This document shows, one piece after another, positions 1 to 64,000 of a DNA stretch of 64,000 nt. The notes under the pieces are model-generated. The model made no database searches. It was not told the origin of the DNA and saw only the letters and a program-made list of their open reading frames with translations. How positions within the stretch are numbered: position 1 is the stretch's first letter; each line of letters opens with the position of its first letter. Location: NCBI GenBank assembly GCA_018396865.1, contig JAGTRB010000005.1:1-64000 (forward strand). The letters are read 5' to 3'. The position numbers were made by a program, and so were the translations under genes. The DNA is from Candidatus Bathyarchaeota archaeon. GTDB lineage: Archaea; Thermoproteota; Bathyarchaeia; TCS64.

Positions 1-322
1 CAGAGGCTCAACATCACAGAAGGCGCCTATAGAGAGGTTGACCGGGCTTGCTCTGACCGCAGTGTACAGGGAACTACGGTTCAGCTGGGGAGATGATCAT
101 AGAACACATGGGGCGGGAAAAGAGGCCATACCATACTCCCAGGCAGGGCAACAATAGATATAGTTATCCCTTGACCAAAAAGGCAAGAATCTAATATAGG
201 TACGAGGTGAAGCTAGGGGAGATTGAAAGTCATAAAGCCAGAAAGGCGGTTGAAACAATTTATGCCTATGGGATGCCGATAGCAAGACCTATAAGCATAG
301 TTTCTAATCCAGTGGAATTACA

Positions 323-407
323 GGATCACATAAGGGACTCAGTCCAGAGGAGCTACTCAACATAAGGATCACATAAGGGACTCGTCCAGAGGAGCTACTC
401 AACATAG
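323..407. repeat. Imperfect tandem duplication of a ~43-bp unit (ggatcacataagggactcagtccagaggagctactcaacataa) in non-coding DNA
   Basis: Two adjacent near-identical copies are visible at 323-365 and 366-407; the second lacks one A. There is no spacer, and no ORF covers the region. Confidence 0.8.
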
Positions 408-882
408 CTGAAAAAAGATGACACATTTTTCCCATAGTCTTACTCCATATACAAGTATGGGATTGAAGGGCTTCTGGTCATGGTCAGGCAGATTGTTGAG
501 GGGCTACTGATGAAGGGTAGGCCTAACCAGAAGAGATCATAGCCATACTTGAGGAGCACTTGAAGTGGATCAGGGAGATGGAAATTACAGGCCCCTCCTT
601 AGCTGACTTAGGTCTACTTGGAGATGGAATTAGAGGATAGAACATCTGAAGGGTTCTAAAGTTTCCTAACCTACTTGAACATCACGGCGGAAGGTGAGGG
701 AATGTTCATCGAGGAGGTGAGGTTTTATCTCGCCACCCCTCGGTCTGGACGATATGATCAAGAAGAGACCGTTAGTAGCTGTCTCTAAGCAATAAAAATC
801 CATAGTTCGATAGTTATTTTAGGGCTTAAAATCATTAAATGCTGGTAAAGTTGGGGTCTGAAGCCCCTTTGGAGAGGATGGG

Positions 883-1419
883 ATGGAGAGGAACGATACC
901 CTTGAGAAGATAAAGGGGGAGAGGGACCTCCTCGAGAGGCTGATGAGCCATATTCCGGGGTATAGAGGTTATAAGGAGAAGGAGCTGAGGAGGGAGAGCG
1001 ATAGGCTTGTGAGGATGGAGGCCGTGCAGAGGCTTAAGGCCTCCAAGGAGATCCTGAGGAGGAGGCTGGCGGATCCCTTTAGTGTCCGGAGGCTCTCGGC
1101 CGAGGATGCATGGAGGCTCGAAACCCTCTCATCTCATCTTGATAGGGTCACCCAGAGGATTGATAGAGCCATAGCTGGATACGCTGGGATATTCGACTCC
1201 GTGAAGGTGAGGGAGGATAAGCTTGAGAGGGTTCTGGAGCATGACCTCAGCCTCATCGAGATGACCGAGAGGGTGAGGGCTGAAATGGAGCGGGCCTCAG
1301 GCCTGGAGCCGGGGAGAGAAGGGTGGAGATCGGCTATAGATGGTCTAATATCAAAGATGGAGGAGCTAGATACCCTTGTGGAGAGGAGGGTTGAGATATT
1401 CAAGGGATTAGAGGCATGA
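883..1419 (+). CDS. Hypothetical charged coiled-coil protein (178 aa)
   Basis: Clean ORF with host-like codon usage. Heptad-like charged, helical sequence (ELRRESDRLVRMEAVQRLKASKEILRRR...). It is first in a same-strand trio with the SPFH and Spo0M-like genes. Confidence 0.6.
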   Translation: MERNDTLEKIKGERDLLERLMSHIPGYRGYKEKELRRESDRLVRMEAVQRLKASKEILRRRLADPFSVRRLSAEDAWRLETLSSHLDRVTQRIDRAIAGYAGIFDSVKVREDKLERVLEHDLSLIEMTERVRAEMERASGLEPGREGWRSAIDGLISKMEELDTLVERRVEIFKGLEA

Positions 1420-1486
1420 ACCCTTCAAAGGATAATGCTACTAAAATAGCGGAGATGCGGAGTTAAGAATGGAGAGGTGAAGATGG

Positions 1487-2524
1487 ATGCCTAAGGTTAT
1501 CGAGTGGAGGGATGCGAGGGAGGGGGAGCTGGTCTGGAGATATCCAGTCGATGAGATAGCCTGGGGGGACAACCTGATCGTTCACGAGTATGAGGCGGCG
1601 GTCTTCTTCAGGGATGGGAAGGCCTACGACGTCTTCAGGGCTGGAAGGCATGTCCTGACCACCGCTAACCTACCACTTATCACCAAGGTTCTATCCACCA
1701 TAGCGGGATTTGACAGGATCCCCTTCAGGGCCTCCATAGTATTCATCTCCCTCAAGCAGTTCTTGGGCAGGTTCGGAGCTCAGGGGCAGACCAAGGAGCT
1801 CGCCCCCCTGAAGTTCTATGGTAGCTTCTGGTTTAGGGTTGAAGACCCAAACCTCTTCGTGAATGAGGTTGTTGGAGGCCAGAGCTTATACACGACGGAA
1901 GGCCTCCAGAGCTTCCTGAGGGGTTACTTCAACGAGAGGCTTATAGACACCCTGAGCCAGTACTCCCTGGCTGAGGTGTATGGGAAGCTCGATGAGACGA
2001 GCCTCCTGACAAAAGGGTTCCTATATGAGGCCCTTTCAAGGATCGGCCTGGAGCTGATAGACCTGAAGTTCGAGGGGATAGACACAACCCCGGAGTGGAG
2101 GGACAGGATATTCTATTTGAGCACCGGTATAGGAGCCACGGAGGTCCTGAGGATGGAGACTGTCCAGAGGGCGGCCGAGAGCCTATCCAAGAGCCCAGGG
2201 GCAGCCGTAGGGGCTGGGATAGCCGTCATCCCACCTCTATTCCAGCAGCCTCCACAGGCCCAACCGATGATTCAATGCCCTAGATGCGGATTCCAGAACC
2301 CCGGATCCTCAAGGTTCTGCGGGAACTGCGGAGGCCAGCTCCAACCTGTGGCGGGAGGGGTTACCTGCACGAACTGCGGACACCTCAACCCACAGGGAGC
2401 GAGGTTCTGCATGGAGTGTGGGAGACCCCTAACCCAGACCCTCAAATGCCCGAGCTGTGGATCCGATGTCCAACGGGGGGCCAAGTTCTGCCCGAACTGT
2501 GGAGCCAAACTATCCCAGAACTAG
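1487..2524 (+). CDS. SPFH/Band 7_1-family protein (PF13421-like) with a C-terminal triple zinc ribbon
   Basis: The N-terminus VIEWRDAREGELVWRYPVDEIAWGDNLIVHEYEAAVFFRDGKAYDVFRAGRHVLTTANLPLITKVL matches the Band_7_1 consensus as I recall it. The C-terminus carries three CxxC-N-(R/K)FCxxCG units: CPRCGFQNPGSSRFCGNCG, CTNCGHLNPQGARFCMECG, CPSCGSDVQRGAKFCPNCG. Confidence 0.8.
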   Translation: MPKVIEWRDAREGELVWRYPVDEIAWGDNLIVHEYEAAVFFRDGKAYDVFRAGRHVLTTANLPLITKVLSTIAGFDRIPFRASIVFISLKQFLGRFGAQGQTKELAPLKFYGSFWFRVEDPNLFVNEVVGGQSLYTTEGLQSFLRGYFNERLIDTLSQYSLAEVYGKLDETSLLTKGFLYEALSRIGLELIDLKFEGIDTTPEWRDRIFYLSTGIGATEVLRMETVQRAAESLSKSPGAAVGAGIAVIPPLFQQPPQAQPMIQCPRCGFQNPGSSRFCGNCGGQLQPVAGGVTCTNCGHLNPQGARFCMECGRPLTQTLKCPSCGSDVQRGAKFCPNCGAKLSQN

Positions 2525-2597
2525 CTTCCTTCACTCCAATTTGAAGATTGGAGTGTGGGTCAACCTTAAATTAGCCTCGATATGAATCTCAAACTAG

Positions 2598-3215
2598 GTC
2601 TCGGGGGGAGGTTGGATATCCTTTCTTAGGAAGCTCAAGGATAAGTTCACCCCTCCAAAGGCCTCCGTCACCATAAGCCTGAAGAGAGAGAGCTTCAACC
2701 TGGGTGAGAACATCGAGGGCGTATTGAATATATCCTCGGAGGAGGATTTCGAGGCCACTGATATAAGATGCGAGATCAGCTGCGTGGAGTCGGCCAAGAA
2801 GACTAAGAGGGAGTACGACAAGGAGAAGGGGAGGGAGGTGGAGAGGGAGGTCTGGGAGTCTGTGACCCTATACTCGGCAAAGCCAACATTAAGAGGCGCG
2901 ACCAAGATTTATAGGGGATACAGGGAGGAGATCCCCTTCAGCATAGGCCTACCCCCAACGGGCAGGCCGACATACAAGAGCATAAATAACAACGTGGTCT
3001 GGAGCATAAAGGGGGTCATAGGGGTTGATGGGAGGCCCGACGTCGTAAGCAGAACCATCGAGATCCAGGTGGCCCAGCCAAGCCCAACGCCCGTTGTGAA
3101 GGAGGTCATAATAAAGGAGAAGGAGGTCGTCATGATACCATGCAAGTACTGTGGAACCCTCATGCCCCAGACAGAGACCGTCTGCCCCCACTGCGGGGCG
3201 AGAAGAACCGGATAA
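2598..3215 (+). CDS. Spo0M-like (arrestin-fold) protein with C-terminal zinc ribbon; the N-terminal start is unresolved
   Basis: From the stop at 2595 the frame reads VSGGGWISFLRKLKDKFTPPKASVTISLKRESFNLGENIEGVLNISSEEDFEATDIRCEI..., which is Spo0M-like. No ATG, GTG or TTG occurs before the TTG at 2724. An ATG at 2582 lies in the adjacent frame, separated from this frame by the G6 run at 2603-2608. The protein ends with CKYCG...CPHCG. Confidence 0.6.
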   Translation, partial: VSGGGWISFLRKLKDKFTPPKASVTISLKRESFNLGENIEGVLNISSEEDFEATDIRCEISCVESAKKTKREYDKEKGREVEREVWESVTLYSAKPTLRGATKIYRGYREEIPFSIGLPPTGRPTYKSINNNVVWSIKGVIGVDGRPDVVSRTIEIQVAQPSPTPVVKEVIIKEKEVVMIPCKYCGTLMPQTETVCPHCGARRTG

Positions 3216-3483
3216 AGCTCCACCGAGAACCACCGAAATTTGGAATAGGAGGCTTTTGAGAGGACGCCGCACTAAATCAATAGTTTTAATCCCACATCTC
3301 ATTTATAATTTATTTCTTAATTTTTATCACAATTAATTTCCAAATCTTTTCAGTTTTAATATATAGTGCCAGGGATTAGCACATGGCTTCAGGTGCCCAT
3401 CGGTACACTCGATGAATCCCCCTGAAGGATCCATCTCGATGAAGGGTTTTCAATTCAAACTGGCGAAATTCAAACCAGCGGGT

Positions 3484-3756
3484 TCACTGAGGCTTGATGC
3501 TCGGCTCTCCCGGCTTGGCCTTAAGCTCCGGAGGTATCTTCACGACCCTGACGATGTTCTGGGAGTTTATGAGGTATATCGGAGTCCCATCAGGGTTATA
3601 CTTCTTCAGCCTCTTCACGCCTATCAATACCAGCTTCACCTTCAGGAGGGAGCCATCCTCGAGCTGGTAGATGTTCCAGTGCTCCTCAACCTCCCTGAAG
3701 TCCAGGTCGACCCCCGAGGATATATCCTCGGGGGTCAAGGGGATCTGCACGGCCAT
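3484..3756 (-). CDS. Hypothetical small protein (90 aa)
   Basis: Its composition is more protein-like than the overlapping plus-strand ORF 3412-3774. I recognise no motif. Confidence 0.4.
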   Translation of the reverse strand: MAVQIPLTPEDISSGVDLDFREVEEHWNIYQLEDGSLLKVKLVLIGVKRLKKYNPDGTPIYLINSQNIVRVVKIPPELKAKPGEPSIKPQ

Positions 3757-3820
3757 ATCCCTTTCAACCTCTAATAAAAACTAGGGGAGAGGGGGGAGAT
3801 AAAGTTCTCCATCGATGCCC

Positions 3821-5062
3821 TTATGAAGCCTTCTTCATGGTGCAGACCTTGGCAGCTGTGAGGGCGAGGCTCCGAGCGCATATGAGCATCTCATCCACCC
3901 TCACATGCTTCTCAACCTCGTCTGGATATCCCCTCGGGCCGTAGAGGCAGCACTCTATCCCTGCCAGGGCGAGGTGGGCCGTATCGTTTCCGCAGTAGCT
4001 GTATGGCGGAACAACCCCTACCCTCTTGGGGTAGGAGCCCGTAACCTCCCTATGGCTCTCCTTGAGGAGCTGGACGACCTCGGCGTCAGGGCTCACGTTC
4101 ATGGGCGGCATGGGGTTGGCTGCGACCCTGAACTTTGGATTCACGGGGTACTCGAACTCGTATCTAAACTCGGGGTCCTCCCTCCTGATATCCTCTAGGA
4201 GCCCGACCACCTTCGAGTTGATCATCTCAGGGGTGAGGCCTGGTGGATACCTGAAGTCCACTATGATGGTGCAGAAGTCGGGTATGTTGTAGGGCCCGGC
4301 TAGGTCGTGGTCTCTACCCCTCCCCCCGATTATGCTTCCCACAACCCATCTAGGGGCTCCAGGTAGATCTGGGTCACTTACATCGAACTTTAGGCCCTTT
4401 AGCCTCTCCATCACCTTGATCATCTTCTGCAAGGCGTCTATGCTCTCCTCCATCCTGCTTATGTGCTCGCTCTTTCCGATCGTGTTTATGGCAAACTGGT
4501 GGACCCCGACGCACTTGGTCAATATGTTCTCGACGCTGTAGGGCTCTGGGACTATGGCCATATCGGCCAGCACCCCGCTCTTGACTAGGTGGATGGTTCC
4601 AACTCCTCCCTGGAGTTCACCGACGACGCATGCGACTATCAGGTCCCCCTCAAGCTCTATCCCAGAGTTTTTAACAGCCTTAGCTGCCACGGACATGGCT
4701 GCAACCCCTGACTTCATGTTATGGACCCCAGCCCCCCAGAGCCTGTTCCCCTCCCTCCTAGGCTGGAAGGGGTCCCACCTCCAGGACTCTGTCAATGGGT
4801 CTATGTCTAGGTGGCCATTGAACATCATGCTCCTCCCCCCTCCTCTCCCCCTAAGCCTGGCCACCACCTGCCTCCTCCCAGGCTGGACCTCCTGGACCTC
4901 CACCTCAAACCCCAAGTCCTCGAAGTAGTCCCTCATGAACATCGCGGCCGGGGTCTCCTGGGTGGTGAAGCTGGGTATCCTGACAAGCTCGGAGGCCAGA
5001 TCAACGACCTCCTCCTCCTTGACCAACCCAAGAATCTCACCCTTCAACTCATACCCTCCCAC
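3821..5062 (-). CDS. M20-family metallopeptidase (ArgE/DapE/LysK-type deacylase)
   Basis: FNGHLDIDP...WRWDPF...GNRLWGAGVHNMKSGVAAM is the M20 metal-binding and active-site pattern. Confidence 0.85.
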   Translation of the reverse strand: MGGYELKGEILGLVKEEEVVDLASELVRIPSFTTQETPAAMFMRDYFEDLGFEVEVQEVQPGRRQVVARLRGRGGGRSMMFNGHLDIDPLTESWRWDPFQPRREGNRLWGAGVHNMKSGVAAMSVAAKAVKNSGIELEGDLIVACVVGELQGGVGTIHLVKSGVLADMAIVPEPYSVENILTKCVGVHQFAINTIGKSEHISRMEESIDALQKMIKVMERLKGLKFDVSDPDLPGAPRWVVGSIIGGRGRDHDLAGPYNIPDFCTIIVDFRYPPGLTPEMINSKVVGLLEDIRREDPEFRYEFEYPVNPKFRVAANPMPPMNVSPDAEVVQLLKESHREVTGSYPKRVGVVPPYSYCGNDTAHLALAGIECCLYGPRGYPDEVEKHVRVDEMLICARSLALTAAKVCTMKKAS

Positions 5063-5113
5063 CTATAAGCTCGGCATTTCAGATTTAAGGGTGAGGAGAA
5101 AACTCATATCTGG

Positions 5114-6832
5114 ATGAGCCTCAACACCGAGGTGGCTGGGGTCCTCAGTGAGATAAGCGAGATCTATGCAGCCACGGGTGACCTCTTCAGGAGCAGAGCC
5201 TTCAGAACCGCTGCCCAGAGGATAGCATCCCTAACAGAGGATATAGGAGATGTACACGCCCAGGGTAGGCTCATGGAGATACCAGGAGTGGGGAGGAGCA
5301 TCGCATCCATCATAGAGGAGTACTTAGAGACGGGAAGCTGCTCCCTGCTTGAAGAGCTTAGGGAGTCGCTGCCTCCGGGGGTTCTGGAACTCATGCAGCT
5401 CGAGGGGGTCGGCCCCAAGACCGCCCTGAGATTGAATAGGGAGCTTGGGATAACCTCCATAGACCAGCTCGAGGCCGCGGCCAGGGAGGGGAGGCTAAGA
5501 GGGGTCAGGGGCTTCGGAGCCAAGACCGAGGAGAACATCCTCAAGGCGATAGAGGAGCATAGGAGCAGGCAGGAGCGCCACCTCCTAGGAGGGATCCTAC
5601 CCCTCATCCGAGGGATCACCTCCTACATGAGGGAGGATGAGGCCGTCATAGAGGTGGAGGCCGTGGGCTCGGCTAGGAGGATGGCTGAGACCGTTGGAGA
5701 TCTGGACATACTCGTCTCATCGGAGAAGCCTCTGAAGGTTGTGAAGCGCTTCATCTCCATGCCTAACGTCACTAGGGTGATATCGAAGGGGAGAATGAGG
5801 AGCACCGTAATCCTCGGGAAGGGGGTACAGGTGGACCTGAGGGTGGTCCCCCCCGAATCCTACGGGGCAGCCCTCCAGTACTTCACAGGCTCGAAGGAGC
5901 ACAACATAAAGCTCAGAACCATAGCCAAGAATAAGGGCCTAAAGCTGAGCGAGTACGGCCTATTCGAGAGGGAAACCGGGAGAAGGGTGGCGGGTGAGGA
6001 TGAGAAGGAGATATACCGCCATCTAGGCCTCAGCTGGATAGAGCCCGAGCTGAGAGAGGACCGGGGGGAGATAGAGGCCGCAGCGTCTGGGAGGCTCCCA
6101 AGGCTGGTTGGATATGAGGAGGTGAAAGGGGACCTCCACATCCACACGACATGGAGCGATGGAACCGGTACAATAGAGGAGATGGCGGATAAGGCGAGGA
6201 TGATGGGCTTGGAGTACATAGCCATCTGCGACCACTCGAAGACCCTCGGCATAGCTAGGGGCCTAGATGAGGAGAGGCTGAGGGAGCAGATGAGGGAGAT
6301 AGATAGGCTCAACGAGAAGCTGGAGGACTTCACCATCCTCAGGGGGGTTGAGTGCAACATCAAAGCAGACGGCAGCCTAGACCTCTCCAACTCGGTGCTC
6401 AGAGACCTCGACCTCGTTATCGCAGCAATCCACTCGGGATTCAAGTCGGATAAGGAGCAGATGACTCAGAGGCTGATAAAGGCCATCCACAACGATCATG
6501 TCTCAGCCATAGCCCACCCCACCGGGAGGATGATCCAGAGGAGGAAAGGATACCCACTAGACCTCGACAAAGTGCTGGAGGCTGCATCAAAGCAGGGGGT
6601 TATGATGGAGATAAACGCCTTCCCAGACCGGCTGGACCTGAACGAGTTAAACAGCAGAAAGGCAAAGGAGATGGGAGTATCCCTCTACATAGGGACAGAT
6701 GCCCACACACCCAACCAGATGGACTTCCTCCCCTTGGGAGTGGCCGTAGCGAGGAGGGGGTGGCTGGAGGCCGGAGATGTAGCCAACACCCTAGACGCCA
6801 GAGGCCTCCTTATGAGGATTAGAGGAGGCTAG
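5114..6832 (+). CDS. polX: DNA polymerase X family protein with C-terminal PHP phosphoesterase domain
   Basis: HhH motifs (GVGPKTALRL), a PolX palm region, and a PHP domain (HIHTTWSDGTGTIEEMADKARMMGLEYIAICDHS). Confidence 0.85.
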   Translation: MSLNTEVAGVLSEISEIYAATGDLFRSRAFRTAAQRIASLTEDIGDVHAQGRLMEIPGVGRSIASIIEEYLETGSCSLLEELRESLPPGVLELMQLEGVGPKTALRLNRELGITSIDQLEAAAREGRLRGVRGFGAKTEENILKAIEEHRSRQERHLLGGILPLIRGITSYMREDEAVIEVEAVGSARRMAETVGDLDILVSSEKPLKVVKRFISMPNVTRVISKGRMRSTVILGKGVQVDLRVVPPESYGAALQYFTGSKEHNIKLRTIAKNKGLKLSEYGLFERETGRRVAGEDEKEIYRHLGLSWIEPELREDRGEIEAAASGRLPRLVGYEEVKGDLHIHTTWSDGTGTIEEMADKARMMGLEYIAICDHSKTLGIARGLDEERLREQMREIDRLNEKLEDFTILRGVECNIKADGSLDLSNSVLRDLDLVIAAIHSGFKSDKEQMTQRLIKAIHNDHVSAIAHPTGRMIQRRKGYPLDLDKVLEAASKQGVMMEINAFPDRLDLNELNSRKAKEMGVSLYIGTDAHTPNQMDFLPLGVAVARRGWLEAGDVANTLDARGLLMRIRGG

Positions 6833-7476
6833 GTGAAAGGCCTCCTGAAGAGCCTCAGAAAGGCCTCTCTTCCCTTTCTCCATGTTGAAAGTATGCAGAA
6901 TAGTATCGATAGGGTGACTATGAGGGTGGAGGCATAGAAGCCTCCAACGGCGTCGGAGAGTCCCTCAAAGATGAATCCCCCAACCGCAGCTCCCAGCACG
7001 TATAAAATCATCTTTCCAACCCATTGAACCAGAATCACCCATCTGAGGGGGAGCCCACTGGAGCCGGATAGGAGGATCACAGGGGTATCGGGAAGAGGCG
7101 TCACAGAGACCAGAAAAACGGCTATGAGCCCATACCTCCTAATCCATGATTCCAACCCCCCACCACCTCCCCCACCAGCCGATTGGGCAATCCCCCTCCC
7201 GAGGTAGTAGGGCGCCAAGTTTCCAATGGATCCTCCCGAGCCGGATATGAGGCCGAGAAGGAGGGGATTATGCCTGGGTGTCAAGGAGAGAAACAGTGGC
7301 ACGAACAGATCCCGGGCCACTACAGTCATATGGCTTAGGGTGGTCACAATGAACAGGAAGAGTAGCTCCAGCTCCATGGGAGCCTCAAACCCAGCGAGCA
7401 CCCCCAGAAGGGAGACGGATGACAAAGCCACTATTGCCACCAAGATAAGGGTTCTATGGGGTTTGAGGCCTCCCAT
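6829..7476 (-). CDS. DedA/VTT (TVP38/TMEM64)-family membrane protein
   Basis: Multi-TM protein containing LLLGLISGSGGSIGNLAPYYLGRG...YGLIAVFLVSVTPLPDTPVILLSGSSGL, the VTT-domain pattern. It overlaps the polX stop by 4 bp, tail to tail. Confidence 0.7.
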   Translation of the reverse strand: MGGLKPHRTLILVAIVALSSVSLLGVLAGFEAPMELELLFLFIVTTLSHMTVVARDLFVPLFLSLTPRHNPLLLGLISGSGGSIGNLAPYYLGRGIAQSAGGGGGGGLESWIRRYGLIAVFLVSVTPLPDTPVILLSGSSGLPLRWVILVQWVGKMILYVLGAAVGGFIFEGLSDAVGGFYASTLIVTLSILFCILSTWRKGREAFLRLFRRPFT

Positions 7477-7531
7477 AAGGCCATCTTATGGATGATCTGA
7501 TTTATTAAAAGGTTGGCTCAATCCGTTATGG

Positions 7532-8503
7532 ATGCTGGACCCCATAGTAATGGGAGTGATCATATACGCATCCATGCTGATCATCCTATGCATCGGTTTC
7601 TCTCTGACATACATGCTTGAGAGGTTTCCAAACTTCGCCCATACCTCCCTCGCATCCGTGGGAACCATGCTCACCTATACCATGGTCCGCCTAAAGGGCT
7701 TAAACCCCTACCTCTCATGGCCTCTAATCTCCCTCCTTGGAGGGCTCCTCGGGATAGCCATATACATGCTCATCATAAGGCCGCTTCAGAGGGCGGGGTC
7801 CAGCGGGATAATGCTCTCCTTCGCCATGTTCGCCCTTTCCTTCATCATGAACTCAACGCTCTACATATACTCCTACTGGATCCTCATGAATTACGGCTTC
7901 AGGGCTGGAGGGTTCATCCTTAGGGCCTACGACTACCGCTTATGGGGTTATCCTGCCGTCTTTTTCACAGCCCCCCTGATCAGCATCATCCTCGTCTACT
8001 CCCTCCACCACTTCCTCACAAGGGTCAAGTTCGGGATAGCCCTGAGGGCGACCGTGGAGAACCCCGAGCTGGCCCAGTCCCTGGGCGTGAACGTCTTTCA
8101 CGTCCATCTAGCCTCCTGGTTCCTCACGGGGTTCACCTCAGCTCTTGCAGGCGCTGTTCTAAGCCTCTGGTCCCCGACGAGGCTTGACAGGTCAGATCAG
8201 CTCCTCATGAGCGTGATGGCTGGAAGCGTCCTAGGAGGACTCGAAAACCTATACGGAGCCATAGTTGGAGGATTGATCCTCGCCTTGGCCCAGATTATCC
8301 TGCCCGGGCTCCTGATAAGGATCTTCGGGGTCTGGATAGGGGGATATGAGCCCCTGGTCCCGATGCTGGTCATCATATTCACCCTCCTAATAGAGCCGAA
8401 CGGCCTGACGGGGTTCCTATCCGGAAGAGAGGGGACCCTCAGCGGGGTTCTCGGCCTCTTAAAAAGGCAACTCAACAGGGCCCAGATAAACCATAAAAGG
8501 TGA
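7532..8503 (+). CDS. ABC transporter permease, branched-chain amino acid (LivH/LivM) family
   Basis: 8-10 TM segments and Liv-type permease conservation. No ATPase or binding-protein gene is adjacent. Confidence 0.75.
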   Translation: MLDPIVMGVIIYASMLIILCIGFSLTYMLERFPNFAHTSLASVGTMLTYTMVRLKGLNPYLSWPLISLLGGLLGIAIYMLIIRPLQRAGSSGIMLSFAMFALSFIMNSTLYIYSYWILMNYGFRAGGFILRAYDYRLWGYPAVFFTAPLISIILVYSLHHFLTRVKFGIALRATVENPELAQSLGVNVFHVHLASWFLTGFTSALAGAVLSLWSPTRLDRSDQLLMSVMAGSVLGGLENLYGAIVGGLILALAQIILPGLLIRIFGVWIGGYEPLVPMLVIIFTLLIEPNGLTGFLSGREGTLSGVLGLLKRQLNRAQINHKR

Positions 8504-8578
8504 TTGCAAATAACGCCCTTGATACCGATTCACCTCTAACGGTTTTAAACATCTTGAACCTTCTCCAGATGATGAGCT

Positions 8579-9787
8579 ATGGAGCCGAGGTTGAGAGAGG
8601 CATTCTCCATGATAGACGGCATGAGGATCCTCGAGCTTGCTAAGAGGCTAATAGAGATCCCCAGCGTCACAGGGGAGGAGTTGAGGGTGGCCCACTACGC
8701 TAAGGAGGTGCTCGAGTCCTCCGGCCTACCAGTCGAGCTCAGGGGCTCAGGGGAGAGGCCCATAGTCCTCTCGAATATAAACCCAGAGAAGTCCCCATAC
8801 ATAGTATTCAACGGCCACCTTGACACGGTTCCGGTTCCGGATCCCTGGGCCTGGACCAGAGACCCCTTCAAGCCCTGGGTTGAAGATGGGAGGCTTTACG
8901 GAAGGGGCTCATCGGATATGAAGGCCTCATGCGCCGTTATCATCCACGCATTGGAGGTTCTGGAGAGGCTGAACCCGAGCTGCTCGGTGGGGATCCAGCT
9001 GGTCCCCGACGAGGAGAGGGGTGGAGGGCAGGGAACCAGGCTCCTGCTGGAGGAGATGATGAAAGGGCAGCTCAGGAAGCCAGACTATGTCGTGATAGGG
9101 GAGAAGAGCAACCTCAAGATCCGGATAGCTGAGAGGGGCCTCTTCCAGTTCCACATAAGGTTCAGGGGGAGGGCTACCCACACCGCCTACGCTAGGGTTG
9201 AGGGGATAAACGCCATAGCCAAGGCCTCGAAGGCTGTCTTATCGCTGGAGAAGGGGATAGATCGATTCCATCCATGGATAGGATACCCGGTCATAAGCGT
9301 GAACACCATAAAGGGAGGGGAGGTCCTTAACCAGGTCCCCGCGGAGTGCATCATCGGTGTGGACAGGAGATTGATAATCGGGGAGACAGCCGAGACGGTG
9401 ATAGCCGAGGTCGAGGAGACTTTGAGGGAGGCTGGAAGGGGAGACCCCGACTGGATTTGGGAGATCCTGGCCGAGAGGGACGAGAGGGGAGGCTACATAT
9501 ATGATCCACCTAACTACACGGATCCGGAGAACGAGCTGGCCAAGGCCTTCCAAAACGCGGTTCGAACAGCGATAGGGGTTGAACCCGAGCTGTTCGTCGA
9601 GTGGGCGGGGGTCACGGACGGCCGATTCTACAGGTACGCCGGCATCCCCACCGTGGGTTTCGGCCCGGTGGGGGAGCACGCCCACGGCCCGGACGAGTTC
9701 GTCTACCTGGACTCCCTAGAGGCACAGGCCAGGGTCTACATAGCCGCGGTGCTGGACCTAGCTGAGAGGGCAAAGAAGAAATTATAA
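8579..9787 (+). CDS. M20-family metallopeptidase (ArgE/DapE-like), second paralog
   Basis: FNGHLDTVPVPDPWAWTRDPFKPWVEDGRLYGRGSSDMKASCAVIIHALE. Confidence 0.85.
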   Translation: MEPRLREAFSMIDGMRILELAKRLIEIPSVTGEELRVAHYAKEVLESSGLPVELRGSGERPIVLSNINPEKSPYIVFNGHLDTVPVPDPWAWTRDPFKPWVEDGRLYGRGSSDMKASCAVIIHALEVLERLNPSCSVGIQLVPDEERGGGQGTRLLLEEMMKGQLRKPDYVVIGEKSNLKIRIAERGLFQFHIRFRGRATHTAYARVEGINAIAKASKAVLSLEKGIDRFHPWIGYPVISVNTIKGGEVLNQVPAECIIGVDRRLIIGETAETVIAEVEETLREAGRGDPDWIWEILAERDERGGYIYDPPNYTDPENELAKAFQNAVRTAIGVEPELFVEWAGVTDGRFYRYAGIPTVGFGPVGEHAHGPDEFVYLDSLEAQARVYIAAVLDLAERAKKKL

Positions 9788-9836
9788 CCGGGGCGGGAGT
9801 ACCCTAAAACCTCTATTCAAAACAGAATGTATAGCC

Positions 9837-12065
9837 TCACTGGCCTCCCTTCTTTATGGAGATGAGTATCTGCATCCTCGTCTCCTCCCCTGTCAACATC
9901 CCCTCGACATAGTACTTGGTCGTGTATTCTCCCTTAACGAGTCCGGCCTCAGAGGATATCCAGAGGGTTCCCTCGGAGATGATCGTCATGTTGGTCTCCT
10001 CCATCATTATCTCATCCCTCTCCTTCAGCTTCACCTCGGCTGTGAAGTAGCTCTTGCCGTCTCCCGCCTCTATCGTCCGGAACCCCTCAACCTCCCCTTC
10101 TCCTGACAGCCTACCCCTATAGGTTCTTCCTTGGATGGTTATGTTGTAGGGGCTTCCGTAGGTCCATCTCTCCCCCTCTGTAAGGGGATAGGGCTCCTCA
10201 GGTATGGGCTCATCGTAGGAGGCCTCCATCCCATCAGACTCCCATCTTAGGAGGGATCCCTCATCGTCGAGGTAGTAGGTGGTGTTCCTGTCTGGGCGTT
10301 CGACCCTGATGATCCCCTCGCTTACCTTCACCCACATCACCATCCGCTCCTCCCCGTCCACCACCTCCCTGTAGACCTTCTCAGTCCCGACCGGTAGCTC
10401 AGGCCTTTTGACCATCCGCTCCTCCTCCACACGCTCAGGGGGTCTGACCTCCACCCTGGATATCGCCGAGACGATGTTAAGGATCAATCTGTAGTTGTCC
10501 TCCACATAGCAGTAGGGCTCCATAAGGAAGGTTATATCGCCGAAGGCGGCGACCGTCCCATTCCTCTCCGCCACTGCGATAGGTGCGTAGACCCCGGGCC
10601 TCTCAGCGGTGGAGGAGTATGTTCCGCCTGGAGCCGTGGCCACCCCCATCCCATCCGAGTATATGTGGGTTGAGGTGAACAGGACGACCCTCCCAAGCCC
10701 ACTCGTCAGGGAGCTGTTGGTGAAATCCCTCAAGATTATGTTCCTATAGAACCCATAGTGATCCTCCTCGTTGTAGAGGTATCCCTTAGCGAAGGATAAC
10801 CCGAATCTGTTAGCAACGGAGTTTATAGGGCCTAGCAGGGATGAGGGGCTAAGGAACTCTGATGATGGATCGGAGAATAGGAGGAGGATGCGCCCCTCAC
10901 CGACGAATTTGGATATCCTATCCACCTCCTTCCTAGAGTAGTCAAGGGTTGGGGCGGCTATTATCAGGGCTGAGGCGTTCTCAAGAGACGAGTCCACATC
11001 CTCCCACTTTGAGGCGAAGCCGAGGGTTATGTTCCTCTTCGAGAGCTCCGCGGCCAGCATGTCGAGTTCCCAAGCCGAGATCATATTCCCATGGGATAGA
11101 TCGACAACGACATTCGCCCCCTCAGCCCTTGAAGACACATTTAGCCTCGGCTCCTCCTCCGGCGATAGGAGAAGAGGGGATCTAGTCCCCCCTCTTAGTG
11201 GTAGGTATAGATAGTAGACCGCTGGAGGAGGATAAATCCTATTTAGGGCCTCAAGGGTCAATGCCTCATCCATAATGCTGGTCTTGTTTGCCATAGAAGA
11301 TAGGGTCTTGGTCGTGTTCAGGGAGGGCTGGATCTCCTCCACACGGTACTCTGTTAGGTTCGCGAGCCTAGCGGCATGCTCAATGGCCGCTTGGAGCGAC
11401 CCGATCTCGTCTATTAGGCCAGCCTCCCTGGCCTCGCTTCCTAGGTATACCAGACCCCTCCTTATAGTGTTGGATGAAACCTTAAGCCTATCCCCCCTTC
11501 CCTTCAAGACGGCTGAGAGGAAGCTCTCCAGGGCGTGGGTGAGGTTGAAGGGGAATAGAATCCTCGAGAAGCCGGTCCACTTCTGAGGCCCTGTCTCTAT
11601 CACCCTCTCAGACGGGATCAAGACCGGGGGGGCGGTCCCAATAACCCCCACGTTCCCAACCATCGATGTGGGGTGGGCGTAGATATAGTCGGCCGCGACG
11701 GCTATGTAATAGCCTCCTGAGAGGGCTGTTACCGCTGCGGCCACGATGGGCTTCTCCCGTTTAAGCTCGAGTATGTCTAGGTAGATCTGCTCGATGAGAT
11801 GGGCGTAACCGCCTGGCGAGTCGATCATCAAGACCACCGCCTTTACGCTCCCGTTCAATAAGGCGTTGTTTATCGAGGAGGTTATCCTCCTAGCATCGGA
11901 GGCTTCTATAATCGTACCTTCCACCCTGATGATCCCGACGATGGGCCTTTCCTTCTCCACCCTCATCACGGGGGTCACGAACTGGTAAAGGAGGCTCGAG
12001 GCCAGTAGGACGCAGAGGATGATTATGACTATGAGGCTCTTACGGGAGACCACACCATAACTCAA
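9837..12065 (-). CDS. sppA: Signal peptide peptidase SppA (S49) fused to a ~450-aa C-terminal extracellular extension
   Basis: N-terminal TM, then the S49 core (IDSPGGYAHLIEQIY...AAAVTALSGGYYIAVAADYIYAHPTSMVGNVGVIGT). The long C-terminal region has many N-x-S/T sequons and a segment resembling GldG/ABC-auxiliary-like folds. That last similarity is a weak impression. Confidence 0.75.
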   Translation of the reverse strand: MSYGVVSRKSLIVIIILCVLLASSLLYQFVTPVMRVEKERPIVGIIRVEGTIIEASDARRITSSINNALLNGSVKAVVLMIDSPGGYAHLIEQIYLDILELKREKPIVAAAVTALSGGYYIAVAADYIYAHPTSMVGNVGVIGTAPPVLIPSERVIETGPQKWTGFSRILFPFNLTHALESFLSAVLKGRGDRLKVSSNTIRRGLVYLGSEAREAGLIDEIGSLQAAIEHAARLANLTEYRVEEIQPSLNTTKTLSSMANKTSIMDEALTLEALNRIYPPPAVYYLYLPLRGGTRSPLLLSPEEEPRLNVSSRAEGANVVVDLSHGNMISAWELDMLAAELSKRNITLGFASKWEDVDSSLENASALIIAAPTLDYSRKEVDRISKFVGEGRILLLFSDPSSEFLSPSSLLGPINSVANRFGLSFAKGYLYNEEDHYGFYRNIILRDFTNSSLTSGLGRVVLFTSTHIYSDGMGVATAPGGTYSSTAERPGVYAPIAVAERNGTVAAFGDITFLMEPYCYVEDNYRLILNIVSAISRVEVRPPERVEEERMVKRPELPVGTEKVYREVVDGEERMVMWVKVSEGIIRVERPDRNTTYYLDDEGSLLRWESDGMEASYDEPIPEEPYPLTEGERWTYGSPYNITIQGRTYRGRLSGEGEVEGFRTIEAGDGKSYFTAEVKLKERDEIMMEETNMTIISEGTLWISSEAGLVKGEYTTKYYVEGMLTGEETRMQILISIKKGGQ

Positions 12066-12192
12066 AAAACCACCTTTGCCATGGGAAATAGCTCATACTA
12101 ATATAAATTTTTAATCATCTTATTTTTAATCACTAAATATGGGGGACAAGAGGTGAGATATATTCAATCCTAAAAATGGGGAAGTTGTCCAG

Positions 12193-12699
12193 TTAAGTTG
12201 CTCTATATATCCTGATCCTTTTCTTCAGAGCCATGGATACTGGTATTCCGACTATGCCAGCGACGGCCATTTGAACCATATTGAAGGGGAGTTCCACGAA
12301 GGCGCCAGCCCCATAACCCAAGATAGAGTACTCCACCACGAAGTAGCCTGTCACCATAACCGTCCCGCCAGCCAGCCAAGCTAGGAGAATCATCAATCGC
12401 CCTCTCTCCTTCCACCTGGAGTAGATCCATCCAGCCAATAACCCTTCAAGCCCCTTTATAACGAGGGTATATGGTGCGAAGAAGGAGTAGCCCATTATGA
12501 TATCCGCCAGCGATGAGCCTATCCCCCCGGCAGCAGCTCCGACTAAGGGGCCGAAGGTCAGGGCCGCCACCATAACCATTGCATCCCCCACATTGAAGTA
12601 TCCCTGCGTTGCAGGTATGGGTACGATTATGAAGATCGTAGCGACGCAGACAAGGGCAGCCATTATCGAGGATGCGGCAAGGCCACCTGCTCTCATCAT
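12193..12699 (-). CDS. ECF-transporter S-component-like membrane protein
   Basis: 168 aa with 5-6 TM segments, and IVPIPATQGYFNVGDAMVMVAALTFGPLVGAAAG, which is typical of ECF substrate-capture subunits. No ECF T or A components are nearby. Confidence 0.55.
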   Translation of the reverse strand: MMRAGGLAASSIMAALVCVATIFIIVPIPATQGYFNVGDAMVMVAALTFGPLVGAAAGGIGSSLADIIMGYSFFAPYTLVIKGLEGLLAGWIYSRWKERGRLMILLAWLAGGTVMVTGYFVVEYSILGYGAGAFVELPFNMVQMAVAGIVGIPVSMALKKRIRIYRAT

Positions 12700-12848
12700 A
12701 TTCTAGTTATGACTAGAATATTTAAATCTAGGCATCACTAACATGCACCACCCGGCAATAAGCGTTCGAAAGAACCCTCGACTAGAAGGAGAGCCCCTCT
12801 CTGTAGAAGAATCTTTTAAGTTCTTTTACGATTTAACTTGATAAAAAG

Positions 12849-13553
12849 ATGGGAGAAGTTCCCCAAAGGGGTTTCCCTAGTGATCGGTTGTGGGAGGAGA
12901 AGGAGCCGGAGAAGGGTTTAGGGAGAAGGGACGAGAGAGAGCTCAGGAACAGGTTCTTCTCAAAGCTGATCAGGGCCGGGATTATAATAAATACACACAT
13001 AATCTCGGAGTACTCCGATAAATACCTGGAGCTTGCGAGGAGGTTCAGGGAATTAGATCGAGAGGATGCCAAGTGGATGGCATCGGCGGAGATCGATGCC
13101 CTAGCTGATAAGATAACCTCCCAGCTGAGCCGAATAGTTAGGAGGCCTAGAGCCCCAGTCTCAGTCGCCCCGCCCCCGAGGGTTGCTGGGAGGCCCTCCC
13201 CCGTCTGGGCCCCCCCATACAGGTATAAGGGGGAGGATGAGGATTCGGGGAAGGCCATAATAGACTTCTCCCCTGAGGAGTTCGCATTATACAAGGATTT
13301 CTTGATCAGGAAGGGGTTCAAACCTGAACGAATAGAGAAGATCTCTCCATACAGTAGAAATCTTCCATACTATAAGGAATTCTACGAGTGGATGACATCA
13401 AGAGAGATAGAGCCTAGATTAAAAAATATGTTTGAAAAATGGCTCTGGAGAGCTAGAGGACTAAGAATCCAAGATTATAATGATCTACCGGAAGAACTTA
13501 AAAAGATAATAAGAGCAGCTTTCAGAGAATTCCATAAAATAATAGAGCCCTAA
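12849..13553 (+). CDS. Hypothetical protein (234 aa)
   Basis: Preferred over the low-complexity antisense ORF 12833-13321. The C-terminal third is encoded by AT-rich DNA. Confidence 0.45.
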   Translation: MGEVPQRGFPSDRLWEEKEPEKGLGRRDERELRNRFFSKLIRAGIIINTHIISEYSDKYLELARRFRELDREDAKWMASAEIDALADKITSQLSRIVRRPRAPVSVAPPPRVAGRPSPVWAPPYRYKGEDEDSGKAIIDFSPEEFALYKDFLIRKGFKPERIEKISPYSRNLPYYKEFYEWMTSREIEPRLKNMFEKWLWRARGLRIQDYNDLPEELKKIIRAAFREFHKIIEP

Positions 13554-13721
13554 ACATAAACATTTAAAAATAGAGATATATCAAAGTTTTCATGCAAATA
13601 TTATCTATAGTTAAATATCCCTAGAAAGTCAATGAGGGAGATCCTGAATTCTAAAGATCAATAATTTACAGGAATTTTACAGAAAAATTTAAATATAGAA
13701 TTTATCTTTATATTTAATGTA

Positions 13722-13913
13722 ATGAAAACTGTATATAGACTTGGAGTCATAGTCTTCCTCCTTCTCGGAATCTCAACCTTTATACCTGCTCCGGCAAGCA
13801 AACCATCCCTACTCGGGTATTATGCTCACTGCTCTATAACCCCAGTAAGCACGATAATTCTCTTGGTCATAGCTGGACTGATATACTGGCTCGGAAAGAG
13901 AAGAGAAAAATAA
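13722..13913 (+). CDS. Hypothetical small two-TM membrane protein (63 aa)
   Basis: Two hydrophobic helices and a C-terminal KRREK. Sits in an AT-rich intergenic region; weak call. Confidence 0.3.
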   Translation: MKTVYRLGVIVFLLLGISTFIPAPASKPSLLGYYAHCSITPVSTIILLVIAGLIYWLGKRREK

Positions 13914-13971
13914 ATTTTTTTAAGATATGTTTTATATTTTCTAATTTTTTCTCAACGCTTCATTTAAGCTT

Positions 13972-15744
13972 TCAGACATAGTAGTATCTTCCCTCCCTCT
14001 TCTGCTCACGGTCGAGCTTCGAGCCTTCCTTGTTTACCCTAGGCCTCTTCGTGTCCTGGTCTCTCCTGAAGGTTACCCCCATCTCCTTGAGGAAGGTGTT
14101 CATCCCCTCCTCGAGTCCCTGGGGCCTTCCACCCAGCCCCCTGAGGCCGCTCTGCCCAGTGAATACCATCAGCCTGTCGGCTATGAAGTCCTGGGCCACT
14201 ATGTCGTGCTCCACGACTATCGCTGTGGAGCCGTTCATCTTGGTTATCCTCCTTATGGCCCGGGCCATGGAGAGGCGCTCCTCGACATCTAGGTAGGCGC
14301 TAGGCTCGTCTAAGAGGTAGATATCTGCCTCTGTGGAGAGGCATCTGGCTATGGCCACGCGCTGGAGTTCCCCCCCGCTCAGGTCCTCCACACCCCTCTC
14401 CAGAAGCCTCTTTAGGTTTAGGGGCTCAATGACCTCCGCAGCGAACCAGTTCTCCTCATATCTCCTCCCCGCAGCCCCCTTCAGAATGTCTTCAACCCTC
14501 CCCTCCATCGTGCCCGTGAGGTACTGAGGCTTATAGCTCATCTTCACCTCTCCGCAGATAACCGAGCCATAATCCGGGGTCTCCAGCCCTGCAAGCATCT
14601 TCACGAAGGTCGTCTTTCCAACCCCGTTCTTCCCCAGCACCCCTATCACCTCTCCCTCCCCTATCTCCCCAGGTTCGACGTTGAGGGTGAAATTCCCGTA
14701 GGATTTCCTCAGCTCAGACCACCTCAGCAGGGGCCTCGATCTGGCCGGGGGCTGCGTTGGAGGCTTCACGTGGAAGGCTATGGGGGCCTCCCTGAAGCGG
14801 ATGTTCTCGTCAGGTATGTAGCCCCTGATGTAGATGTTTATTCCCTCCCTAACCCCATGAACCTTCGAGACTATCCCGTAGACGCCCGGCTCGCCGTAGA
14901 AGAGGAATATGTCGTCTGAGAGGTAATCTAGAACAGCTAGATCATGCTCCGCGACGAGTACCATCTTCCCCTCCAATGTTAGGGTCCTGATAACCTTGGC
15001 CGCGTTCATCCGCTGGTAGATGTCCAAGTGGCTTGAGGGCTCGTCGAAGAGGTACACATCGGCCTCCCTGCAGGCTGCAGCCGCTATGGCCACTCGTTGA
15101 AGCTCACCTCCGCTGAGGACGTCGAAGCTCCTCTCTAGGAGCCCCTCTAGCTCAAGGGCCTCAACCATCACCTTGAGGGCTCCCCTCTCGTCGAGCCTGC
15201 TGAGGACCTCCCCGACCCTTCCAGAGACGGCCTTAGGGATGAGGTCAACGTACTGGGGCTTATACACCGCCCTCATCCTCTTCTCGTATATATCCATGAG
15301 ATAATCGTGGAGGGGGAGCCCTGCGAAGCTCCTCAATATCTCATCCCTGCTTGGGGGGTTTGAGAATGATCCTAGGTTAGGAGTAACCTCTCCAGAGAGG
15401 ATCCTCAATGCCAGGGTCTTCCCCATCCCGTTTCTTCCAAGGAGGCCCACAACCGCACCTCTCCTGGGTGTGGGGAGCCTGTATAGGGCGAAGGTGTTGG
15501 GGCCGAACCTATGGATCAGGTCGGAGCCCAGCTCGTCGGGGAGGTTCACAACCTTCAGGGCCTGGAAGGGGCATTTTCTGACGCATATGCCGCAGCCGCT
15601 GCAGAGGGGCTCGGCCACGTAGGCCCTACCCCCCTCCACCCTTATAGCCTCCCTCCTGCTCCGGACCATGGGGCAGAATCGGACGCAGACCATGTCGCAC
15701 TTATCAGGCCTGCATCTCTCCTCCTCGACTACAGCGACCCTCAA
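13972..15744 (-). CDS. abcE1: ABCE1 (RNase L inhibitor / ribosome recycling factor): 2x[4Fe-4S] plus twin ABC ATPase
   Basis: N-terminal CRPDKCDMVCVRFCP...CSGCGICVRKCP ferredoxin motifs, followed by two Walker A/B ABC cassettes with LSGGELQRVAIA signatures. Confidence 0.95.
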   Translation of the reverse strand: MRVAVVEEERCRPDKCDMVCVRFCPMVRSRREAIRVEGGRAYVAEPLCSGCGICVRKCPFQALKVVNLPDELGSDLIHRFGPNTFALYRLPTPRRGAVVGLLGRNGMGKTLALRILSGEVTPNLGSFSNPPSRDEILRSFAGLPLHDYLMDIYEKRMRAVYKPQYVDLIPKAVSGRVGEVLSRLDERGALKVMVEALELEGLLERSFDVLSGGELQRVAIAAAACREADVYLFDEPSSHLDIYQRMNAAKVIRTLTLEGKMVLVAEHDLAVLDYLSDDIFLFYGEPGVYGIVSKVHGVREGINIYIRGYIPDENIRFREAPIAFHVKPPTQPPARSRPLLRWSELRKSYGNFTLNVEPGEIGEGEVIGVLGKNGVGKTTFVKMLAGLETPDYGSVICGEVKMSYKPQYLTGTMEGRVEDILKGAAGRRYEENWFAAEVIEPLNLKRLLERGVEDLSGGELQRVAIARCLSTEADIYLLDEPSAYLDVEERLSMARAIRRITKMNGSTAIVVEHDIVAQDFIADRLMVFTGQSGLRGLGGRPQGLEEGMNTFLKEMGVTFRRDQDTKRPRVNKEGSKLDREQKREGRYYYV

Positions 15745-15927
15745 CCCTCAACCCTCAATATGTTCTCTCGAATCTCCCCTCTTTTAATGCGGTATCCCCT
15801 CATAGTAGTATCTATCCTATATGGTCGGGTCCTCCATGTCCCTGATTTTCGGGCAATCCCACCCGCTTATCCCTGAGCCTCCTGAAGTCATCTCCTCGAT
15901 GTTGAAAACCTTACCTAAAGGTTCGGC

Positions 15928-16449
15928 TTAAACCTTTTTTGGAAATATGAAGAGTTCCGAAGTTTTTCTTTCACCGTGAATCATCCTCCTCATCTCTATG
16001 CCCTCAACCTCCGCCAACACGATCTCCACATTCACCCATGTTATGCATCCCTCCGTCAGATGGCCGCCAAACACCATGACCTCGCCATCCACGACCTTTG
16101 AGACGCATATATGGGCGTGAATAAAGGACCCACCATCCCCCCTCGCGATGGTTCCAGAGGCCGAGAGTATCTCGAGGGGCCCCTTAACCTCCTTATATAG
16201 CCTCTCAGCATCGGTCACGGGCAGTTGCTCCGGGAAGCGTGCCACATTCCTCAGAATAGCCCTCCTGAGGCTCCCTATTATGGAGAGGATGAAACCCCCC
16301 TCTATCCCCTCATCCTCAACCATCTTCTTCAGGGCCAGTAATAGGTCGTGCCCTGGCTCGATCTTCCCCACAAGCACCCTCTTGATCCTGCAATTCCCAG
16401 ACTCAAAGGTCCTCTCTAGAGACATCTCGAAATCTCTCGCAGATTCCAT
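15928..16449 (-). CDS. PPC/DUF296-domain protein
   Basis: Central ILSASGTI...HAHICV pattern of the PPC domain. Confidence 0.5.
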   Translation of the reverse strand: MESARDFEMSLERTFESGNCRIKRVLVGKIEPGHDLLLALKKMVEDEGIEGGFILSIIGSLRRAILRNVARFPEQLPVTDAERLYKEVKGPLEILSASGTIARGDGGSFIHAHICVSKVVDGEVMVFGGHLTEGCITWVNVEIVLAEVEGIEMRRMIHGERKTSELFIFPKKV

Positions 16450-16515
16450 AAATAATGTTTCCGGGCCTCCTTGGAAGCCTTCGAGAGCGTTAAATCATCC
16501 GGTATCCGTTAGATC

Positions 16516-17298
16516 TTGAGATCGATGTCTCCTCCAAAGGCGGTTGCCGTGGTAGGCTTCAAGGGGGCTGGAAAGACGAGGGTTGTCGAGGCCCTAGTCC
16601 GAGAGCTCTCTCGACGAGGCTATCGGGTTGGAACGTTGAAACATGCTTCTGGTGAGCATCCCCTAGATACCCCTGGAAAGGATACATATCGGCATATGGA
16701 GGCAGGCTCATACTCAACAGCTATCCTGACCTCCAAGGGCTCCGCTGTCTATCTCAACCACCCCGTAGACTTGAGGGAGATCATACCCCTCCTTGGACCG
16801 GTTGACTTCATTATCTTGGAGGGTTTCAAATCCCTAGATATGGTAGCCCGAATAATAGTGCCCAAAGCCCCGGGGGATATAGAGCCCTTATCTAACGGCT
16901 TGGAGATAGCGGTTGTCCCCCCATCGGGTGTAGAGGCACCCCTATACGAGAAAGATATACCTGTATTCCCGATAAGCGGGATAGGAGAACTCGTTGACCT
17001 GATCTTGGGAAAGGCTTTCCCGATCCTCCCAGGATTGGACTGCGGCTCCTGCGGCTATGAGGGCTGTAAAGCCCTTGCCAAGGCGATCCTAGCGGGTAAA
17101 GCTACGGCGGAGAGATGCACGGCTCTGTTTGGTGGAGGGGTTAGGCTGAAGGTTGATGGGAAAACAATACCGTTGAACCCCTTTGTAAGGAGCTTCATGG
17201 GGAATGTTGTTCTGGGCATGGTGAGAACCCTAAAGGGGGTTGAGAGGCCGAAGGGGATCGAGATATCCGTGGATGTGGGGGAGTTGGAGGATGGATGA
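16516..17298 (+). CDS. mobB: MobB-like P-loop protein (molybdopterin-guanine dinucleotide biosynthesis adapter) fused to a 4-Cys putative Fe-S domain
   Basis: VAVVGFKGAGKT Walker A plus LKHASGEH, then C-terminal CGSCGYEGCKALAKAILAGKATAERC, which resembles the CdhE/RnfC-type FeS domain. Confidence 0.7.
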   Translation: MRSMSPPKAVAVVGFKGAGKTRVVEALVRELSRRGYRVGTLKHASGEHPLDTPGKDTYRHMEAGSYSTAILTSKGSAVYLNHPVDLREIIPLLGPVDFIILEGFKSLDMVARIIVPKAPGDIEPLSNGLEIAVVPPSGVEAPLYEKDIPVFPISGIGELVDLILGKAFPILPGLDCGSCGYEGCKALAKAILAGKATAERCTALFGGGVRLKVDGKTIPLNPFVRSFMGNVVLGMVRTLKGVERPKGIEISVDVGELEDG

Positions 17299-18013
17299 GC
17301 CTATAAGGGTGGTAGTAGACAGCCTAGAGGCCTCCGCACATGATGAGGTCGTTAGCTATCTTAGGCTCGCTGGATGCGAGGTTGAGGTGAGAAGGCTTCC
17401 AGTATGCGACTTCGTAGTCTCGGACAGGTGTGGGGTTGAGAGGAAGGATGTGGATGACTTCCTCGGAAGCCTCAAAGATGGACGCCTCTTCAGCCAGGCG
17501 AAGGAGATGGCCTCCACCTATGAGAGGCCAATACTGGTGTTGGAGGGGCACCTACCAAGGGCCCTAAAGCACACAAGGGTCAGATCCTCATCCGTCTACG
17601 GCGCCTTGGCGAGCCTAGCCCTAGACTTCGGCTTCTCCATAATCCCAACGGATAATCTCGATTCGACCTCGATGCTCATCCATAGACTAGCCTACAGAGA
17701 GCAGGTGAGAGAGAAGCGCCCTATCCAGCTGAGGGAGATTAAGAGGAGGGTTCCCCTCCAGGAGCAGCAGATCTTCCTCTTGTCAGGTATACCAAAGATA
17801 GGGAGAACCCTAGCCGAGGAGCTCCTAAACCATTTCGGGACTCCCTTAAGGGTTTTCGAGGAGTTCGGGAGGGCTGAGGTGGAGACCTCCAAGAGCGGGA
17901 AGACAAAAAGGATAATCGGACCTATAGGAGATGTAAGAGGAATAGGGCCATCCATCGTCGAGGGTGCTAAGAGGCTCCTGACAACCCCATACGACAACCC
18001 TAGCCTTATTTAA
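17291..18013 (+). CDS. xpf: Short archaeal XPF/ERCC4-type structure-specific nuclease with C-terminal (HhH)2
   Basis: ERCC4 nuclease core (VVDSLEASAHDEV...VCDFVVSDRCGVERKDVDDFLGS) and C-terminal LLSGIPKIGRTLAEELLNHFG. The ATG at 17291 overlaps the mobB stop by 8 bp. Confidence 0.85.
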   Translation: MDEPIRVVVDSLEASAHDEVVSYLRLAGCEVEVRRLPVCDFVVSDRCGVERKDVDDFLGSLKDGRLFSQAKEMASTYERPILVLEGHLPRALKHTRVRSSSVYGALASLALDFGFSIIPTDNLDSTSMLIHRLAYREQVREKRPIQLREIKRRVPLQEQQIFLLSGIPKIGRTLAEELLNHFGTPLRVFEEFGRAEVETSKSGKTKRIIGPIGDVRGIGPSIVEGAKRLLTTPYDNPSLI

Positions 18014-18064
18014 AGTCGAACCAAAGAATAAGGTGTAAGCTATTAAATTGAGCATATTAATGTC

Positions 18065-18507
18065 CTACTTACACCGACTTAACCATTCTGCTATATATCT
18101 GGAGAATATCTCAAAATCTGATATCTTTGTTTGTGGAAATTCGTAGACGAGGTCTATATTTATGGATGCATACTCTTGGACGAGGAGATTTCGGAATCCT
18201 ATCATTGAAGCCATTACAATTTCAAAATTCTCCGGGATTATGCCGGCCTCCGCCAGGATGCTTAGGATATCTCCGTAGCTTTCAGGCCTTTAAGTTGGAG
18301 CTGAGATGATCTCATTGCCGATATCTAGATGCACTCGATGGAAACCTGAAGATACCTTTCAGCTGCTCCACTAATTATAAAATCTGCTTTGAAATCTTTC
18401 AAAGAGGTTTTTCGAATATCTTTAAAATATTTTATACACTGTTTAAGTTTACTTAATTTTGTCGTTATTAATTTTTTATCTATTTCAGAATTTGCTTCAT
18501 CATACAT
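18065..18507 (-). pseudogene. Disrupted HEPN (DUF86/HepT-like) toxin gene: in-frame TAG, frameshift, and R-x4-6-H degraded to Q
   Basis: ...AERYLQVSIECI, then TAG, then IGNEIIS; a frameshift, then ...IVMASMIGFRNLLVQEYASINIDLVYEF, which is the DUF86 C-terminal motif with His replaced by Gln. AT-rich DNA. Confidence 0.65.
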
Positions 18508-18546
18508 TCATCATACCTCTCTATGGCTCTTCTAAAATCCAAATAT

Positions 18547-18903
18547 TCACAATTTAACTATTATAGATTTCGCCTCAAAATTTATTCTTGATCCTTCACT
18601 TCTGCAATAAATAACTTCACCATTTTTTATTATCTGAAATTTCAGCAGAGTGGAGCGAGATTAATAATAGTTAAATCTACATTATTTCCAACCATTCCAG
18701 TAAGCATATCAACAATATGTAAATAATATTCAAGAAGTTTTTGGGACTTCAGAAAGTAAGATAGCTATGTCAATGTCACTTTGAGAAGTTTGACCTCCTC
18801 TTAAATAGGATGCAAAAAGATAGGCAACTAAAACACTTTCCTCATTTTCGAATAGCTTCCTAAGCTTTTTTATAACCTCTTCCAGCATATTACATTCAAC
18901 CAT
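18547..18903 (-). pseudogene. Disrupted minimal nucleotidyltransferase (MNT) antitoxin gene with two frameshifts
   Basis: Reverse-strand translation gives MVECNMLEEVIKKLRKLFENEESVLVAYLFASYLRGGQTSQSDIDIAIL, the GS...SDIDIAI NTase motif. The reading then continues only after two frame changes (LEYYLHIVDMLTGMVGNNVDLTIINL... / ...KFQIIKNGEVIYCRSEGSRINFEAKSIIV). Confidence 0.6.
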
Positions 18904-18966
18904 AAGAGAGCTTCATATATTTAACTTCAGCCGCTTTCATGAAGAATAGCCTTTTTCAGATGAGTC

Positions 18967-19728
18967 CTAGAAGATTAGAGATAGGCATGTCAGGGCGCCC
19001 TCACACTTCTCAAACTCGGTCATGGATAGGGGGATCACCTCAAACCCAGCCTCCCTAACAATCTCATGAGTTTTAGGGTAACCATCCGGCATTAGAACCG
19101 TCTCCCCTATGGTTAGGGTGTTAGCAGCGTACGCCTCTTCATCTGGAACTGTTAAAACCCTGAACCCCTCAAGCACTGGATTGTGGGCGTAGGACCTTGT
19201 AGCAATCATCATTCCCTCTCCTAGATATGTCACATAGCTCTTCAAATGAACAATCTTCGGATCTATTATGGTGTCAACACGAACCTCGAGCCACTCCCTC
19301 ATCTGGTCAACTCCCTCCACATTGGTTCGCTCAGTGACCCCGCTGATCAGCCGGTCCTCAAGGTGAATAACATCCCCTCCCTCCACTGTGGCCGGGGGAG
19401 TAGCCCTCTTAACCCTCAGATAACCCTTAAGAAACTCCTCCACCGCCTCTTCCTCGCCCCTCCTGCTCTCCCTAGCCATCCTGCAGATAAGCGCCCTATC
19501 CCCATGTATGACCGCGTTATCCTCAACGAAGCAGGAATCGGGTAGTAGATCATCTCTAGGAAGATGGATCACCTCAAGCCCGAGCTCGCTCAGAGCCCTA
19601 CAATATTTCCTGTGCTGCTCCCGGGCAAGCTTAAGATCGATCATATGTCTAAGGGGATGAGAGGATATGCATCTCCCATAACTATTCCCGGGCTCCCTAA
19701 CCAACGCACGCCTGAAGGTCAAATTCAA
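18967..19728 (-). CDS. Dimethylarginine dimethylaminohydrolase (DDAH)-like amidinotransferase-superfamily enzyme
   Basis: Overall DDAH-like sequence, with the C-terminal catalytic Cys context (EKCEGALTCLSLIF). Confidence 0.7.
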   Translation of the reverse strand: MNLTFRRALVREPGNSYGRCISSHPLRHMIDLKLAREQHRKYCRALSELGLEVIHLPRDDLLPDSCFVEDNAVIHGDRALICRMARESRRGEEEAVEEFLKGYLRVKRATPPATVEGGDVIHLEDRLISGVTERTNVEGVDQMREWLEVRVDTIIDPKIVHLKSYVTYLGEGMMIATRSYAHNPVLEGFRVLTVPDEEAYAANTLTIGETVLMPDGYPKTHEIVREAGFEVIPLSMTEFEKCEGALTCLSLIF

Positions 19729-19908
19729 ACCCTCAGATGAAAAGACACTTCCACCATATTAAAACTAGGATGAGCAAGGCGTTTTAGATGCACTTTCGGG
19801 GAACCTCCATCGATACCATATGTGCTTTCACTTGAGGTTTTTTTAAATACAGGTTAAAAAGTCGCCATTGTTATATCCAATTGATGTTTGATATTGGAAA
19901 GGATTTGA

Positions 19909-19983
19909 GGGCCCGTAGCCGAGCTTGGATAAGGCACCGGCCTCCGGAGCCGGAGAACATGGGTTCGAGTCCCATCGGGCCCG
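19909..19983 (+). tRNA. tRNA-Arg (anticodon CCG)
   Basis: Acceptor GGGCCCG/CGGGCCC, anticodon stem ccggc/gccgg with loop cuCCGga, T-arm gggttcgagtccc. CCA is encoded at 19984-19986. Confidence 0.85.
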
Positions 19984-19996
19984 CCATTTCATTAGT

Positions 19997-20623
19997 TCAA
20001 TAAAATTTATAATCCCTCTCTCTTGAATTTGAGAACTGGATTACCATACATGTTGGCTTAGGAGGATAATAAGTACAATATGCGTCTATTGGCATTATAT
20101 TACCAAAATTATACACATCACGTGTTGTTCCAGAAACTAGTGTTGAAGTGATTTCACCTAACTTACATTCGCCGGCATGCATAGTAAATTCGGTCGGACA
20201 TATATAAACTGTCCAGTCAAAAGATGCACCAGAGGATAACAAACATGTTGGCCCACAATTACCATTATTAAAACCACATTCATAGTTTACACAGTTTCCA
20301 AATGCGCAAGCCTTACATTGATTGTTCTCACAATAACAGCTAGAAGCTGTGCCAGCACATGGCTTACATTCATCATTAGAGCAATAGCAATTTGTGTTTG
20401 TACCGGCACAAGCTGAATTGTAGTCTTTGCATTCTCCAGAGATACATCTTTGACAGCCAGGACCGCAATCATTGTATCCGTCTTCCCTATTCACACAATT
20501 ACCATTATCATCACACAATTTGCATGTTCCACAACTAATGCCTGGAGCATTTAAACAAGTGCCAAGACTACCACATTGTTTACATGTTTCCATCACATTG
20601 ATTACAATTATATATATCATCAT
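19997..20623 (-). CDS. Cysteine-rich secreted/membrane-anchored protein (~36 Cys) encoded in ~38% GC DNA
   Basis: The ORF extends to 20752; likely starts are M at 20623 (MMIYIIVINV signal-like) or 20593 (METCKQCG...). Repetitive CxxC/Cx(3-6)C spacing: CKQCGSLGTC, CGTCKLCDDNGNC, CYCSNDECKPCAGTASSCYCENNQCKAC. Its GC content is far below that of the host. Confidence 0.55.
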   Translation of the reverse strand: MMIYIIVINVMETCKQCGSLGTCLNAPGISCGTCKLCDDNGNCVNREDGYNDCGPGCQRCISGECKDYNSACAGTNTNCYCSNDECKPCAGTASSCYCENNQCKACAFGNCVNYECGFNNGNCGPTCLLSSGASFDWTVYICPTEFTMHAGECKLGEITSTLVSGTTRDVYNFGNIMPIDAYCTYYPPKPTCMVIQFSNSRERDYKFY

Positions 20624-20717
20624 ATATATAATTGTAATCGGGCTAAAGGGTATCGATGATGTATTTGTATGGAGGATTAGGAGAGTTTCATATAACTGGT
20701 TTGTTATGATAATAAAA

Positions 20718-21164
20718 TCAATATGGAAAATCTGAAACATGATATACTTCAATTCTCGGATTTCGAGACTTCACTTTATCAATGAAATCTTTCTTATCCA
20801 AAGAAACTAACATCGAATTATTGTTTAATGCAACTTTAAGATATATTGCGTCTATAGCATAGATGTCATATTCTGAGCATAGGGGGTATGCAGATATACA
20901 AAAAGCCTTGTCACAGTTGACTAAAAGTCTTGGATCGATCATAAGATCAAGCAATTTTTTAGCCTCATCTGCGGCGTCCTTTCCAACCCTCCTCGCTAAG
21001 GTCCCGCAGACCTCCTGGTAGATTATGCTTGGCTCAGTCAAGATGAGGCTATCTGGCACCTTGAGTAATATTTCAAGGCATTTCTCGCTATATATCTCAT
21101 CAGCCTTTAAGGCGGCTAGTAGGATATTAGAATCAAGGGTCAATAACCGACTATTAGGCCTCAT
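20718..21164 (-). CDS. vapC: PIN-domain toxin (VapC)
   Basis: N-terminal LTLDSNILLAAL (first acidic residue), internal D/E positions, and C-terminal SLDKKDF. The internal ATG at 21164 overlaps the upstream vapB by 11 nt. Confidence 0.8.
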   Translation of the reverse strand: MRPNSRLLTLDSNILLAALKADEIYSEKCLEILLKVPDSLILTEPSIIYQEVCGTLARRVGKDAADEAKKLLDLMIDPRLLVNCDKAFCISAYPLCSEYDIYAIDAIYLKVALNNNSMLVSLDKKDFIDKVKSRNPRIEVYHVSDFPY

Positions 21165-21435
21165 GTTTCCTAGATCTTCTCTCCTCCTCGAGCACGGTTG
21201 GGGGGCCAACCCACCTTCTTGAGACAGTCTCCCTGAGCCCTAGAAATCCTTGGATTCCCTTCCTCATCTCCCCCATTCTCTCCTCGCTTAGAATTATCAC
21301 ATCTTTGGAAGAGACAAGCTTAGAGAGGAGTTCGGCCCAGGTCCTACACCCCAACTCCACCTTTAGCCTTTTAAGCTCCTTAAGGACATCTTCGGGCAAG
21401 TTTTTCACGAGTATTGTTGCCAGGCTCTTCACCAT
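21154..21435 (-). CDS. vapB: VapB-like antitoxin (putative DNA-binding N-terminus)
   Basis: Small ORF immediately upstream of, and overlapping, the PIN gene. The N-terminus LVKNLPEDVLKELKRLKVELGCRTWAELLSKL is RHH/CopG-like. Confidence 0.65.
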   Translation of the reverse strand: MVKSLATILVKNLPEDVLKELKRLKVELGCRTWAELLSKLVSSKDVIILSEERMGEMRKGIQGFLGLRETVSRRWVGPPTVLEEERRSRKHEA

Positions 21436-21436
21436 G

Positions 21437-21454
21437 GTAATCTAGATAATCTAG
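21437..21454. promoter_or_regulatory. Tandem 9-bp repeat taatctaga x2 (TCTAGA palindromes) immediately upstream of vapB; candidate operator
   Basis: ggtaatctagataatctagaatat lies directly 5' of the vapB start on the minus strand. Confidence 0.35.
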
Positions 21455-21610
21455 AATATAAAATTTATCGAAATAACTTACCCTTCCCTAGATCGTTCCT
21501 CCCTCCAAACACGACATACTTCAATATTTGGATATAAGACGGCGAACGTCCTTCTCCAACTCAATATTTATAGTCTATAATTATTAATTTTATATAGCGC
21601 TTAATTTTAA

Positions 21611-24600
21611 TTATCTTTTTATGTTTATATCTCCTTCTTGGATGATTAGGTTTCCCTCTCTGAGTAAACCTCCAAGGATCTTCTCTAACTCCTCCTTGAT
21701 GCTCCTCGTGAGCTTCTTGAATCCGAATAATCGGGCCGTCTCCTTGATTAGTGCCTCTCTTCCCACTCCTATAGAATGGCCCGCTAGTAGGGTGATGGCG
21801 GCCCTCAACTCTTCTGGAGGTATGAACCTCAATGGCCTGAAGGATTCCTCTAGACCATCGGATGGGACTCTTATCTTCACCTCCATCGGCCACCTAGCCC
21901 AGAGGAAGTCACCCTTTATCACGAGGCTGCCCTTCCTATGAAGCCCCCTCGCCTCCTCCATGAAGGCATCCTTCAACTCATCCGAGAGCTTAGCGAGACC
22001 CAAAGCCCTTTTTATGCGGATGTATGCATGCTCGAGGTGGATGGGCCCATCCCTTTCCACTAGGGTAGGGAGCAGCTCCCTAACCCTCTCACGATATTGT
22101 TGGACCAACTCCCCCTTATCTTGGGTTTTCCCCTTTCCGGCGATACGCCTAGCTTTGAGCCTTGTTGGCCGGTATGTCTCAACCCCCGGCAGACTAGATC
22201 CTGCTGCCTCCAAAACCCTTACCTGGATGCTTCTTTTAGGGGGGGATATACTCGGCGGTGTGTTGGGCTTACCGACAATCCTTCCACGTGGCTGTAGAGA
22301 CCTCTCGATGGCTGACTTCAGCCTTTTAACCTCGGTCTCCCTCCTTTGAACCCAGTCCGGGGACCAGATCCTGTGTATCCTCCATCCCAGCCCTTCCAGT
22401 ATCTGCTGCCTCAGTCGGTCTCTGTCCCTAGCTGTGTACGCGGAGCGGTAGTTCTCTCCATCCAGTAGGATGCCTAGAATGAACCTATCGGGGTTCTTGG
22501 GGTCTTTGACCCCTATGTCAACCTTGAATGAGCTTGGCCCAACGCCTACTACGGCCTCATAGCCCATCCTACCGAGCTCAGATAAGATGTCCTCCTCCAG
22601 TGGATTTGAGGGGCCCTCCTCCCCTTTCTCCGCCTGCTGGTAGGCTTCGGATAGCTTCTCAGCATAAAGGAGGTAGCCGTGTAGGTGGTGAACCCCTGGG
22701 GCCTTTGTGGCCTCAACCTCAATATCTGAGGCCTTTATTGAGCTCACCAGGATGACCCTCTCCCTGGCCCTGGTTATAGCGACATTTAGTCTCCTCTCAC
22801 CCCCAGGCTTGTTCAGGGGCCCGAAGTTTAGCGTCATGCGGCCATTATGATCATAGCCGTAGCCGACGCTGAAGATTATCACGTCGCGCTCATCGCCCAT
22901 CACGTTCTCGAGGTTCTTCACAAAGAATCCCTGGAGGCGGTCCTCGACGAAGAAGGCCTCATATTCAGGGTGATCCCTGAGCCTTCGCTCTATAGCATCT
23001 TGAATAGTGTTCATCTGGCTTATGTTGAATGTTATGACTCCTAGAGTCTTGTCAGGGAAGTTTTTGAAGTGCTCGAAGACGAGGTCCGCTACCACCTCGG
23101 CCTCTCTGGGATTGTTCCTGGCTCCACCCCGGTCATAGATTCCATCTGGAACATAGATGAACTTGACGCCGAGGCTCGGGTCCCTCCTCCCCGGATGGGG
23201 GAATAGGTTCAGCCTATTCTCGTAGAACCTCTCGTTTGAGAAGTTTATCAGGGAGTCATGTCTGCTTCTATAATGCCATCTCAACATATTCACAGGCAAC
23301 CCTATTGATAGGCACTCATCCAAGACGCTCTCGAATACATCGAAATCGTAGTCGACAGTCTCATCCCAGTCGAAGTCCTCGTCCAAAGAGTACTGGAAGA
23401 ATGGGGTCGGAGGGAGCTGCTTGTTGTCGCCAGCCACGATCAGCTGTTCCCCCCTGTAGATGGCTCCCACCGCGTCCTCCGTGCATATCTGGGAGGCCTC
23501 ATCGAAGATCACCAGGTCGAAGCGGAGCTTTGGAGAGAGGAACTGGCTCACAGATATGGGGCTCATGAGGAGGCAGGGTTTAAGCCTCTTGAGGAGGGTC
23601 GGGATCCTCTCGAAGAGGTTTCGGATAGGCATGTGTCGGCTCTTCTTCAGGGCCTCCCTCCTCAGTATGGCTATCTCGGAGTCCGGGACCTGGAGGAAGA
23701 CCCCCTGGGGCTTCTGCTCGTTGGCTCTATCGATGACGCGGGAGGCCGAGAGGGCTATGAACCTCTGGTCTAGATCCTGAAACTCCCTGATCAGCTGTTC
23801 ATGCCTCTGCCCCCTGAAGCCTCCTAGGGTAGGCTCCTCTTGGAAGACGAGGTCGATGAGGCCGCTGTACATGGACTTATGGAACAGATCTAGCAGCCTT
23901 GAGGCCTCAGGCCTAAGCTCCATGAGCCTCTTCAGGAATCCTCCGAGCCCATTCCCCTCCAGGTCCGCCGTGATCCTCTTGAAATCTACCCAGGCTTGGA
24001 GTTCATCCAACCTGGAGCGTAGCTCCGAGACCTTCAGCCTGATCTCCTCAAGGGTTAGGGCGCTCCTATCCTTATCCCATAGGGGTTGAGTGAAGCCGTC
24101 TTCGAGGGTTTTCAGCAGGTCGTAGAGCCTATCCAGCCTTGCGCCTATCTCAGGATCAGGAGGTGTGGGGAACCCTCCATCCGAGACGTAGGCTATGAGG
24201 GGTTGTGGAGGCTCCCTTAGGATGCTTAATAGCCTCTTACACCAATCTATATCCTCAAGTATAGAGGGCCAATCCGTCGTTATTCCTGTATATCGCCTAC
24301 CGAAGATGGCTTTAATATCCTCAGACTCTGCCTCAGCAGCCTCCTCAAAGGCTCGGAGGGCCTCCACCTCCCTCAAGTCGGATACGAGCTCCATCAGGGA
24401 GTGGGGGTGGTCCGAGATCCTCAAGGATAATGCTGGAGTGCATACCTCATTCAGCGAGGTGAGCCTTCTAGCCAGCTCAGATGACCATTCTGCCACCAAG
24501 TCAAGGGGACTCTTTGTAAGAGGCTTACCCGTGTTTGGAAGCTTCCCATAAGGTAGGAGCCCCCTCAGCTTTAGGGTTCTCTGCCTCCACTCGCTAAGGG

Positions 24601-27166
24601 CTGCTCTGAGCCTCCTCCCAGTGAGTAAAAGCTCCTCTGAGGGCCTACTTCCAGCTGTGAGGTTGAGGACTACCCCCGGAGGGATCTGTCTTCGTGTTAT
24701 CTTGAGGGCCTTCCAGGCGTTCTTCAAGGCCTCCCTGGCTGAGTTGAAGTCGGGGGTGGGATCCCTGTAATATGACTTCATAACCCTCCTGAGGTCTTCT
24801 CGACGGGAGGCTATCTCCTGCTCAAGGGTCCTCAGCTCCTTAACGGCCTTTAGATCCTCTAAAATCCTGCTCAGAGGCTCCCGGCTTCTGCTCATCCTTG
24901 TGAGGAGGCTCCTGAACCTGTGGTACTGGGGTCTAAGGTATCTGAATGGGGAGCTACCCGGCCCCTCAAGCCAATCTATTATTGGTTGTGGATCTAGGTT
25001 CAGAAACCCCTCGTGATATCTTTCCATCAGGTCCTTTTTCAGGCCATCCCTTCGGAGATATAACCCCTCAGCCTCCCTGATCATCCTCGTCACCTCTTTC
25101 AGGCTTTTTATGTCAAGCCACTCAGCCTCTGGCCTGTTTTTAGCCTCGCAGATGCTTGTAAGCTCGGCCATTCTAACTATCTTCTCTATCGAGTCGATCT
25201 CGACCTGGAGGCCGAATATCCCCGCTATCTCAGCTGCGTGGGATTTCCAATCCTCAATCCATCCGGGCAGGGCCTCCACGTATTGGGCCAACTCTTCATT
25301 AAGCCTTGTGAGGGCTACATCGTCTTCTGTGTTCGGGGGTAATAGCTCCTTTACCCTCGCCCATCTCCTCTCAACCTCATCCGCGACCCCCCTCGGAAGC
25401 CTGAATATACTTGGGCTGTATAGCTTCATCAGCCTATCCCTAGACCTCCAATACTCAGCGTAGCCCTCAAGCCTCTTCAGGGCCTCCTCTTCTATCCCTT
25501 TCAGTCCTCCCCCCTCAAGCCACCTTCTTGGAGGCCTCGGAGAGCTCGAAACTAGGGTGGAGATCTCCTTCAACCTCTCAAACTCCCCAAGGATGCTGGG
25601 GATGCCTAGACCCAGCATCTCGCTGTAACCTTTGATGCCCTCCAGCTCCTCAACAGCCTCGAGGATCTGCCCGAGGAGGGTCGCCCATCTGGAGCGGGAT
25701 TCAGAGGTGAAATCCTCCTCCCTGCATCCCCTCCATGGAAACCTCCCATCTAATGCGATATACCACACATTTGAGAGGTCTCTCACCAATTTCTCCAGTT
25801 CTTGGAGCTTCCGGGGGGTGAGGGATTTGAGTCCCTGATACTCCGACGGGATGAATGGAGCATCCTCAAGCCTGGCAAGCCTCCCGAGGAGTTCGAAGGC
25901 TGAGAGCCCGAGGGGGGGCCTCTCCATGTGCAGGGCCCTCACATACCTGTTGAGGAGGTCCCTCCTCTCCTTTAGCCTCTCCAGCTCCTCCTCGGAAAGC
26001 CTAGCCCTTGGCTTCAGGTGCTCGTTCAGTGCTCTATTGAGTTCCGCGACCACCTCCCTCTTATTCGCCTTATGGCTGTGGAGCTCTAGGCAGAAGTCGT
26101 CGAGCCCCCTCTCTTTTAGCCTGTTGTAGACCACCTCTAGCGCAGCCATCTTCTCGCTTACGAATAGGACGCTCCTCCCAGCGGCTATGAACTCGGATAT
26201 GATGTTGGCAATCGTCTGGCTCTTCCCCGTGCCTGGGGGGCCGTGGATGACGAAGGACTGCCCCCTCAAAGCGTACTGGATGCAGAGCTGCTGGCTGCTG
26301 TCTGCGTCGAGAACTTGGAACATCCTCTTGGGCTCAAGTATCTCATCAAGCTCATCCTCCTTAGGTAGGGGATCCTTAACCAGTCTGGGGTTTGGCACAC
26401 CAGCTAGGGCGGATATGATTTGGTTCTTAGCTATCTCCTCGGCGTTCTCGGATAGGTCTTGATACATCACCAGCTTGTAAAAAGAGAATAGCCCAATCCC
26501 TACCTCCCCCTCCACCCTCCATCCCAGCTCCCCGCAAACGGCTGAAACTTCTTGAAGGTAGGTGAGGACATCCACATCCTCGAAGTCCGGGAGGGGTGGA
26601 AGCTCGAACTTGTAGTCATACCTCAGTTTGAGGGTTAAGGCAGGATTCAGGACCACCTCCTCCTCCACGGGGGGAACCTCTATTCTATAGGGTGAGCGGG
26701 GGTTATCCCTCCTCAACTCTATTGGAACTAGGAGTATTGGAGATCTTACTGCCTCCCCCGACCCGGCCTCCCTCCAGTTGAGCATCCCAAAGGTTATGTA
26801 GAGGATCCTGACGCCCCTCTCCCTATATTCAGATGTGGACCGCCTATAGAGACTCCTCAGGATCCGCTCAATCCATTGAGGGTCATCTCCATGGGGCACG
26901 AGTTGGGTCTTCCCGGGGCGCATGGACCCTGAAGGACCGGTCCATCCATCCTTTGGAGGCTGCCAGATCTCCCACCCCTTCCCTTTGACAACTAGCCTCT
27001 CGAAGATGGTCTTGAGGTCTGGAGCCAATATCTCGATATAGGAGCTCTTTGTTGGCGCGAAGTAGATCAGGCGGTTCCGCCTGCTCAGGTCGATGAGCCT
27101 CTGCTTCCACAGCTGGATTCTTTCCATTACCTTGGAAGTGGAGGCCTCATCCAAATCGATCAGCAA
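21611..27166 (-). CDS. 1851-aa DUF4011-like N-domain / Upf1-like SF1 helicase with ~800-aa insert / Vsr(DUF559)-like endonuclease / DUF3320-like C-terminus
   Basis: Walker A VIHGPPGTGKSQT. Motif II VIFDEASQ roughly 800 aa later. Then LRWHYRSRH, GVITFN, and motif VI LNVAITRARERVILVSS. Then FKVDIGVKD...FILGILLDGENYRS...RDRDRLRQQILEGLGWRIHRIWSPDW (PD-(D/E)xK/Vsr-like). The C-terminus is ...GDFLWARWP...FGFKKLT. The N-terminal region (LIYFAPT...ILYITFGMLNW) is DUF4011-like. The start may be the M at 27127. Confidence 0.85.
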   Translation of the reverse strand: MLIDLDEASTSKVMERIQLWKQRLIDLSRRNRLIYFAPTKSSYIEILAPDLKTIFERLVVKGKGWEIWQPPKDGWTGPSGSMRPGKTQLVPHGDDPQWIERILRSLYRRSTSEYRERGVRILYITFGMLNWREAGSGEAVRSPILLVPIELRRDNPRSPYRIEVPPVEEEVVLNPALTLKLRYDYKFELPPLPDFEDVDVLTYLQEVSAVCGELGWRVEGEVGIGLFSFYKLVMYQDLSENAEEIAKNQIISALAGVPNPRLVKDPLPKEDELDEILEPKRMFQVLDADSSQQLCIQYALRGQSFVIHGPPGTGKSQTIANIISEFIAAGRSVLFVSEKMAALEVVYNRLKERGLDDFCLELHSHKANKREVVAELNRALNEHLKPRARLSEEELERLKERRDLLNRYVRALHMERPPLGLSAFELLGRLARLEDAPFIPSEYQGLKSLTPRKLQELEKLVRDLSNVWYIALDGRFPWRGCREEDFTSESRSRWATLLGQILEAVEELEGIKGYSEMLGLGIPSILGEFERLKEISTLVSSSPRPPRRWLEGGGLKGIEEEALKRLEGYAEYWRSRDRLMKLYSPSIFRLPRGVADEVERRWARVKELLPPNTEDDVALTRLNEELAQYVEALPGWIEDWKSHAAEIAGIFGLQVEIDSIEKIVRMAELTSICEAKNRPEAEWLDIKSLKEVTRMIREAEGLYLRRDGLKKDLMERYHEGFLNLDPQPIIDWLEGPGSSPFRYLRPQYHRFRSLLTRMSRSREPLSRILEDLKAVKELRTLEQEIASRREDLRRVMKSYYRDPTPDFNSAREALKNAWKALKITRRQIPPGVVLNLTAGSRPSEELLLTGRRLRAALSEWRQRTLKLRGLLPYGKLPNTGKPLTKSPLDLVAEWSSELARRLTSLNEVCTPALSLRISDHPHSLMELVSDLREVEALRAFEEAAEAESEDIKAIFGRRYTGITTDWPSILEDIDWCKRLLSILREPPQPLIAYVSDGGFPTPPDPEIGARLDRLYDLLKTLEDGFTQPLWDKDRSALTLEEIRLKVSELRSRLDELQAWVDFKRITADLEGNGLGGFLKRLMELRPEASRLLDLFHKSMYSGLIDLVFQEEPTLGGFRGQRHEQLIREFQDLDQRFIALSASRVIDRANEQKPQGVFLQVPDSEIAILRREALKKSRHMPIRNLFERIPTLLKRLKPCLLMSPISVSQFLSPKLRFDLVIFDEASQICTEDAVGAIYRGEQLIVAGDNKQLPPTPFFQYSLDEDFDWDETVDYDFDVFESVLDECLSIGLPVNMLRWHYRSRHDSLINFSNERFYENRLNLFPHPGRRDPSLGVKFIYVPDGIYDRGGARNNPREAEVVADLVFEHFKNFPDKTLGVITFNISQMNTIQDAIERRLRDHPEYEAFFVEDRLQGFFVKNLENVMGDERDVIIFSVGYGYDHNGRMTLNFGPLNKPGGERRLNVAITRARERVILVSSIKASDIEVEATKAPGVHHLHGYLLYAEKLSEAYQQAEKGEEGPSNPLEEDILSELGRMGYEAVVGVGPSSFKVDIGVKDPKNPDRFILGILLDGENYRSAYTARDRDRLRQQILEGLGWRIHRIWSPDWVQRRETEVKRLKSAIERSLQPRGRIVGKPNTPPSISPPKRSIQVRVLEAAGSSLPGVETYRPTRLKARRIAGKGKTQDKGELVQQYRERVRELLPTLVERDGPIHLEHAYIRIKRALGLAKLSDELKDAFMEEARGLHRKGSLVIKGDFLWARWPMEVKIRVPSDGLEESFRPLRFIPPEELRAAITLLAGHSIGVGREALIKETARLFGFKKLTRSIKEELEKILGGLLREGNLIIQEGDINIKR

Positions 27167-27463
27167 TCATTCTAGAGAGTGAAGTTTGAAAAAGGGTTTG
27201 GTTCATTAATGCCTTCTCCGTAGACGGGCTATTGATCGAAAGAGTTTGAAAAAGAGGCTTTTATGGAATTTTAGAGCATCCTCAAACGGGTTGAGGTCAG
27301 CTAAAAGGACATTAATCGAGTAATTTTATGGAGAAAAAATAAATAAATTTATATTTAAGCTTAAATTCCTACAGCAAAACCTACTAGGAGACCCACTTGA
27401 ATCGAAAATAAAAGCTTTATTAGTGTGGGGCACATTGCCGTTCCGCCTCAAGGAGGGTGAAGA

Positions 27464-29440
27464 ATGGATCCCTATTTCGCCCCCATATTCACAGGCCTAT
27501 TGGCGATGGCTGTCATGGCATATCTAGCCTACTCCATCGTCAGGGAGCCGGTGGAGGATGAACACATGCTCAGCATAGCCAGTTCTATAGAGGAGGGGGC
27601 CAAGGCCTTCATCGGAAGGCAGTATAGGACGATAATCCTATTCTCCCTTCTCATTTCAACCGTTCTGTGGATCTTTACGGGGGATCCAAGATATGTCGGA
27701 TCCTTCCTATCAGGCGTCTTCCTATCTCTACTTTCGGCCTACATAGGGATGGTGATAGCGGTGAAGGCCAATGTGAGGACGGCATACGCAGCGATCTCAT
27801 CTCCATCGAAGGCCTTCTCAACAGCCTTCAGAGGTGGAGGTGTAATGGGACTATCCGTGACTGGATTGAGCCTCTTAGGAGTTTCAATACTCGTCATGGT
27901 CTTTAGGGATCCGGCTCCCCTGGTAGCATTTGGCTTTGGTTCAAGCCTATCAGCCCTCTTCGCCCAGTTGGGAGGGGGCATATTCACAAAGGCTGCAGAT
28001 ATTGGAGCAGACCTTGCTGGTAAAATAGAGCAGAAGATACCGGAGGATGATCCCAGAAACCCAGCCGTCATAGCCGACCAGGTAGGGGATAATGTGGGTG
28101 ACTGCGCAGGGAGGGGCTCAGACCTCTTCGAATCTATAAGCGACGACTACGTGACAGCGATGCTCCTAGGCTCGCTCCTCCTACACCCCCTCGGGAGGGA
28201 TTCGGCTCTGTTTCCCCTGGCGCTGGGGGCCGTAGGTGTATCTTCAACCATCATAGGGATCCTCATCACAAGAAGGTGGAGGGGTATAAAACCCATGGCA
28301 TCCTTTAACATAAGCCTGATAGTTACCGTTGTCTTATGCTCTATTGGAGCCTTCATCTCTTCGATTCTCTTACTTGGGGATTTGGGGATTTTCTACTCAG
28401 TTTTGAGCGGCATGGCGACGATGCTCATCATCGGTCTGGTCTCTCAGCATTACCTGGGATTAGAGAGGTCGCCTGTGAGAAATGTTGCCAAAGCCTCCGA
28501 GTATGGGGCGGCCATAAACATCATAACCGGGTTATCATACGCTCTACAGAGCCCCTTTATACCGATCCTACTCGTACTCTTGAGCGTCCTCTTCTCATAC
28601 TACATCACAGGGGGGTCCCTCTATGGAATTGTCGGAGCCAACCTGGGTACAGACCTAGCCACAGGGATAATCATGTCGGGCGACGCCTTCGGCCCCATAA
28701 GCGACAATGCAGCCGGCATAGCCGAGATGGCTGGGGGAGGTAGGAAGAGCCTAGAGGCCCTGTCCGAGCTCGACTCCATGGGCAATACCACTAAGGCCTA
28801 CACAAAGGCCTTCGCCGCCGCAAGTGGAGCCTTCTCGGCCGTCGTGATCCTGGTGACCTTCAACGAGATGATTGGGGTCAGGCTGGAGGCCTTCTCCATA
28901 GGCCCCTCCTTCATAGTAGGTGTCCTTTTGGGTGGGGTCCTCCCCTTCCTCTTCTCCTCCTATGCCATAGGTGCCACAGCCAGAACAGCTTACAGGGTAG
29001 TGGAGGAGGTCAGGAGACAATTCAGGGAGCTCCCGGGGATCCTCGAATGGAGGGATAGGCCAGACTACTCAAGGTGTGTGGACATAGCCACCAGATTTGC
29101 TCTATCCCAGATGCCCCTACCAGGATTGCTAGGGGTAGTTGCTCCGGTGATAGTTGGTCTGCTCCTCGGGAAGTATGCTTTAAGCGCCATGCTCTTGGGA
29201 GGTCTTGCCTCCTCCTCCATATTATCCCCCTTCTTCACCTTCGGAGGGGGCATATGGGATAACGCAAAAAAACACATAGAGGTGGAGTTTTGGATGAAAG
29301 GCACTCCAACCCATGCGGCGGCTGTGACCGGGGACACTGTTGGGGATCCCCTTAAAGATGTTGCGGGGCCATCCCTAAACATATTCATGAAGTTGATGAA
29401 CATGACAGCACTTTTAATAGCTCCAATAATAATTTCCTAA
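27464..29440 (+). CDS. hppA: Membrane-bound H+-translocating pyrophosphatase
   Basis: GGGIFTKAADIGADLAGK, DNVGDCAGRGSDLFES and DTVGDPLKD motifs, with about 16 TM segments. A TATA-like tttatta lies about 45 nt upstream and a GGAGGGTGA SD-like element precedes the ATG. Confidence 0.95.
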   Translation: MDPYFAPIFTGLLAMAVMAYLAYSIVREPVEDEHMLSIASSIEEGAKAFIGRQYRTIILFSLLISTVLWIFTGDPRYVGSFLSGVFLSLLSAYIGMVIAVKANVRTAYAAISSPSKAFSTAFRGGGVMGLSVTGLSLLGVSILVMVFRDPAPLVAFGFGSSLSALFAQLGGGIFTKAADIGADLAGKIEQKIPEDDPRNPAVIADQVGDNVGDCAGRGSDLFESISDDYVTAMLLGSLLLHPLGRDSALFPLALGAVGVSSTIIGILITRRWRGIKPMASFNISLIVTVVLCSIGAFISSILLLGDLGIFYSVLSGMATMLIIGLVSQHYLGLERSPVRNVAKASEYGAAINIITGLSYALQSPFIPILLVLLSVLFSYYITGGSLYGIVGANLGTDLATGIIMSGDAFGPISDNAAGIAEMAGGGRKSLEALSELDSMGNTTKAYTKAFAAASGAFSAVVILVTFNEMIGVRLEAFSIGPSFIVGVLLGGVLPFLFSSYAIGATARTAYRVVEEVRRQFRELPGILEWRDRPDYSRCVDIATRFALSQMPLPGLLGVVAPVIVGLLLGKYALSAMLLGGLASSSILSPFFTFGGGIWDNAKKHIEVEFWMKGTPTHAAAVTGDTVGDPLKDVAGPSLNIFMKLMNMTALLIAPIIIS

Positions 29441-29458
29441 AACATTATAGACCTTAAG

Positions 29459-30472
29459 TTACGAAGATGAGCTGATAATTCTAAAGTGGTCCCACCCGAG
29501 GGGCTTAATGGGTTTTTTCCTTCCATCTTCCATATAGGTTATTTCGATCTCCTCAGTAACCTCTCCAAACTCTATCATCTCGCAGTTAACCCTCTTCAGA
29601 GCTCTCCTCGCGGCCTCCACTAGTTCAGGCCTCAAGGTGAAGACGAGTTCATACTCCTCCCCACCATAGAATACGAGCTCCTCCAGCTCTATTCCATAGA
29701 CTTCCCCGAACTTTCTCGCCTCAGGGGAGGCTGGGAGGCTGTCAATCCTGAATCCGACATGGCTGCTTCTAGAGAGGTCATATAGGCTCATCGCAAGCCC
29801 ATCGCTAGAATCTATCGAGGCCGACACGGCGCCGGTCTCAGCTAGGGCTAGCCCCTCAGGAACCCTGGCCTTGGGCATATATACAGACTCTAATATGGAG
29901 GCCATGAACCCCCTCGGCGCCTCATAGCCCCCTATTAGGACCTTGAACGCTGCAGCCGTCTTCCCGAAACCTCCGGTCGTTGCTAGGATATCGCCGGGCC
30001 TAGCTCCACTCCTCCTCATTATGACCTTCTCATCAACCAATCCGAAGGCCACCCCCCCTATCACAACCTCCCCCGCCTCGTTTGTGTCCCCTCCGATCAT
30101 ATAGGCTCCATACTCTCTAGACCCGGAGTCGAACCCCTTGGCCATCTCCAGCACCGCCTCCACCTCCATGTCGGGGGGGATGCCGAGGGAGGCCATGAAG
30201 GCTAGGGGTTTGACCCCCTTGGACGCAAGGTCGCTGAAGTTCATGACCACCACCTTCCTCGCGGCCTGGAAGGGGGTCATCCCCCTCGGCACATCAGTCC
30301 TCCAAACGAGCATATCAGTCTTCAGTATGGCAACCCTCCCACCCTCAAGTCTTAATCCAGATACATCATCCCAGAAGGGGATAGGGACCGAGGGCATGTG
30401 GGTGAGAACCCCCATAATGAGTTCTATAAGCCTCCTCTCACCAACCTCCCTAACAGTAGCCATAGAATCCAC
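29459..30472 (-). CDS. thiL: AIR-synthase-related (PurM-like) protein, probably thiamine-monophosphate kinase ThiL
   Basis: VGERRLIELI N-terminus, NFSDLASKG, GGDTNEAGEVVIGGVAFG, ARPGDILATTG. Confidence 0.65.
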   Translation of the reverse strand: MDSMATVREVGERRLIELIMGVLTHMPSVPIPFWDDVSGLRLEGGRVAILKTDMLVWRTDVPRGMTPFQAARKVVVMNFSDLASKGVKPLAFMASLGIPPDMEVEAVLEMAKGFDSGSREYGAYMIGGDTNEAGEVVIGGVAFGLVDEKVIMRRSGARPGDILATTGGFGKTAAAFKVLIGGYEAPRGFMASILESVYMPKARVPEGLALAETGAVSASIDSSDGLAMSLYDLSRSSHVGFRIDSLPASPEARKFGEVYGIELEELVFYGGEEYELVFTLRPELVEAARRALKRVNCEMIEFGEVTEEIEITYMEDGRKKPIKPLGWDHFRIISSSS

Positions 30473-30787
30473 TACCAGGATGGTAGGAGGCCAGTAAAAA
30501 GGTCTTATGCTCCGAAGGAGCTGAAAGGGGAATTAATTCTTAGAACACAGACCCCGAGAGACGATGATTTTATTAGAGGAGGAGATGAAATTGATTTTCC
30601 CCCGCAAGGGAGAGCTTTTTTTACAATCGCGAAGGCTCAGGGTTCCAGCCTCAAGGAGATCTGACCACTTTCAGCCATAAAAGCCCCGGAAAATAAGACC
30701 TACTCAAAACCAAATAAAAACATACCGAATAAAAAAGGTCTTATATGGGTATGAGGATTCCAAAAAGATTCCGCTAGTGGTGGTTCG

Positions 30788-31948
30788 ATGGGAATCCTCG
30801 ATGACATCAGGGTGCTTGATCTTACCCATGTATGGTTCGGCCCCTTCTGCACCATGTTGCTGGCAGACCTTGGGGCTGAGGTCATAAGGATCGAGCCTCC
30901 ATGGGGAGCCATCGACAGGGTGGCTGAGGGAGCCCTCTTCGGGGGGGTCACCTATACCTTCCACCATTTGAACCTGAACAAGAAGGATCTAACCCTTAAC
31001 CTCAAGAGCCCTGAGGGGTTGGCCATATTCAAGGAGCTGGTCAAGATCTCCGATGTGGTAGTGCAGAACTTCAGCCCGGGTACGATGGAGAGGCTTGGGC
31101 TAGGATACGACGTCCTGAGGGAACTCAACCCCCGGATCATATACGCAGCGTTATCCGGCTTCGGGCAGTACGGCCCATATATGAAGAGGGGATCATACGC
31201 CATGATCGCGGAGGCTATGAGCGGCCACACTAGGCTGACGGGCGACGGGGTCGACCCAAAAGGGCCTCCCATAGAAATGGCCCAGGCCTATGGAGACCTA
31301 GGACCGGCCCTCTTCGCAGCCATGAGCATAATAGCAGCCATCAGGTATAGAGACAGGACCGGGAAGGGCCAGATGATCGATGTATCCCAGCTGGACTGCA
31401 TGGTCGCCCTTAACACAGGCATAACTTGCTACACCCTCTCGGGAATGAAGCCATGGGAGCTAAGGGAGAAATATCCAGCTACGAGGGGTGTGGGAGGCCT
31501 GATGAGGACTAAGGACGGCGGCTGGATAAGGCTGGCGGCCTTCTCCCCATCCTCCATAGACAACCTGAAGAGATGCCTTGGAGCCGAGGAGATAAGCAAG
31601 GAGGATGTGGAGAAGAGGGTTGCCGAGATGACTAGGGACGAGGCCGTAGAACTATTCGTGAAAGCCGATGTCCCAGTGGCACCGGTATACCACGTCGACG
31701 AGGTGGTGAAGGACCCCCACCTAATAGCCAGAGGCATGTTCATAGAGCTTGAGCACCCGAAGGCAGGAAGGGTCAAGGTCCCAAACTTCCCCGTCAAGTT
31801 CTCCGAGACCCCCGGTAGAGTTGTCACAGCCGCACCCCTGCTGGGGCAGCATAACAGGGAGATCTTAATGGGGCTTTTAGGGTATACGGAGGAGAAGATC
31901 AGGGAGCTTGAGCTGGCTGGGGTAATATCATCGGAGCCCATGCCATAA
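30788..31948 (+). CDS. CoA-transferase family III (CaiB/BaiF) enzyme
   Basis: GIRVLDLTHVWFGPFCTMLLADLGAEVIRIEPP at the N-terminus and family-wide conservation. Confidence 0.85.
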   Translation: MGILDDIRVLDLTHVWFGPFCTMLLADLGAEVIRIEPPWGAIDRVAEGALFGGVTYTFHHLNLNKKDLTLNLKSPEGLAIFKELVKISDVVVQNFSPGTMERLGLGYDVLRELNPRIIYAALSGFGQYGPYMKRGSYAMIAEAMSGHTRLTGDGVDPKGPPIEMAQAYGDLGPALFAAMSIIAAIRYRDRTGKGQMIDVSQLDCMVALNTGITCYTLSGMKPWELREKYPATRGVGGLMRTKDGGWIRLAAFSPSSIDNLKRCLGAEEISKEDVEKRVAEMTRDEAVELFVKADVPVAPVYHVDEVVKDPHLIARGMFIELEHPKAGRVKVPNFPVKFSETPGRVVTAAPLLGQHNREILMGLLGYTEEKIRELELAGVISSEPMP

Positions 31949-32022
31949 CCCTAGCATCGAGCCTTAATCCTCAAGGCCACAAATATATTCTTAAATTGGT
32001 TTAGTCAACCAAATAGCTGGAG

Positions 32023-32095
32023 GCCCCGGTAGCTCAGTGGCCAGAGCGGCAGCCTCGTAAGTTGTTGGCCGCGGGTTCGAATCCCGCCCGGGGCT
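32023..32095 (+). tRNA. tRNA-Thr (anticodon CGU)
   Basis: Acceptor GCCCCGG/CCGGGGC, D-arm gctcagtggccagagc, anticodon loop ctCGTaa, T-arm gcgggttcgaatcccgc. Confidence 0.8.
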
Positions 32096-32123
32096 CCACA
32101 GCCTCGAATAGGAGGGGGAGATA

Positions 32124-32723
32124 TTGACCTCGGAGTGTAAGTTCGATGACCTCATCTTGAAGAGGACTCTCATTGTTGGAGATGTGGGGGTGGGAAAAAC
32201 CAGGATGACTATTAACCTCCTCTGCGATGCCTTGTCCAAGGGTTATTCGAGGGATATCACGATCGTCGATATGGCGCCTGGAAGCATGGTGTATCAGGGA
32301 AGGAAAATTGGTGGGTGTATATCTGACATGATAAAGCTACCGGGAGGTGTCAGATACCTCAAACCTAATAGGATAATGGCTCCCAGGATCACAGCCAGTT
32401 CACCGGGTGAGCTTCTTCTTATGGTTGAGAATAATAGGAAATCCATAGAACCCCTTCTGAGGGAATTTCTAGATGATCCCACCCCTATACTGTTCATAAA
32501 CGATGTCTCGATATATTTTCAGTCTGGATGTTACAAGAAAGTATTTGAGGTATTAGAGGCATCGAAGACCTTCATCGGAAATGGTTATTATGGAGGCTCT
32601 CTCATTTTCGATTATGGAACAGGCGTATCAAAGATCGAAAGGCATCTCATGGATCTTCTCATTAGTAAGGTTGATATCGTCATAAACCTTTCAGAATCCC
32701 CGAAAACGGAGGATCCCATATAG
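32124..32723 (+). CDS. P-loop NTPase of unknown function (TTG start)
   Basis: Walker A IVGDVGVGKT and a Walker-B-like ILFINDV. I recognise no family. Confidence 0.5.
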   Translation: MTSECKFDDLILKRTLIVGDVGVGKTRMTINLLCDALSKGYSRDITIVDMAPGSMVYQGRKIGGCISDMIKLPGGVRYLKPNRIMAPRITASSPGELLLMVENNRKSIEPLLREFLDDPTPILFINDVSIYFQSGCYKKVFEVLEASKTFIGNGYYGGSLIFDYGTGVSKIERHLMDLLISKVDIVINLSESPKTEDPI

Positions 32724-32843
32724 CTAATCCATGGAGACGTATGTAACCGTCCTGAGACCTCTCTCTTTGCAGAAGCGCATTTCAACTGGGTATTTAAGCT
32801 CAGGCTTAAATAGCATAGATTATTATTATTGTTGGATTAGGGG

Positions 32844-33596
32844 ATGGAGGCTCCAATTTCAGCGGAGCTGATGGTTGGGGTTGGCGCCATCGCGGTGGCC
32901 GTATTGGCTGTATACCTTTTCGTGAGGGCTACGAGGGGAGGGGAGAAGGGGAAGAAGGAAATTGAGGTGTCTGGGGTGGAGAAGGGCCCGATGGTCGAGG
33001 TAGCCAAGCCCCTGCCTCCTTCAGGGGAGAAGTATCAAGCACCCGTTACATCGAGGTATGTACAGCCGGGCCAGGTGGAGAAGGCTAGGAGCGAGATCAG
33101 GGTCCTCACCCTGAGGAGGGAGCTGCTAAGCATGGCCCTTAAGAGGCTCTTCGAGGCCGAAGACCTTGGGGAGATAACCCGGGAGGAGCGGGTAAGGATC
33201 TCTAAGGGTTATGAGGATGAGATGAAGAGGGTTGCGGAGGAGATCAAGCGATCGGAGTTGATACTGACCCTCCACGAGCTTGAGAACATAAGAGATGAGA
33301 TAGTCAAAAAATTTGAGGCGACCTTGAACAACACCCAGATGAGGATCGATGCCATCCTGAAGGAGTTGAACATAGAGGAGTTGAAGGCTCAGCCAGAGGC
33401 TCAGCCTGAGGCTGAGAAGAAGAGGAGAAAAGTCAAGGAGGAGGGCAAAGAGGAGCCCAAGGAAGAGGCCAAGGAGGGGGAGGCCGAGAAGCCTAAGGCG
33501 CCGAAGAGGTCCGAGGTCGACGAGAAGCTGGAGCAGCTCAGGAGAGAGGTACTTAAAGAGCTCGAGGAGCTGGAGAAGCTGGAGATAGAGGTCTGA
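32844..33596 (+). CDS. N-terminally membrane-anchored coiled-coil protein with K/E-rich tail
   Basis: A TM helix at residues 8-27, then long charged helical segments, ending EEGKEEPKEEAKEGEAEKPKAPK. Confidence 0.55.
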   Translation: MEAPISAELMVGVGAIAVAVLAVYLFVRATRGGEKGKKEIEVSGVEKGPMVEVAKPLPPSGEKYQAPVTSRYVQPGQVEKARSEIRVLTLRRELLSMALKRLFEAEDLGEITREERVRISKGYEDEMKRVAEEIKRSELILTLHELENIRDEIVKKFEATLNNTQMRIDAILKELNIEELKAQPEAQPEAEKKRRKVKEEGKEEPKEEAKEGEAEKPKAPKRSEVDEKLEQLRREVLKELEELEKLEIEV

Positions 33597-33603
33597 TCAG
33601 GCT

Positions 33604-34302
33604 GTGGATCCCAGGGAGATGATGAAGAGGCGAGCATCAGAGAAGGCCGTTGAACATGTTGAGAGCGGCTTCATCGTAGGCCTTGGGAGTGGAACAACGG
33701 CAACGTTGGCGATAAGGCTAATCGGAGAACGGTTAAGAGCTGGAATACTGAGAGATATCTTAGGGGTTCCAACTAGCCTCCAGGCCGCCCAAGAAGCGAT
33801 CTCCTCAGGTATCCCATTAACAACTCTAGACGAGCATCCTGAGATAGATGTAACGATCGATGGAGCCGATCAGATAGACCATGAGCTGAGGGCGATCAAG
33901 GGTGGTGGGGGGGCTCTCTTAAGGGAGAAGGTTGTGGCATCCTCCTCAAGGCTTAGGATAGTTGTAGCTGACGAGACGAAGTTGACTGAGAGGCTTGGAG
34001 TCGGCTGTCCAGTCCCCGTTGAGGTTCACCCCTTCGCCATTAAACCGGTATATATGAGGCTTTTGAAGATGGGAGCCAAGCCGAGGATTAGGACGGGAAC
34101 TGGGAAATTGGGCCCCGTGGTGACCGATAATGGAAACCTTATCATCGATGTTAGCTTCAATGCGTTAAGCGATCCAAAGAGGCTTGAGGAGAGCCTTAAG
34201 GCGATCCCTGGGGTATTAGAGACAGGTCTCTTCATAGACCTGATAGATCTCGCGTATATAGGCACCCGAGAGGACGTTAGAAGGCTGGGAAGGGTCGGCT
34301 AA
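33604..34302 (+). CDS. rpiA: Ribose-5-phosphate isomerase A
   Basis: GLGSGTTATLAIRLI, DGADQID, KGGGGALLREKVVA. GTG start, or the ATG at 33619. Confidence 0.9.
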   Translation: MDPREMMKRRASEKAVEHVESGFIVGLGSGTTATLAIRLIGERLRAGILRDILGVPTSLQAAQEAISSGIPLTTLDEHPEIDVTIDGADQIDHELRAIKGGGGALLREKVVASSSRLRIVVADETKLTERLGVGCPVPVEVHPFAIKPVYMRLLKMGAKPRIRTGTGKLGPVVTDNGNLIIDVSFNALSDPKRLEESLKAIPGVLETGLFIDLIDLAYIGTREDVRRLGRVG

Positions 34303-34473
34303 AAGGAATCTCGAAGGATTTATTAAAATGCCCCATTAAATTTTGGTGAGATCCCCAACGGTTGGTACGCCCGATCAGCCTCCGGAAACAGGTTCATTTT
34401 GAAAAACGGGGTGAGAATCAAACCCCTTCAACGTCCCAACGGCTGAGAAGGGTGAGAATTAAATTTTTGTCTT

Positions 34474-35364
34474 CTACTCCCTCAGGAGGCTGCATCCAGC
34501 AAGCTTCTCTATCACCCTGATTATGGCCTGGGTTCCCTTCTCCCCCAGCCCCTCCGCATCCAAAGACCTGAAGAGCTGGTATACTAGGCCGGTTCCGAGC
34601 ATGGGGAGCTTCATCTCCGCCGAGGCCTCCATTATCAGCCTGAGATCCTTTAGATAGTGGCTCACCTTGAACCCGGGCTCCAGGTCTCCTCTTAGTAGCT
34701 TGGCCCCATTATTTATGAGCTGCCAGCTGCTCGCCGCACCTCCAGATATGGCTGAGAAGGCCCTTTCAAGGTCGACTCCAGCCTTCGATGCGAACATTAG
34801 GGCCTCTGCCACCCCGAGCATGTTTATCCCCACTAGGATCTGGTTGCAGAGCTTGACCATCTGCCCCATCCCGTGATCTCCCACATAGATTATGTTCTTC
34901 CCCATGGCCTTGAATACGGGGAGGCACTCCTGAAAAGCGTCCTCATCCCCGCCGACCATTATGCTCAGGGTTCCATCCCTGGCCCCTATATCCCCGCCGC
35001 TCACAGGGGCGTCGAGCATCCTCACCCCCTTCTTCTCGAGCTCTGAGGCTATACGCCTCGTCACGATCGGGGAGATCGTACTCATGTCCACCACTATGGA
35101 TCCTGGCCTAGCTCCATGGATAACCCCTCCTGGGCCCAAGATGACCTCCTCAACGTCCGGTGAGTCTGTGACTATGTCGATTATGATATCTGAGCGTTCA
35201 GCAACCTCCTTGGGGGATGATGCGCCTGAGGCTCCGGCATCTATCAGGGGCCTCATCTTTGAAGGGGTTCTGTTCCAAACTGTTAGTGGGAAACCGGCTC
35301 TCAGGATGTTCATGGACATCCCGCTCCCCATTATCCCCAGACCTATGAAACCTACCCTCTTCAA
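34474..35364 (-). CDS. NAD-binding 3-hydroxyisobutyrate/2-hydroxy-3-oxopropionate dehydrogenase family oxidoreductase
   Basis: VGFIGLGIMGSGMSMNI Rossmann motif and the 6PGDH-like C-domain. Confidence 0.85.
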   Translation of the reverse strand: MKRVGFIGLGIMGSGMSMNILRAGFPLTVWNRTPSKMRPLIDAGASGASSPKEVAERSDIIIDIVTDSPDVEEVILGPGGVIHGARPGSIVVDMSTISPIVTRRIASELEKKGVRMLDAPVSGGDIGARDGTLSIMVGGDEDAFQECLPVFKAMGKNIIYVGDHGMGQMVKLCNQILVGINMLGVAEALMFASKAGVDLERAFSAISGGAASSWQLINNGAKLLRGDLEPGFKVSHYLKDLRLIMEASAEMKLPMLGTGLVYQLFRSLDAEGLGEKGTQAIIRVIEKLAGCSLLRE

Positions 35365-35403
35365 TCCCTCTCACCATCCAACTAAATGGGTTGACATCTC
35401 TTC

Positions 35404-35811
35404 TCAATATCCGAGCTGCCTTAAGACCATCTGCTTCAGGCTCAGGAGGTAGAAGCTCCCTGAGAGGCCCAGGGCGATCAGGGCGATGCCCAGGAATAGG
35501 GTCATGGAAGCCCTCCTCATATCATATACGACTCGGGTGCTCCTATAGGAGGTCAAGAGGCCAAGAAAGGTGAGCGTAAGGAACAGCATGCTGAGGGCGC
35601 TCTCCATAAGTGTCTGCTCGTCCTGAAGTCCCCTAACGGCCACATACCCACCTGAAAAACCTATGATGGTTGGGGGTCTATCGATGAGGTTGTAGATCCC
35701 CCCTCCCGCTATGAAGGCTGTGAAGACCACTACTAGTACGGAGATCAGGGTTTCTACGGTTCCTGTCTTCCACCTAAACCTCCTTATGAACCTCCTCAAC
35801 CTGGTGGACAT
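35404..35811 (-). CDS. Hypothetical 4-TM membrane protein
   Basis: Hydrophobic helices; no motif recognised. Confidence 0.5.
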   Translation of the reverse strand: MSTRLRRFIRRFRWKTGTVETLISVLVVVFTAFIAGGGIYNLIDRPPTIIGFSGGYVAVRGLQDEQTLMESALSMLFLTLTFLGLLTSYRSTRVVYDMRRASMTLFLGIALIALGLSGSFYLLSLKQMVLRQLGY

Positions 35812-35901
35812 CTCAAGCCGTTTAGTTGTAAACCTTGCAATTTAAAATCCCTTTCGGAGGATAAGATAAGGTTTAATTAAGTCTGAAGCATAAAGAAGCA
35901 C

Positions 35902-36099
35902 ATGCCCCAGCAGATCATCTGCTCAGATTGTGGCTGTGTTCTTTATGAGGGGGAGGTCATCAAGTCACCGTATGAGATTATAAGGAAGTTCAACTCCAGG
36001 TGCCCTAAATGCAACAGGAAGCTCTCATTCTCACCGGAGAATGTGAAGGTGGTTCTCTGGGACGGAGGCTCGGATGCTTCCAAATCAAATGATAGGTAA
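35902..36099 (+). CDS. Small zinc-ribbon protein (CSDCGC...CPKC)
   Basis: 65 aa with two CxxC pairs about 27 residues apart. Confidence 0.5.
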   Translation: MPQQIICSDCGCVLYEGEVIKSPYEIIRKFNSRCPKCNRKLSFSPENVKVVLWDGGSDASKSNDR

Positions 36100-36145
36100 A
36101 ATTTCGACAACGATTTATAACCCTCCCAATTGATCACTGGGAGGA

Positions 36146-37288
36146 ATGCGTTTGTCCATGAGGAGAACTCACCTATACCAGTATCATAGGGAGCATGGCA
36201 AGCTCATAGAGTTCGCGGGGTTCGAGATGCCTGTATGGTATGAGGGTGTAATCCCAGAGCATCAAGCTGTAAGGAACTCTGTGGGCCTCTTCGACGTAAC
36301 CCACATGGGCAGGACGCTCGTGGAGGGGGAAGGAGCAGAGGGGTTCCTTGACTACATGCTCACGGGCGATGTCTCTGCTCTAGAACCGATGAGGGGATTG
36401 TACTCCCTCATGTGCAACGAGAGGGGCGGGATAGTAGACGACCTTATAACATATCGACTTTCGGATGACAAGTTCTTCTTGGTATACAACGCCTCAAACA
36501 GGGAGAAGGACCTAAAATGGCTTGTGAGAAACTCTCAGGGGTTTAATGTGAGCATCAAAGAGGTCTCAGACGAGGTGGCTATGTTCTCCCTGCAGGGGCC
36601 CAAGGCCGAGGAAACCCTCAAGAAGCTCTGCGGTAAAGGGGTCGCGAGCCTAGAGAGGTTCCAATTATCAAAATATAGGGCTCAGGGCTTCGATATAATG
36701 GCGGCGAGGACCGGATACACCGGAGAGGACGGATTCGAGCTCTTCGTCCTAGACACACCCCTCCAGGAGCCCTGGAAGGCTGTGAGATTTTGGGAGATGC
36801 TGTTAGAGGCTGGGGAGGAGTTCGGGATAAAGCCCTGTGGATTGGGAGCCAGGGACACCCTACGCCTAGAGGCTGGCTTATGCCTCTACGGAAACGATAT
36901 AGATGAGGAGACCAACCCCTTCGAGGCCCGCCTCAGATGGGTTGTCAAGCTGAAGAAGGAGAGGGGCTTCATAGGGCAGGAGGCCCTGATGAGGGTGGCG
37001 GAGGAGGGAGTGAGGAGAACCAGGGTCGGCATAGCCCTAGAGGAGAGGGGGATCCCAAGGAAGGGGTATGAGATCTGGAATGAGGGGATGATAGGGATCA
37101 TAACCAGCGGAGGCTACAGCCCAACCCTTGACAAAGGGATAGCCATGGGATATGTACCACCCGAATACTCCAAGCTTGGCACCCCGGTCAGGATAAAGAT
37201 AAGGGATAGGCTCTTAAAGGGAAAAATAGTTAAGTTCCACCCCTTCTACGATGAATCTAGGTATGGATGGAAGAGGGATAAAGGTTGA
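36146..37288 (+). CDS. gcvT: Glycine cleavage system T protein (aminomethyltransferase)
   Basis: Full-length GcvT similarity: LFDVTHMGR, GYTGEDGFEL, C-terminal barrel. Confidence 0.9.
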   Translation: MRLSMRRTHLYQYHREHGKLIEFAGFEMPVWYEGVIPEHQAVRNSVGLFDVTHMGRTLVEGEGAEGFLDYMLTGDVSALEPMRGLYSLMCNERGGIVDDLITYRLSDDKFFLVYNASNREKDLKWLVRNSQGFNVSIKEVSDEVAMFSLQGPKAEETLKKLCGKGVASLERFQLSKYRAQGFDIMAARTGYTGEDGFELFVLDTPLQEPWKAVRFWEMLLEAGEEFGIKPCGLGARDTLRLEAGLCLYGNDIDEETNPFEARLRWVVKLKKERGFIGQEALMRVAEEGVRRTRVGIALEERGIPRKGYEIWNEGMIGIITSGGYSPTLDKGIAMGYVPPEYSKLGTPVRIKIRDRLLKGKIVKFHPFYDESRYGWKRDKG

Positions 37289-37689
37289 AGAAGGATTACA
37301 AGTTTCCAAGAGAGCTCCGCTACTCAAAGGAGCATGAATGGGTCAAGGTGCTCGATGATGGCACAGCCCTCATCGGCATAAGCGACTACGCCCAGGACCA
37401 GCTCCACGAGCTCGTCTATGTGGAGCTCCCAAGGGTTGGGAGGGAGGTAAAACAGATGGAGGCCATAGGAACCGTGGAGTCCGTGAAGGCGGTGAGCGAC
37501 GTATACTCCCCGATATCGGGGGTCATCCTTGAGGTGAACAACGAGCTCCCCAACAGCCCGGAGCTCATAAACCAAGATCCCTACGGAAAGGGGTGGATAG
37601 CAAAGGTTAGACCGAAGAACCTGGAGGCCGAGCTCAGGGGGCTTATGGACAGTGAGGCTTACAAGAGGTATATAGAGACGCAGCGTTAG
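37285..37689 (+). CDS. gcvH: Glycine cleavage system H protein (lipoyl carrier)
   Basis: The lipoyl-lysine motif VESVKAVSDVYSPISG. Overlaps the gcvT stop by 4 bp. Confidence 0.9.
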   Translation: MKKDYKFPRELRYSKEHEWVKVLDDGTALIGISDYAQDQLHELVYVELPRVGREVKQMEAIGTVESVKAVSDVYSPISGVILEVNNELPNSPELINQDPYGKGWIAKVRPKNLEAELRGLMDSEAYKRYIETQR

Positions 37690-37699
37690 AACTCTAAAC

Positions 37700-37782
37700 G
37701 CGGGGGTTCCCGAGGGGCCAAAGGGGGCAGGTTCAGGACCTGCTGGATCAGTCCTCCGTGGGTTCGAATCCCACCCCCCGCA
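37700..37782 (+). tRNA. tRNA-Leu (anticodon CAG), long variable arm
   Basis: Acceptor GCGGGGG/CCCCCGC, anticodon stem gcagg/cctgc with loop ttCAGga, variable arm tggatcagtcctccg, T-arm gtgggttcgaatcccac. Confidence 0.8.
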
Positions 37783-37909
37783 CCATTCTGGGGGACAGAT
37801 ATTTCTAAAGCATTATTCTCATGGTACCCTTAATTAAATAAACCTAATTAGGCCTCCGAAAATTCATCATTATGTTTTTTATCTTTTGAGGATGAAATAA
37901 ATGTGGGCG

Positions 37910-38296
37910 TTATTCAATTCCCCATTTTTTGGTTACCTTAACTAATATAAAGACCACAAAGGCTACAAGTAGGAAGGTGATCAAGGCTCCTATGAAGTGC
38001 CCTATGCGGAACGGTCCCAGCACAAAGGCCTCCCATTGAATACCCGGCAGAATTAGCGTTATTATGGGCATGATCAGGTCGTTAACTAGTGCCTGTACAA
38101 GTGTGCCCAGATATAAGCCCAGGATGAACGCGACGGCCATTCCCATAACCTTGTACTTTGAGATGAAGTCCAGAAACTCGTTCCAGAGGCCTTTTGGTGG
38201 AGGTGGGGGTGGAGGTGCGGGTTTAGGCTCTAGTAAAGCCTTTATATCCTTTAGAACCTCCAGTATCTCCTCATCTCTAGTTCTTGATCTAGACAT
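37910..38296 (-). CDS. mscL: Large-conductance mechanosensitive channel MscL-like protein with Pro-rich N-terminal extension
   Basis: KVMGMAVAFILGLYLGTLVQALVNDLIMPIITLILPG...ALITFLLVAFVVFILVK follows the MscL TM1-loop-TM2 pattern. It is preceded by PAPPPPPPPKG. Confidence 0.65.
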   Translation of the reverse strand: MSRSRTRDEEILEVLKDIKALLEPKPAPPPPPPPKGLWNEFLDFISKYKVMGMAVAFILGLYLGTLVQALVNDLIMPIITLILPGIQWEAFVLGPFRIGHFIGALITFLLVAFVVFILVKVTKKWGIE

Positions 38297-38551
38297 ACCC
38301 TTTCCATATCTAAGAAGAAGTAAGCTTATTTAATCTTTACGAGCATAAGCAGCCCAACACGGTTATGTGAGAGATTCAAGAAACATGAATCGACTAAATG
38401 ATCCTCATAAATTTTTAATTTTCCAGAAGATAGCGTGGGGTTTTAATCATTTTTGTCAACACTCCGCCCTTTAAACTAAAAATGATACCTTGTATCCCAC
38501 GTCCAACTCAATATTTATATAATGCCTCTTTCCTAAAATGCTGACACAGCT

Positions 38552-39391
38552 ATGATTGACATATTTGGCATTTTAGGAAAGATGCTCGAAAACGTTATCT
38601 ATGCCATTCCGGCCATTATCGCTGCTTTGATAGTGATATTGATAGGATACGCGGTCGGCTCTATAGTTGGCAGGGCTGTAAACAAGATCGTCGAAAAAAT
38701 CGGAATAGAAAAGACATTCGACCAAACTATTGCTGGCAAAGCCTTTAGGGCTTCTGGCATAGACCTCTCCAGTCTAATAGGGGGATTAGTCAAAGCCTTC
38801 ATTTTGATGTTATCCTTAATTATGGCGGTACAGATATTGAACATCCCAGGGATATTTGGCACTTACTTGATGAATCTAGCAGACTATCTTCCAAGACTTC
38901 TTGGAGGTATCTTGATAATATTATTAGGAACAGTGTTCGTCGACTTCCTCTCAACCTTTATTGGTAGGATGATCCGGCCGATGTTTCCAGCTGAGAAAAT
39001 TGAAATAGCAGATATGCTGAAGAACCTGCTTTTCATCGGGTTAATCGCCTTCGTTCTCCTGTTAGCACTCGATACTATGCTTCTTTCGGGTAGCACAGTT
39101 TATCCGCTGATACTCGGCTTTGTAGCGATTGGCGCAGGCATATCCTTGACAGATGGCCTAATAAAATCAATAACGGATGATCATCCTGAGTTCAGGGAGA
39201 TCGCGGGATATGCGAAATTTATGCTTTACAGCATTTTCCTAATGATAGGAGCAAGTGCAATATTCGCAACATACCCAGGCGTAACTGAAATTATAGCTAA
39301 TGCTTCATGGGCCTTTGCAATAGCTCTCGCAGTAATGCTAATACCCATTGCATATACTTTAATGAAAAAGATATCAAAGGAAACAAAATAA
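38552..39391 (+). CDS. Polytopic membrane protein, function unknown
   Basis: 6-7 TM helices. A possible resemblance to the conserved TM-helix repeat proteins of MscS-like families is a weak impression. Confidence 0.5.
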   Translation: MIDIFGILGKMLENVIYAIPAIIAALIVILIGYAVGSIVGRAVNKIVEKIGIEKTFDQTIAGKAFRASGIDLSSLIGGLVKAFILMLSLIMAVQILNIPGIFGTYLMNLADYLPRLLGGILIILLGTVFVDFLSTFIGRMIRPMFPAEKIEIADMLKNLLFIGLIAFVLLLALDTMLLSGSTVYPLILGFVAIGAGISLTDGLIKSITDDHPEFREIAGYAKFMLYSIFLMIGASAIFATYPGVTEIIANASWAFAIALAVMLIPIAYTLMKKISKETK

Positions 39392-39644
39392 GTCATGAAC
39401 AACTACCCTAAACCCATTTTTATAAGAGTATTTTTATATTTAATATTTTTCTCAATAATGGTTATTTATAGTTAAACTATAATGAGTAATGAAAAAAGGA
39501 AATTAAGATAATGGTAAGAAGGAGAAAAGTTTTTAAATACGAAGAACCCGATTAACAATCGGGTTTTCGATTCTGAAGAATAAAAACGAGAAAGGTAGGT
39601 TTTATAAAAAGGAGATGAGACCCTTTCATTAGTTCCTAGATCTT

Positions 39645-40049
39645 TCAGTATTCTACCTTTCTAGGAAGGCTCTTTGCTTGTTCAATCCAATTTTTGACTT
39701 GGTTGAGCGTGGGCGGTCTCCTTACAAGTTTTTTCTCATTGTTCACTTCAATTATCTTAGCATAGAGATTCTCGGGAACCCTTTTAGCTAGTTCAACCAC
39801 CGAATCCACACCGGCCTCCTCGAGGAGGTCTGAATATTCTTCACCCACCCCCTTGATCCTGAAAAGGTCTGCAAGGTTCACCCATTCGAGGATCAATTTT
39901 TCAGAGATACCGGTCTTCTCTGAGAGCTCCTTCCTCCCCTTTCTAGTTGCACCTGCGTTAAGCAGATCATCTGTGGTCTTTATACCGACTTCGAGAAGCT
40001 TATTAGCGTATACTGGTCCAATCCCCTCAATCTTCTCTATCTTTGCCAT
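39645..40049 (-). CDS. Helix-hairpin-helix protein (DUF4332-like)
   Basis: IEGIGPVYANKLLEVGIKTTDDLL and IKGVGEEYSDLLEEAGVDSVVELA are two HhH units. Confidence 0.6.
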   Translation of the reverse strand: MAKIEKIEGIGPVYANKLLEVGIKTTDDLLNAGATRKGRKELSEKTGISEKLILEWVNLADLFRIKGVGEEYSDLLEEAGVDSVVELAKRVPENLYAKIIEVNNEKKLVRRPPTLNQVKNWIEQAKSLPRKVEY

Positions 40050-40297
40050 GTCAATCCGCGATCAAAATTTAAAAATTCTAATATATATCCTTTTCCATGT
40101 TAACATTAAATCTGAGCAAAAACTCTCCAACTGGATGGGTAATCTTAAAAGTTATGAGGGACCTTCCTAAGGTCTAGCTTTGAATCAATGTTTCCAAGTT
40201 AAAAGTCATTTTAACAAGATCGATCTCAATTTTTCAAATTGGAAATAAAATTGTCATAATTCGCATCTGTTCTAATGATGTTGACGGTCCCAAGATC

Positions 40298-41251
40298 CTA
40301 TTTATCTTGAAATATGGATAGGGGCAGGTGGGCTGAGACTATCCAGTTAGGCTTGTCGACTACCTCGCTTAACTTTAGATCCACTACGACGCTGCATAGG
40401 ATGTAGGCCTCCCAGCGCTCCATCTTCCACCTATCAGCTATGAAGTTCACCATCCTCCGGATCGCATCCCGTGATGCTTCGAAGAGGTCCGGACCTATAC
40501 CGAGGGTTGAATGGTATCCAGCCTCATCGGATATGCATCGAGGGCGTGGGGGAGTTATATACTGGGGAGCATCTAGGTTCATCCTCTTCCTGAGTTTGAA
40601 TCTTAGGCTGAGGTGCATTGGGGCCTCTATGCCTGTGACGCATACTTCTCCATCTCCCTGAGCCGCGTGGGGATCCCCTACGGAAAACAACGCGCCATCC
40701 ACCCACACCGGGAGGAGGAGCCTGGACCCCCTCATCAGGTGTTTGATATCCATGTTTCCTCCATGCATCCCTGGAGGCATTACGGCCCTCTTTCCAGACT
40801 CCTTGGGAGCCACACCCATGGTCCCGCAGAATGGCTCAAGGGGGATCTTTATGTCCTCCCTGAAGTAGGTATGGTCTCCATAGGAGAGGTCCCAGATCTT
40901 TAGCTTAGGCTCCCTGAACTCATCCTCCAAGAGGCCGAATCCTGGGATTATTGCGGACCAGCCCCAGGGTCCGGGGTGGATATCCAGAACCTCCACCTCA
41001 AGGGCGTCTCCGGCCTCTGCTCCCTCCACATATACCGGCCCCGCGAGGGGGTAAACCCTCCCCCAATCTATCTCCCTTAACACCTCGGGGTTGGAGGCGG
41101 GATTTATCTGGCCGTCTGAGACCTCCCTCAACTCATAGTATACGGTATCTCCTGGAGATACTCTTATCACAGGTTCAAGTTCTCTATCCCAGTAATAATG
41201 AACCCTATCTTCGGGGAATATATGCAGGGTCATCACTATCAAAGAGTCCAT
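40298..41251 (-). CDS. Acetamidase/formamidase (FmdA/AmdA) family amidohydrolase
   Basis: Family-wide similarity, including GGNMDIK and GDPHAAQGDGEV. Confidence 0.85.
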   Translation of the reverse strand: MDSLIVMTLHIFPEDRVHYYWDRELEPVIRVSPGDTVYYELREVSDGQINPASNPEVLREIDWGRVYPLAGPVYVEGAEAGDALEVEVLDIHPGPWGWSAIIPGFGLLEDEFREPKLKIWDLSYGDHTYFREDIKIPLEPFCGTMGVAPKESGKRAVMPPGMHGGNMDIKHLMRGSRLLLPVWVDGALFSVGDPHAAQGDGEVCVTGIEAPMHLSLRFKLRKRMNLDAPQYITPPRPRCISDEAGYHSTLGIGPDLFEASRDAIRRMVNFIADRWKMERWEAYILCSVVVDLKLSEVVDKPNWIVSAHLPLSIFQDK

Positions 41252-41347
41252 TGGAGCTTAAAGATGTTGGCCTTCTGAGGATTTATAGAAAGGAGATGGT
41301 TTTGAAAATTTGCTGCTATAGCTAAGTGCTGGATTAGACTGAATCTC

Positions 41348-42385
41348 CTACCTCTCAGCGATGATAACCTTAACCTTGATATCTCCATGGAGAACTGGGC
41401 GTTTATGTGTAATGGAGAAACCCGCTTCTTGAAGGGCCCCCTCCATCCTCCTACCTCTAAGGGTTATCACCACCAGCCTTCCTCCCACCCTCATCGCCCT
41501 ATACGCCTCCCTGGCAAAGGCATGATAAAGCTTTCCTATACTAAATCTGGGCTCCATCCTGACTCCATAGGGGGGATTCGTGACCATGAGGTCAACATTC
41601 TTCACAAACCTGGATAGAAATCTACAGTCTCCTTTAATCAAGGTTATCAGACCTTCCACCCCAGCCGCCTCAGAATTTCGACGGGCGCCCTTGATGAATG
41701 ATTCCTCTATGTCTAGGCCGTATATCTTAAGTTTATCTCCCATAAAGAGGGCGGCCTCTATTGGTATGGTCCCACCCCCGCACATCGGGTCGACTAGGGT
41801 CATTCCAGCCTCGGGGCGACCCAACCTGATCATAGCGTATGCTATGGTTGGTTTGAGCGCCGCGGGGTGTTCAAAGACCCTGTATCCCCTTCTGTGGAGG
41901 GACTCCCTTGTCAATGAGACCCCGACAAGACATGTTTCTCTGATAACATCGACTCGGATCTCGACATCATAATTCTCAAGGTCAACCCTATTGCCATACC
42001 TGTCAACAACGGCCTGTCCGGCAACCCTCTGGACATCGATGGATGTGAATTCGTGAACACCAATCCTCTCCGTGGTTATTCTGAATTTGCCCTCCCTAGG
42101 AAGGATTGGGGAAAGGTTGGCATCCCTAATTTCTTCATAGATCTGGCTTAGTGGATCTCCATCTGTATCGAGCTGGAATGATCTCAACTTCATCATCACA
42201 TGATGGATCGATCTCATGGAGTATATTCTAGAGATCTCATCTTCAGGTATATCCGCTAGTACCCTCCCCTCCACCCCATCCGGGGCCCTATCAACATGGA
42301 TATCTCCAAAGGTTTCCCTGAGTTCGAGCTCCACTATATCCTCTATACCCGGTGGGCATGTGAAGATAAGTGGGATAAGCCTCAT
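41348..42385 (-). CDS. THUMP-domain tRNA (guanine-N2) methyltransferase (Trm14/TrmN-like)
   Basis: N-terminal ferredoxin-like and THUMP region, then the class I SAM-MTase motifs VDPMCGGGTIPIEAA and VTNPPYG. Confidence 0.8.
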   Translation of the reverse strand: MRLIPLIFTCPPGIEDIVELELRETFGDIHVDRAPDGVEGRVLADIPEDEISRIYSMRSIHHVMMKLRSFQLDTDGDPLSQIYEEIRDANLSPILPREGKFRITTERIGVHEFTSIDVQRVAGQAVVDRYGNRVDLENYDVEIRVDVIRETCLVGVSLTRESLHRRGYRVFEHPAALKPTIAYAMIRLGRPEAGMTLVDPMCGGGTIPIEAALFMGDKLKIYGLDIEESFIKGARRNSEAAGVEGLITLIKGDCRFLSRFVKNVDLMVTNPPYGVRMEPRFSIGKLYHAFAREAYRAMRVGGRLVVITLRGRRMEGALQEAGFSITHKRPVLHGDIKVKVIIAER

Positions 42386-42458
42386 CTATCCAATGAGGAT
42401 AAAAACTGGGATCTTATCTATTATGTGCTTTTTGGATGCTGAGTTGGGGATTCTTCCT

Positions 42459-42803
42459 CTATCCCCACTTCCCCTTTCCTATATGAGCCTGTATCTCGGC
42501 TCTGCTCCTCCTCTTTATCATCTCTGCCATCTGAAGGGCCTGCCTGAATATATCTGAGCATCTAGGATCAAGGTTGTCCTCCACACCCTCCTCGCCAACC
42601 CTTCCCACCTCGTCGAGGATTACCATGAGCCTTAGGTGGAGCTGGTTGGCCTTCCTTGAACGCTCTATGAGCTGAGCCTTATCCTCGGAGAGCCTCTCAA
42701 ATCTCTCCTTTGGGGCACCGCAGTTTGGACACCTCTCGGGTGGAGTATCTCCATCATGTATATACCCGCACGCCAGGCATCTCCACAATGGCATTGAAAT
42801 CAA
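42459..42803 (-). CDS. Rubredoxin-like zinc-ribbon protein with helical C-terminal domain
   Basis: [12 protein letters not shown]...CPNCGAP at the N-terminus. Adjacent to rubrerythrin. Confidence 0.55.
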
Positions 42804-42821
42804 CCCTCCTTACCTCATTGA

Positions 42822-43325
42822 CTAGAACTCCCTGAACCTCTCCCTTATCGCCCCGCATACTGGGCATCGGGTTGGAGCCTCGCCTTCCACGGTGTATCCA
42901 CATATCTCGCATATGTAGATTGGCCCGATCTTTGGGTCCTCCCCCCTCTCCACGGCCTGCTTGGCCTTCATGTACATCCCAGCGTGGACTCTCTCCGCCT
43001 GGAGAGCCCAGTTCATCGACCTTTGAGCCTCTTTCTCCCCCTGTAGCTCTGCCACAGCATGATATGCTGGGTACATCTCATCAACCTCATACGTCTCCCC
43101 CTCTATTGCAACCTGAAGGTTATCTGAGGAGAGGCGGATCATCCCAAGGGCTGTGTAGTGGTTTCTGGCGTGGACCAGCTCAGCGTATGCTATAGCCTTG
43201 AAGAGCCTTGAAATGTTTTTGTAGCCCTCCATATCAGCCCTTTCTGAGAAGAGTAGATATCTCATATGGGCTTGGCTCTCGCCTGAGAAGGCGCTCTTCA
43301 GGTTTTCTTCGGTCATCCTCCTCAT
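42822..43325 (-). CDS. rbr: Rubrerythrin (diiron four-helix bundle plus C-terminal rubredoxin)
   Basis: ExxH diiron motifs (ESQAHMRY, AELVHARNH, QAERVHAGMY) and C-terminal CEICGY...CPVCG. Confidence 0.9.
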   Translation of the reverse strand: MRRMTEENLKSAFSGESQAHMRYLLFSERADMEGYKNISRLFKAIAYAELVHARNHYTALGMIRLSSDNLQVAIEGETYEVDEMYPAYHAVAELQGEKEAQRSMNWALQAERVHAGMYMKAKQAVERGEDPKIGPIYICEICGYTVEGEAPTRCPVCGAIRERFREF

Positions 43326-43438
43326 CTGGTGACCTCCTTATCCGATAAATTTATTAAATAATATGATTATAAAAATTTTTTGTACGAAAATCGGATAAAA
43401 GATTATGATTTTCATCGAAAATCGGATGGCGTGGTGGT

Positions 43439-43867
43439 ATGGTGGACGAGATCGACCGAAAGATACTGAGCCTTTTGGAGGCTGACTCCAGCACCCCCTT
43501 CACGGTGATAGCCAGGAGGCTGGGCTTAAACGAGTCAACCGTGAGGAAGAGGGTCGCCTTTATGAGGGAGGAGGGGATCATCAAGAGGTTCACGGTCATA
43601 CTTGAGCCTTCTAAGGTGGGATACAACACCGTGGCTATTGTCGGGATCGATGTTGAGCCCTCAAAGCTCCTAGAGGCTGCCCAGAGGCTCGCTGAGATTC
43701 CAGAGACCAGATATGTGGCAACCTCCACAGGGGATCACATGATAATGACCGAGATATGGGCAAGGGATGGGAGGGAGCTCTCTAGGATAATATCAGAGAA
43801 GGTTGGAAAGATTGATGGGATCAGGAGGATCTGCCCCTCGATAGTCCTTGAAAGGTTCAAGAACTAG
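43439..43867 (+). CDS. lrp: Lrp/AsnC-family transcriptional regulator
   Basis: DEIDRKILSLLEADSSTPFTVIARRLGLNESTVRKRV HTH plus the RAM domain. Confidence 0.9.
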   Translation: MVDEIDRKILSLLEADSSTPFTVIARRLGLNESTVRKRVAFMREEGIIKRFTVILEPSKVGYNTVAIVGIDVEPSKLLEAAQRLAEIPETRYVATSTGDHMIMTEIWARDGRELSRIISEKVGKIDGIRRICPSIVLERFKN

Positions 43868-44706
43868 TAGACAGGGCCGATCCGCCTATATGCCTCCCCG
43901 AGCTTCCTCCAATCTTCTGGGCTCAGCCTCCAACCCACTGCTCCCAAATTCTCCTTAAGGTGCTCGATCTTTGAGGCCTTAGGTATGGCAACAATCCAAT
44001 CTTGGAAGATCAGCCAGTTCAAAGCAATCTGCCCAGGGGTCTTCCCATATTTTTCAGCCATCTCGTCAAGCATCGGGCTGCCCGGCATGGCTAATCGACC
44101 TTTAGCCAGAGGGGTGTAGGCTATGAGCATTATCCCCTCCCTTTGACAGTAGGGTAGGAGGTTTTCCCTGGGCCCTTGTTCTAGGAGATTGTACTCAACC
44201 TGGTCTGCCACGAGGCGGTGCTCCTTTAAATAAGATTGGGCCTCCTCGAGCAGGGGCCGGCCAAAGTTGCTGACCCCTATGAACCTAGTGTATCCCTCCT
44301 CCGCACAGAGTTCCATCGCCCTCATCGTCTCTTTTAGGGGGACCTTGGGGTTTGGCCAGTGGACTAGGTAGAGGTCGACATAATCTAAGCCTAGGCGTCT
44401 TAAACTTCCCTTAATGGCCGAGATAACATCATCATACCTAAGATGGGTGCGCCAGACCTTAGTGGTTATGAAAAGCTCATCCCTGTCGTACGGTTTGATC
44501 GCCTCCCCAACAACCTCCTCACAGTGTCCTCCGCCATACATCTCAGCCGTATCTATATGGGTCATTCCAAGCTCGATGCCAGCCCTAAGGGAGGCGATAT
44601 TCTCATCATCTCCAGATGGATCTGGCGTCTCCCATCCTCCGATCCCCCATGTGCCGAGGCCTAACACTGGTATCTTCACGCCTTTAGCGAGCTCTTTGTA
44701 CTCCAT
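43864..44706 (-). CDS. Aldo/keto reductase
   Basis: LGLGTWGIGG N-terminus and family-wide similarity. Confidence 0.85.
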   Translation of the reverse strand: MEYKELAKGVKIPVLGLGTWGIGGWETPDPSGDDENIASLRAGIELGMTHIDTAEMYGGGHCEEVVGEAIKPYDRDELFITTKVWRTHLRYDDVISAIKGSLRRLGLDYVDLYLVHWPNPKVPLKETMRAMELCAEEGYTRFIGVSNFGRPLLEEAQSYLKEHRLVADQVEYNLLEQGPRENLLPYCQREGIMLIAYTPLAKGRLAMPGSPMLDEMAEKYGKTPGQIALNWLIFQDWIVAIPKASKIEHLKENLGAVGWRLSPEDWRKLGEAYRRIGPVY

Positions 44707-44967
44707 GACGCCATATACCTAAATCCTAGAAGGGATAAAAGGTTTTAATACTCAAGCCTCTTTAGGCCGAGACGACTATCTGATCTAAGACCTCGCCGAC
44801 AGGTAGAAGATAAAACTAAGGATAATCGAATTCTATCTTATTCATGATATCAAGAATTAATATGGTAAATCATAAAATTCGATTTAATTCAAACTTTAAA
44901 GATGTTTTTCGATAAACTAACATCTTATAAGTCCCGCCACCAAAATATCCCTAAATAGGGATCATCT

Positions 44968-46110
44968 TTGAAGCTCCTAGAATACGAGGCTAAAGATGTC
45001 TTCAGAGGCTTCGGGATCCCTGTCCCCCGGGGGAAAGTTGCTGAGAGCGCTGAGGGGGCCGTAAGGGCAGCGGAGATGATAGGAGGCCAAGTCGTCGTAA
45101 AGGCTCAGGTACCAGTGGGTGGAAGAGGGAAGGCGGGTGGAATACTCGTAGCCGAGACCCCGGAGAGGGCTGGGGAGGCCGCAGCGAGGCTCCTGGCGAG
45201 CGAGGTTAGGGGGATAAAGGTCAGGAGGGTTTTGGTGGAGGAGAGGCTCAAGATAGAGAAGGAGTTCTATCTCGGCCTCACGGTTGATAGGAGACATAGA
45301 ACCTATGTAATCCTAGCTTCTAGCGAGGGAGGGGTGGATATAGAGGAGGTTGCCAGTAGGACCCCTGAGAAGATCATTAGACAGGCAGTAGACCCCCTTG
45401 AGGGATTCAGGCCCCACCATGCCCGATGGGTAGCAAAGAGGCTTGGATTCTCCGGAGGCTTGATGATGAAGCTCTCAGAGATCGCCACGAAGCTCTACAA
45501 TTTGGGTGTCGAAGCCGATGCAGAGCTCGCAGAGATCAACCCCCTAGCCCTGGTGGGTGAGGGCTTCGTGGCCGCTGATGCAAGGCTGAACATCGACGAC
45601 AACGCACTATTCCGCCATGGAGACCTCCTTCAAAGATATGGGGAAGGGGAACTGGAGGGTTTATCGGAGGTGGAGAGGGAGGCTAGGAGGCTAGGGCTGA
45701 CCTATGTCGAACTCGATGGAAATATAGGGATTATTGGCAACGGGGCTGGCTTGACCATGGCGACCCTGGACACAGTCACCCTCTACGGTGGAAAGCCAGG
45801 GAACTTCCTAGACTTGGGGGGAGGAACCCCTCCTGAGAGGGTTGAGCAAGCTGTATCACTCCTCCTCAATAACAAGAAGATGGGGGTACTGCTCGTCAAT
45901 ATACTTGGAGGTATAACGCGATGCGACGAGATAGCCAGGGGCATCGTTAACGCCCGGCTCAAGGCCGAGGTCGTGAAGCCTATTGTAGTCCGGCTCTCCG
46001 GAACCAATGAGGAGGAGGGCATTCGCATACTGAGGGAGGCAGGTATTGAGGTCATGGGGACTATGGAGGAGGCTGCTGAAAGGTCAGTTACTCTTGCAGG
46101 TGGAAGATGA
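44968..46110 (+). CDS. sucC: Succinyl-CoA synthetase beta subunit (ATP-grasp)
   Basis: [13 protein letters not shown]-terminus and a CoA-ligase C-domain. TTG start. Confidence 0.9.
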
Positions 46111-46985
46111 ATATGGCGAGGTTTGTAGATAGGGGGACAAGGGTTCTCGTACAGGGGATCACTGGAACTCAGGGGAGGTTCCATACCAGGTTGATGCTTG
46201 AGTACGGCACGAAGATAGTGGCCGGAGTTACTCCCGGTAGGGGGGGAGGGAGGATTGAGGGGGTACCCGTATTCGACACGGTCTTCGAGGCCCTTGAGGA
46301 GGCCGACCCAGAAGCCTCCATAATATTTGTGCCAGCTCCCCAGGCGAAGGAGGCGGTACTGGAGGCGATAGAGGCGGGTCTAAACCCCATCGTCGTAATC
46401 ACGGAGGGGGTGCCGATTAAGGACTCCATCGAGGTCATAGCGAGGGCTAGGAGGAGGGGAATCACCATAATAGGGCCAAACACCCCAGGAATAATCAGGG
46501 TTGGGGAGTGTAAGCTCGGCATTATGCCCTCAGGGGTCTTCAAGAAAGGGCCGGTGGGGATCGTTTCAAGGAGTGGGACCCTAACATACGAGGTGGCCGC
46601 CCAGATCTCAAGGGCAGGCCTTGGAGAATCAACATGTATCGGGATAGGGGGAGACCCGATCGTAGGCCTCGACTTCGTAGACGTTTTAAGATGGTTCCAG
46701 GAGGACAGCGAGACAGAGGCGGCCGTGCTCATAGGAGAGATAGGTGGAGATGCGGAGGAGAGGGCAGCTGAGTTCATATCTGGAGGAGGCTTCACCAAGC
46801 CGACGGTGGCCTACGTAGCCGGAAGGACGGCGATTCCAGGTAGGAGGATGGGGCATGCAGGGGCCATAGTGGAGGGGGGCATGGGAACGGCGGAGGGTAA
46901 GATCGAGGCCCTAAGGTCAGCAGGGGTACACGTGGGGCTCCTCCCAGGAGATATACCAAAGGCCCTTATGAAGATAATAGGATAG
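46107..46985 (+). CDS. sucD: Succinyl-CoA synthetase alpha subunit
   Basis: VQGITGTQG, and the catalytic His region GHAGAIV. Overlaps the sucC stop. Confidence 0.9.
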
Positions 46986-46994
46986 GCGTCAGCT

Positions 46995-47555
46995 TTAAGA
47001 GGGCTCTATAAGGCTGAGAAGTTCCTCAAGCACCCTGTATGTGATACCCCAGATGACCTCCCCGTTTACAATATAGGCTGGCGATACCCCTCCCCGAACC
47101 TTAGCCATCCCCCTCGACTTCTTAAGAGTATCAATAGGAACCCACATATGGGAGCATAGCTCATGGCTTAATTCAACCCTCGGCCTACTGTTGGAGAGGA
47201 AGACGAATGGCTGAACGATCATTCCGGCATCCGTCTCGGAGGCTACGGGGTTCAATGACCCTAAAAGCCTATGCTCCCTGAGGTCTATCCTAGTCTCCTC
47301 GAGGGTCTCCCTCAGGGCTGTCTCCAGAAGATCGTTATCCGTGGGACGGCGTCTACCCCCAGGAAAGGCAATGTCACCGGACCAAGGGTCCAATGGGTTG
47401 GAGGCCCGCTTTACAAGTAATACCTCTAATCCCTCTACCGGCCTGCTTAGGAGCACCGCTACCGCAGCCCTGGCCTTGGGATCCTCTATCCTCCTCAGAC
47501 GACCCTCAAAGGCTTCTATGGAGCCCAACCTCCAGATCCATTTATTCGTATCCAA
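46995..47555 (-). CDS. NUDIX hydrolase (CoA pyrophosphatase-like)
   Basis: Nudix box GGRRRPTDNDLLETALRETLEETRI. Confidence 0.85.
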   Translation of the reverse strand: MDTNKWIWRLGSIEAFEGRLRRIEDPKARAAVAVLLSRPVEGLEVLLVKRASNPLDPWSGDIAFPGGRRRPTDNDLLETALRETLEETRIDLREHRLLGSLNPVASETDAGMIVQPFVFLSNSRPRVELSHELCSHMWVPIDTLKKSRGMAKVRGGVSPAYIVNGEVIWGITYRVLEELLSLIEPS

Positions 47556-47740
47556 CTTATCTTAATTTCGCAATTCCATAATAAGGGAAGGTGAGATGCC
47601 AAATCCTCAAACTCTTCGGCGACATAGGGACGAGTTCTTAGGCTACAATGTTAAGAGTGGCTTCATGAACAAAATTTAGCTCGCAAGATTTCACAACTGG
47701 AAAAGGATTATCTAGTTTTTACAGAGCTTTATGAAGCGTT

Positions 47741-47772
47741 ATGAACTTCAATCCAGCCAAATTGAAGTTCAT
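47741..47772. promoter_or_regulatory. Perfect 12-bp inverted repeat ATGAACTTCAAT-N8-ATTGAAGTTCAT upstream of the ZIP transporter gene
   Basis: Seen directly in the sequence, about 100 bp upstream of the 47876 start. Confidence 0.5.
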
Positions 47773-47875
47773 GATTCGTTTTCTCCTGAGATTTCGCGTC
47801 GACTACCCACCGTTTGAGCTGGAAAGTAGCGTTTATAAACGGCGATTCGCTTGGGCGGGCTAGGCCTAAAACGGG

Positions 47876-48622
47876 GTGGTGAACTTGATTATTGAGATCC
47901 TTTTGTCCGTCACCACAGTCAGTCTGGTTTCCCTGATTGGGATCCTCTTCGTTGGCGTCGGGGAATCGATGATGAAGAGGTTAACCACCGCGCTGTTGGG
48001 CTTCGCAACGGGCGCCCTGATAGGCGGGGCTCTCCTGCATATGTTACCTGAGGCCTTAGAGGAATGCGGCCCATCAGCTTTTCAGTATACCGCTCTTGGT
48101 ATCGTGTCTTTCTTCATCATGGAAAAGTTCCTATACTGGCGCCACTGCCATGATGGTGAATGCCCCATCCACTCCTTCGTCTACCTAAACCTCCTTGGGG
48201 ACGGCCTCCACAACCTAATAGATGGCATGATAATAGCGGCCAGCTTCCTCCACTCTTACGAACTCGGCGTTACTGCAACCCTAGCCGTAATCCTCCACGA
48301 GATCCCTCAAGAGCTGGGAGATTTCGGAGTGTTGATATATGGGGGCCTAAGTAAGAGTAGAGCCCTCTTGCTCAACTTCATCTCCGCCATAACCGCTGTG
48401 TTAGGCTCCCTCATCGCCTACTACACGGCATTCCATGTACAAGAAGCAATACTCAACTTGATACCCTTCGCAGCGGGGGGCTTCCTATACATCGCCTCGA
48501 CCGACCTGATGCCTGAACTCCACAAGAGATCCTCACCAAAGGACTCTATCAATCAACTGATAATGGTATTATTTGGATTATCTGTTATAATATTCCTGAA
48601 GAACCTCTTAACAAAAATTTGA
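47876..48622 (+). CDS. zupT: ZIP-family metal (zinc) transporter
   Basis: HEIPQELGDFGVLIYGG signature and His-rich TM4/5. Confidence 0.85.
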   Translation: MVNLIIEILLSVTTVSLVSLIGILFVGVGESMMKRLTTALLGFATGALIGGALLHMLPEALEECGPSAFQYTALGIVSFFIMEKFLYWRHCHDGECPIHSFVYLNLLGDGLHNLIDGMIIAASFLHSYELGVTATLAVILHEIPQELGDFGVLIYGGLSKSRALLLNFISAITAVLGSLIAYYTAFHVQEAILNLIPFAAGGFLYIASTDLMPELHKRSSPKDSINQLIMVLFGLSVIIFLKNLLTKI

Positions 48623-48780
48623 AGTCAGGCCCCATAATAAAATGATAATTCATATATGATGAATATAAAAATAATTTTTGGATTGTTTTTCTGATTGTTT
48701 AAAGTATTTTTGGTATATCCTTTCTCACTCATATAAAACTATTCCATCAATGTTAGATCAAAGAAAAGAGGGTTCATCAA

Positions 48781-49434
48781 TTAAATGGTAATACTGGACT
48801 TATCTTGCAACTCAATTTTTTGAATTTTCACTCCTCTAGCCTTTAGCCCATTGAGGATGATAACTCCTATTATTCCTCCTATAAGGCCTCCGGCCCCATG
48901 GAGGGCTGCGAAGAAGGTAATCCCTCCATATGCAGAAAATACCTGGGTTGGAGCCATGAAGAAGCTGCCTATTATGAGGCCAGCTATAAGGGTTGATATA
49001 ACGGATATGAGGACTAGAAGGGCTGAGCCAATGAGCCTCCTATCAAGAAGGGTTCTATAACCTATGGCCCTTGAGGAGATGTCGAATACGAAGCTTGCAG
49101 CTGTGAACCCTAGAAAGTGGAGCGCTGTTGGTCTCAGCATGAAGTTGAGTATGGTCGCTATGAGCCCCATAGCCGATGCACATAGGGGCCTCCTGGTCCA
49201 CCAGATTGTGAGGATGAGGAGTGAGGCCCCAACCATATCGCAGAGGATGGGGAGGCGTGTGGCCTGCCAGAATATCGGTGTTATGGTCACGTTAAGTATG
49301 GCCCATGTTGAGGCCGCTAGGGATACTGCCACAATATCCCTCGTTTCTAGTCTCGGCATAACCTCACCAATGTTACGACTAACTTTTTCAGTAACACGAA
49401 TATAAGGCTTTTCCATTAGGTACGGTATGATCAT
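48781..49434 (-). CDS. Hypothetical 5-6 TM membrane protein divergent from nikR (start possibly the M at 49365)
   Basis: Hydrophobic profile and position; function not recognisable. Confidence 0.5.
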   Translation of the reverse strand: MIIPYLMEKPYIRVTEKVSRNIGEVMPRLETRDIVAVSLAASTWAILNVTITPIFWQATRLPILCDMVGASLLILTIWWTRRPLCASAMGLIATILNFMLRPTALHFLGFTAASFVFDISSRAIGYRTLLDRRLIGSALLVLISVISTLIAGLIIGSFFMAPTQVFSAYGGITFFAALHGAGGLIGGIIGVIILNGLKARGVKIQKIELQDKSSITI

Positions 49435-49445
49435 TCGGGGGAGGC

Positions 49446-49859
49446 TTGATGAAGCAGGGTGTGGTCAGGTTCAGTGTCTCACTTCCACCAACCCTTGTGA
49501 GGGAGTTCGACGAGACCTGGAGGAATATGCGATATGATAACAGGTCAAAGGCCCTCCACGATGCCCTCCGTAGCTTTATCACCGAGGTTGAGTGGATGAG
49601 GGAGGAGGGGGGCTTCATGGTCGGTGTGGTTATGGCTCTCCACTACCTGGATAGGCCTGGCCTTTTGGAGGAATTAGCCACTCTGTTAAGGGGGTTTAGA
49701 GGCATCATCTCATCGATCCAGCAGGTTTATGTGGAGGAGAACAAGATGCTGGGGGTCATCTCTGTGGCGGGAGAGGCTGGGGAGATCAAGAGGATGGCTC
49801 AGGAGCTTATGGCAAAGAAGGGAGTTAAGCAGGTTAAGGTCTCGGTCATCTCCCCATAG
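49446..49859 (+). CDS. nikR: NikR-like nickel-responsive regulator (RHH N-domain plus metal-binding C-domain)
   Basis: VVRFSVSLPPTLVREFDE (RHH), then ...ALHYLDRPGLL...VAGEAGEIKRMA, the ACT-like C-domain. Confidence 0.75.
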   Translation: MMKQGVVRFSVSLPPTLVREFDETWRNMRYDNRSKALHDALRSFITEVEWMREEGGFMVGVVMALHYLDRPGLLEELATLLRGFRGIISSIQQVYVEENKMLGVISVAGEAGEIKRMAQELMAKKGVKQVKVSVISP

Positions 49860-49881
49860 ATAAAATGCTGGCGCTGGCCCC

Positions 49882-50334
49882 TCATCCACGTTCTATTGTG
49901 AAAAGTTCCGATTCCTCAGCCTCAGCCAACCAGCTCAATAGCTTCTCTCCAGACCCCATGGAGAGTTCGGATCGGATTCGCCTTAAAACCTCCTCCCTTA
50001 AGGTTATCGTCAAAAATTCCTGAGACTTGATGAATTCCGCCTTTATTCCAGGGCCTTCCTCCACTTCTATGTTTCTCTTGCCAAGCGTGCACCCGGTGGA
50101 GAACTGGATTCCGTCAACTGTGCAGGACTCCGGGGGCTTCAATGGAAGGTAGACCCTACACCTGAGGTCGAACCATCCTCGAGCACCCAGTTTATTAAGG
50201 GCCACCAGCCCCATTCTCAGGCCTATGGCTAGATATGGGCCTCTATGCCCATGAAAATCCACAGCCCTACTGAATAGCTCATCCGACCAAGCTCTCTCCT
50301 TACGCATATCAGCCAACTCCAATCTACAACACAC
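49882..50334 (-). CDS. FmdE/FwdE-domain protein
   Basis: FHGHRGPYLAIGLRMG, the FwdE-family core. Confidence 0.65.
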   Translation of the reverse strand: MCCRLELADMRKERAWSDELFSRAVDFHGHRGPYLAIGLRMGLVALNKLGARGWFDLRCRVYLPLKPPESCTVDGIQFSTGCTLGKRNIEVEEGPGIKAEFIKSQEFLTITLREEVLRRIRSELSMGSGEKLLSWLAEAEESELFTIERG

Positions 50335-50363
50335 AATTAGGGTGACCTCACCTGTTTCTAGGG

Positions 50364-51158
50364 TTAGACCTCAACCTTCTCCACCTCCCCAGCTCTCGAT
50401 GTGGTTATCCCCTTCAGGGCTTGAGATGCTGCCGCCCTGAGGAAGGCGACGTCGCTGTCGATGGCGCAGAACTTGAAGCCCCTCTCTAGAGCCTCATTTA
50501 TGTTTGTGGGTCCAGGTGCCGTGGTGCAGTGCATCCCCGGCGCCACGCCATGCCTCTCTCCAGCCTCCACAATCCTGTCCAGTGCATCTATGAATTCTGG
50601 ATGATTGTATTTTCTATGTATACCCATATCCATTGTCAGATCTGATGGGCCTACGAAGCATGCGTCTACCCCCTCGATTGAGAAGATCTCATCTATATTT
50701 CTCACTCCCTTTTTTGTCTCGATCATAACTACGACGAGGGTCTCATCATTGGCTGTGGCAAAGTAGTCAGGATCCCCGAACGCCGCCAGTCTAGGGCCTG
50801 CACCCCTCTCCCCCTGGGGTGGGTACTTCACGAACCTTACGGCATCCTTAGCCATCTCAGCGCTCTCTATCCTCGGGATGACTAACCCCGTGGCTCCGGC
50901 ATCAAGGGCCTTCTTAGCCCAAATCGGGTCGTTCCATGGGATTCTGGCCATGGGCATACACCTCTCCCGGTTGTATAGCATGCCTTGAACCATGAAGTGG
51001 TAGGTCTCGGGGCCGAATGGCCCATGCTCCATGTCGCAGACCAGCCAGTCGAACCCGAGGTCCGCGAGGTACATGGATATGTCAGGATGGCCTATGGTGA
51101 TCCAGGTCCCGATGCTGGCTTCCCCGGCCTTCAGCTTCTTCTTGACCAGGTTTCTCAA
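50364..51158 (-). CDS. HpcH/HpaI-family aldolase / citrate-lyase beta-like
   Basis: GTWITIGHPDISMYLADLGFDWLVCDMEHGPF TIM-barrel start and family-wide similarity. Confidence 0.8.
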   Translation of the reverse strand: MRNLVKKKLKAGEASIGTWITIGHPDISMYLADLGFDWLVCDMEHGPFGPETYHFMVQGMLYNRERCMPMARIPWNDPIWAKKALDAGATGLVIPRIESAEMAKDAVRFVKYPPQGERGAGPRLAAFGDPDYFATANDETLVVVMIETKKGVRNIDEIFSIEGVDACFVGPSDLTMDMGIHRKYNHPEFIDALDRIVEAGERHGVAPGMHCTTAPGPTNINEALERGFKFCAIDSDVAFLRAAASQALKGITTSRAGEVEKVEV

Positions 51159-51218
51159 TCTGACACCTCTAATATATTCACGGAACTCGATTTAAAGATC
51201 TTGAACTCTTCCGGAACC

Positions 51219-53000
51219 TTAATTCTTTATCGCCTCAACCCAGCTGAACTTCTTCTGGAGGGTTGCGGGATAGTAGTCCCTCCAGCTGTATCCGATCCTC
51301 TTACCCCATATGTAGTAGACTCTGGGATCTATGTAGCTCTTAAGGGATGTGGTTAGGTTGTAGTCTCTAGTCTCTCTCTGGATCTCGACTTGAATTCTCA
51401 GTTCCTCGAGCCTATTCTTGTATCGAATTTTCAAATCATCTAATTTTTTTAAATTTTTTTTCATACAATTATCTCTCTCAATTTTTATTTTGCCTATACT
51501 CTTTCTCAAATTTTCAATTTTAATCTTTTTTCTATTTAATCTTTCCTTCAAACTTTTTATAGATTTTCCTTCAATCTTCCTTTTTTCAATTAATCCTTTC
51601 ACTTCTTCCATCCTTTTTCTTTCTTCATTCAAAGCCATCTCTTTTTTATATATTCTCTCCTTAAACCTTTTCTCCATATCACTCATTTTTTCTTTCAGCT
51701 TTTTTTCAGCTTTTCTATATTCAATTTTTAACTTTTCAATTTTTTCAATTTTTTTCTTAAGAGATGTTTCCCAAGTCTTTTGAGTTGCCCTCTTATGATT
51801 GCATATTTTTGCAGCCTCAAGGTTTGCCATAATTGCAATATACCTTTTTAAATACTTGGGATCTTCCTCCCTGACCTCTCTCTTCATCAGCTCTCTCTCC
51901 ACCGCGCTCGTCGCGTAATAGGTTCTGAAGACCTTAGCTGATAGGCCTGGGTGAACCTCATTCAGAAATTCGCTCACTCTCTCTGAGTCTATCCCCTCGA
52001 ATAGGGTGGAGCGCGCCATGACCATGAACTCCTTGAGGTTCCCAATGACCTCATCCGGCAATCTCGCGGTTATGAGGTGGCGAATTGAGTCCTTTCCGAG
52101 GAAGTCGAAGGTTACCGTGCCATCCTCGTTAAAGGTTAAGTGCTCTGGCCTCAGGGTTGAGGCCCCCACCGTGTCGGCTTCATCCTCATCCTTCTCGTCC
52201 CCCACCCTTATCTTCAGGGCGTCTATAAGGTAACATACCGTCGCTGTCTTCCTCCTTTTAGGGTCCTCAGAGGTGAGGTTCTCAAAGATGTGCCTCTTAA
52301 CCCTCTCTATGTTGTTCCCAAGCTCTCTAGCCTTCTCGAACTTCTCCAGCTCCCTCTTCTGCTTAAGGTAGGAGGATTCTGAGAGCCAGACATACTTCAT
52401 CTTCCCGCTCAGCTTATCCCTCCACCTGGCTATCCACATCGCATTCGGGTCCCAGACTATTCCCTTCCAGTTCCCCTTCGGCCTCGGAGCATCTGGGGAG
52501 AGGTTGAGCTCTATATCCTCCTCCCTGGGACCCTCCTTCCAGGAGCCACGCCTCGGGTGGTTTCCTCTGCCCATGAATATGGAGCTGGGCTCGACTGTGT
52601 AGTTCCCTATCTCCATCCTGACCCCGTCGACCCAGGCGTATCCATATAACTCCTTGTTCTCCTCTCTCCTCTTCCTCCTCTCCTCAGCCAGTCTCCTCCT
52701 CTCCTCCCTTGATAGGCTTGCCCTATACTCCCTATCCCTCAAAACCTCTCTGAATACCTCGGAGTAGTCTACATCCCCTGGCTTAACCTCGATCCCCAGC
52801 TTCTTAGAGAAATCTCGATGAAAGTTACTGGCGAAGACAGGATCCTCGACGTATGGCGTCCCCATCTTCTTAGCCCATGCCACAGCCATCTCCTCCTGCT
52901 CGGGGGTCAGCCTGAACTCAACTCCCCTGACCCAGACCCTAAGCCCCTTCGCCTCATACTTTGGAGGCACCAATACACCGTTATGTTGCAGCCTCTCCAT
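51219..53000 (-). CDS. topIB: Eukaryote-like type IB DNA topoisomerase with K/E-rich coiled-coil linker
   Basis: DTVGASTLRPEHL; FDFLGKDSIR is identical to human TOP1; KVFRTYYA; AKICNHKR; the catalytic Tyr lies in TTSLKSYIDPR. The linker at 51420-51800 is encoded by low-GC DNA. Confidence 0.9.
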   Translation of the reverse strand: MERLQHNGVLVPPKYEAKGLRVWVRGVEFRLTPEQEEMAVAWAKKMGTPYVEDPVFASNFHRDFSKKLGIEVKPGDVDYSEVFREVLRDREYRASLSREERRRLAEERRKRREENKELYGYAWVDGVRMEIGNYTVEPSSIFMGRGNHPRRGSWKEGPREEDIELNLSPDAPRPKGNWKGIVWDPNAMWIARWRDKLSGKMKYVWLSESSYLKQKRELEKFEKARELGNNIERVKRHIFENLTSEDPKRRKTATVCYLIDALKIRVGDEKDEDEADTVGASTLRPEHLTFNEDGTVTFDFLGKDSIRHLITARLPDEVIGNLKEFMVMARSTLFEGIDSERVSEFLNEVHPGLSAKVFRTYYATSAVERELMKREVREEDPKYLKRYIAIMANLEAAKICNHKRATQKTWETSLKKKIEKIEKLKIEYRKAEKKLKEKMSDMEKRFKERIYKKEMALNEERKRMEEVKGLIEKRKIEGKSIKSLKERLNRKKIKIENLRKSIGKIKIERDNCMKKNLKKLDDLKIRYKNRLEELRIQVEIQRETRDYNLTTSLKSYIDPRVYYIWGKRIGYSWRDYYPATLQKKFSWVEAIKN

Positions 53001-53191
53001 GTGCCCCTCAGCTTGGCTAAATTCCAGCTTGATCCGAAGTTTAAAATTTTATCTTTTCAGGAAGATGATGAACCATATGCACATTATTGATCCTGATTCA
53101 AAGGGGGATAAAATCACTTATTCTAAAAATAGGGGTATGAGATCAAGGATGGAGGGTTTTATCCCATATCACCAGGGTTTTTCTACTTGGA

Positions 53192-54496
53192 CTATCCAGT
53201 ATAGATCAGGGGGAAGGCTGAGTAGACCTTGATCCCCAGGACCAGGTTCTCGATGGTTACGTACTCATCTGGCTGGTGGGCCTTCCCGGTGAGGGAGGTT
53301 CCATAGCCGAGGCAGGGGATTCCGGTGAACCTCTTGATGCTTATGGCATCGGTGCCCCCGGTCAGTATCTTGAAGAGGGGCCTCTTTCCCACCACCCTTT
53401 CAATGGTCTCTGAGAGTTGTAGGGCGAAGGGTGAGCTGGGGGATTCATAGTACCCCACGGCCTCAGGTACATTTACCTCGACCTCAACGCCCGGCACCCC
53501 CGCCTCTGCCACGAGCATCTTTATCCTATCCCTCACCTTCGATGCGTTGCTCCCGGGTGTAAGCCTAATATCGAACTCGGCCTCCGCGTAGTCTGGCACG
53601 ACGTTGATCTTGACCCCACCACTGATCATGTTGCAGCTCACGGTGGGATAATGGAATGCCCTGGTGGCGGCCAGTCTCTGCTCCTCTGATAGCTTCTCAG
53701 TCTTCACTAGGAACTCTATCGAGTTCTTGATCGGCTCCTCCAACTCGGCTGGGAGTTCAAGCCTGTATTCCCCGATCCTCTCAACCCATGGGATCGCCTC
53801 TATCAGCCTCTTTATTGCGTTCTCCCCGAGGAAGGGTGTGCTCCCGTGGGCGGTCTTTCCCCTCGCTATCAACTTGGTCCTGGCGCCTCCCTTGCATCCT
53901 ATGTCTATGCTCGGGAGTTCGTATCCCCCGCCTGTTCCGTCGCCTATGATGCAGACGTCGCCCTTGAACTGTCCACTCTCGGATAGCCATCTTGCCCCGT
54001 CCCCTCCCCCGATCTCCTCGTCTGCGGTGAACCAGAACTCAACCGTGTTGGGGAGTTCCCCCTCTAACCCGCTCAGGATCCTCGCCGAGACCATCGCGGC
54101 TGCGCAGGCCCCCTTCATATCGCTTGACCCTCTGCCATAAACCAGTCCATCCTCGGTTATCTTTCCGCTGTATGGGGGATACCTCCAGAACTCGGCCTTC
54201 CCCTCTGGGACGACATCTAGATGTCCAACCCATAGGATCCTCCTACCAGAGGAGCCCTTAACCCTTGCGAAGATATTGGGCTTTAGGGGGTTCTTGCTCC
54301 TGATCTCGTTGTATATCCCATGTCTGTCCATATACTCTTTTATGAAGGCGACACAATCATCGGTCCTGCCCTCTGGATGGGCTGAGTTGAGCTTAACCAG
54401 CCCTGAGCAGAGCTCGGCCACCTCACCCCTGGCCCTCTCAGCCTCCGACAGAACTCTATTAAGGACTTGCATAAGCCTCAGATAATCCCCCACCAA
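53192..54496 (-). CDS. M20-family metallopeptidase, third paralog
   Basis: GHLDVVPEGKAEFWRYPPYSGKITEDGLVYGRGSSDMKGACAAAMV. Confidence 0.85.
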   Translation of the reverse strand: MVGDYLRLMQVLNRVLSEAERARGEVAELCSGLVKLNSAHPEGRTDDCVAFIKEYMDRHGIYNEIRSKNPLKPNIFARVKGSSGRRILWVGHLDVVPEGKAEFWRYPPYSGKITEDGLVYGRGSSDMKGACAAAMVSARILSGLEGELPNTVEFWFTADEEIGGGDGARWLSESGQFKGDVCIIGDGTGGGYELPSIDIGCKGGARTKLIARGKTAHGSTPFLGENAIKRLIEAIPWVERIGEYRLELPAELEEPIKNSIEFLVKTEKLSEEQRLAATRAFHYPTVSCNMISGGVKINVVPDYAEAEFDIRLTPGSNASKVRDRIKMLVAEAGVPGVEVEVNVPEAVGYYESPSSPFALQLSETIERVVGKRPLFKILTGGTDAISIKRFTGIPCLGYGTSLTGKAHQPDEYVTIENLVLGIKVYSAFPLIYTG

Positions 54497-54988
54497 TTAT
54501 ATATAAAACATTTTGGATGAAACATAGAGAAGACACTTAAAATTTGAGTTATATGGAAAATTCTGCGTCATAATCAAATTATTAACAATGATCTTATATA
54601 TAAAGAAACACTTGAAGATCGTTATACAATTAGTTAAAAAACATATCACTTCTATCAAGCGAGGGCCAGGGAACATGTTGTTATAGAGACCTCTTTCTCA
54701 AGGTGGGGGTGTATGTCTCAGGGCTTTTCAGAGGAGAAAAAATTGAAAGGTTATAATTAATGTTCTAACTAATAATGGAGGGATATTAGATTTTAAGTTG
54801 GTCTTTTTGGGGCCTCAGCTTAACTCTGACCGCTCATGTACTCGCCCTAATGCCTTCACATCATCGGCCTAAATGAAATAATATTAGGGTGATTAAATAG
54901 TTTTCTACGAACGGTTAGAAATATGGGATAGTGATTGTCGAGAGATGGAAGTTAGTTTATTATTGAAAATCAGTTACATGTGAGAAGT

Positions 54989-55576
54989 TCATTCTATTTT
55001 AATTGGTGTTCCTTTCTTTCTTTCTTTTTTCTTGTTGAATATCACTTCCAGTATGCCATTTTTATATGTAGATTTCGCTGAGAATTCATCCACCTCCACT
55101 GGTAACTCAAGCTCCTTATAGTATTTTCTCTGGGGAGTATCTACAGATATTGTGAGCATTCTCGCTGTGGCATAGAGGTTTATGTCCTCTTTCTCAACAC
55201 CAGGAAGCTCTGCGATCACCCTCACCCTCTCCGCCTCATCTATAACGTCAACTAGGGGCTCCCTCTGCTCCTGCAAGTTAAGCGGCGGCCGGCCCTCCAC
55301 ACCGAGGGAGGGCTTTATGTTGCCGAACTCCCTTATTATGGGTCTGCCATCAGGCCCTATCTTCATAGAGTAACCGTATACGAAGGGGCCGTACTCCCTC
55401 CTCACCGTTCCATCGGGCAATTGGAACTCCCTAACCATATCCGGGGGGATCGCCCTCTCCATCTCCTTGAACATCTCGGATATCTCCCTCTCCATGTCCT
55501 CTACCATCCTCTCAATATCTGGGAAGAAGAAGGTGCGTCGACGCCAGAACCTCCTGAACCAATCATCCAAGGACAT
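54989..55576 (-). CDS. hsp20: Small heat-shock protein (Hsp20/alpha-crystallin) with extended N-terminus
   Basis: ACD region: VDVIDEAERVRVIAELPGVEKEDINLYA...YKNGILEVIF. Confidence 0.85.
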   Translation of the reverse strand: MSLDDWFRRFWRRRTFFFPDIERMVEDMEREISEMFKEMERAIPPDMVREFQLPDGTVRREYGPFVYGYSMKIGPDGRPIIREFGNIKPSLGVEGRPPLNLQEQREPLVDVIDEAERVRVIAELPGVEKEDINLYATARMLTISVDTPQRKYYKELELPVEVDEFSAKSTYKNGILEVIFNKKKERKKGTPIKIE

Positions 55577-55649
55577 AGGAACACTACACCAACAATTGAT
55601 TCATAGTGGACACTTTTAAAGATTCTCAAAAATTGAGCCCTTTGAGTCA

Positions 55650-56153
55650 ATGGGGCGGTCGAGGAGCTTTGAATTAGAGGTGACCCGCCCCTCAGATTTT
55701 ATAGTTGGAGAAGCAGTAGTGATATCGGTAGCTGGATTGAGGCTGAAACTGTTATCATCCACGCAGAATATCGAGGCCATTATTGCGACGGCTCTACTGA
55801 CGACCTCCACCCCCTCAAACCCGATGGATATCTATCGCCGTTTACTGCGGGATCCTGAGAAGATAAAGGCCCTTTTAAATAGGGTTGAGCTACATCATGG
55901 GAGCCTCCTTGAACACAACCAACTATGCTGGCTCCTAGAGGCATCAAAGGATGAAGTTCTGGAGATTCTAATGAAAAGCCACTTCTTCTATGTAACCCCT
56001 CTAGGAGAGTTAAACTGGCTTGTGAGTTCAAACCTCAGGACTGCTCTGAGATACGTCCAGAGGCATAAAGATGAATTCTCAGAGGCCTTGATGGAGACGA
56101 TCAGGGCCGTCGCACCAAACCTCTCCGAGGTCTTAGGGAGGAATGAGATTTGA
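55650..56153 (+). CDS. Hypothetical protein with ThyX-N-terminal-like HHGSLLEH motif, lacking the RHR/SQRY active site
   Basis: VELHHGSLLEHNQLCWLLE resembles the ThyX GHxSxLEH motif. Its stop overlaps the thyX start. Weak call. Confidence 0.4.
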   Translation: MGRSRSFELEVTRPSDFIVGEAVVISVAGLRLKLLSSTQNIEAIIATALLTTSTPSNPMDIYRRLLRDPEKIKALLNRVELHHGSLLEHNQLCWLLEASKDEVLEILMKSHFFYVTPLGELNWLVSSNLRTALRYVQRHKDEFSEALMETIRAVAPNLSEVLGRNEI

Positions 56154-56773
56154 GGGTGGAGCTACTGAGCTACCTTTCCACGGAGCGGCTTCTCGAAGCC
56201 CTTAAGGGACTGGGCTTGGCATATCCAACTCCCGAGCGTCTCCTACCCCACGTCTCCTTTACCTTCTCAGTTGAGGGGATCAGCCGTGCCTGTTCTCATC
56301 AGCTCATCAGACATAGGACGGCCTCCTTCACCCAGCAGAGTCAGCGATTTGTTAAGGTTAAGAGGCTCAGGGAGCATGTGGTAATACCAGAGAGCGTTAG
56401 GGAGAGGGCTCTCCAGCCCTATTTGGAGTTCATCGATAAGACTGGGGAGTTGTATGTTAAACTGTTGGAGCTTGGGGTTCCAGGCGAGGATGCCAGGTTT
56501 GTGCTTCCAAACGCCACAACCACGAACCTGCTGGTTACGATGAACGGCTTAGCCCTCAGGCATTTCTTCGGCCTAAGATGCTGTTTAAGGGCCCAATGGG
56601 AGATAAGAAACCTAGCAGATATTATGCTACTGAAGGTCAGGTCAGCTGATCCCATGCTGCCAACCCTGGGGCCATATTGCCACCAGCTTGGATACTGCCC
56701 GGAGGGAAGGTTCTCCTGCGGGAGAATGACGGAGGTCAGGAAGAGATACGGCGAGCTCGCCGCTAATTTTTAA
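56150..56773 (+). CDS. thyX: Flavin-dependent thymidylate synthase ThyX
   Basis: SHQLIRHRTASFTQQSQRF (RHRxxS...SQRY motif), ARFVLPNATTTNL, AQWEIR. TTG or GTG start. Confidence 0.85.
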   Translation: MRVELLSYLSTERLLEALKGLGLAYPTPERLLPHVSFTFSVEGISRACSHQLIRHRTASFTQQSQRFVKVKRLREHVVIPESVRERALQPYLEFIDKTGELYVKLLELGVPGEDARFVLPNATTTNLLVTMNGLALRHFFGLRCCLRAQWEIRNLADIMLLKVRSADPMLPTLGPYCHQLGYCPEGRFSCGRMTEVRKRYGELAANF

Positions 56774-56816
56774 CCTTTCACAAATAAGATTCCATCAGGG
56801 AGGGCGTGCAGGTCTG

Positions 56817-57581
56817 ATGGAGGCTTGGAGGTTCCTGGATCTGGAGGAGGCGGACGGTTACTGGAACATGGCTGTAGACGAGGCCATAGCAAAGGCTAGG
56901 GGTGAGGGGGTGGTTCCCAACACCCTAAGGTTCTATATGTGGAGGCCATCAGCCGTCATCATAGGCTTCTTCCAGAGTGTTGATGAGGAGGTGGACCAGG
57001 AGGAGTGCAGGAGGCAGGGGATCGATATAGTGAGGAGGATAAGCGGTGGAGGGGCTGTGCTGAACAGTAGTGGAGGGGTCTTCACCTACACCATAGCCAT
57101 AGGAGGCGATGACCCGAGGATGGCGGGCGACATCGTGGACTCCTATAGGGTTCTGTGCGGAGGGCTCATCGAGGGCCTATCCATCCTCGGCCTGAAGGGG
57201 GAGTTCAAGCCAATAAACGACATAGTCGTGAGGGGTAGAAAGATATCTGGGAACGCACAGGTCAGGAAGTACGGGGTTGTTCTCCATCATGGGACCCTGC
57301 TCATAGACTTCGACCCCCACCTCATGGCGAGGGTTCTAAGAATATCTGAGGAGAAGCTCAGAGATAAGATGTTGAAGGAGGCTGAGGAGAGGGTCACAAC
57401 CATACGCAGGGAGATTGGGAGGGATGTCTCATTATGGGAGGTAAGAGACGCCATGTTGGAGGGTTTCAGGAGAGCCCTTAACGTTGAGCTGGTTCCAGGG
57501 AGACTTTCCAGATATGAGGAGGAGCTGGCTAGGGAGTTGAGGAAGAAGTACTCCTCCCCTGAATGGATCTATAGGAGGTGA
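56817..57581 (+). CDS. lplA: Lipoate-protein ligase A, catalytic N-terminal domain (split LplA)
   Basis: BPL/LplA/LipB fold, GRKISGNAQVRKYGVVLHHGTLL. Confidence 0.85.
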   Translation: MEAWRFLDLEEADGYWNMAVDEAIAKARGEGVVPNTLRFYMWRPSAVIIGFFQSVDEEVDQEECRRQGIDIVRRISGGGAVLNSSGGVFTYTIAIGGDDPRMAGDIVDSYRVLCGGLIEGLSILGLKGEFKPINDIVVRGRKISGNAQVRKYGVVLHHGTLLIDFDPHLMARVLRISEEKLRDKMLKEAEERVTTIRREIGRDVSLWEVRDAMLEGFRRALNVELVPGRLSRYEEELARELRKKYSSPEWIYRR

Positions 57582-57869
57582 ATGGGATTGGGTAAAGCGG
57601 AGTTCAAGGTCCCTGGAGGCAAGCTCATAAGGGCGAGGGTTGAGGTTATGAATGGAAAGGTCAGATTCGTGAGGTTCACCGGGGACTTCTTCATGACGCC
57701 GGAGGAGGACCTTGAAGAGCTTGAGAACAGGCTTATTGGCATAGAGGCTGACCCCGATGTAGCTAGGGAAGCTGTGATCTCATACTTCAGGGCGAAGGGG
57801 ACTTCGATTGTGGGCGGAAAGGCTGAGGACTTCGCTCATGTTCTAGCCATGGCTCTTAGGTCGGCTTAG
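57582..57869 (+). CDS. lplB: Lipoate-protein ligase C-terminal accessory domain protein (LplB-like)
   Basis: A 95-aa protein immediately downstream of lplA-N, matching the archaeal split arrangement. Confidence 0.7.
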   Translation: MGLGKAEFKVPGGKLIRARVEVMNGKVRFVRFTGDFFMTPEEDLEELENRLIGIEADPDVAREAVISYFRAKGTSIVGGKAEDFAHVLAMALRSA

Positions 57870-58963
57870 CTTCTCACAGGAGGAACGCACCTCCTGAGCC
57901 TCTCCAGAGCCCTCAGCTTCTCCTCCCTCTTCAGGCATGAACTCAGAATCCCCGTCTTCAGCACATCTATCGCTTCATCCATAGCCCGCCTATCCACAGG
58001 GAAGGGGACACCGTCCTTGCCCCCAAAGGCGAAGCTGAACCGGACAGGGTCACTCCAGCTCGGCCTCTCACCATATATCAGCTCAGCTATGAGCGCGAGC
58101 TCCCTCACCGTCGAGGGGCCTAAACCCCTTATCGAGATTAACTCCTCATAGCTCTCAGGCTGGAACTCGTAGGCTTCCTTCAAGGCCTCCCAGTTGATGG
58201 TTGAGGGCATCACCAGGGCCCTTCGACCCCCAGACCAGTCGTCCAGGGTTCCCTGGCCAGGAGGGGCCTCAACCCTGAGGAGGCCTTTGAGGTGTTTAGG
58301 CCCATCCCTTGCTATGTCTAGGGATGTCTCCCTGTTCCCCCTACTCTTGGAGGAGGTCATGTCCAGAACCATTGGAAGCCTCTTATCGCAGAGGATGGCG
58401 TTGTGAGGCTCCTCCACCAGGTTGGTGTGCTCCAAAGGCCAGTGATATCTCCGGGCGTTCCCCTCCTCCTCATTCATACCCTGCTGGATAACAATCCAGT
58501 TCCCCCTCTCATCGAATATAAAGGAGTGGTGATAGAGGGTATAGCCATCTTGGATTAGGGCGTTGTCCACCTTGGCTGCAATTCGGCTGGCATACTTCAA
58601 CTCATCAATCTTCCCTGTGCTCAACCCCATCCTCAAACCCAGTTCTTCGATCTCTGAGGGAGCCCTCGTAGAGGCCCTCCCCTTCCCACCGGCCAACGCC
58701 ACCCCATTATCCCCAAGCTTCAGGGCCTCCTTCAGGGCTCCGCAGGTAACCGTTGTAGTCCCGCTGGAATGCCAGTCGTACCCGAGGACGCAGCTCAGTG
58801 ACTGGAAGAACCACGGGTCCGAAAGGCGTTCCAAGAGGCCTTGGACGCCGTATTCATGGATGATTATCTCGACGATGCAACACGCTAGCTTAACCATCCT
58901 GCTGAAGAGCCATCTAGGCGCCTTGCCATAGTGAAGAGGAAGGACGGCGAAAGATCTACCCAA
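57866..58963 (-). CDS. Conserved archaeal protein, DUF763-like, function unknown
   Basis: The N-terminus (LPLHYGKAPRWLFSRMVKLA...EYGVQGLLERLSDPWFFQSLSCVLGYDWHSSGTTTV) matches my recollection of DUF763. Confidence 0.55.
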   Translation of the reverse strand: MGRSFAVLPLHYGKAPRWLFSRMVKLACCIVEIIIHEYGVQGLLERLSDPWFFQSLSCVLGYDWHSSGTTTVTCGALKEALKLGDNGVALAGGKGRASTRAPSEIEELGLRMGLSTGKIDELKYASRIAAKVDNALIQDGYTLYHHSFIFDERGNWIVIQQGMNEEEGNARRYHWPLEHTNLVEEPHNAILCDKRLPMVLDMTSSKSRGNRETSLDIARDGPKHLKGLLRVEAPPGQGTLDDWSGGRRALVMPSTINWEALKEAYEFQPESYEELISIRGLGPSTVRELALIAELIYGERPSWSDPVRFSFAFGGKDGVPFPVDRRAMDEAIDVLKTGILSSCLKREEKLRALERLRRCVPPVRS

Positions 58964-59157
58964 CCCAATAATCTATTTGGAAAGTTAACTGATAAACTTG
59001 TCCCCTAGGTCTCGGGAATTCTATATATCTTGGGGATACTATCAAAGAAGATGGAAGTCAGTCATTTTCAAAGGAGAGAGATTCATATATTTAATGATAA
59101 AGATTAATCATAAAGATAAATGTTTAGAAAAAGGCTAAGGATTGGAAAATCTATCCT

Positions 59158-60327
59158 TTAAGATAGTGATATTTCTTGAAGCCTAGATGAAAGGGCGCAG
59201 AATCCCCGAGCAGCGGCCTTAACATCGGCTATGGAAACCCTCTCATCAGGCCTATGGGCAAGAGATGGATCTCCAGGGCCGAAGCCAACCGTCGGAATAC
59301 CTAGCATCCCCGCTGTGGCGACCCCGTCAGTACTGAACCTCCAGACGGTCGTTTCAGGCCTATATCCCAAAGAAGCCTCCAGAGCCTCTAGGCATAGGGT
59401 TACAAGTCGGCTCTCGGGGTGGATGAGCCATCCTGGGAAGTACTGCTGTACGGTCCTCCGGAGCCCCGTATAACATGTTATCTCTTCAACCATCAGCTCA
59501 ACATCAGCCTCGGGGGCAAGCCTCCTCATCTCCTCAAGAACCCCCTCCAAGCTCTCGCTTGGTATCAGCCTCCTATCTACCAATACCTCGCATAGGTCTG
59601 GGACCACTGGGCCCTCCGGGCTGCTTCTTATCCCCGTCACAGCTATGGTGCCAGCGCCTAGAAATGGATCCCTAGGCAGTTTCTCATTTGCCTGCATCAG
59701 CCTTTCGATCACCGGGATCATTCGATAAATGGAGTTTATACCCAGCTCAGGCATGCTGGCGTGGCTCGTCAAACCATGGGTTGTTATCTTGAAAACGGTT
59801 CTGCCCCTCTGACCTATGCTCAGCTTCAGGTCTGTGGGCTCCCCTAAAATGCATGCCTTGGGCCTCGGCATTCTCCTCTCGATTATCTCTCTTAGGGCTA
59901 CACCTTCATTTGTCTCCTCGTGAACCACACATGCCACGACCACCTTTTCAGAGGGCTCCGAGGCCGCGCAGCCGTATATCATGGCTGCTAGGGAGGCTTT
60001 CATGTCGACTGCTCCCCGTCCATAGACCAAGTCTCCATCGATCTCCGCCGCATAGGGTGGATGACTCCAGCTCTTTGGAGAGCCCTCTGAGACATGATCC
60101 ATGTGGCCGTCGAATATTACCGGCCTCTCCCCCTCTCCCAGAGTCCCTATAACACTTCCCATCTCATCCACTGTGACATCGTACCCAAGGATTTCCATAC
60201 TCTCAACTATGAGCTCAGCAAGTTTCTCCTCATGCCCTGAGAGGCTTGGCGTCTCGATCAGCCTCCTCAGAAAATCTATCATATGGGGCTCGTTATCTTT
60301 CAGCCTTCTGAGACACCTCTCCATCAT
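59158..60327 (-). CDS. M20-family metallopeptidase, fourth paralog
   Basis: FDGHMDHVSEGSPKSWSHPPYAAEIDGDLVYGRGAVDMKASLAAMIYG. Confidence 0.85.
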   Translation of the reverse strand: MMERCLRRLKDNEPHMIDFLRRLIETPSLSGHEEKLAELIVESMEILGYDVTVDEMGSVIGTLGEGERPVIFDGHMDHVSEGSPKSWSHPPYAAEIDGDLVYGRGAVDMKASLAAMIYGCAASEPSEKVVVACVVHEETNEGVALREIIERRMPRPKACILGEPTDLKLSIGQRGRTVFKITTHGLTSHASMPELGINSIYRMIPVIERLMQANEKLPRDPFLGAGTIAVTGIRSSPEGPVVPDLCEVLVDRRLIPSESLEGVLEEMRRLAPEADVELMVEEITCYTGLRRTVQQYFPGWLIHPESRLVTLCLEALEASLGYRPETTVWRFSTDGVATAGMLGIPTVGFGPGDPSLAHRPDERVSIADVKAAARGFCALSSRLQEISLS

Positions 60328-60344
60328 CCCCCTCTGGACCTCCT

Positions 60345-60818
60345 TTAGCCTATGAGCCTTCCGAATCTGTCCACCTCCTGCCTCCTGATCCTGGTGCTCG
60401 AGACCGGCTTGCCATCCTCTGCTAGTATCATCTTGATGCAGAAGATGAGGAGGGGCTTCAGCCCCCTCTTGGTTCTAAGCTGGTTTATCTCCTCGGCCCT
60501 CCACTCCGTCTCCTCGCTGACCACTATGCCCTCCATCTCCTCGCTATCTACTGTTGGCCCATATGGGTCGTCGAGGGGTATTATCTCAGCCCTACCTAGG
60601 AGGCCATTCTCGGAGAGGAATTGCTTTAGCTCCTTGAGCCTCTTCTCGTAACAGTCCACGTGGTGATCCTTATGCATCGCCCTCGCGAACTCGTCGGAGG
60701 TCAAACCTATGATAACCCTTTCGGCGACATTGAAGGCCTCGAGGAGCAGAGCGTGGTGTCCGATATGCAGGGCGTCGAAGGTTCCTCCCACGCTTACGAG
60801 TTTTAAACGCGCCTCCAT
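60345..60818 (-). CDS. coaD: Archaeal-type phosphopantetheine adenylyltransferase (cytidylyltransferase fold)
   Basis: VGGTFDALHIGH and SSTRIR nucleotidyltransferase motifs. Confidence 0.75.
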   Translation of the reverse strand: MEARLKLVSVGGTFDALHIGHHALLLEAFNVAERVIIGLTSDEFARAMHKDHHVDCYEKRLKELKQFLSENGLLGRAEIIPLDDPYGPTVDSEEMEGIVVSEETEWRAEEINQLRTKRGLKPLLIFCIKMILAEDGKPVSSTRIRRQEVDRFGRLIG

Positions 60819-60956
60819 GCCAGTCCAGCTCTTCTTCTTTTACACCTTTAATCTGGGCTCCACGAATAGAGGCTCTAGGAGTATAAATCAGATATCTTAG
60901 GTAATTTTAAATAAATTTCTCTTCACCTTTAATATAATAAAGGGGCGTCAAATGAT

Positions 60957-62234
60957 TTGGCCGAGCTTTCAAGTCGTATATCTGGTTTCTATAGGCTTGG
61001 GCTTGAGGAGAGGCTGAAGGTAATAGCATCTAGGACAGGCCTATCCAAAGAGGAGATGGAGAATCTCAGGTCGGGTGGGGGCCTCAGCCTAGAGGTTGCA
61101 GATAGGATGATCGAGAATGTAATCGGAACCATGGCTTACCCCTTCGCGGTAGCCGTGAACTTCAGGATCAACGGGCGGGACTACCTAGTTCCCATGGTTC
61201 TTGAGGAGCCTTCCGTCGTCGCGGCGGCCAGCAACATGGCCAGGCTGATGAGGGAGGGGGATGGGATCAAGGCCTGGAGCAGCGAGCCGATAATGATAGG
61301 TCAGATACAGGTAGTTGAAGTGCCCGACATGGAGAAGGCTGAGAGGGCCATATTAGAGGCTAAGCCCAAGCTTCTTGAGATAGCCAACTCTAAGGACCCA
61401 GTGCTCGTGAGGCTTGGGGGAGGTGCCAGGGATATCGAGACCCGCATCATAGAGACAGAGGCTGGGAGGATGTTCATAATCCATGTCCTGGTGGACTGCA
61501 GGGACGCCATGGGAGCCAACGCAGTCAACACGATATGCGAGTCATTAGCCCCATATGTCGAAGACCTCTCAGGGGGGAGGGTTCTGCTTCGGATAATCTC
61601 CAACCTAGCCGACCGGAGGCTCGTCAGGGCTGAGGCTCTGGTTAGAAAGGAGGACCTGGGCGGTGAAGGGGTTGTGGATGACATCGTAAGGGCTTGGGCC
61701 TTCGCCGACGCCGACCCATACAGGGCAGCCACGAATAACAAGGGGATAATGAACGGCGTAATAGCCGTCGCCCTAGCCACGGCTCAGGATCATAGAGCCT
61801 TGGAGGCCGGAGCCCACGCCTATGCCGCCAGAGATGGACACTACCGATCCCTGAGCAGATGGTCGAAGAATGAGGATGGAGACCTTGTCGGTTTCCTAGA
61901 GATGCCAATGGCAGTCGGAACCGTGGGGGGAGCCACTAGAACCCACCCCATCGCCAGGACAGCCCTAAAGATTCTAGGGGTCTCCTCCGCTAGGGAACTC
62001 GCCGAGGTAATGGCAGCAGTTGGACTCGCTCAGAACCTAGGGGCCCTCAGGGCTCTAGTCCAGGAGGGGATCCAGAAAGGGCATATGAGGCTGCACGCGA
62101 GGAACCTCGTCATCATGGCTGGAGCGGAGGGAGAGATTATAGACAAGGCCGTCGACCTACTCGTTGAATCTGGAGAGATCCGTTTCGACAGGGCACAGGA
62201 GATCGTAAGAAGATTAAAGGAGGAAGGAAAATAG
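60957..62234 (+). CDS. hmgA: HMG-CoA reductase, class I
   Basis: EEPSVVAAASNMARL, DAMGANAVNT and the catalytic His region GHMRLHARN. TTG start. Confidence 0.9.
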   Translation: MAELSSRISGFYRLGLEERLKVIASRTGLSKEEMENLRSGGGLSLEVADRMIENVIGTMAYPFAVAVNFRINGRDYLVPMVLEEPSVVAAASNMARLMREGDGIKAWSSEPIMIGQIQVVEVPDMEKAERAILEAKPKLLEIANSKDPVLVRLGGGARDIETRIIETEAGRMFIIHVLVDCRDAMGANAVNTICESLAPYVEDLSGGRVLLRIISNLADRRLVRAEALVRKEDLGGEGVVDDIVRAWAFADADPYRAATNNKGIMNGVIAVALATAQDHRALEAGAHAYAARDGHYRSLSRWSKNEDGDLVGFLEMPMAVGTVGGATRTHPIARTALKILGVSSARELAEVMAAVGLAQNLGALRALVQEGIQKGHMRLHARNLVIMAGAEGEIIDKAVDLLVESGEIRFDRAQEIVRRLKEEGK

Positions 62235-62425
62235 GATAGCTCTCTTATGCTAAACGGCTTCTCTTATCGATCTCCTAAATCCCTTAGAAATGGGTATGCC
62301 GACCCACAACCTACCCGAGATACTAAGCTGACCAAAATCCACCCTTCGAAAATTAAAAGTCCTCATGGAGTCCAGCTTAAATTAGAATAGTCTTTTATGC
62401 GTCGATACATATATATCGTGAGAGA

Positions 62426-62998
62426 ATGAGGCCCTGGCTCCTAAATATCCTAGCATGCCCGATGGATAAGCATCATCCTCTGGAGGCCTACTTCTTCACA
62501 TGGGAGACCGACGACCAGAAGATGAAGGCGATATCGTCGGGAGCTGGAGAAGTGTCTCATCACTTCAGGAAGGGATATGGGCACCTAGCTAAGCAGATAA
62601 AGGATGGGACCATAAGCCCTCCAGCCATAAAGGCCATAAGGGATCTCACTGAAAATGAGGATTCGAAAATTCTCCTAGAAAAGGCGACCGAGGCGATAGG
62701 CCGATTGGAGGTGGTGGGGGAAATTTCTGAGGATGAACTCCTTAGAGGTTTCGGAAGGGAGATCGATGTGCTCTATAGGTTCCTAAATCTGATAGAGGTG
62801 AATGAAGGCCTCCTTGTATGCACGAGATGTAACAGATGGTATCCAATAGGTTCGGCTGTGGAGACCATACCAGAGCTGCTACCAGACGAGTTGAGGGAGA
62901 AGGATAGAGATCTATCTTGGATGGAGAAGTGGAGGAGACTAATTCCCATTAAGGTGGCAGAAGAGGGTAAACCCTTCAACCTCAAGGACAGGGGCTGA
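62426..62998 (+). CDS. Trm112-like split-zinc-ribbon protein with a ~120-aa insertion
   Basis: N-terminal LLNILACPMDKHHPLE and C-terminal LLVCTRCNRWYPIGSAVETIPELL are the two halves of the Trm112 motif, separated by a helical insert. Confidence 0.55.
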   Translation: MRPWLLNILACPMDKHHPLEAYFFTWETDDQKMKAISSGAGEVSHHFRKGYGHLAKQIKDGTISPPAIKAIRDLTENEDSKILLEKATEAIGRLEVVGEISEDELLRGFGREIDVLYRFLNLIEVNEGLLVCTRCNRWYPIGSAVETIPELLPDELREKDRDLSWMEKWRRLIPIKVAEEGKPFNLKDRG

Positions 62999-63064
62999 AC
63001 AACGTCCTGAACGATATCCTTCCCCTTAGAAGCCTTTTTAGTAGAGAGCTAAAGATCAAGATCG

Positions 63065-63580
63065 ATGCAAACGAGCCGCCCGGACAAGACCAAGTACTTT
63101 CTCGACATAGCACTGGCTGTTGCAGCCCGCTCCACCTGCCTTAGAAGGAAGATAGGGGCTGTGATCGTGAAAGATGACACTATAGTGGGCACTGGCTACA
63201 ACGGGACTGCGAAGGGAGTTATAAACTGTTACCAAGCTGGATGCATAAAGGACGAGCTTAACCTCCCCTCCCAGAGCTCATACGACCTCTGTCCCGCCGT
63301 CCACGCCGAAGAGAACGCCATCATAAACTCTAATAGGGTCGACAGGGTTGGGGCAACCCTCTATATAGCCGGGTTAGAGATGGATGGAAGATACACCTCG
63401 GCCATTCCCTGCCAGAGGTGCAAGAGGAAGATAATAAACTCGGAGATAGAGGAGGTGGTCATCCTCAAGGAGGATGGAGTGCCGTTGAGGCTCAAGGTAA
63501 AAGACTGGGCTGCTGAAGACACAAACTGGTATCTCGGTGAGCTTGAGAAGGCCAAGAAGAGGAAAGATGGCCCTCACTAA
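63065..63580 (+). CDS. dCMP/CMP deaminase (zinc-dependent cytidine deaminase fold)
   Basis: HAEENAI and PCQRCKRKI zinc-ligand motifs. Confidence 0.85.
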   Translation: MQTSRPDKTKYFLDIALAVAARSTCLRRKIGAVIVKDDTIVGTGYNGTAKGVINCYQAGCIKDELNLPSQSSYDLCPAVHAEENAIINSNRVDRVGATLYIAGLEMDGRYTSAIPCQRCKRKIINSEIEEVVILKEDGVPLRLKVKDWAAEDTNWYLGELEKAKKRKDGPH

Positions 63581-63882
63581 GATTTCCAAATTTACACCTC
63601 ACAGCCGGTTAATTCGAAGCCCTTAACCATTTTTCAGAAGCTTAAGAGCTAAATTTATAAGCTATCTGAGATGATTGGGTGAGGGAGGTCAAGTTTGAGC
63701 CTCGAGGACAGACTAAGGGACGTTGAGGAAGAGTTGAAGGTTCTAATGGAGAAGATAGAGGACCTAGAGGAACGCTTAGATGAGATAGAGGAACGCCTCG
63801 ACGAACTCGAGGAGAGGGTTGAATCCCTATAGCCCTAGGTAGATTTTTTTATCCCGAAACCCAACTTCATAGAGGCCTCCAG

Positions 63883-64000
63883 ATGGCTTTCGGCGTGCAC
63901 ACCTCGAAGGAGATCATAGGAACCAGAGGAAGAGAACTCGAAGGGAGAAGGATCGTTCTATGTATAACGGGAAGCGTAGCAGCGGTGAGGAGCCCAGAGA
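63883..64000 (+). CDS. coaBC: Phosphopantothenoylcysteine decarboxylase/synthetase flavoprotein, N-terminal fragment (runs off the window)
   Basis: RIVLCITGSVAAVRSPE flavoprotein motif. Confidence 0.6.
   Translation, partial: MAFGVHTSKEIIGTRGRELEGRRIVLCITGSVAAVRSPE

Follow-up and report, generated by a model that had tools for sequence, protein, structure and literature searches.

The core of a three-gene cluster in a Bathyarchaeia genome is a conserved pair of genes encoding a helical-bundle protein (ORF1) and a soluble SPFH protein with zinc ribbons (ORF2). Judging from comparisons of genes and their neighbours, this pair is widespread in archaea and bacteria and has so far been unstudied. 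In the window, by which we mean the whole stretch of 64,000 nucleotides that was analysed, the pair is followed by a gene for an arrestin-like protein (ORF3), apparently an optional accessory and one of several interchangeable ones bearing zinc ribbons. By analogy with PspA-YdjGHI of Bacillus subtilis, we consider it somewhat probable that the cluster represents one lineage's form of a module which is widespread and uncharacterised and whose SPFH protein would work as a sub-membrane scaffold.

SPFH proteins, which occur in all domains of life as organisers of membrane microdomains, include a soluble YdjI-type subgroup that, to our knowledge, is understood only in Bacillus, as a partner of PspA. 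The family of ORF1 provides a far more widespread partner for such proteins, namely a helical bundle of about 175 residues with some 1,200 clusters (50% identity) in archaea and bacteria. The module is thus a two- to four-protein system in which the membrane targeting and assembly of soluble SPFH scaffolds can be studied. Moreover, it sets a minimal arrestin-fold protein in the context of a membrane scaffold in TACK-group archaea, which bears on the origins of arrestin/Vps26-type adaptors.

The cluster and its three products

An earlier note, made from the DNA sequence alone, had described a three-gene cluster on one strand; its coordinates and the order ORF1-ORF2-ORF3 on the + strand were confirmed (Table 1). 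All three genes are syntenic in locus L005, a 75%-identical relative, and the pair or the trio recurs in many lineages. The genes are accordingly co-localised elsewhere, and their clustering is not due to chance. No transmembrane segment was found by hydropathy in any of the three products. Positions 1–3500 contain no RNA element matching Rfam at E ≤ 1, and a scan for bacterial-type promoters and terminators, which is ill-suited to archaea, stayed at background level.

Table 1. Positions of genes, domains and candidate signals of the cluster in the window.
Feature	Position	Strand	Description or basis
ORF1	883..1419	+	178 aa, soluble helical bundle, homologue of the NCBIfam LIMLP_15305 family; ORF call
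ORF2	1487..2524	+	345 aa, YdjI-type soluble SPFH protein with three zinc ribbons
ORF2, Band_7_1 domain	aa 16-203, ~nt 1532-2095	+	Pfam PF13421, PF01145
ORF2, zinc ribbon 1, CPRCGFQNPGSSRFCGNC	2276..2329	+	Regular expression; Pfam Zn_Ribbon_1/DZR
ORF2, zinc ribbon 2, CTNCGHLNPQGARFCMEC	2366..2419	+	Regular expression; Pfam Zn_Ribbon_1/DZR
ORF2, zinc ribbon 3, CPSCGSDVQRGAKFCPNC	2447..2500	+	Regular expression; Pfam Zn_Ribbon_1/DZR
Candidate TATA-like box (archaeal type) that could serve a separate ORF3 transcript, TTAAATTA	2566..2573	+	Inference
GGAGGT directly 5' of the ORF3 ATA	2607-2612	+	
ORF3	2616..3215	+	199 codons, predicted arrestin-N/Spo0M fold; homologous start is ATA
ORF3, shorter reading of 163 aa	2724..3215	+	First canonical in-frame start, TTG; public annotations
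ORF3, zinc ribbon, CKYCGTLMPQTETVCPHC	3141..3194	+	CxxC pairs

ORF2 matched Pfam family PF13421 (Band_7_1) with E = 1.3e-24 and 87.5 bits (cutoff 24) over profile positions 1–198 of 211, and PF01145 with E = 2e-17. The domain is followed by a low-complexity linker rich in Gly, Ala and Pro (SPGAAVGAGIAVIPPLFQQPPQAQP) and by exactly three ribbons of the form CxxC-x10-CxxC, which the Zn_Ribbon_1 profile covered in three stretches with 74.7 bits. This agrees with the earlier assignment of a Band_7_1 protein with three tandem zinc ribbons, a number also found in 68 of 77 ORF2 homologues from archaeal loci. As the maximum 19-residue Kyte-Doolittle mean is 1.22, ORF2 has no transmembrane-like stretch. 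These features support a YdjI-type architecture, in which a Band_7_1 domain without membrane anchor is joined by a linker of low complexity to zinc ribbons at the C-terminus, as described for YdjI (PMC8581546, PMC11237479).

ORF1 had been regarded as a charged coiled-coil protein. Its length, its charge (37 K+R and 37 D+E residues, with no hydrophobic segment) and its helical character held good. The AlphaFold2 model (pLDDT 81.6, pTM 0.79), however, comprises five main helices of about 22–31 residues each in a compact bundle instead of one long coiled coil. The protein matched NCBIfam model NF047596 with E = 7e-17 and 61.8 bits, and the alignment spans the whole model (residues 5–173 of 178 against positions 6–173 of 175). 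As this score lies far under the curated equivalog cutoff of 210, ORF1 is a distant homologue of LIMLP_15305 and neither an equivalog nor a member by the NCBI criterion. The Leptospira family is named only, with no function assigned; it matches ORF1 in length and helical character. A literature search on the function of LIMLP_15305 gave one incidental mention, in which the locus tag appears only in a list, as the neighbour of a small RNA gene. The ORF1 family comprises 1,218 clusters at 50% identity, and fusions to DUF4178 and to a zinc ribbon exist. Across Bathyarchaeia ORF1 is about 60% identical with a mean column identity of 80%, and it has two conserved motifs, PGYxGYxExExRRxxDxxxR (aa 25–44) and GYAGxFDxxKVxE (aa 99–111).

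ORF3 is predicted to adopt a Spo0M/arrestin-N-type beta-sandwich fold with one C-terminal zinc ribbon, in line with its first description as Spo0M-like. The single sandwich occupies residues 16–153 and is followed by a linker and the predicted ribbon; a second (C) arrestin lobe is absent. With the N-terminus restored, the Arrestin_N score of 24.9 bits falls exactly at the cutoff of 24.9, and the Spo0M score of 15.2 lies under its cutoff of 23; PF00339 is precomputed for many homologues. The ribbon scored 21.8 bits against Zn_Ribbon_1, below the cutoff of 25, and its four cysteines are invariant among 25 homologues. The N-terminal helix is conserved and strongly amphipathic, with a hydrophobic moment of 0.68.

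This helix belongs to a part of ORF3 that lacks a canonical start codon. Homologues open with MSFL(K/R)KL, and at their start position the window reads ATA TCC TTT CTT. The TTG at 2724 is the first in-frame ATG, GTG or TTG, and a start there drops the N-terminal helix and the first strands; two public annotations (P0389 and P0390, 99% identity) give this shorter form. The ATA is shared by the window and three further assemblies from this population, which rules out a one-off error of assembly and makes a sequencing error unlikely. The 36 codons that follow it are intact and about as conserved against L005 as the remainder of the gene. The candidate TATA-like box is located some 45 nt 5' of the start that homologues use, and its core (CTTAAATT) is common to the window and L005, though the intergenic DNA around it has diverged. 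A frameshift rescue from the ATG at 2582 was rejected: this codon lies in another frame that stops at 2627, and homologues start at the position of the ATA. Being only about 9 nt past the conserved box, it is also probably located upstream of the transcript start. The replacement of ATG by ATA suggests that ORF3 may be weakly expressed or newly inactivated in this population. Together with the missing membrane protein described below, it suggests that the module as found here may have degenerated in part.

The gene pair and its accessories across genomes

A gene for an SPFH protein with zinc ribbons was found 3' of the ORF1 homologue and on the same strand in every one of the 67 archaeal genome loci whose sequence continues for 2.6 kb or more beyond that homologue. 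In 51 of these it directly adjoins ORF1, and in 16 a paralogue of the zinc-ribbon protein intervenes. The same succession was observed in 61 of 62 distant loci (30–44% identity) from diverse metagenomes. Furthermore, the pair occurs in an Anaerolineae genome, in one locus whose Amidase_3/LysM neighbours point to a bacterium, and in one whose ORF1-family protein resembles those named from Methanomassiliicoccales. The module resides in stable housekeeping surroundings, beside genes for tRNA synthetases, PolX and an M20 peptidase, and synteny is conserved.

Upstream of the pair, 72 of 78 loci carry a gene for a protein of about 112 residues with several hydrophobic stretches (TM112), which matches no Pfam family and overlaps the start of ORF1 in most Bathyarchaeia. 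Neither this small membrane protein nor a 415-aa zinc-ribbon protein was found in the window by tblastn. Of the 64 full-context loci, 13 have the arrestin gene; the genomes in which it adjoins the pair come from at least four lineages, being labelled Bathyarchaeia, Nezhaarchaeota, Methanomethylicia and Nitrososphaerota. It lies downstream on the same strand in the window and L005, downstream and convergent in L002, L035, L037, L051, L070, L072, L074, L075, L081, L086 and L178, and upstream on the same strand in L093. It never co-occurred with the zinc-ribbon/PepSY-like genes among the 64 full-context loci (13 versus 33 loci; Fisher p = 1.6e-5, uncorrected for shared ancestry). Conversely, all five full-context loci without the membrane protein contain it (p = 1.7e-4, likewise uncorrected). 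In two of five arrestin-centred contexts sampled, one from Nitrososphaerota and one on a JGI contig, the gene was solitary. The archaeal pairing of SPFH and Spo0M-like proteins, which the earlier note had called uncharacterised, was indeed not described in any publication that our literature searches returned.

The YdjG-like accessories, which combine a zinc ribbon with a weakly PepSY-like C-terminal region, occur only in relatives and not in the window. Accessories composed of a zinc ribbon, a transmembrane segment and a Toastrack domain were found in some metagenome loci, probably bacterial. Partners of PSP systems include Toastrack, DUF4178, band-7 with zinc ribbon, and zinc ribbon with a YpeB-like domain (PMC11237479), so that by domain content the accessory pool of the ORF1-SPFH module appears to be partly shared with that of PSP systems. 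The standing of the ORF1-SPFH pair as the conserved unit, the membrane protein gene upstream of it, the interchangeability of the zinc-ribbon accessories and the missing ATG of ORF3 had been overlooked in the earlier note.

Relation to PspA and alternative readings

The earlier note had suggested that ORF1 could be a PspA/ESCRT-III-like partner. If it were a very divergent member of the PspA/IM30/ESCRT-III group, the cluster would be a true archaeal PSP system, and the facts that ORF1 is all-helical, is roughly of the size of PspA, is encoded next to an SPFH protein of the YdjI type in the manner of B. subtilis PspA, and belongs to a family that uses PSP-associated accessory domains would fit. 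The searches, at the sensitivity reached, nevertheless largely refuted this reading. The full table of Pfam matches of ORF1 at E ≤ 1 contains neither PF04012 nor PF03357, and neither was among the 25 most frequently matched of 77 families to which 22 diverse family members gave sporadic matches (E ≤ 1). The family profile gave only two irrelevant matches in the PDB at E ≤ 10, hhalign assigned a probability of 0.2% to its alignment with E. coli PspA, and tblastn with E. coli PspA against the window returned nothing below E = 1. In addition, the predicted fold lacks the long alpha1-alpha2 hairpin of PspA and of the polymerising ESCRT-III proteins, and the N-terminal helix is not amphipathic (hydrophobic moment 0.23, mean hydrophobicity -0.62). 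ORF1 is thus not detectably PspA/ESCRT-III-like by sequence or predicted fold, which corrects a tempting assignment and leaves a true PSP system very improbable. The lack of PspA similarity and of an amphipathic N-terminal helix, together with the compact bundle, suggests that ORF1 may act unlike PspA, e.g. as a regulator or adaptor. A role of the module in anti-virus defence or abortive infection, or an origin from viruses, is also very unlikely. The occasional annotation of Band_7_1 proteins as virion-core-like would suit such a reading, as would the toxin-antitoxin or Abi-type genes beside some loci: PIN/MazE and HEPN/nucleotidyltransferase pairs upstream in L005, AIPR and DUF4011/DUF3320 genes near L089, and an integrase with Prim-Pol near L178. 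Yet the six module proteins gave no PADLOC match at E ≤ 0.01, matches to PHROG fall on zinc-ribbon segments only, the contexts are the stable, syntenic housekeeping ones given above, and the degree of ORF1 conservation is unusual for fast-evolving defence genes.

A question of another kind is whether ORF3 belongs to the unit at all. Only the ORF1-SPFH pair might be functional as a unit, with ORF3 a functionally unrelated neighbour that was inherited by descent in a few related lineages and is decaying here. The low number of loci with an arrestin gene, its solitary occurrences, its probable own promoter and variable orientation, and the exchange of ATG for ATA in this population are all consistent with such an explanation. 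Against it, adjacency persists over three positions or orientations in genomes labelled as four lineages, which makes inheritance of a single arrangement hard to invoke. Likewise, the arrestin gene and the other zinc-ribbon accessories strictly exclude each other, the gene is over-represented in loci without the membrane protein, its product carries the same kind of zinc-ribbon tail, and the codons after the ATA are as intact and conserved as noted above. On this evidence we regard an unrelated ORF3 as unlikely.

Possible working of the module and comparison with known systems

The domains of the module proteins, their predicted folds and the linkage of their genes are demonstrated; membrane localisation, physical contacts and a role in a stress response we infer from these. 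If the cluster is, as we propose, a lineage-specific form of a module with an SPFH scaffold, the SPFH protein would oligomerise beneath the membrane, to which the small membrane protein would bring it. Where the latter is absent, as in the window, the amphipathic N-terminal helix of the arrestin-like protein possibly takes over this recruitment. ORF1 would be the obligate partner, and it is plausible, as a functional analogy, that it occupies the genomic and functional place of PspA in B. subtilis pspA-ydjGHI while being non-homologous to it. As the SPFH protein and all accessories carry zinc ribbons, this co-occurrence suggests that the ribbons may be a docking handle common to them. As an adaptor, the arrestin-like protein would deliver a client to the scaffold or contribute to anchoring it. 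One can speculate further that the ORF1 family forms a PspA-independent hub of SPFH scaffolds: zinc ribbons would be tags read by ORF1 or by the SPFH ring, every accessory with such a tag could be plugged in, and the one-lobe arrestin would be a membrane or cargo adaptor. We consider this extension doubtful. If it were true, an archaeal one-lobe arrestin with an SPFH microdomain would represent a simple forerunner of the eukaryotic partnership between arrestin/Vps26-type adaptors and membrane scaffolds.

The best comparison is the PspA-YdjGHI (SamGHI) membrane-stress system of B. subtilis. The SPFH protein YdjI is soluble, carries a zinc finger at its C-terminus and lacks a hydrophobic anchor (PMC8581546); YdjG and YdjH, both membrane proteins, recruit it, and it binds to PspA (PMC8581546; bioRxiv 10.64898/2026.02.06.704340). 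ORF2 shares the YdjI architecture, with three ribbons instead of one, and a helical protein is encoded beside it, in this case one that is not PspA. Relatives of the window add the small membrane protein and proteins whose zinc ribbon and weakly PepSY-like region resemble YdjG, which itself has two zinc ribbons and a YpeB-related domain. A TPM-domain or YdjH-like gene is absent, the membrane partner in relatives being an unrelated protein, and the Bacillus operon has no counterpart of the arrestin-like accessory. Archaeal SPFH proteins with coiled coils and zinc ribbons in a context of membrane-trafficking-type domains are also known from the methanogen 'Meth_adaptin' ESCRT-like loci (Makarova et al. 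2024, PMC10936438). Those loci hold Vps4, ESCRT-III and adaptin-appendage genes, none of which was seen in the window cluster or the related loci examined.

A link between arrestin folds and SPFH proteins is found in B. subtilis, where Spo0M is sigma-W regulated, its null mutant has membrane defects and a pull-down recovered the SPFH protein FloA (PMC5325327). ORF3 is 15–19% identical in sequence to Spo0M, to the N-lobes of the alpha-arrestins ARRDC3 and TXNIP, and to Vps26. Unlike these two-lobed proteins it has one lobe of about 140 residues, and it is set apart from them by its C-terminal zinc ribbon and its N-terminal amphipathic helix.

The conserved ORF1-SPFH pair

Best hits and near-identical assemblies assign the window to an uncultured Bathyarchaeia genome; it is 99.9% identical to contig JAWCKD010000002.1 of GCA_038852475.1. 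An earlier note had assigned a coiled-coil protein (ORF1), a Band_7_1 SPFH protein with three zinc ribbons (ZnR; ORF2) and a Spo0M-like protein with a zinc ribbon (ORF3) to three clustered genes, and this domain content was borne out. ORF1 is strongly charged, containing 37 K+R and 37 D+E residues without any hydrophobic segment. A Pfam scan assigned no family to it, and NCBIfam NF047596 ('LIMLP_15305 family') aligns with it end to end (E = 7e-17) at a score of 61.8 bits, far under the curated cutoff of 210. ORF2 is devoid of a TM segment and its linker is rich in Gly, Ala and Pro. All three products are soluble.

Features of the cluster in the window and of accessory genes at compared loci (L-numbers, other genomes or metagenomes)
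Feature	Position	Strand	Remarks
Three-ORF cluster	883-3215	+	ORF calling
ORF1	883-1419	+	178 aa
ORF2	1487-2524	+	345 aa; Band_7_1 E=1.3e-24 (Pfam)
ORF2 zinc ribbons, exactly three, CxxC-x10-CxxC	2276-2329, 2366-2419, 2447-2500	+	motif and Pfam
ZnR/PepSY-like gene, ~415 aa	L001 6537-7784		
ZnR/PepSY-like gene, ~250 aa	L009 4847-5599		
ZnR + Pro-rich linker + TM + Toastrack (DUF4097) gene	L124 4553-5755; L143 4144-5283; also L152, L168, L169, L176		

Gene linkage was analysed at 80 genome loci around ORF1 homologues and at loci from protein look-ups, with ORFs labelled by phmmer. ORF1 is conserved across Bathyarchaeia with ~60% identity and a mean column identity of 80%. A same-strand SPFH-ZnR gene lies downstream of the ORF1 homologue in all 67 loci that extend 2.6 kb or more beyond it, either directly adjacent (51 loci) or separated by the gene of a ~415-aa ZnR protein (16 loci); over every locus with an SPFH gene the median gap is 28 nt. 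Three ribbons are present in 68 of 77 SPFH proteins from archaeal loci. The gene of TM112, a ~112-aa protein with several hydrophobic stretches, is found immediately upstream in 72/78 loci, usually overlapping the start of ORF1. It is missing from the window, where tblastn detected no trace of it, and from the closest relatives L005 and L090-L092. The co-localisation on which the earlier note had staked its cluster was thus found elsewhere, for the pair in 67/67 loci and for the arrestin gene (ORF3 and homologues) in a subset.

An exhaustive profile search extended the ORF1 family to 1,218 clusters at 50% identity, nearly all of 165-185 aa, with the invariant residues located in two loop motifs (PGYxGYxExExRRxxDxxxR and GYAGxFDxxKVxE). 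Distant members (25-35% identity) are directly followed by a Band_7_1+DZR gene at the three loci examined: an Anaerolineae genome, a locus whose Amidase_3/LysM neighbours suggest a bacterium, and one with an ORF1-family protein similar to those named from Methanomassiliicoccales. Among 80 metagenome loci picked by similarity to one distant member, 61 of the 62 with at least 500 nt downstream carry the SPFH gene, which is directly adjacent in 55. As the pair recurs in archaeal, distant and metagenome loci, it is the conserved unit, and the linkage of its two genes is tight and ancient.

Exchangeable zinc ribbon accessories

Four kinds of extra protein, each with a ribbon, join the pair: ZnR/PepSY-like proteins, ZnR-TM-Toastrack proteins, arrestin-fold proteins with ZnR, and ORF1-domain fusions. 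Around the pair there is modular exchange of ZnR-bearing accessories. The ZnR/PepSY-like proteins of ~250 and ~415 aa are mutual paralogues combining a ribbon with a C-terminal region of weak PepSY/YpeB similarity, and their genes flank the pair at roughly half of the loci from Bathyarchaeia and at many from metagenomes. Their architecture matches that of YdjG of B. subtilis, which consists of ZnRs and a YpeB-related domain (PMC11237479). In soil-type metagenome loci, which are probably bacterial, the ZnR-TM-Toastrack gene is inserted between the two core genes, an arrangement that connects the pair with a domain characteristic of PSP/Lia envelope-stress systems. In the fusions, the ORF1-family domain is joined to a C-terminal DUF4178 (P0237, P0248) or an N-terminal zinc ribbon (P0217). 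Toastrack, DUF4178, band-7+ZnR and ZnR+YpeB-like proteins are all catalogued as partners in PSP systems (PMC11237479).

Among 64 full-context loci, 13 carry the arrestin gene, in no case together with ZnR/PepSY-like genes (Fisher p=1.6e-5, shared ancestry ignored), and it is present in 5/5 of the full-context loci that have no TM112 gene (p=1.7e-4, shared ancestry ignored). Its position varies, being downstream on the same strand in the window and L005, downstream and convergent in, e.g., L002, L074 and L178, and upstream on the same strand in L093 (Methanomethylicia). The genomes concerned are labelled Bathyarchaeia, Nezhaarchaeota, Methanomethylicia and Nitrososphaerota. When five arrestin genes were looked up with their surroundings, three lay beside the pair and two did not. 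The arrestin link to the pair is real but facultative.

Origin and possible role of the module

The earlier note had considered ORF1 a possible PspA/ESCRT-III-like partner, a suggestion which our searches did not support. The full Pfam table holds no PspA_IM30 or Snf7 match for ORF1 at E<=1. For 22 diverse ORF1-family members 77 matched families were counted, and the 25 matched most often include neither of these two. The family profile retrieved only two irrelevant matches at E<=10 from all PDB sequences, and hhalign against E. coli PspA gave a probability of 0.2%. Foldseek with the ORF1 model returned nothing below E=0.1; the best structural superposition was IncA (TM-score 0.56 query-normalised, 0.60 target-normalised), and the search lists contained no ESCRT-III, PspA or Vipp1 chains. 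The ORF1 helices span ~22-31 residues and the N-terminal one is not amphipathic. The view of ORF1 as a divergent PspA is therefore largely refuted by the Pfam, PDB profile, hhalign and Foldseek results; PspA homology is not supported, and the monomer model is compatible with a different polymer state. It is possible that ORF3 is an unrelated neighbour of the pair, a reading weakened by adjacency retained despite rearrangement and by the exclusivity pattern among accessories. A defence or viral origin of the module finds no support in PADLOC and PHROGs, and the module resides in stable housekeeping synteny.

The characterised Band_7_1+ZnR protein YdjI is soluble, and YdjG and YdjH bring it to the membrane; it binds PspA, and PspA foci require it (PMC8581546). 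The YdjI system also senses membrane stress independently of PspA (bioRxiv 10.64898/2026.02.06.704340). Spo0M of B. subtilis is under sigma-W control and is a degradation substrate of FtsH. Membrane defects are seen in its null mutant, and the SPFH protein FloA was recovered in a pull-down (PMC5325327). From gene context and predicted folds, the basis of all functional claims made here, we infer that the SPFH protein may form a sub-membrane scaffold with ORF1 as its obligate partner, which would take the place of PspA though unrelated to it. The zinc ribbons could be a docking handle common to the components and TM112 the usual membrane anchor; where this anchor is absent, tethering of the complex or delivery of clients may fall to the arrestin-like protein. 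The most conserved ORF1 motif (aa 99-107) is the sole low-confidence loop of the model, a pattern that would fit a segment ordering upon partner binding.

Zinc-ribbon SPFH proteins of the YdjI type are already known, as is their PSP link, and archaeal SPFH+ZnR proteins were noted in ESCRT-like loci (PMC10936438). Our search of open-access text yielded no account of the ORF1 family as general partner of SPFH-ZnR proteins, nor of the arrestin-ZnR accessory; the archaeal pairing of SPFH and Spo0M/arrestin proteins with ribbons, presumed uncharacterised by the earlier note, was likewise found undescribed there. We regard the arrestin link of this widespread, unstudied pair as suggestive.

The ORF3 start codon and the surrounding DNA

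All ORF3 homologues begin with M(S/A)F(L/F)(K/R)K. The homologous start codon is ATG in L005 (a 75%-identical relative) and ATA in the window (2616-2618), as also in one NCBI MAG and two independent Logan assemblies, so that four assemblies of the population share a fixed ATA. No in-frame ATG, GTG or TTG was found between the upstream stop (2595) and TTG 2724; ATG 2582 lies in a different frame that terminates at 2627. Because ATA occupies the homologous position, public annotation calls a 163-aa product from TTG 2724 (P0389, P0390). A GGAGGT precedes the ATA (2607-2612), and a CTTAAATT box (TTAAATTA in the window, 2566-2573) is kept in L005 while the remaining intergenic DNA has diverged; a separate promoter for ORF3 and a ribosome-binding site directed at 2616 are therefore probable. 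Translation is either inefficient from ATA or starts from TTG, and the latter product is probably non-functional since it lacks the helix and first strands. This helix, conserved at the N-terminus as SFLRKLKDKF, has a strongly amphipathic character (moment 0.68). Any inactivation would be recent, since the opening 36 codons are intact and show about the same conservation as the remainder of the gene. Within the arrestin-like sandwich, two conserved cysteines in CxxxC spacing (aa 52 and 56, in RCEIxC; window ~2769-2783) may constitute a disulfide or metal site; among 25 homologues C56 is invariant and C52 almost invariant.

Window 1-882 (L090 ~1322-2160; ~0.9-1.1 kb upstream of ORF1) contains no convincing ORF, no Rfam match and no TM112 gene, which occupies this position in ~90% of related loci. 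L005 has PIN/MazE and HEPN/nucleotidyltransferase pairs where the window has this ORF-poor DNA. A 42-43-nt unit (AGGATCACATAAGGGACTC(A)GTCCAGAGGAGCTACTCAACATA) is tandemly duplicated here (322-364 and 365-406) and single in the near-identical assemblies L090, L091 and L006; the duplication may reflect either a genuine polymorphism or an artefact of assembly. Between ORF3 and an M20 peptidase gene, a 90-aa ORF without a Pfam family (3484-3756, - strand) keeps its position in L005 and L090. G+C is markedly lower at 12-14 kb, 18-22 kb and 38-40 kb (0.41-0.44 vs ~0.53 elsewhere), stretches that may represent RNA genes or foreign DNA.

Follow-up and report, generated by a model that had tools for sequence, protein, structure and literature searches.

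In archaea, tRNA genes are targeted by integrative elements of the SSV type and the pNOB8 type, which are integrase elements, and type II toxin-antitoxin (TA) modules of the VapBC kind, composed of a PIN toxin and an upstream antitoxin of the RHH or AbrB type, are abundant in archaeal chromosomes. The locus described here shares features with both and, furthermore, with hypervariable defence-TA hotspots. It is a 1.6-kb islet in the window, i.e. the whole 64,000-nt stretch of DNA that was analysed from a Candidatus Bathyarchaeota archaeon. Like the tRNA-targeting elements, the islet lies at the 3' end of a tRNA gene, is atypical in composition, varies between presence and absence and carries an addiction module; unlike them, it holds neither an integrase nor an attL/attR duplication, the old spacer was replaced, and its length is 1.6 kb (at least 4.2 kb in conspecifics). 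Its likeness to the hotspots lies in the spot itself, which among relatives is empty, filled with vapBC and Cys-rich genes or filled with an unrelated 1.17-kb insert, and in its neighbours, a PDC-S37/Hhe-like defence helicase and an MNT/HepT module. It differs from them in that its cargo by length consists mainly of genes for Cys-rich surface proteins, and in that no mobility gene was identified in it. Taken together, we consider it likely that the islet is a horizontally acquired, strain-variable mini-island, which combines vapBC with the fused remnant of two Cys-rich surface-protein genes. As such it is an ordinary kind of genomic islet.

The islet (19987..21610), which is missing from the sister species L003 and L078, is bounded on one side by the gene of tRNA-Arg(CCG) with encoded CCA (19909..19986, plus strand; ARAGORN; Rfam RF00005, 66.2 bits). 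The other boundary is formed by the gene of an 1851-aa helicase-nuclease (21611..27166, minus strand), for which Pfam lists DUF4011, an SF1 helicase, an MTES_1575 REase and DUF3320, and PADLOC lists PDC-S37 (1391 bits) and Hhe (2e-164). The initial annotation had described a low-GC stretch directly after tRNA-Arg with three minus-strand genes of foreign codon usage, including an overlapping VapB/VapC pair. The low GC content was reproduced, with 38.7% over 19987-21610 and 36% over 19987-20717 versus a median of 53.9% for the 51 long ORFs of the window, and the ORF list likewise contains the three minus-strand ORFs and the overlapping pair. The claim on codon usage, in contrast, holds for only two of the three genes: the Cys-rich ORF has a GC3 of 0.25-0.28, which is the minimum among the 51 long ORFs and about 4 SD under the median of 0.64 (SD 0.09), and vapC has a GC3 of 0.40, whereas vapB is compositionally host-like (GC 50%, GC3 0.61). 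Further low-GC patches occur in the window at 12.5-14 kb, 18.0-18.9 kb, 38-40 kb and 51-52 kb, so that the islet is one among several, yet the one with the most extreme ORF.

Upstream of vapB an AT-rich region (21436..21610, minus strand, 31% GC) is presumed to act as vapBC promoter/operator. A scan for bacterial-type promoters and terminators gave only background levels and is inapplicable to archaea. A 27-nt repeat with one copy upstream of vapB (21507-21533) and one in the vapC 3' end (20735-20761), in which 22 of 27 positions match, was considered as an insertion scar and rejected. Its score was reached by 4 of 500 shuffles and is marginal, the downstream copy belongs to the conserved coding part of vapC, and similarity ends at the limits of the repeat. 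The bracketing of vapBC by this repeat is probably due to chance.

For comparison with other genomes, the DDAH/amidinotransferase-family gene on the far side of the tRNA (18967..19728, minus strand; Pfam ADI/DDAH), whose matches to the NCBIfam dimethylargininase models lie below cutoff, served as synteny anchor. The search with this gene yielded 79 related loci, and the closest species found were L003 (JAGTQJ010000008, DDAH 89% identical) and L078 (CALIUM010000005, 86%). In both of them the distance from the helicase stop to tRNA-Arg is only about 250 nt and the islet is absent, the synteny being otherwise equal (AIR-synthase-like gene, H+-PPase, 1851-aa helicase, tRNA-Arg(CCG), DDAH). Homology of the window with these two genomes breaks off at about 21589-21608 and picks up again at 19988, and no remnant of their spacer was detected in the islet past about 20 nt after the helicase stop. 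L004, a more distant relative, carries a different insert of 1.17 kb in the spacer between helicase and tRNA-Arg. The flanks themselves are well conserved: the helicase-nuclease is syntenic in all three genomes (87% identity in L003, 88% in L078 and 78% in L004), and tRNA-Arg shows no sequence difference to L003 and L078 and 98.7% identity to L004. Homologues of vapB, vapC or the Cys-rich gene were not found within 10 kb on either side of DDAH in the 79 loci, nor were second copies of any of them found elsewhere in the window.

The initial annotation had proposed horizontal acquisition and had named, as the observation that would speak against it, the same genes with the same composition at this locus in related genomes. 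In the comparison the site proved to be empty in L003 and L078, while L004 held another insert. Acquisition is hence supported by the empty sites together with the atypical composition, and this composition and the presence/absence polymorphism among close relatives are traits that the islet shares with genomic islands. Judged by parsimony and composition, gain in the lineage of the window is the probable direction of change.

As for the TA pair, vapC (20718..21164, minus strand) encodes a predicted 148-aa PIN-domain toxin (Pfam PF01850, E = 2e-10, 41.7 bits at a cutoff of 23.6), which has all of the PIN acidic residues D11, E44, D105 and D123. Across 14 aligned family members D11, E44 and D123 do not vary, and D105 hardly varies. 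The 93-aa antitoxin candidate vapB (21154..21435, minus strand) overlaps vapC by 11 nt. In other genomes the PIN gene is always preceded and overlapped by a gene of 90-94 aa with 63-78% identity to VapB; the pairing is kept in L090-92 and L103-108 with overlaps of 11-14 nt. The VapC family amounts to about 400 clusters at 66-81% identity. The vapBC family occurs in varied chromosomal neighbourhoods, often beside other TA modules, and its GC content follows that of the host contig. A drop in GC over the second half of vapC is characteristic of the family and is present also in a host of 58% GC.

For VapB the match to the Pfam FitA-like RHH model was weak (E = 0.011, 16 bits, under the cutoff of 27), and no significant match to curated RHH/AbrB models was obtained in Pfam or NCBIfam. 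The VapB profile gave nothing significant against the PDB, the second-ranked entry being 3h87_C with E = 0.56 (deposited as 'putative uncharacterized protein'), the VapC sequence had no match in the PDB, and no NCBIfam or PADLOC model captures the toxin. The 148-aa PIN protein with its four acidic residues, the small overlapping upstream gene and the occurrence of the module family in unrelated chromosomal contexts are as in VapBC type II systems. What sets the pair apart from known VapBC modules is that neither curated RHH/AbrB models nor solved VapB structures match the antitoxin significantly, and that the toxin family is unusually conserved. As judged from sequence, vapBC is a type II TA operon of a tightly conserved family that is distributed over Bathyarchaeia, Thermoproteota and Nitrososphaerales. 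VapB would bind and neutralise the VapC PIN ribonuclease and repress the operon, loss of VapB would allow VapC to cleave RNA and cause growth arrest, and the module would thereby stabilise the island or aid stress or abortive-infection responses.

The third gene of the islet, the Cys-rich ORF (19997..20752, minus strand), encodes 251 aa if translated from a TTG; the ATG codons at 20740 and 20593 would give 247 aa and 198 aa, and the 198 aa from the METCKQ start include 28 Cys. Only two close homologues were found among 5.8 billion proteins, and the ORF has no match in Pfam, NCBIfam or PADLOC. Its structure became apparent from conspecific assemblies, which are 99.3-99.8% identical and have an island of at least 4.2 kb. 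This long island carries vapBC, a 434-aa Cys-rich gene (gene 1), one or two opposite-strand orphan genes and, beside the tRNA, a frameshifted second Cys-rich gene (gene Z), which is broken over three frames in two independent MAGs (99.86% identical there). It contains very AT-rich DNA (22-30% GC) with the orphan genes W and Y, for which no homologues were found, W matching only itself among 5.8 billion proteins. In seven conspecific contigs from different samples the agreement with the window reaches down to 20273 and is lost beyond it, which delimits segment A (20273..20593, minus strand), the 5' part of gene 1. From the opposite side, two contigs (L093 and L095) follow the window as far as 20238 before they depart from it, which delimits segment B (19997..20238, minus strand), the 3' fragment of gene Z. 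Between the segments lies a window-specific joint of about 35 nt (FNNGNCGPTCLL; 20239..20272, minus strand), which keeps the frame, is unlike either parent contig and was not found in the 108 fetched loci or in JGI metagenome contigs. Consequently, the Cys-rich ORF is apparently an in-frame fusion of the 5' part of gene 1 with the 3' fragment of its frameshifted paralogue gene Z. The unshared tails of the two contig sides (1168 nt and 1416 nt) have no overlap with one another, and the window carries, by this comparison of contigs, a deletion derivative that lacks at least 2.6 kb of the long island. The short form was seen in this assembly only, and every other assembly breaks within the island.

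The description of the gene as coding for a Cys-rich secreted protein can be retained with respect to the Cys content, but the ORF is chimeric and arose by deletion from a larger island, and its secretion is something that we infer. No canonical signal peptide follows the METCKQ start, and a hydrophobic segment (residues 36-54, Kyte-Doolittle 2.06) belongs to the protein only when translation begins at the upstream TTG or ATG. Clear signal peptides are present in the homologues P0131, P0133, P0135, P0136 and P0138. The hydrophobic N-terminal extension and these homologues are indirect support for a secreted protein. Furthermore, the repeat search unveiled a perfect AT-rich palindrome of 18+18 nt with a 4-nt loop (20600..20639, no strand assigned), 7 nt upstream of the METCKQ ATG, which carries 3 mismatches in conspecific strains. 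A TATA-rich promoter/operator is one possible role; alternatively, the palindrome may lie within the coding sequence of the hydrophobic segment.

Segment A contains a Cys module (C-x2-C-x2-C...DGYNDCGxGCQRCxSGxCxDYNxAC), which is conserved in remote homologues, 35 of which were found among 1.84 billion representatives. Several of them have a signal peptide at the N-terminus, PKD, fn3, Ig or PG-binding domains, or an anchor at the C-terminus, and one is encoded on a contig that also bears bacterial genes (NusA, trigger factor, ClpP). Curated domain matches in Pfam or NCBIfam were obtained neither for the window ORF nor for P0001 nor for the module in the homologues. Since the structure model is of low confidence (pLDDT 64, predicted beta-hairpin stack) and a Foldseek search against the PDB returned nothing significant (best E = 2.3, TM < 0.25), no fold is assigned to the module. 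The high Cys density, the predicted beta-hairpin stack and the occurrence in multi-domain secreted proteins would be reminiscent of EGF-like and LDL-receptor class A modules, from which the Cys module differs by the lack of a sequence-family match or a significant fold match.

With regard to mobility, the earlier statements that neither an att-like duplicate nor an integrase is visible agree with our searches. The 3' end of the tRNA, taken as its last 26 nt or its last 16 nt and with up to 3 mismatches allowed, does not recur anywhere in the 64 kb. No integrase was found in the islet ORFs or among the Pfam-annotated genes called on conspecific contigs covering 8.3-31.2 kb of the window, a search that extends about 10 kb to either side and includes the recovered parts of the long island. 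A scan of JGI metagenomes with the tRNA-Arg 3' half gave no match, and IMG/VR viral contigs searched with the long Cys-rich protein contained no relative. The insert begins after the CCA, and the ancestral spacer of about 250 nt was replaced and not duplicated. With no integrase, no repeat of the tRNA 3' end and a replaced spacer, the route of entry remains a matter of inference, and the lack of target duplication and integrase disfavours an active site-specific element. The preferred route would be recombination through the conserved flanks, or else illegitimate insertion at a hotspot, with decay afterwards. The islet would combine DNA of two origins, namely the vapBC operon and very AT-rich DNA (GC3 about 0.25) with the Cys-rich genes.

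A decayed provirus or integrative plasmid that had targeted tRNA-Arg and lost its integrase and att sites, with vapBC left as addiction module, would explain the position directly 3' of the tRNA, the atypical composition and the presence/absence polymorphism. The AT-rich DNA and orphan genes of the long form are typical of mobile cargo, and Bathyarchaeia viruses encoding an integrase are known (PMC10848311). We regard such an element as unlikely, with respect to the missing integrase, att-like tRNA repeat and viral hallmarks, the negative search of viral contigs, the replacement of the spacer after the CCA without duplication of the tRNA end, and the occurrence of the vapBC family as a stand-alone chromosomal cassette elsewhere. 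Loss in the relatives is the converse possibility: an ancestral AT-rich region would have been lost by deletion from the L003/L078 lineage and would have given way to other DNA in L004, and its low GC would reflect local constraints (TA modules, Cys/Asn/Tyr-rich coding). The spacers of L003 and L078 are homologous and 88% identical, so that one loss might explain both; the AT-rich MNT/HepT module beyond DDAH keeps its syntenic place in both genomes and is decaying in the window, and low GC alone is thus no proof of recent gain. The host-like GC3 of vapB and the family-wide GC drop in vapC point in the same direction. Against this stand the absence of the islet genes from the outgroup L004 and from all other DDAH-anchored loci, the GC3 about 4 SD off the host median, the extreme rarity of Cys-rich homologues (one on a contig with bacterial genes), and the strain-level structural variation and pseudogenisation, which point to a region of turnover. 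An ancestral region consequently appears very improbable.

Another explanation concerns the short form only, which might be an assembly artefact in which two paralogous Cys-rich genes were collapsed and at least 2.6 kb dropped, resulting in a chimeric ORF that exists in no cell. All other assemblies break inside the island, gene 1 and gene Z have repeated Cys-module sequence in common, and the joint was found nowhere else. The about 35 nt of the joint, however, are foreign to both parents, so that a simple join on the shared repeat would not yield it; the reading frame is kept, and both flanks of the islet are in the expected syntenic order. In our view an artefact is rather improbable.

Returning to the acquired mini-island as the preferred reading, a broader and clearly tentative interpretation would tie these observations together. 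The Cys module would be an undescribed extracellular domain family that arrived on very AT-rich DNA from a low-GC, possibly bacterial (CPR-like) donor, and the spacer would be an integrase-independent hotspot of cassette exchange beside the defence helicase, with gain, duplication, recombination and loss of surface-protein genes from strain to strain.

The locus provides a clean and small case of genome flux in an uncultivated archaeal class. Across related species one chromosomal spot holds nothing, an island of TA and surface-protein genes or unrelated cargo, and within the species the island of the window is shorter than in other assemblies. Composition alone misleads here, as vapB seems native and the syntenic MNT/HepT module seems foreign, and an 'intact' ORF can be the fusion of two decaying paralogues. 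Furthermore, such islands tend to break assemblies. For domain annotation, the uncharacterised Cys-rich module and the highly conserved family of 148-aa VapC toxins offer modest starting points.

The window belongs to a MAG of Bathyarchaeia, and GenBank entries carrying the label Candidatus Bathyarchaeota/Bathyarchaeia match its proteins. The drop in GC content begins directly after the CCA end of tRNA-Arg(CCG) (19909-19986, plus strand). The islet between this tRNA and the helicase gene (19987-21610) has a GC content of 38.7%, with 36% for 19987-20717, against a median of 53.9% for the 51 long ORFs of the window. It is filled by three ORFs, all on the minus strand: a Cys-rich ORF (19997-20752) with 28 Cys within its final 198 aa, a PIN-domain gene (vapC, 20718-21164, Pfam E = 2e-10) and a 93-aa gene (vapB, 21154-21435) overlapping the PIN gene by 11 nt. 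GC and ORF calls thus confirm the low-GC islet with three minus-strand genes 3' of the tRNA which the initial annotation described. The foreign codon usage ascribed to all three genes applies to the Cys-rich ORF (GC3 0.25-0.28) and vapC (0.40), both compositional outliers against a median of 0.64 (SD 0.09), but not to vapB (0.61). The reported lack of an att-like duplicate also stands, as no second copy of the tRNA 3' end was found in the whole 64 kb; no integrase was found within about 10 kb of the islet.

With the adjacent DDAH-family gene (18967-19728, minus strand) as anchor, 79 related loci were collected from species-representative genomes, three of which retained tRNA-Arg(CCG) beside DDAH. 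The loci of the two closest species found (L003 and L078) share the window's gene order (AIR-synthase-like, H+-PPase, helicase of 1851-1852 aa, tRNA-Arg, DDAH). Helicase identity to the window is 87% in L003 and 88% in L078, and in both only about 250 nt separate the helicase stop from the tRNA. Nucleotide homology to the window stops about 0-20 nt past the helicase stop (21608-21589) and restarts at 19988. The 250-nt spacer (32-36% GC, 88% identity between the two species) has no counterpart in the window, and the islet therefore substitutes for the spacer and does not interrupt it. A more distant relative (L004, helicase 78% identical) carries a different insert at the same helicase/tRNA-Arg spot (8664-9832, 1.17 kb, 47% GC) with small ORFs, two of which were tested and gave no Pfam match; from this insert it follows that the spacer has been a site of insertion more than once. 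VapB, VapC and the Cys-rich protein have no relative in any of the 79 loci, nor elsewhere in the window. As judged from these alignments, the comparison with syntenic relatives, which had been set beforehand as the decisive test, favours acquisition at a variable spot, L003 and L078 being devoid of the islet genes.

A longer form of the island is seen in conspecific assemblies, whose identity to the window is 99.3-99.8% across more than 10 kb per side. All seven helicase-side contigs (one from an NCBI MAG, L001, and six from Logan assemblies of different runs) match the window down to 20273 and diverge beyond. The two tRNA-side contigs, both from MAGs (L095, and L093 from the same MAG as L001), match up to 20238 and then diverge, with a mutual identity of 99.86% in the diverged part. 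The unshared tails measure 1168 nt and 1416 nt and show no overlap with each other; the island in its usual form is therefore longer by at least 2.6 kb and reaches at least 4.2 kb in total. It carries gene 1, a Cys-rich gene of 434 aa, and, on the opposite strand, the 3' end of gene Y together with the first 237 codons of gene W, which may be one gene. Neither Y nor W has a Pfam match, and the 237-aa fragment of W has no homologue among 5.8 billion proteins. The W/Y DNA has a GC content of 22-30% (L093 1-790; conspecific contig L082 11815-12105), and every assembly breaks within this AT-rich DNA of the conspecific long island. Gene Z, a second Cys-rich gene adjoining the tRNA, is broken across three reading frames in both MAGs.

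The Cys-rich ORF of the window consists of gene 1 codons through ...NYECG, about 35 nt (20239-20272) unique to the window and, fused in frame, the 3' fragment of gene Z as its final 80 codons, and is thus a chimera. The joint was absent from all other fetched loci and from JGI metagenome contigs. The simplest reading of the sequence would be a deletion between paralogous Cys-module sequences; the chimeric ORF may also stem from a collapsed assembly, although simple joining at a repeat would not readily account for the window-unique 35 nt.

For the Cys-rich protein, Pfam, NCBIfam and PADLOC gave no match. Searching all 1.84 billion representatives by HMMER, with the long form as query, yielded 35 proteins, which align with an invariant core (C-x2-C-x2-C...DGYNDCGxGCQRCxSGxCxDYNxAC...C-x2-D-x-C). 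Among these homologues are proteins with a signal peptide or transmembrane segment at the N-terminus, with an anchor at the C-terminus, and with PKD, fn3, Ig-like, InlB-B-repeat or peptidoglycan-binding domains; one is encoded on a contig that also has bacterial genes for NusA, trigger factor and ClpP. The signal peptides and extracellular domains indicate that the Cys module is extracellular in the relatives, lending indirect support to secretion of the window protein. Of the annotated "Cys-rich secreted protein", the Cys-rich ORF exists, albeit as a chimera. Upstream of the METCKQ methionine, the candidate start at 20593, the ORF is open for 53 codons of 27% GC DNA encoding a hydrophobic segment (residues 36-54, Kyte-Doolittle 2.06), compatible with a putative membrane anchor if the upstream start is used. 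A perfect 18+18-nt AT-rich palindrome (20600-20639, GATTACAATTATATATAT / ATATATATAATTGTAATC, loop 4), 7 nt upstream of the METCKQ ATG, coincides with this region, would on translation of the longer ORF give the near-palindromic peptide IIYMMIYII, and shows 3 mismatches in conspecific strains. An AlphaFold model of the Cys module was of low confidence (pLDDT 64), and a fold search with it gave only non-significant matches, LDLa and EGF-like modules among them.

The relatives of VapC form about 400 clusters (66-81% identity, all about 148 aa), and where names are given, they read Bathyarchaeota/Bathyarchaeia, Thermoproteota or Nitrososphaerales. The family keeps the four PIN acidic residues, all of them present in the window protein, and in every context examined a 90-94-aa gene, 63-78% identical to window VapB, precedes and overlaps the PIN gene. 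VapB itself, a candidate antitoxin, gave one match only, a sub-threshold FitA-like RHH, and nothing significant in the PDB. Toxin domain and operon architecture are those of VapBC, and at this level the PIN match, the acidic residues, the overlap and the recurrent pairing support the proposed overlapping pair. The neighbourhoods of the family vary: members lie in a polysaccharide cluster that also has MNT/HepT and HEPN/MNT modules, downstream of iPGM, or beside a cupin gene, as a mobile TA cassette does. Because the GC content of the family follows the host contig (0.41 in a 0.40 contig, 0.55/0.49 in a 0.58 contig), the window vapBC (0.50/0.39) is only mildly atypical; other family members likewise show a GC drop in the second half of vapC. 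Probably the pair was either acquired from a related archaeon or has been in the genome for longer than the Cys-rich DNA. A 27-nt direct repeat flanks vapBC (20735-20761 and 21507-21533, 22/27 identical), one copy lying within the conserved vapC 3' coding end and the other 72 nt upstream of vapB. Its score was reached by only 4/500 shuffles, and it may descend from an earlier vapC 3' end or be due to chance.

The 1851-aa neighbour (21611-27166, minus strand), syntenic in three related species, combines DUF4011, an SF1 helicase (AAA_11/AAA_12), an MTES_1575 REase-like domain and DUF3320. In PADLOC it scores 1391 bits against the candidate defence model PDC-S37 and reaches E = 2e-164 with Hhe, pointing to a probable single-gene defence system. 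On the far side of DDAH, a 34% GC patch (18325-18903, minus strand) holds a decayed TA remnant of MNT (57 aa) and HepT (60 aa). At the same position the pair is intact in L078 (10775-11673) and MNT is intact in L003 (10804-11247); this AT-rich TA module goes back to the ancestor of the group and is decaying in the species of the window. Low GC (about 40%) is also found in patches at 12500-14000, where ORF 12849-13553 has no Pfam match, and at 51000-52000; the genome is a mosaic carrying several AT-rich inserts. Following tRNA-Leu(CAG) (37700-37785), another patch (39-42%, region 37700-40100) encodes MscL, an MscS-like channel protein and a DUF4332/HHH protein, and may be a second tRNA-flanked islet.

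The islet has replaced the ancestral spacer, is missing in the sister species, structurally variable within the species and partly pseudogenised, and consists of two compositionally different parts. Horizontal acquisition would have taken place at a hotspot between two conserved sequences, the tRNA on one side and the helicase gene's 3' end on the other. Entry was most likely by recombination anchored in the conserved flanks or by illegitimate insertion; alternatively, an integrative element may have entered whose integrase has since been lost. The entry route is the least certain step of an account which, as a whole, we regard as likely: a hotspot islet acquired with vapBC and Cys-rich surface-protein cargo. 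After such an acquisition, by recombination or otherwise, vapBC would act as an addiction or stress module slowing islet loss, and the Cys-rich genes would be surface-protein cargo under duplication, frameshifting and deletion. The islet is a real feature, and the horizontal acquisition initially proposed for it withstands the comparison with related genomes. Small TA-bearing islets at tRNA-flanked hotspots are an ordinary class; worth retaining are the chimeric make-up of the Cys-rich ORF, the larger island of conspecific strains, the Cys module that lacks annotation and the adjoining defence-type helicase.

Follow-up and report, generated by a model that had tools for sequence, protein, structure and literature searches.

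A cysteine-rich reading frame beside a tRNA-Arg gene of a Bathyarchaeia archaeon: a probable in-frame deletion fusion of two foreign, strain-variable genes

We have analyzed a cysteine-rich open reading frame (ORF) on the minus strand of the window, by which we mean the entire 64-kb stretch of DNA under study. Near-identical MAG proteins at NCBI carry the label 'Candidatus Bathyarchaeia archaeon'. The ORF occupies an islet between vapBC and a tRNA-Arg gene, and the features of the locus are collected in Table 1. An earlier note had described this ORF; it is real, and every peptide quoted there is found in its translation, although the number of cysteine residues is 28 and not ~36. In its longest form the ORF shares 35 nt with the 3′ end of vapC. 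In alignments the family homology reaches residues 3-4 of the 198-aa form. Cysteine makes up 14% of those 198 aa, an enrichment far beyond chance; among the 66 reading frames that are 150 aa or longer, the next-richest has 3.5%. The spacings are mostly Cx2C, CxC and Cx4-6C when counted, bearing out the dominance of short cysteine spacings claimed earlier. The 198-aa protein also contains 20 aromatic residues (12 Tyr, 7 Phe and 1 Trp) and a single His. The foreign composition is likewise confirmed, with a GC content of 27-40% across the ORF (27% in the leader and 36-40% in the coding body) compared with ~54% in the flanking and host genes.

The two borders of the islet are fixed. The PIN/VapC and RHH antitoxin genes lie directly upstream of the ORF, which is the adjacent toxin-antitoxin pair of the earlier note. 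The pair is found in every related contig, with 99.8% conservation between strains against the variability of the cysteine-rich genes, and a functional link between it and the ORF is not supported. Toxin-antitoxin modules flank the ORF on both sides, and a defence-type helicase is found upstream; the neighborhood also includes DDAH-like and ERCC4 genes. An Rfam scan gave only the tRNA above threshold. Within the 64 kb the tRNA has no att-type repeat exceeding 15 nt, and no integrase ORF lies in 17-24 kb. A 27-nt direct repeat flanking vapBC (20735-20761 and 21507-21533, 81% identical) was set aside, the odds that it arose by chance being about even.

Table 1. Features of the vapC-tRNA-Arg islet, in window coordinates
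Feature	Position	Strand	Description
tRNA-Arg (CCG)	19909-19986	+	Convergent with the ORF; 3′ end 10 nt from the ORF stop; fixed right-hand islet border
Cysteine-rich ORF, longest form	19997-20752	-	251 aa; TTG start at 20752; TGA stop at 19997-19999
Part derived from gene B	19997-20236	-	Last 79 codons and stop; 98-99% identical to L006 and L022
Conservative coding sequence	20000-20593	-	ATG at 20593 (METCKQC...); 198 aa; holds all 28 Cys (28/28)
Deletion junction	20237-20238	-	In frame (..CGPTCLL/SSGASF..); only TA common to both parents
Part derived from gene A	20239-20593	-	Residues 1-119; with the leader (20239-20752) equals the 5′ third of gene A
Conserved family module	20354-20545	-	Residues 17-80 of the 198-aa protein; alignment A1
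AT-rich leader	20594-20752	-	27% GC; 53 aa if translated; hydrophobic peak at ITIIYMMIYIIVINVM
Perfect palindrome, 18+4+18 bp	20600-20639	.	GATTACAATTATATATAT-GATG-ATATATATAATTGTAATC; AT-rich; TATA-like runs at -38 to -31 and -22 to -15 relative to the ATG at 20593; single copy in the window
vapBC	20718-21435	-	RHH antitoxin 21154-21435; PIN toxin 20718-21209; fixed left-hand islet border

The ORF contains a module that is conserved in distant homologues, where its 11 conserved cysteines can be aligned, so that the description of the product as a modular cysteine-rich protein was sound. The motif is C-x2-C-x2-C-x4-5-C-[VI]N[RQ]xDGYNDCGxGCQRC[VI]SGxC[QK]DY[ND]xxC...CYCSxDxCxxC. A search of the whole library of 1.84 billion proteins, using as query the protein P0001 (94-96% identical to the window protein over the module region), gave 35 matches with E ≤ 1e-3, of which 12 reached E ≤ 1e-10; among them are P0006 (4.6e-16), P0009 (2.0e-14) and P0010 (8.1e-14). 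The window protein itself aligned directly to the same segments of these three proteins. Seven cysteines are invariant in alignment A1 (C43, C47, C50, C55, C62, C71 and C76) and four more are at least 90% conserved (C21, C24, C27 and C33). All are kept in the window protein, whereas two sister alleles have lost some of them.

The proteins with the DGYNDCG-GCQRC core (P0006, P0009, P0010, L004 and L005) are 40-59% identical to the window protein over ~60-100 aa, and have the 11 cysteines and the core in common with it. Their GC content is similarly low; donor-like loci have 35-48%, compared with 36-40% in the ORF and 54% in host genes. The homologues are metagenomic and about 200-1436 aa in size, with the module always internal, at positions 64-489, following a signal peptide or anchor. 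Of 16 complete N-termini, 15 have a hydrophobic core preceded by a basic n-region, and PKD, fn3, PG-binding or InlB-repeat domains were found in 3 of the 10 homologues scanned. Record titles in the family name an uncultured archaeon and Ca. Nealsonbacteria (CPR), the other sources being unassigned metagenomic contigs. These features support the assignment of the ORF to a family whose other members are predicted to be exported. In the window, by contrast, the module begins at residue 17 of a short protein that has no canonical signal, and is not embedded in a longer multidomain protein; this N-terminal placement results from truncation and fusion.

No curated family matches the ORF, just as the earlier note had recognized none. 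Searches of Pfam and NCBIfam (E ≤ 0.1), PHROGs and PADLOC with the whole protein gave no match, nor did Pfam at E ≤ 10 when queried with either the module or the C-terminal domain alone. Only chance-level matches to PDB sequences were obtained with the protein, the family profile or the C-terminal domain. The window protein found no relatives in the genome-contig and metagenome-contig collections, and the homologue search with alignment A1 returned two proteins, the word index evidently missing the family. The suggested check for viral homologues was equally negative, in PHROGs, in a tblastn search of a phage collection with the ORF protein, and in an IMG/VR scan using the module alignment A1. 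The structural check for knottin or EGF-like repeats gave nothing usable; the AF2 models are of low confidence (pLDDT 39 for the full protein and 59 for the core), and the best Foldseek match in the PDB had E = 1.2 with TM below 0.3. Since the ~60-aa module has no entry in Pfam, NCBIfam, PHROGs or the PDB it could be curated as a new domain, being well conserved around its DGYNDCGxGCQRC core and present in predicted exported proteins of archaeal, CPR and unassigned metagenomic origin. We infer that it forms an extracellular spacer or adhesion unit of β-hairpins, cross-linked by disulfides or possibly by metal.

The origin of the ORF emerges from comparison with six near-identical Bathyarchaeia contigs. 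Strains of one population that are otherwise 99.8% identical differ sharply in the islet between vapC and tRNA-Arg, where three genes are found, which we call A, C and B. Gene A encodes 434-440 aa, and begins with the same leader and METCK... module region as the window ORF. Its alleles are identical except for two hypervariable cassettes, at nt ~470-760 (~45-50% divergence) and nt ~1081-1250 (~20% divergence). One frame-broken allele, in which the invariant C50 is changed to G, occurs in both L002 and an independent MAG contig (L025). Gene C, an unrelated gene of at least 338 aa, has a convergent orientation. Gene B, which adjoins tRNA-Arg, is provided with a TATA box and an ATG and encodes a classical signal peptide, which can be read from the ATG only if a run of A7 is taken as A8; the gene is frameshifted in two strains (L006 and L022).

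The window matches these strains in two halves. Contig L023 is 99.79% identical to it from 30752 to 20237, and then runs on as a 440-aa gene. From the other side, L006 matches the window from 16113 to 20238 (99.25%) and L022 from 18461 to 20238 (98.0%), and both continue upstream of the match into a different cysteine-rich gene with frame breaks. Neither the 3′ part of gene A nor any of gene C occurs anywhere in the window, and at least 2.5 kb found in relatives is absent from this strain. The whole fused ORF is found in this window only. Position 20273, next to a 34-nt 'unique patch', was considered as the strain breakpoint and discarded, since L023 shows it to be the start of an allelic cassette, and the true junction to be 20237/8. 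The domain taken from gene B contains four cysteines and has no detectable relatives.

This comparison of sequences identifies the ORF as an in-frame fusion, produced by deletion between two foreign, strain-variable genes for cysteine-rich proteins of predicted export. In the ancestral arrangement genes A, C and B would have lain between vapC and tRNA-Arg, as in the related strains; this order is reconstructed from overlapping pieces of different strains, no single contig having all three. A deletion of at least 2.5 kb, with 2 nt of microhomology, has left codon 119 of gene A directly followed by the final 79 codons of gene B, the part of gene A that was kept bringing with it the ~60-aa module and its 11 conserved cysteines. 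The genes were probably acquired horizontally from low-GC donors, and the window allele most likely arose as a non-functional or vestigial product while a dispensable, recombination-prone islet was decaying, as it still is. The earlier note had reckoned with a frame artefact of degraded DNA. There was some truth in this, in that the whole ORF is a deletion fusion confined to the window, but the ORF itself is real.

Is the fused gene functional? Module shuffling in a hypervariable surface-protein locus could have generated a short protein as a new working allele. The leader, translated from the TTG at 20752 or an ATG at 20740 and coupled to vapC, would act as an uncleaved signal anchor, displaying the cysteine-rich module and the C-terminal domain of gene B on the cell surface. 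The reading frame is unbroken, with all the conserved cysteines in place, the allelic cassettes of gene A are typical of exposed, diversifying proteins, and both PGAP and Prodigal picked upstream starts. The leader frame is open for 59 codons where the other two frames hold seven and three stops, and the 41 open codons clear of vapC have P ~0.04 in a shuffle test on 27%-GC DNA. The leader has a Kyte-Doolittle peak of 2.06 over 19 residues just N-terminal to the module, and bears a weak likeness to the signal peptide of gene B, with ITIIY in common and a local score of 43 against 24.8 ± 4.7 for shuffles; at the DNA level the similarity to the 5′ end of gene B did not exceed that of shuffled sequences. 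The open frame and this likeness mean that the leader may serve as an export anchor.

Against this, the sequence MMIYIIVINV that had been called signal-like reads as the translation of a perfect 40-bp palindrome, and not as a canonical signal peptide. A basic n-region is missing from the N-terminus, which carries a net charge of 0 or -1 and has its hydrophobic peak 36-40 residues in, unlike 15 of the 16 homologues. Requiring a basic n-region and a hydrophobic core within the first ~30 residues, all four candidate starts in the window fail. The codon-position GC pattern of this segment is the reverse of that in the coding body. In five related contigs the palindrome carries one mismatch (ATA to AGA) that converts Ile to Arg in the middle of the segment, whereby the 12-residue hydrophobic peak drops from 2.64 to 1.89. 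Moreover, a junction will be in frame by accident one time in three, and gene B is already a pseudogene in sister strains. We regard a functional allele as unlikely on balance, and the apparent signal peptide of the ORF should not be trusted in annotation.

The reading that we prefer, and consider probable, is that the deletion-fused gene is a vestigial remnant in a dispensable islet. The window allele is most likely non-functional because it has no canonical export signal, two-thirds of gene A is gone, and a piece of a pseudogene lies at its end. A folded product would still be possible, since the ORF is intact and has kept every conserved cysteine of the module. Taken together, the allelic cassettes, the frameshifts and the deletion fusion make the islet a compact case of the gain, diversification and decay of foreign surface-protein genes, here beside a tRNA and defence genes. 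Should such genes be functional, they would be candidates for mediating cell-cell or cell-virus contact in an uncultured archaeal lineage.

A broader view would make the vapC-tRNA-Arg islet a contingency locus that diversifies exported, adhesin-like cysteine-rich proteins derived from CPR or DPANN organisms, with the fused ORF as a working short variant. Diversity may arise both by the exchange of cassettes, of which the two hypervariable segments of gene A would be an example, and by the fusion of modules seen in the window allele, and may be driven by interactions with episymbionts or viruses. We think it rather improbable that this applies.

It is very unlikely that the product is instead an intracellular metal-binding or redox protein carrying Zn, Fe-S or Cu. 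In that case a nearly leaderless mRNA would be transcribed from the TATA-like palindrome, beginning at METCK and encoding no export signal. The TATA-like element TTATATAT at -38 to -31 from the ATG at 20593, the absence of a Shine-Dalgarno sequence there and the onset of family homology at residue 3 would all fit, and intracellular disulfides are common in Thermoproteota. By inspection the first motif, C-x2-C-x2-C-x5-C, looks like that of a ferredoxin cluster; it is the closest string in the window protein to the CxxCxxCxxxCP of 4Fe-4S ferredoxins, from which it differs in having no following Pro. Yet the protein is like metallothioneins, zinc ribbons and ferredoxin clusters only in being densely set with CxC and CxxC. 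Even at E ≤ 10 there was no match to Fer4, metallothionein or zinc-ribbon families, cysteine number and spacing are irregular outside the core, and the complete homologues are exported multidomain proteins built with basic n-regions and hydrophobic cores. The abundance of aromatic residues, with the single His, also disfavors the metal-binding, metallothionein-like protein suggested in the earlier note.

Still less probable is that the junction is an assembly chimera of two co-occurring strains, so that the fused ORF exists in no cell. Its two halves do match different public assemblies, and all six related assemblies break within ~1 kb of the region, indicating population heterogeneity. However, the 2 nt common at the junction are far below the k-mer overlap of an assembler, there are no Ns, and the sequence runs on unbroken for tens of kb in both directions.

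The remaining proposal, that of a secreted toxin or bacteriocin, or the cargo of a virus or integrated element at tRNA-Arg, working with vapBC, has very little to recommend it; a low-GC islet directly adjoins a tRNA gene, toxin-antitoxin modules and the helicase are nearby, and the C-terminal region differs between strains, but that variability reflects deletion and not the swapping of toxin domains, the tRNA sequence is unrepeated in the 64 kb, and there is no integrase in the islet and no viral relative in the collections searched, as would be expected of a provirus or viral remnant. The tRNA, only 10 nt beyond the stop, leaves no space downstream for the immunity gene of a polymorphic toxin or bacteriocin locus, nor for export or maturation genes; Pfam and PADLOC gave no match, and the homologues are large multidomain proteins of surface type. 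The ORF should not be annotated as a toxin, a metallothionein or a viral gene.

Some other cysteine-rich systems resemble the module in general character. By inspection, furin-like, EGF and laminin-type repeats and the variant surface proteins of Giardia are alike in their tandem, β-hairpin-like Cx2C/Cx4-6C units, export and mosaic allelic variation, but there is no significant match in sequence or fold to these eukaryotic CXXC-rich modules (Foldseek E above 1 and TM below 0.3, with a low-confidence model). The Myxococcus cysteine-rich repeat (TIGR02232 / PF13948 / DUF4215) is also a short extracellular repeat, with at least six cysteines and strings such as C..CDDNGNC. Its cysteine framework differs from that of the module, and its HMM matched neither the window protein and module within the thresholds given above nor, in Pfam or NCBIfam, the scanned homologues. 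A literature search on cysteine-rich surface proteins of DPANN produced nothing relevant.

A precedent is provided by the CPR bacteria. Peribacteria encode large, strain-variable cysteine-rich extracellular proteins, with a mean of ~1,650 aa and ~7% Cys, which have been proposed to function in attachment (Anantharaman et al. 2016, PMC4736985). Like the islet genes, these are high in cysteine and predicted to be exported, and strain variation is concentrated in them. They are likened to our protein by such features, and are much larger than the Bathyarchaeia fusion remnant of 198-251 aa. One member of the window module family lies in a CPR genome.

The cysteine-rich ORF lies on the minus strand, with PIN (VapC) and RHH (VapB) genes immediately upstream, the adjacent toxin-antitoxin pair reported in the earlier note. 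All of its cysteines are found downstream of the internal ATG at 20593, where they make up 14% of the residues; the count is lower than the ~36 claimed. The next highest cysteine content among the 66 window reading frames of at least 150 aa is 3.5%, and the enrichment does not arise from chance. The cysteines are spaced chiefly by 2, 1 and 4-6 residues, in keeping with the CxxC and CxC-type spacing described, and every peptide string quoted in that description is present. The GC content is low, as had been stated, with values of 40% for the Cys-rich core, 36% for the 3′ part and 27% for the 159 nt upstream of ATG 20593 (the leader), compared with 52-55% in the flanking helicase and DDAH-like genes. 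As a description of the ORF the note was largely correct.

Features of the cysteine-rich locus (window coordinates unless a related contig is named)
Feature	Position	Strand	Remarks
Cysteine-rich ORF	19997-20752	-	251 aa from TTG
Cys-bearing part of ORF	from internal ATG 20593 (METCKQC...)	-	198 aa, 28 Cys
tRNA-Arg (CCG)	19909-19986	convergent with ORF	end 10 nt from ORF stop
Inverted repeat in leader	20600-20639		40 bp
27-nt direct repeat	20735-20761 and 21507-21533		81% identical, on both sides of vapBC
Helicase-nuclease	21611-27166	-	1851 aa, DUF4011/AAA_11/AAA_12/MTES_1575
Degraded MNT/HepT pair	18065-18903	-	34% GC
HepT, two ORFs	18065-18214 and 18325-18507		
Nucleotidyltransferase, cut	18730-18903		57 aa
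Gene C, contig L025	3162-4178	-	
Gene C, contig L023	11364-11545		
Gene C, contig L024	11346-11636		

The window protein has no match in Pfam, NCBIfam, PHROGs, PADLOC or PDB sequences, so that the failure to recognize a family is borne out for the curated resources. The homology search that had been proposed did find relatives. With the near-identical relative P0001 as query, HMMER run against all 1.84 billion representatives gave 35 matches at E ≤ 1e-3, including 12 at E ≤ 1e-10. Fourteen of the matches align with residues ~17-80 of the window protein at 40-59% identity, defining a module with the motif C-x2-C-x2-C-x4-5-C-[VI]N[RQ]xDGYNDCGxGCQRC[VI]SGxC[QK]DY[ND]xxC...CYCSxDxCxxC. Seven of its cysteines are invariant and four nearly invariant; the window protein keeps all 11, and clearly carries a member of this family.

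Genome and metagenome contigs provided 17 additional loci, among them an 'uncultured archaeon' MAG and Candidatus Nealsonbacteria (a CPR bacterium), with proteins of 200-1436 aa, 4.5-12.6% Cys and a locus GC of 35-48%. The module is internal in every family protein (positions 64-489), and a classical signal peptide or anchor is present at 15 of 16 complete N-termini. P0029 was rejected as a signal-less exception, since it is the C-terminal piece of an ORF that has a signal peptide and is broken by an N-run. Partner domains (PKD, fn3, PG_binding_1 and InlB B-repeat) occur in three of the ten homologues scanned. Because the homologues are evidently built for export, some have such partners and the module is missing from the curated libraries, we regard the module as an uncatalogued extracellular unit. 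The occurrence of this unit in a genome of the Bathyarchaeia is new. Exported proteins that are rich in cysteine and vary between strains are a kind already described from episymbiont-type organisms; for those of CPR bacteria a role in attachment has been suggested (PMC4736985).

Structures predicted without a deep alignment reached pLDDT values of 39 (full protein) and 59 (core). DSSP analysis of these low-pLDDT models gave beta-hairpins in series, and Foldseek returned no match to them at E < 1. We infer that the module may act as a spacer or adhesion unit of surface proteins, built as a scaffold of beta-hairpins with disulfide, or possibly metal, cross-links.

Six contigs of related Bathyarchaeia populations cover both flanks of the locus. 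The helicase, vapB, vapC, leader and METCK module are common to the window, L001, L002, L023, L024 and L025, and a gene beginning with this module, gene A, is intact and full-length in L023 (P0045, 440 aa) and L024 (P0044, 434 aa). L023 is 99.79% identical to window 30752-20237 (22 mismatches in 10,516 nt), beyond which it reads ...LLIGDCPDDY.... On the other side, window 16113-20238 is 99.25% identical to L006 and 18461-20238 is 98.0% identical to L022; both contigs have the tRNA-Arg and the final 79 codons of the ORF, with a different Cys-rich gene, gene B, further upstream. At the junction (...ATGTTTGTTA|TCCTCTGG....) the window tracks L023 through TTA, and then L022/L006 from TA on. The parents have only TA in common here, and the frame is kept (CGPTCLL|SSGASF). 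Gene C, which is convergent, W/Y/F-rich, at least 338 aa long and unmatched in Pfam, lies 3′ of gene A in L023, L024 and L025; this gene and the 3′ two thirds of gene A are absent throughout the 64-kb window. Since its halves match different parents and these stretches are missing, the ORF is a chimera, with the leader and 119 gene A codons joined to 79 gene B codons by a deletion that removed at least 2.5 kb. The breakpoint falls inside the first hypervariable cassette of gene A. An assembly chimera has little or no support: we regard the junction as real because a k-mer assembler cannot create a 2-nt overlap. That the ORF is long does not speak for selection, since both parental segments were already open in frame and the chance of an in-frame join is 1 in 3. 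An apparent break at 20273, with a 15-fold excess of SNPs (8/344 nt vs 15/10,136 nt), is explained by the edge of the cassette.

Outside two cassettes the gene A alleles of L023 (10001-11323) and L001/L002 are >99% identical. Within them divergence is about 45-50% (nt ~470-760) and about 20% (nt ~1081-1250), a pattern that would be expected from recombinational cassette exchange. Two independent assemblies (L002 and L025) have the same broken allele, which is split between a 194-aa and a 251-aa ORF and has Gly in place of the invariant C50, and further alleles have lost one family-conserved cysteine (C to F). Both strains in which gene B is visible have it as a pseudogene with at least three frame breaks. 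L022 includes the start of this gene, with a TTTATATA box, then an ATG and, as signal peptide, MKK(N)LFLITIIYSFLFLKSAFGG. This peptide shares the frame of the ATG (L022 ~55-75) only when an A7 run is taken as A8; A8 would restore MKKNLFLITIIYSFLFLKSAFGG. The run could be a slippage-prone homopolymer or a plain inactivating mutation. All the related assemblies break within about 1 kb of the locus. The locus is manifestly variable and decaying between strains, and the picture that emerges is of a dispensable islet, foreign in composition, subject to recombinational mosaicism and repeated inactivation. Its genes would have been obtained by horizontal transfer from low-GC donors.

The N-terminus had been called signal-like. 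A perfect inverted repeat, GATTACAATTATATATAT-GATG-ATATATATAATTGTAATC, gives the segment MMIYIIVINV when translated; this repeat occurs once in the window against 0.01 chance matches expected. The palindrome is perfect in the window only; five related contigs have an identical single mismatch (ATA to AGA, 20616), which puts an Arg midway along the hydrophobic stretch (MMRYIIV), so that hydropathy over 12 residues peaks at 1.89 instead of 2.64. It gives rise to TATA-like runs at -38..-31 and -22..-15 from ATG 20593, where no Shine-Dalgarno sequence was found, an arrangement that would fit a near-leaderless transcript beginning at METCK. The codon-position GC pattern of the leader is opposite to that of the coding body. 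These features, with the drop in GC and the Arg of the five alleles, suggest that the leader is perhaps untranslated. Other observations argue that it is, or formerly was, translated. Ahead of METCK the frame runs without a stop for 59 codons, where the other two have 7 and 3 stops (P about 0.04 by shuffle test for the 41 codons outside the vapC overlap), and the Kyte-Doolittle 19-residue peak of 2.06 comes immediately ahead of the module. The leader and module start also align weakly with the signal peptide and mature start of gene B, with ITIIY in common (score 43 vs 24.8 ± 4.7 for shuffles, none of 500 scoring as high). A basic n-region followed by an early hydrophobic core is present at none of four candidate window N-termini, compared with 15 of 16 complete homologues, and we conclude that the leader is not a canonical signal peptide. 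Candidate roles for the palindrome are a promoter or operator, a vapBC terminator, or a recombination scar. Its RNA hairpin has a predicted ΔG of -19.9 kcal/mol at 37 °C and -5.4 at 70 °C.

With no canonical export signal, two thirds of gene A gone and a pseudogene fragment at its end, the window allele is, most likely, a remnant that is vestigial or has no function. In the main rival reading, which we think unlikely, the fusion would be a short, working surface variant with the hydrophobic leader as its anchor. Improbable too is the suggestion that the islet is a contingency locus diversifying acquired adhesin-like proteins, with the fusion as one functional product. A toxin or bacteriocin tied to vapBC, an intracellular metal-binding protein and an origin from a virus or integrative element each find little or no support; for the last, no att repeat, integrase or viral relatives were found.

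Some further observations concern the surroundings. Residues 207-358 of P0001, from the C-terminal two thirds of gene A missing from the window, have their own ~20 metagenomic relatives among P0003-P0036, with W/Y-rich Cys modules such as CGEWRYCGG..GGWLW..NFCCNDNWC; this region may be a second uncurated module, possibly binding carbohydrate. Other GC dips to 39-42% occur at ~13000-14000, 38000-40000 and 51000-52000, and the ORFs in the first two appear to encode ordinary membrane or unknown-function proteins that are not Cys-rich. The direct repeat flanking vapBC could be a trace of cassette insertion, at a frequency roughly estimated to be near chance expectation. The helicase-nuclease scores 1391 bits against PDC-S37, a candidate defence family of PADLOC, and also matches Hhe (E = 2.4e-164), placing the islet in a defence and toxin-antitoxin neighbourhood. 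The fragments of the degraded MNT/HepT toxin-antitoxin pair are also present in L006 and L022.

What the first reader, a model, noticed from the sequence alone, without database searches (positions are those of the whole stretch)
51219..53000. Eukaryote-type topoisomerase IB with a low-GC, K/E-rich repetitive linker
The active-site blocks are strongly conserved against human TOP1: FDFLGKDSIR is identical, and KVFRTYYA, AKICNHKR and the Tyr in SLKSYIDPR are present. Topo IB is a eukaryotic and poxviral enzyme found in only a few archaeal lineages (Thaumarchaeota and relatives), so its presence is phylogenetically informative. The ~120-aa linker, a coiled coil in the eukaryotic enzyme, is encoded by very AT-rich repetitive DNA (51420-51800) with KIEKIEKLKIEYRKAEKKLKEK-type repeats. 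That composition is what makes it prone to expansion or contraction.
Basis: partly seen in the sequence, partly recalled or inferred. Interest (0 to 1): 0.6.

Follow-up and report, generated by a model that had tools for sequence, protein, structure and literature searches.

The report
Archaeal topoisomerase IB, long AT-rich linker
This is an intact, already annotated eukaryote-type topoisomerase IB gene from a Bathyarchaeia archaeon; its very long coiled-coil linker has a fixed length across the class, and only in this small lineage is it written in strikingly AT-rich codons, so the enzyme is ordinary and the composition is a modest curiosity.

Summary
The ORF 51219-53000 (-) is real. It encodes a 593-aa long-form topoisomerase IB with all three Pfam domains and the full catalytic pentad (R265, K303, R359, H402, Y556). 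Its best structural relative is Caldiarchaeum TOP1 (6z01). The protein is 100% identical to an NCBI entry, "DNA topoisomerase I [Candidatus Bathyarchaeia archaeon]".

The linker is about 134 aa and is predicted with confidence as a two-helix hairpin about 100 Å long. The His-to-Tyr spacing is 154 residues, against 91 in human and 67 in Caldiarchaeum. That spacing is identical in 45 Bathyarchaeia loci, and there are no linker indels among strain variants or 84%-identical relatives. The DNA is low-complexity, not truly repetitive. The "prone to expansion or contraction" reading is therefore not supported.

The AT-rich tract is real and larger than amino-acid content explains. GC3 is 0.25 in codons 383-526 and 0.71 elsewhere, and AAA/GAA replace the genome's preferred AAG/GAG. 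It includes the conserved catalytic-His segment. It is confined to one small clade and absent from the nearest outgroup. No donor lineage was found, and its origin (change in place or import) stays unresolved.

The parts
51219..53000 (-). topIB coding sequence, 593 codons plus a TAA stop
   Evidence: ORF listing. Pfam Topoisom_I_N, Topoisom_I and Topo_C_assoc. 100% identical to an NCBI protein named DNA topoisomerase I from a Bathyarchaeia MAG.
52383..52994 (-). N-terminal DNA-binding (cap) region, aa 3-206
   Evidence: PF02919, E 1.4e-50; coordinates checked.
51699..52373 (-). Catalytic core, aa 210-434. Carries R265 (52206-52208), K303 (52092-52094), R359 (51924-51926) and H402 (51795-51797).
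   Evidence: PF01028, E 1.8e-62. Residue mapping to human R488, K532, R590 and H632 through the 1rrj_A alignment. RKRHY in 78 of 78 complete homologues.
51372..51773 (-). Linker, aa 410-543: two long helices (410-477 and 482-543) joined by the turn G478-K-S-I (51558-51569). Net charge +22.
   Evidence: AlphaFold2 model, linker pLDDT mostly 83-94. G478 is invariant or nearly so in alignments A1 and A3. Charge and 3-4 hydrophobic spacing.
51423..51854 (-). Low-GC3 tract, codons 383-526 (GC3 0.25, GC 0.25). Covers the conserved His-402 segment and most of the linker.
   Evidence: Change-point fit, codon counts and comparison with relatives.
51228..51419 (-). C-terminal domain, aa 528-591, with the catalytic Tyr556 (51333-51335)
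   Evidence: PF14370, E 2.4e-15. Y556 aligns with human Y723 and CsTOP1 Y477 (PMC8748870).
53001..53191 (-). AT-rich upstream intergenic region with a TATA-like ATAAAATTTTAAA about 45 nt before the ATG and a GAGGGG motif just upstream of it (inferred promoter and ribosome-binding site)
   Evidence: Read directly from the sequence; GC 0.37-0.385. Not tested further.
51418..51783 (+). 121-aa antisense ORF, a mirror artefact of the polypurine sense strand and not a gene
   Evidence: 22% of codon-order shuffles give an antisense open stretch at least as long. The outgroup without the AT shift has 162 aa open.

Best explanation
**What it is.** The gene encodes a working long-form (eukaryote-like) type IB DNA topoisomerase, inherited vertically within Bathyarchaeia.

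**How it works (established TopIB chemistry, inferred here from residue conservation).** The cap and the catalytic core clamp duplex DNA. Tyr556 attacks one strand to form a 3'-phosphotyrosyl link. R265, K303, R359 and H402 stabilise the transition state. The downstream duplex swivels to release supercoils, and the strand is then resealed.

**The linker.** Between the core and the Tyr domain lies a positively charged antiparallel two-helix hairpin of about 134 residues, roughly 100 Å long. That is roughly twice the length of the human linker and more than twice that of Caldiarchaeum TOP1. Its length is fixed across the class, so it is a selected structural arm. By analogy with the human linker, it most likely runs along the rotating downstream DNA and tunes the friction of controlled rotation and the religation rate. 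This functional role is inferred.

**The AT-rich tract.** The AT-rich coding of codons 383-526 is a separate, DNA-level feature. It arose once on the stem of a small clade: the window lineage plus the P0007, P0008 and P0010 lineages. It changes synonymous codons and pushes replacements towards AT-coded residues (R/A/L/Q in relatives, K/I/N here). The linker's length, register, turn and net charge are all kept. I lean towards change in place along a vertically inherited linker, but import from an unsampled low-GC relative is not excluded.
For: **Identity**
- Three Pfam domains with E-values from 1e-15 to 1e-62.
- PDB sequence match to 6z01 at E 6e-141 and to human TOP1 at about 1e-73.
- Foldseek top hits are 6z03/6z01 and human TOP1.
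- Pentad mapped residue by residue and present in 78 of 78 complete homologues.
- Caldiarchaeum TopIB is biochemically active (PMC4824112).

**Vertical inheritance**
- The gene order M20 peptidase, topIB, HpcH aldolase, FmdE is conserved in L081-L084 and L086.

**Linker**
- Helices 410-477 and 482-543 predicted with high confidence.
- His-Tyr spacing is 154 in 45 other loci, against 91 in human and 67 in CsTOP1.
- Net charge is +23, against a median of +25 in relatives.
- The linker's role in controlled rotation and religation is described in PMC9094055 and PMC8748870.

**Tract**
- GC3 is 0.24-0.33 in the tract and 0.71-0.85 in the core in five clade sequences from independent samples. The outgroup L085 has 0.85 and 0.90.
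- All other loci have linker GC3 within about 0.23 of core GC3.
- The conserved segment aa 383-414 also has GC3 0.28.

**Leaning towards change in place**
- The nearest non-clade relative is L085 in both core and linker.
- No donor appeared among 45 loci, in a linker-only search of 5.8 billion proteins, or in an exhaustive search of 1.84 billion representatives.
Against: - No biochemical data exist for any Bathyarchaeia TopIB, so the linker's function is inferred by analogy.
- Sharp tract boundaries and a tract that extends into a strongly conserved protein segment are easier to produce by segment replacement than by gradual local drift.
- Low-GC, probably foreign DNA is present elsewhere in the window next to tRNA genes.
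- The likelihood comparison of a stationary tract against an ameliorating one is undecided: lnL -107.6 against -106.4 on 67 sites.
- No mechanism is known that would confine an AT-ward shift to 430 nt of one gene.
Confidence: 0.8

Rival explanations
1. Mosaic gene. On the clade's stem, codons of about 375-530 were replaced through homologous recombination by the matching segment of a TopIB gene from a low-GC Bathyarchaeia relative. The tract is an imported patch that has not yet reached host composition.
For: - The boundaries are abrupt and nearly the same in two lineages (aa 383-526 and 373-533).
- The tract includes conserved codons whose only change is synonymous.
- It has a single origin.
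- The stem branch is 0.81 in the linker and 0.13 in the core.
- The window has other low-GC islands beside tRNA genes.
- Bathyarchaeia with genome GC 0.33-0.35 and the same 154 spacing exist (L016, L020, L029).
- An amelioration model with root GC3 of about 0.10 fits slightly better than stationarity.
Against: - No donor was found. Low-GC lineages are no closer in the linker (0.26-0.30 identity) than any others, and two database-wide linker searches found only the clade itself.
- The nearest linker relatives are the same as the nearest core relatives.
- Low GC3 persists in three lineages although twofold synonymous sites differ by 0.28-0.30 between them.
- Recombination between a GC3 0.8 gene and a GC3 0.2 gene would have very little DNA identity to work with (inference).
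Confidence: 0.3
2. The AT-rich, rare-codon tract is kept by selection in this clade. It could slow translation between the core and the Tyr domain, hold down TopIB protein levels, or keep this stretch of mRNA unstructured.
For: - AAA and GAA are minority codons in the window's genes (0.22 and 0.15) but dominate the tract.
- The composition is retained in three lineages despite substantial synonymous turnover.
- A stationary model is not rejected.
- The tract sits at a domain boundary.
Against: - More than 40 other Bathyarchaeia lineages with the same architecture show no such tract, so it is not needed for folding or function.
- Tract GC (0.25-0.30) is close to the intergenic GC of this genome (0.31-0.38), which neutral composition would also give.
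- There is no direct test.
Confidence: 0.12
3. One reading: the linker DNA is a slippage-prone repeat whose length varies between strains.
For: The tract has nine A-runs of 6-8 nt and weak low-complexity repeats.
Against: - There are no linker indels or frameshifts in six 98-100% variants or four 83-84% relatives.
- Spacing is 154 in the window and 45 other loci.
- There is no tandem array.
Confidence: 0.03
4. Artefact or decayed gene: an assembly chimera, or an inactive homologue.
For: The composition break inside a single gene looks like a join.
Against: - The same tract, in frame, is present in independent assemblies from different samples: an NCBI MAG, SRR28530381, SRR16588181, SRR25522543, JGI 3300045871 and JGI 3300043569.
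- The pentad is intact.
- Nonsynonymous differences between the window and L082 are far fewer than synonymous ones in the core (0.11 against 0.33).
Confidence: 0.01
5. An overlapping antisense gene (51418-51783, +) drives the composition.
For: A 121-aa ORF lies on the opposite strand.
Against: Codon-order shuffles give an equally long open stretch in 22% of trials. The frame and length are not kept in L082 and L084. The outgroup without the AT shift has a longer one.
Confidence: 0.01

Closest known systems
Caldiarchaeum subterraneum TOP1 / Cs-TopIB (PDB 6z01, 6z03)
   Same: Archaeal long-form TopIB with the same three domains, the same pentad and no eukaryotic N-terminal tail. It is the best sequence match (E 6e-141) and the best fold match. 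Its relaxation activity has been shown biochemically (PMC4824112).
   Different: Its linker is 53-57 aa (His410 to Tyr477, 67 residues). The window protein has about 86 extra residues (438-523) and a 154-residue spacing.
Human TOP1 (e.g. 1k4t, 1a36)
   Same: Same fold and catalytic residues (R488, K532, R590, H632, Y723), with FDFLGKDSIR identical. Its linker is also a positively charged antiparallel two-helix arm.
   Different: The human linker is 77 aa (636-712) and the protein has a 214-aa N-terminal domain that is absent here. Sequence E-value is about 1e-73, and identity over the structural alignment is 25-32%.
Long-linker TOP1 of Asgard archaea (noted in Takahashi et al. 2022, PMC8748870)
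   Same: [quoted passage not shown] The Heimdallarchaeota locus L050 has a spacing of 164.
   Different: A different lineage and a slightly different length. That paper does not mention Bathyarchaeia. No AT-rich tract is reported there, and none is seen in L050.
Short TopIB of poxviruses and bacteria (variola 3igc, Deinococcus 2f4q)
   Same: They share the catalytic core fold and chemistry (Foldseek E 5e-08 to 7e-08).
   Different: They lack the large N-terminal cap region and the coiled-coil linker. The window protein is clearly the long form.

Membership tests
Type IB DNA topoisomerase, long (eukaryote-like) form | Domain set: Topoisom_I_N, Topoisom_I catalytic core and the C-terminal Tyr domain | tested here: met
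   PF02919 at 172 bits, PF01028 at 211 bits and PF14370 at 57 bits, all well above their gathering scores.
Type IB DNA topoisomerase, long (eukaryote-like) form | Catalytic pentad Arg-Lys-Arg-His-Tyr (human R488, K532, R590, H632, Y723) | tested here: met
   R265, K303, R359, H402 and Y556 align residue by residue with 1rrj_A. My earlier use of R284 was wrong and was corrected.
Type IB DNA topoisomerase, long (eukaryote-like) form | TopIB fold: a cap and catalytic clamp with a protruding two-helix linker | tested here: met
   AF2 model with mean pLDDT 83. The Foldseek top 16 hits are all TOP1 structures, with E-values from 1e-22 to 7e-40. This rests on a predicted structure only.
Type IB DNA topoisomerase, long (eukaryote-like) form | Mg- and ATP-independent relaxation of positive and negative supercoils through a 3'-phosphotyrosyl intermediate | not testable with these tools
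   This needs recombinant protein. It has been shown for the homologue Cs-TopIB (PMC4824112).
Contingency locus / slippage-prone coding repeat | A tandem repeat array in the coding DNA | tested here: not met
   TRF finds only low-complexity matches of about 2-6 copies with scores of 52 or less.
Contingency locus / slippage-prone coding repeat | Length variation among close strains | tested here: not met
   No linker indels among 10 clade proteins. Spacing is 154 in the window and 45 other loci.
Horizontally imported segment (mosaic gene) | Composition that departs from the host with sharp boundaries | tested here: met
   GC3 is 0.25 against 0.71, 2*dLL = 94.6. This is the only mosaic gene among 44 long ORFs in the window.
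Horizontally imported segment (mosaic gene) | Phylogenetic conflict between the segment and the rest of the gene, or an identifiable donor | tested here: not met
   The nearest relative is L085 in both parts, and no donor was found. Power is limited by compositional bias and by sampling.

The most novel reading that the evidence does not exclude
The fixed, double-length (about 100 Å), +22-charged coiled-coil arm gives Bathyarchaeia TopIB a distinct way of controlling DNA rotation, or of holding a second duplex. In addition, the clade-specific 430-nt AT-rich, rare-codon tract is a selected feature, such as a translational brake or expression throttle at a domain boundary, and not a neutral relic.
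Probability: 0.15. Interest if true: 0.5.

Novelty: new member of a known kind. Interest (0 to 1): 0.3.

Why it matters
As an enzyme it adds little. The protein is already deposited and named, and TopIB in this phylum has been known for a decade. Two points have some value.

1. The roughly 154-residue His-Tyr spacing is a strictly conserved, class-wide architecture. It is about twice the human linker length. That offers a natural test of how linker length sets rotation friction and religation, a question so far addressed with human mutants and chimeras.
2. A sharply bounded synonymous-codon switch inside one conserved gene, shared by a small clade, is a clean case for studying how intragenic compositional mosaics arise and persist in archaea.

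The survey also shows that treating long-form TopIB as a marker of Thaumarchaeota and their relatives is out of date.

Tried and rejected
1. **Tandem or direct repeat analysis of the linker DNA.** Only low-complexity matches were found.
2. **NCBIfam scan.** No family matched.
3. **First motif-regex pass over the loci.** It was too strict and half the loci failed. It was replaced by an alignment-based pass.
4. **R284 as the first catalytic Arg.** This was wrong. The human alignment shows it is R265.
5. **Parsimony polarisation of substitutions.** The tract gave AT>GC 14 against GC>AT 3, and the core gave 13 against 38. I rejected this as evidence for amelioration. With skewed composition and near-saturated divergence, parsimony alone predicts ratios of up to about 2.3-3.5 to 1 in these directions.
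6. **Two-state likelihood test of a stationary against an ameliorating tract.** Only 67 sites were available and the lnL difference was 1.2, so it is undecided.
7. **Donor searches.** I tried identity ranking over 45 loci, Dayhoff-recoded identity, a linker-only word-index search (one same-clade fragment), an exhaustive representative search (only the clade and one 32% fragment) and NJ trees. None found a donor.
8. **Antisense ORF as a real gene.** Rejected.
9. **Pfam scan of the flanks of the Chloroflexota-labelled locus L062.** It found only ordinary metabolic genes that do not indicate bacterial or archaeal origin.
10. **Rfam scan of the window.** It found only three tRNAs and nothing in or near topIB.

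Full report
**1. The observation**

The window carries an ATG-to-TAA ORF of 593 codons on the minus strand at 51219-53000. GC in 200-nt windows falls from about 0.53 to 0.23-0.29 between about 51400 and 51800. Per-codon analysis shows the fall is not just K/E/I-rich protein content, because third-position GC drops from about 0.7 to 0.23-0.37.
- Lys is AAA in 25 of 34 linker codons and in 3 of 38 codons elsewhere.
- Glu is GAA in 14 of 18 linker codons and in 5 of 54 elsewhere.
- The window's other genes use AAG at 0.78 and GAG at 0.85.

A two-change-point fit places the tract at codons 383-526 (nt 51423-51854), with GC3 0.25 inside and 0.71 outside. The DNA is not truly repetitive. Tandem Repeats Finder and the repeat finder give only short low-complexity matches.

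**2. What the gene is**

- Pfam finds Topoisom_I_N (aa 3-206), the Topoisom_I core (210-434) and Topo_C_assoc (528-591), all far above threshold.
- The best solved relative is Caldiarchaeum subterraneum TOP1, 6z01 (E 6e-141). Human TOP1 chains score about 1e-73.
- An AlphaFold2 model (mean pLDDT 83) matches those same structures by Foldseek, at about 1e-39 and 1e-32.
- The HMMER alignment to human chain 1rrj_A (chain index + 200) maps the catalytic residues. Human R488, K532, R590, H632 and Y723 correspond to R265, K303, R359, H402 and Y556.
- In one search I had wrongly used R284 for the first Arg. With the correction, all 78 complete homologues in my set read R-K-R-H-Y.

**3. Whose gene it is**

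The protein is 100% identical to an NCBI entry, 'MAG: DNA topoisomerase I [Candidatus Bathyarchaeia archaeon]' (P0001). Hundreds of Bathyarchaeia proteins match at 58-66% identity and 99% coverage. The gene order M20 peptidase, topIB, HpcH/HpaI aldolase, FmdE is kept in relatives from independent samples, so the gene is native and vertically inherited.

TopIB in MCG/Bathyarchaeota was reported in 2013-14 (PMC3930316). The genome scan found at least 545 loci. These include Aenigmatarchaeota, Hadarchaeota, Methanomethylicales, Jordarchaeia, Heimdallarchaeota and MAGs labelled Chloroflexota, Anaerolineae and KSB1. The claim that the enzyme occurs in 'only a few archaeal lineages' is out of date.

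**4. The linker**

The model gives two helices, 410-477 and 482-543, joined at G478-K-S-I, with pLDDT mostly 83-94. At 1.5 Å per residue each arm is roughly 95-100 Å long.
- G478 is invariant or nearly so.
- Hydrophobic residues follow a 3-4 spacing.
- The net charge is +22.

The His-to-Tyr spacing is 154. It is 91 in human (H632 to Y723) and 67 in CsTOP1 (H410 to Y477). Published linker lengths are 77 aa for human and 53-57 aa for CsTOP1. Takahashi et al. remark that most archaeal TOP1 have short linkers and that some Asgard genomes have 'substantially longer' ones. They do not mention Bathyarchaeia.

Spacing classes in my set:

| His-Tyr spacing | Lineages |
|---|---|
| 154 | Window and 45 other loci, nearly all labelled Bathyarchaeia or Bathyarchaeota |
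| 57-60 | Jordarchaeia, Methanomethylicales, some Bathyarchaeia and one Aenigmatarchaeota-labelled locus |
| 74 | A Hadesarchaea locus |
| 109-117 | The bacterial-labelled MAGs |
| 122-142 | Most Aenigmatarchaeota-labelled loci |
| 164 | A Heimdallarchaeota locus and one other |

**5. Is the linker length unstable?**

No. Six variants at 98-100% identity and four relatives at 83-84% have no linker indel. The 583-aa and 572-aa entries differ only at the N-terminus. The spacing is constant down to about 50% overall identity. The tract has nine A-runs of 6-8 nt, yet no frameshift appears in five lineages. The linker is the fastest-evolving part by substitution. Between the window and L082, nonsynonymous differences are 0.34 per codon in the tract and 0.11 in the core.

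**6. The AT-rich tract is clade-specific**

- Across about 78 loci, linker GC3 stays within about 0.23 of core GC3 everywhere except the window (0.70 core, 0.28 linker) and its 84% sister (0.81 core, 0.36 linker).
- With more clade members, tract GC3 is 0.24-0.33 and core GC3 is 0.71-0.85 in WIN, L086, L083, L082 and L084. The nearest outgroup L085 (65% identity) has 0.85 and 0.90. The shift therefore arose once, on the clade's stem.
- Boundaries are similar in two lineages: codons 383-526 and 373-533.
- The tract includes the strongly conserved segment around His402 (aa 383-414, GC3 0.28). Relaxed protein constraint on the linker alone cannot explain it.
- Among 44 long ORFs in the window, topIB is the only gene of mixed composition. 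The other low-GC islands are intergenic or are whole low-GC genes.

**7. Origin of the tract: unresolved**

Points against import:
- The window's linker is 18-31% identical to every other 154-class linker, and low-GC lineages are no closer.
- A linker-only search of 5.8 billion proteins and an exhaustive search of 1.84 billion representatives returned only the clade itself plus weak fragments.
- In NJ trees the nearest non-clade relative is L085 for both core and linker.
- The low GC3 persists in three lineages whose twofold synonymous sites differ by 0.28-0.30.

Points for import:
- The boundaries are sharp.
- Conserved codons are affected.
- The linker stem branch is long (0.81, against 0.13 for the core).
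- Low-GC DNA is present beside two tRNA genes in the same window.

Polarised substitution counts looked like amelioration. Parsimony bias predicts the same direction, however, and a two-state likelihood comparison could not separate the models (lnL -107.6 against -106.4). I lean slightly towards change in place.

An assembly artefact is excluded because the tract recurs in independent assemblies. An overlapping antisense gene is excluded by shuffling and by the outgroup.

**8. Mechanism**

*Shown:* the family, the fold (predicted), the catalytic residues, the linker architecture and its conservation.

*Inferred from established TopIB knowledge* (PMC9094055, PMC8748870):
- nicking by Tyr556 with a 3'-phosphotyrosyl intermediate;
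- controlled rotation of the downstream duplex against the positively charged linker;
- religation.

*Inferred further:* an arm of about 100 Å could contact roughly three helical turns of downstream DNA and so alter friction or religation kinetics.

**9. Verdict**

This is a correctly recognised and already annotated enzyme. Its class-wide long linker is apparently undescribed for Bathyarchaeia in the papers I could search. The clade-specific compositional mosaic is real but unexplained.

Noticed in passing
window 19909-21730: tRNA-Arg(CCG) at 19909-19986 is followed directly by a low-GC island (GC 0.32-0.37). The island carries a Cys-rich 251-aa ORF with a hydrophobic N-terminus (19997-20752, -, GC3 0.28 throughout). 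It also carries two small adjacent ORFs (20718-21209 and 21154-21435, -) that resemble a PIN-type toxin and antitoxin pair by eye. This may be integrated foreign DNA.
   Followed up: partly
window 37700-40350: tRNA-Leu(CAG) at 37700-37785 is followed by a second low-GC island. It holds a multi-pass membrane protein ORF (38552-39391, +, GC3 0.43) and a 134-aa ORF (39645-40049, -). This is the same tRNA-adjacent pattern as at 19.9 kb.
   Followed up: partly
window 17981-18990: About 1 kb at GC 0.34 has no ORF of 150 aa or more and no Rfam match at gathering threshold. Its content is unexplained.
   Followed up: no
window 21611-27166 (-): A very large ORF (1851 aa) with a P-loop motif (GPPGTGKS), so it looks helicase-like. 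It lies next to the putative toxin-antitoxin pair. It was not scanned against any family library.
   Followed up: no
L057, L062-L064, L068-L070, L072, L073, L076, L079, L080: Full-length long-form TopIB (43-46% identity, intact pentad, His-Tyr spacing 109-117) occurs on contigs labelled Chloroflexota, Anaerolineae or KSB1, up to 337 kb long. The 2016 literature states that among prokaryotes the long form is confined to Thaumarchaeota. A Pfam scan of the L062 flanks found only metabolic genes that do not settle bacterial or archaeal origin.
   Followed up: partly
L055, L056, L059-L061, L066, L067, L071, L074, L077: A short-linker form (His-Tyr spacing 57-60) exists in Jordarchaeia, Methanomethylicales, one Aenigmatarchaeota-labelled locus and also in some MAGs labelled Bathyarchaeia. 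Two linker-length classes therefore coexist within that class label. The Jordarchaeia loci show a mild GC drop in the linker (0.30 against 0.43).
   Followed up: no
window 51219-53000 compared with L082 and L084: Core GC3 differs between sister lineages: 0.71-0.73 in WIN and L083, 0.82-0.85 in L082 and L084. Most polarised changes on the WIN and L083 branches are GC>AT. This suggests a genome-wide GC decline in the window's lineage, although parsimony bias could contribute.
   Followed up: partly
P0026 (alignment columns 334-399): One Bathyarchaeia homologue (667 aa) has a K/E-rich, helical-looking insertion of about 66 aa at a different place, after 'EFSEDSES' in the catalytic core. This is a separate case of a charged insertion in this family.
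   Followed up: no
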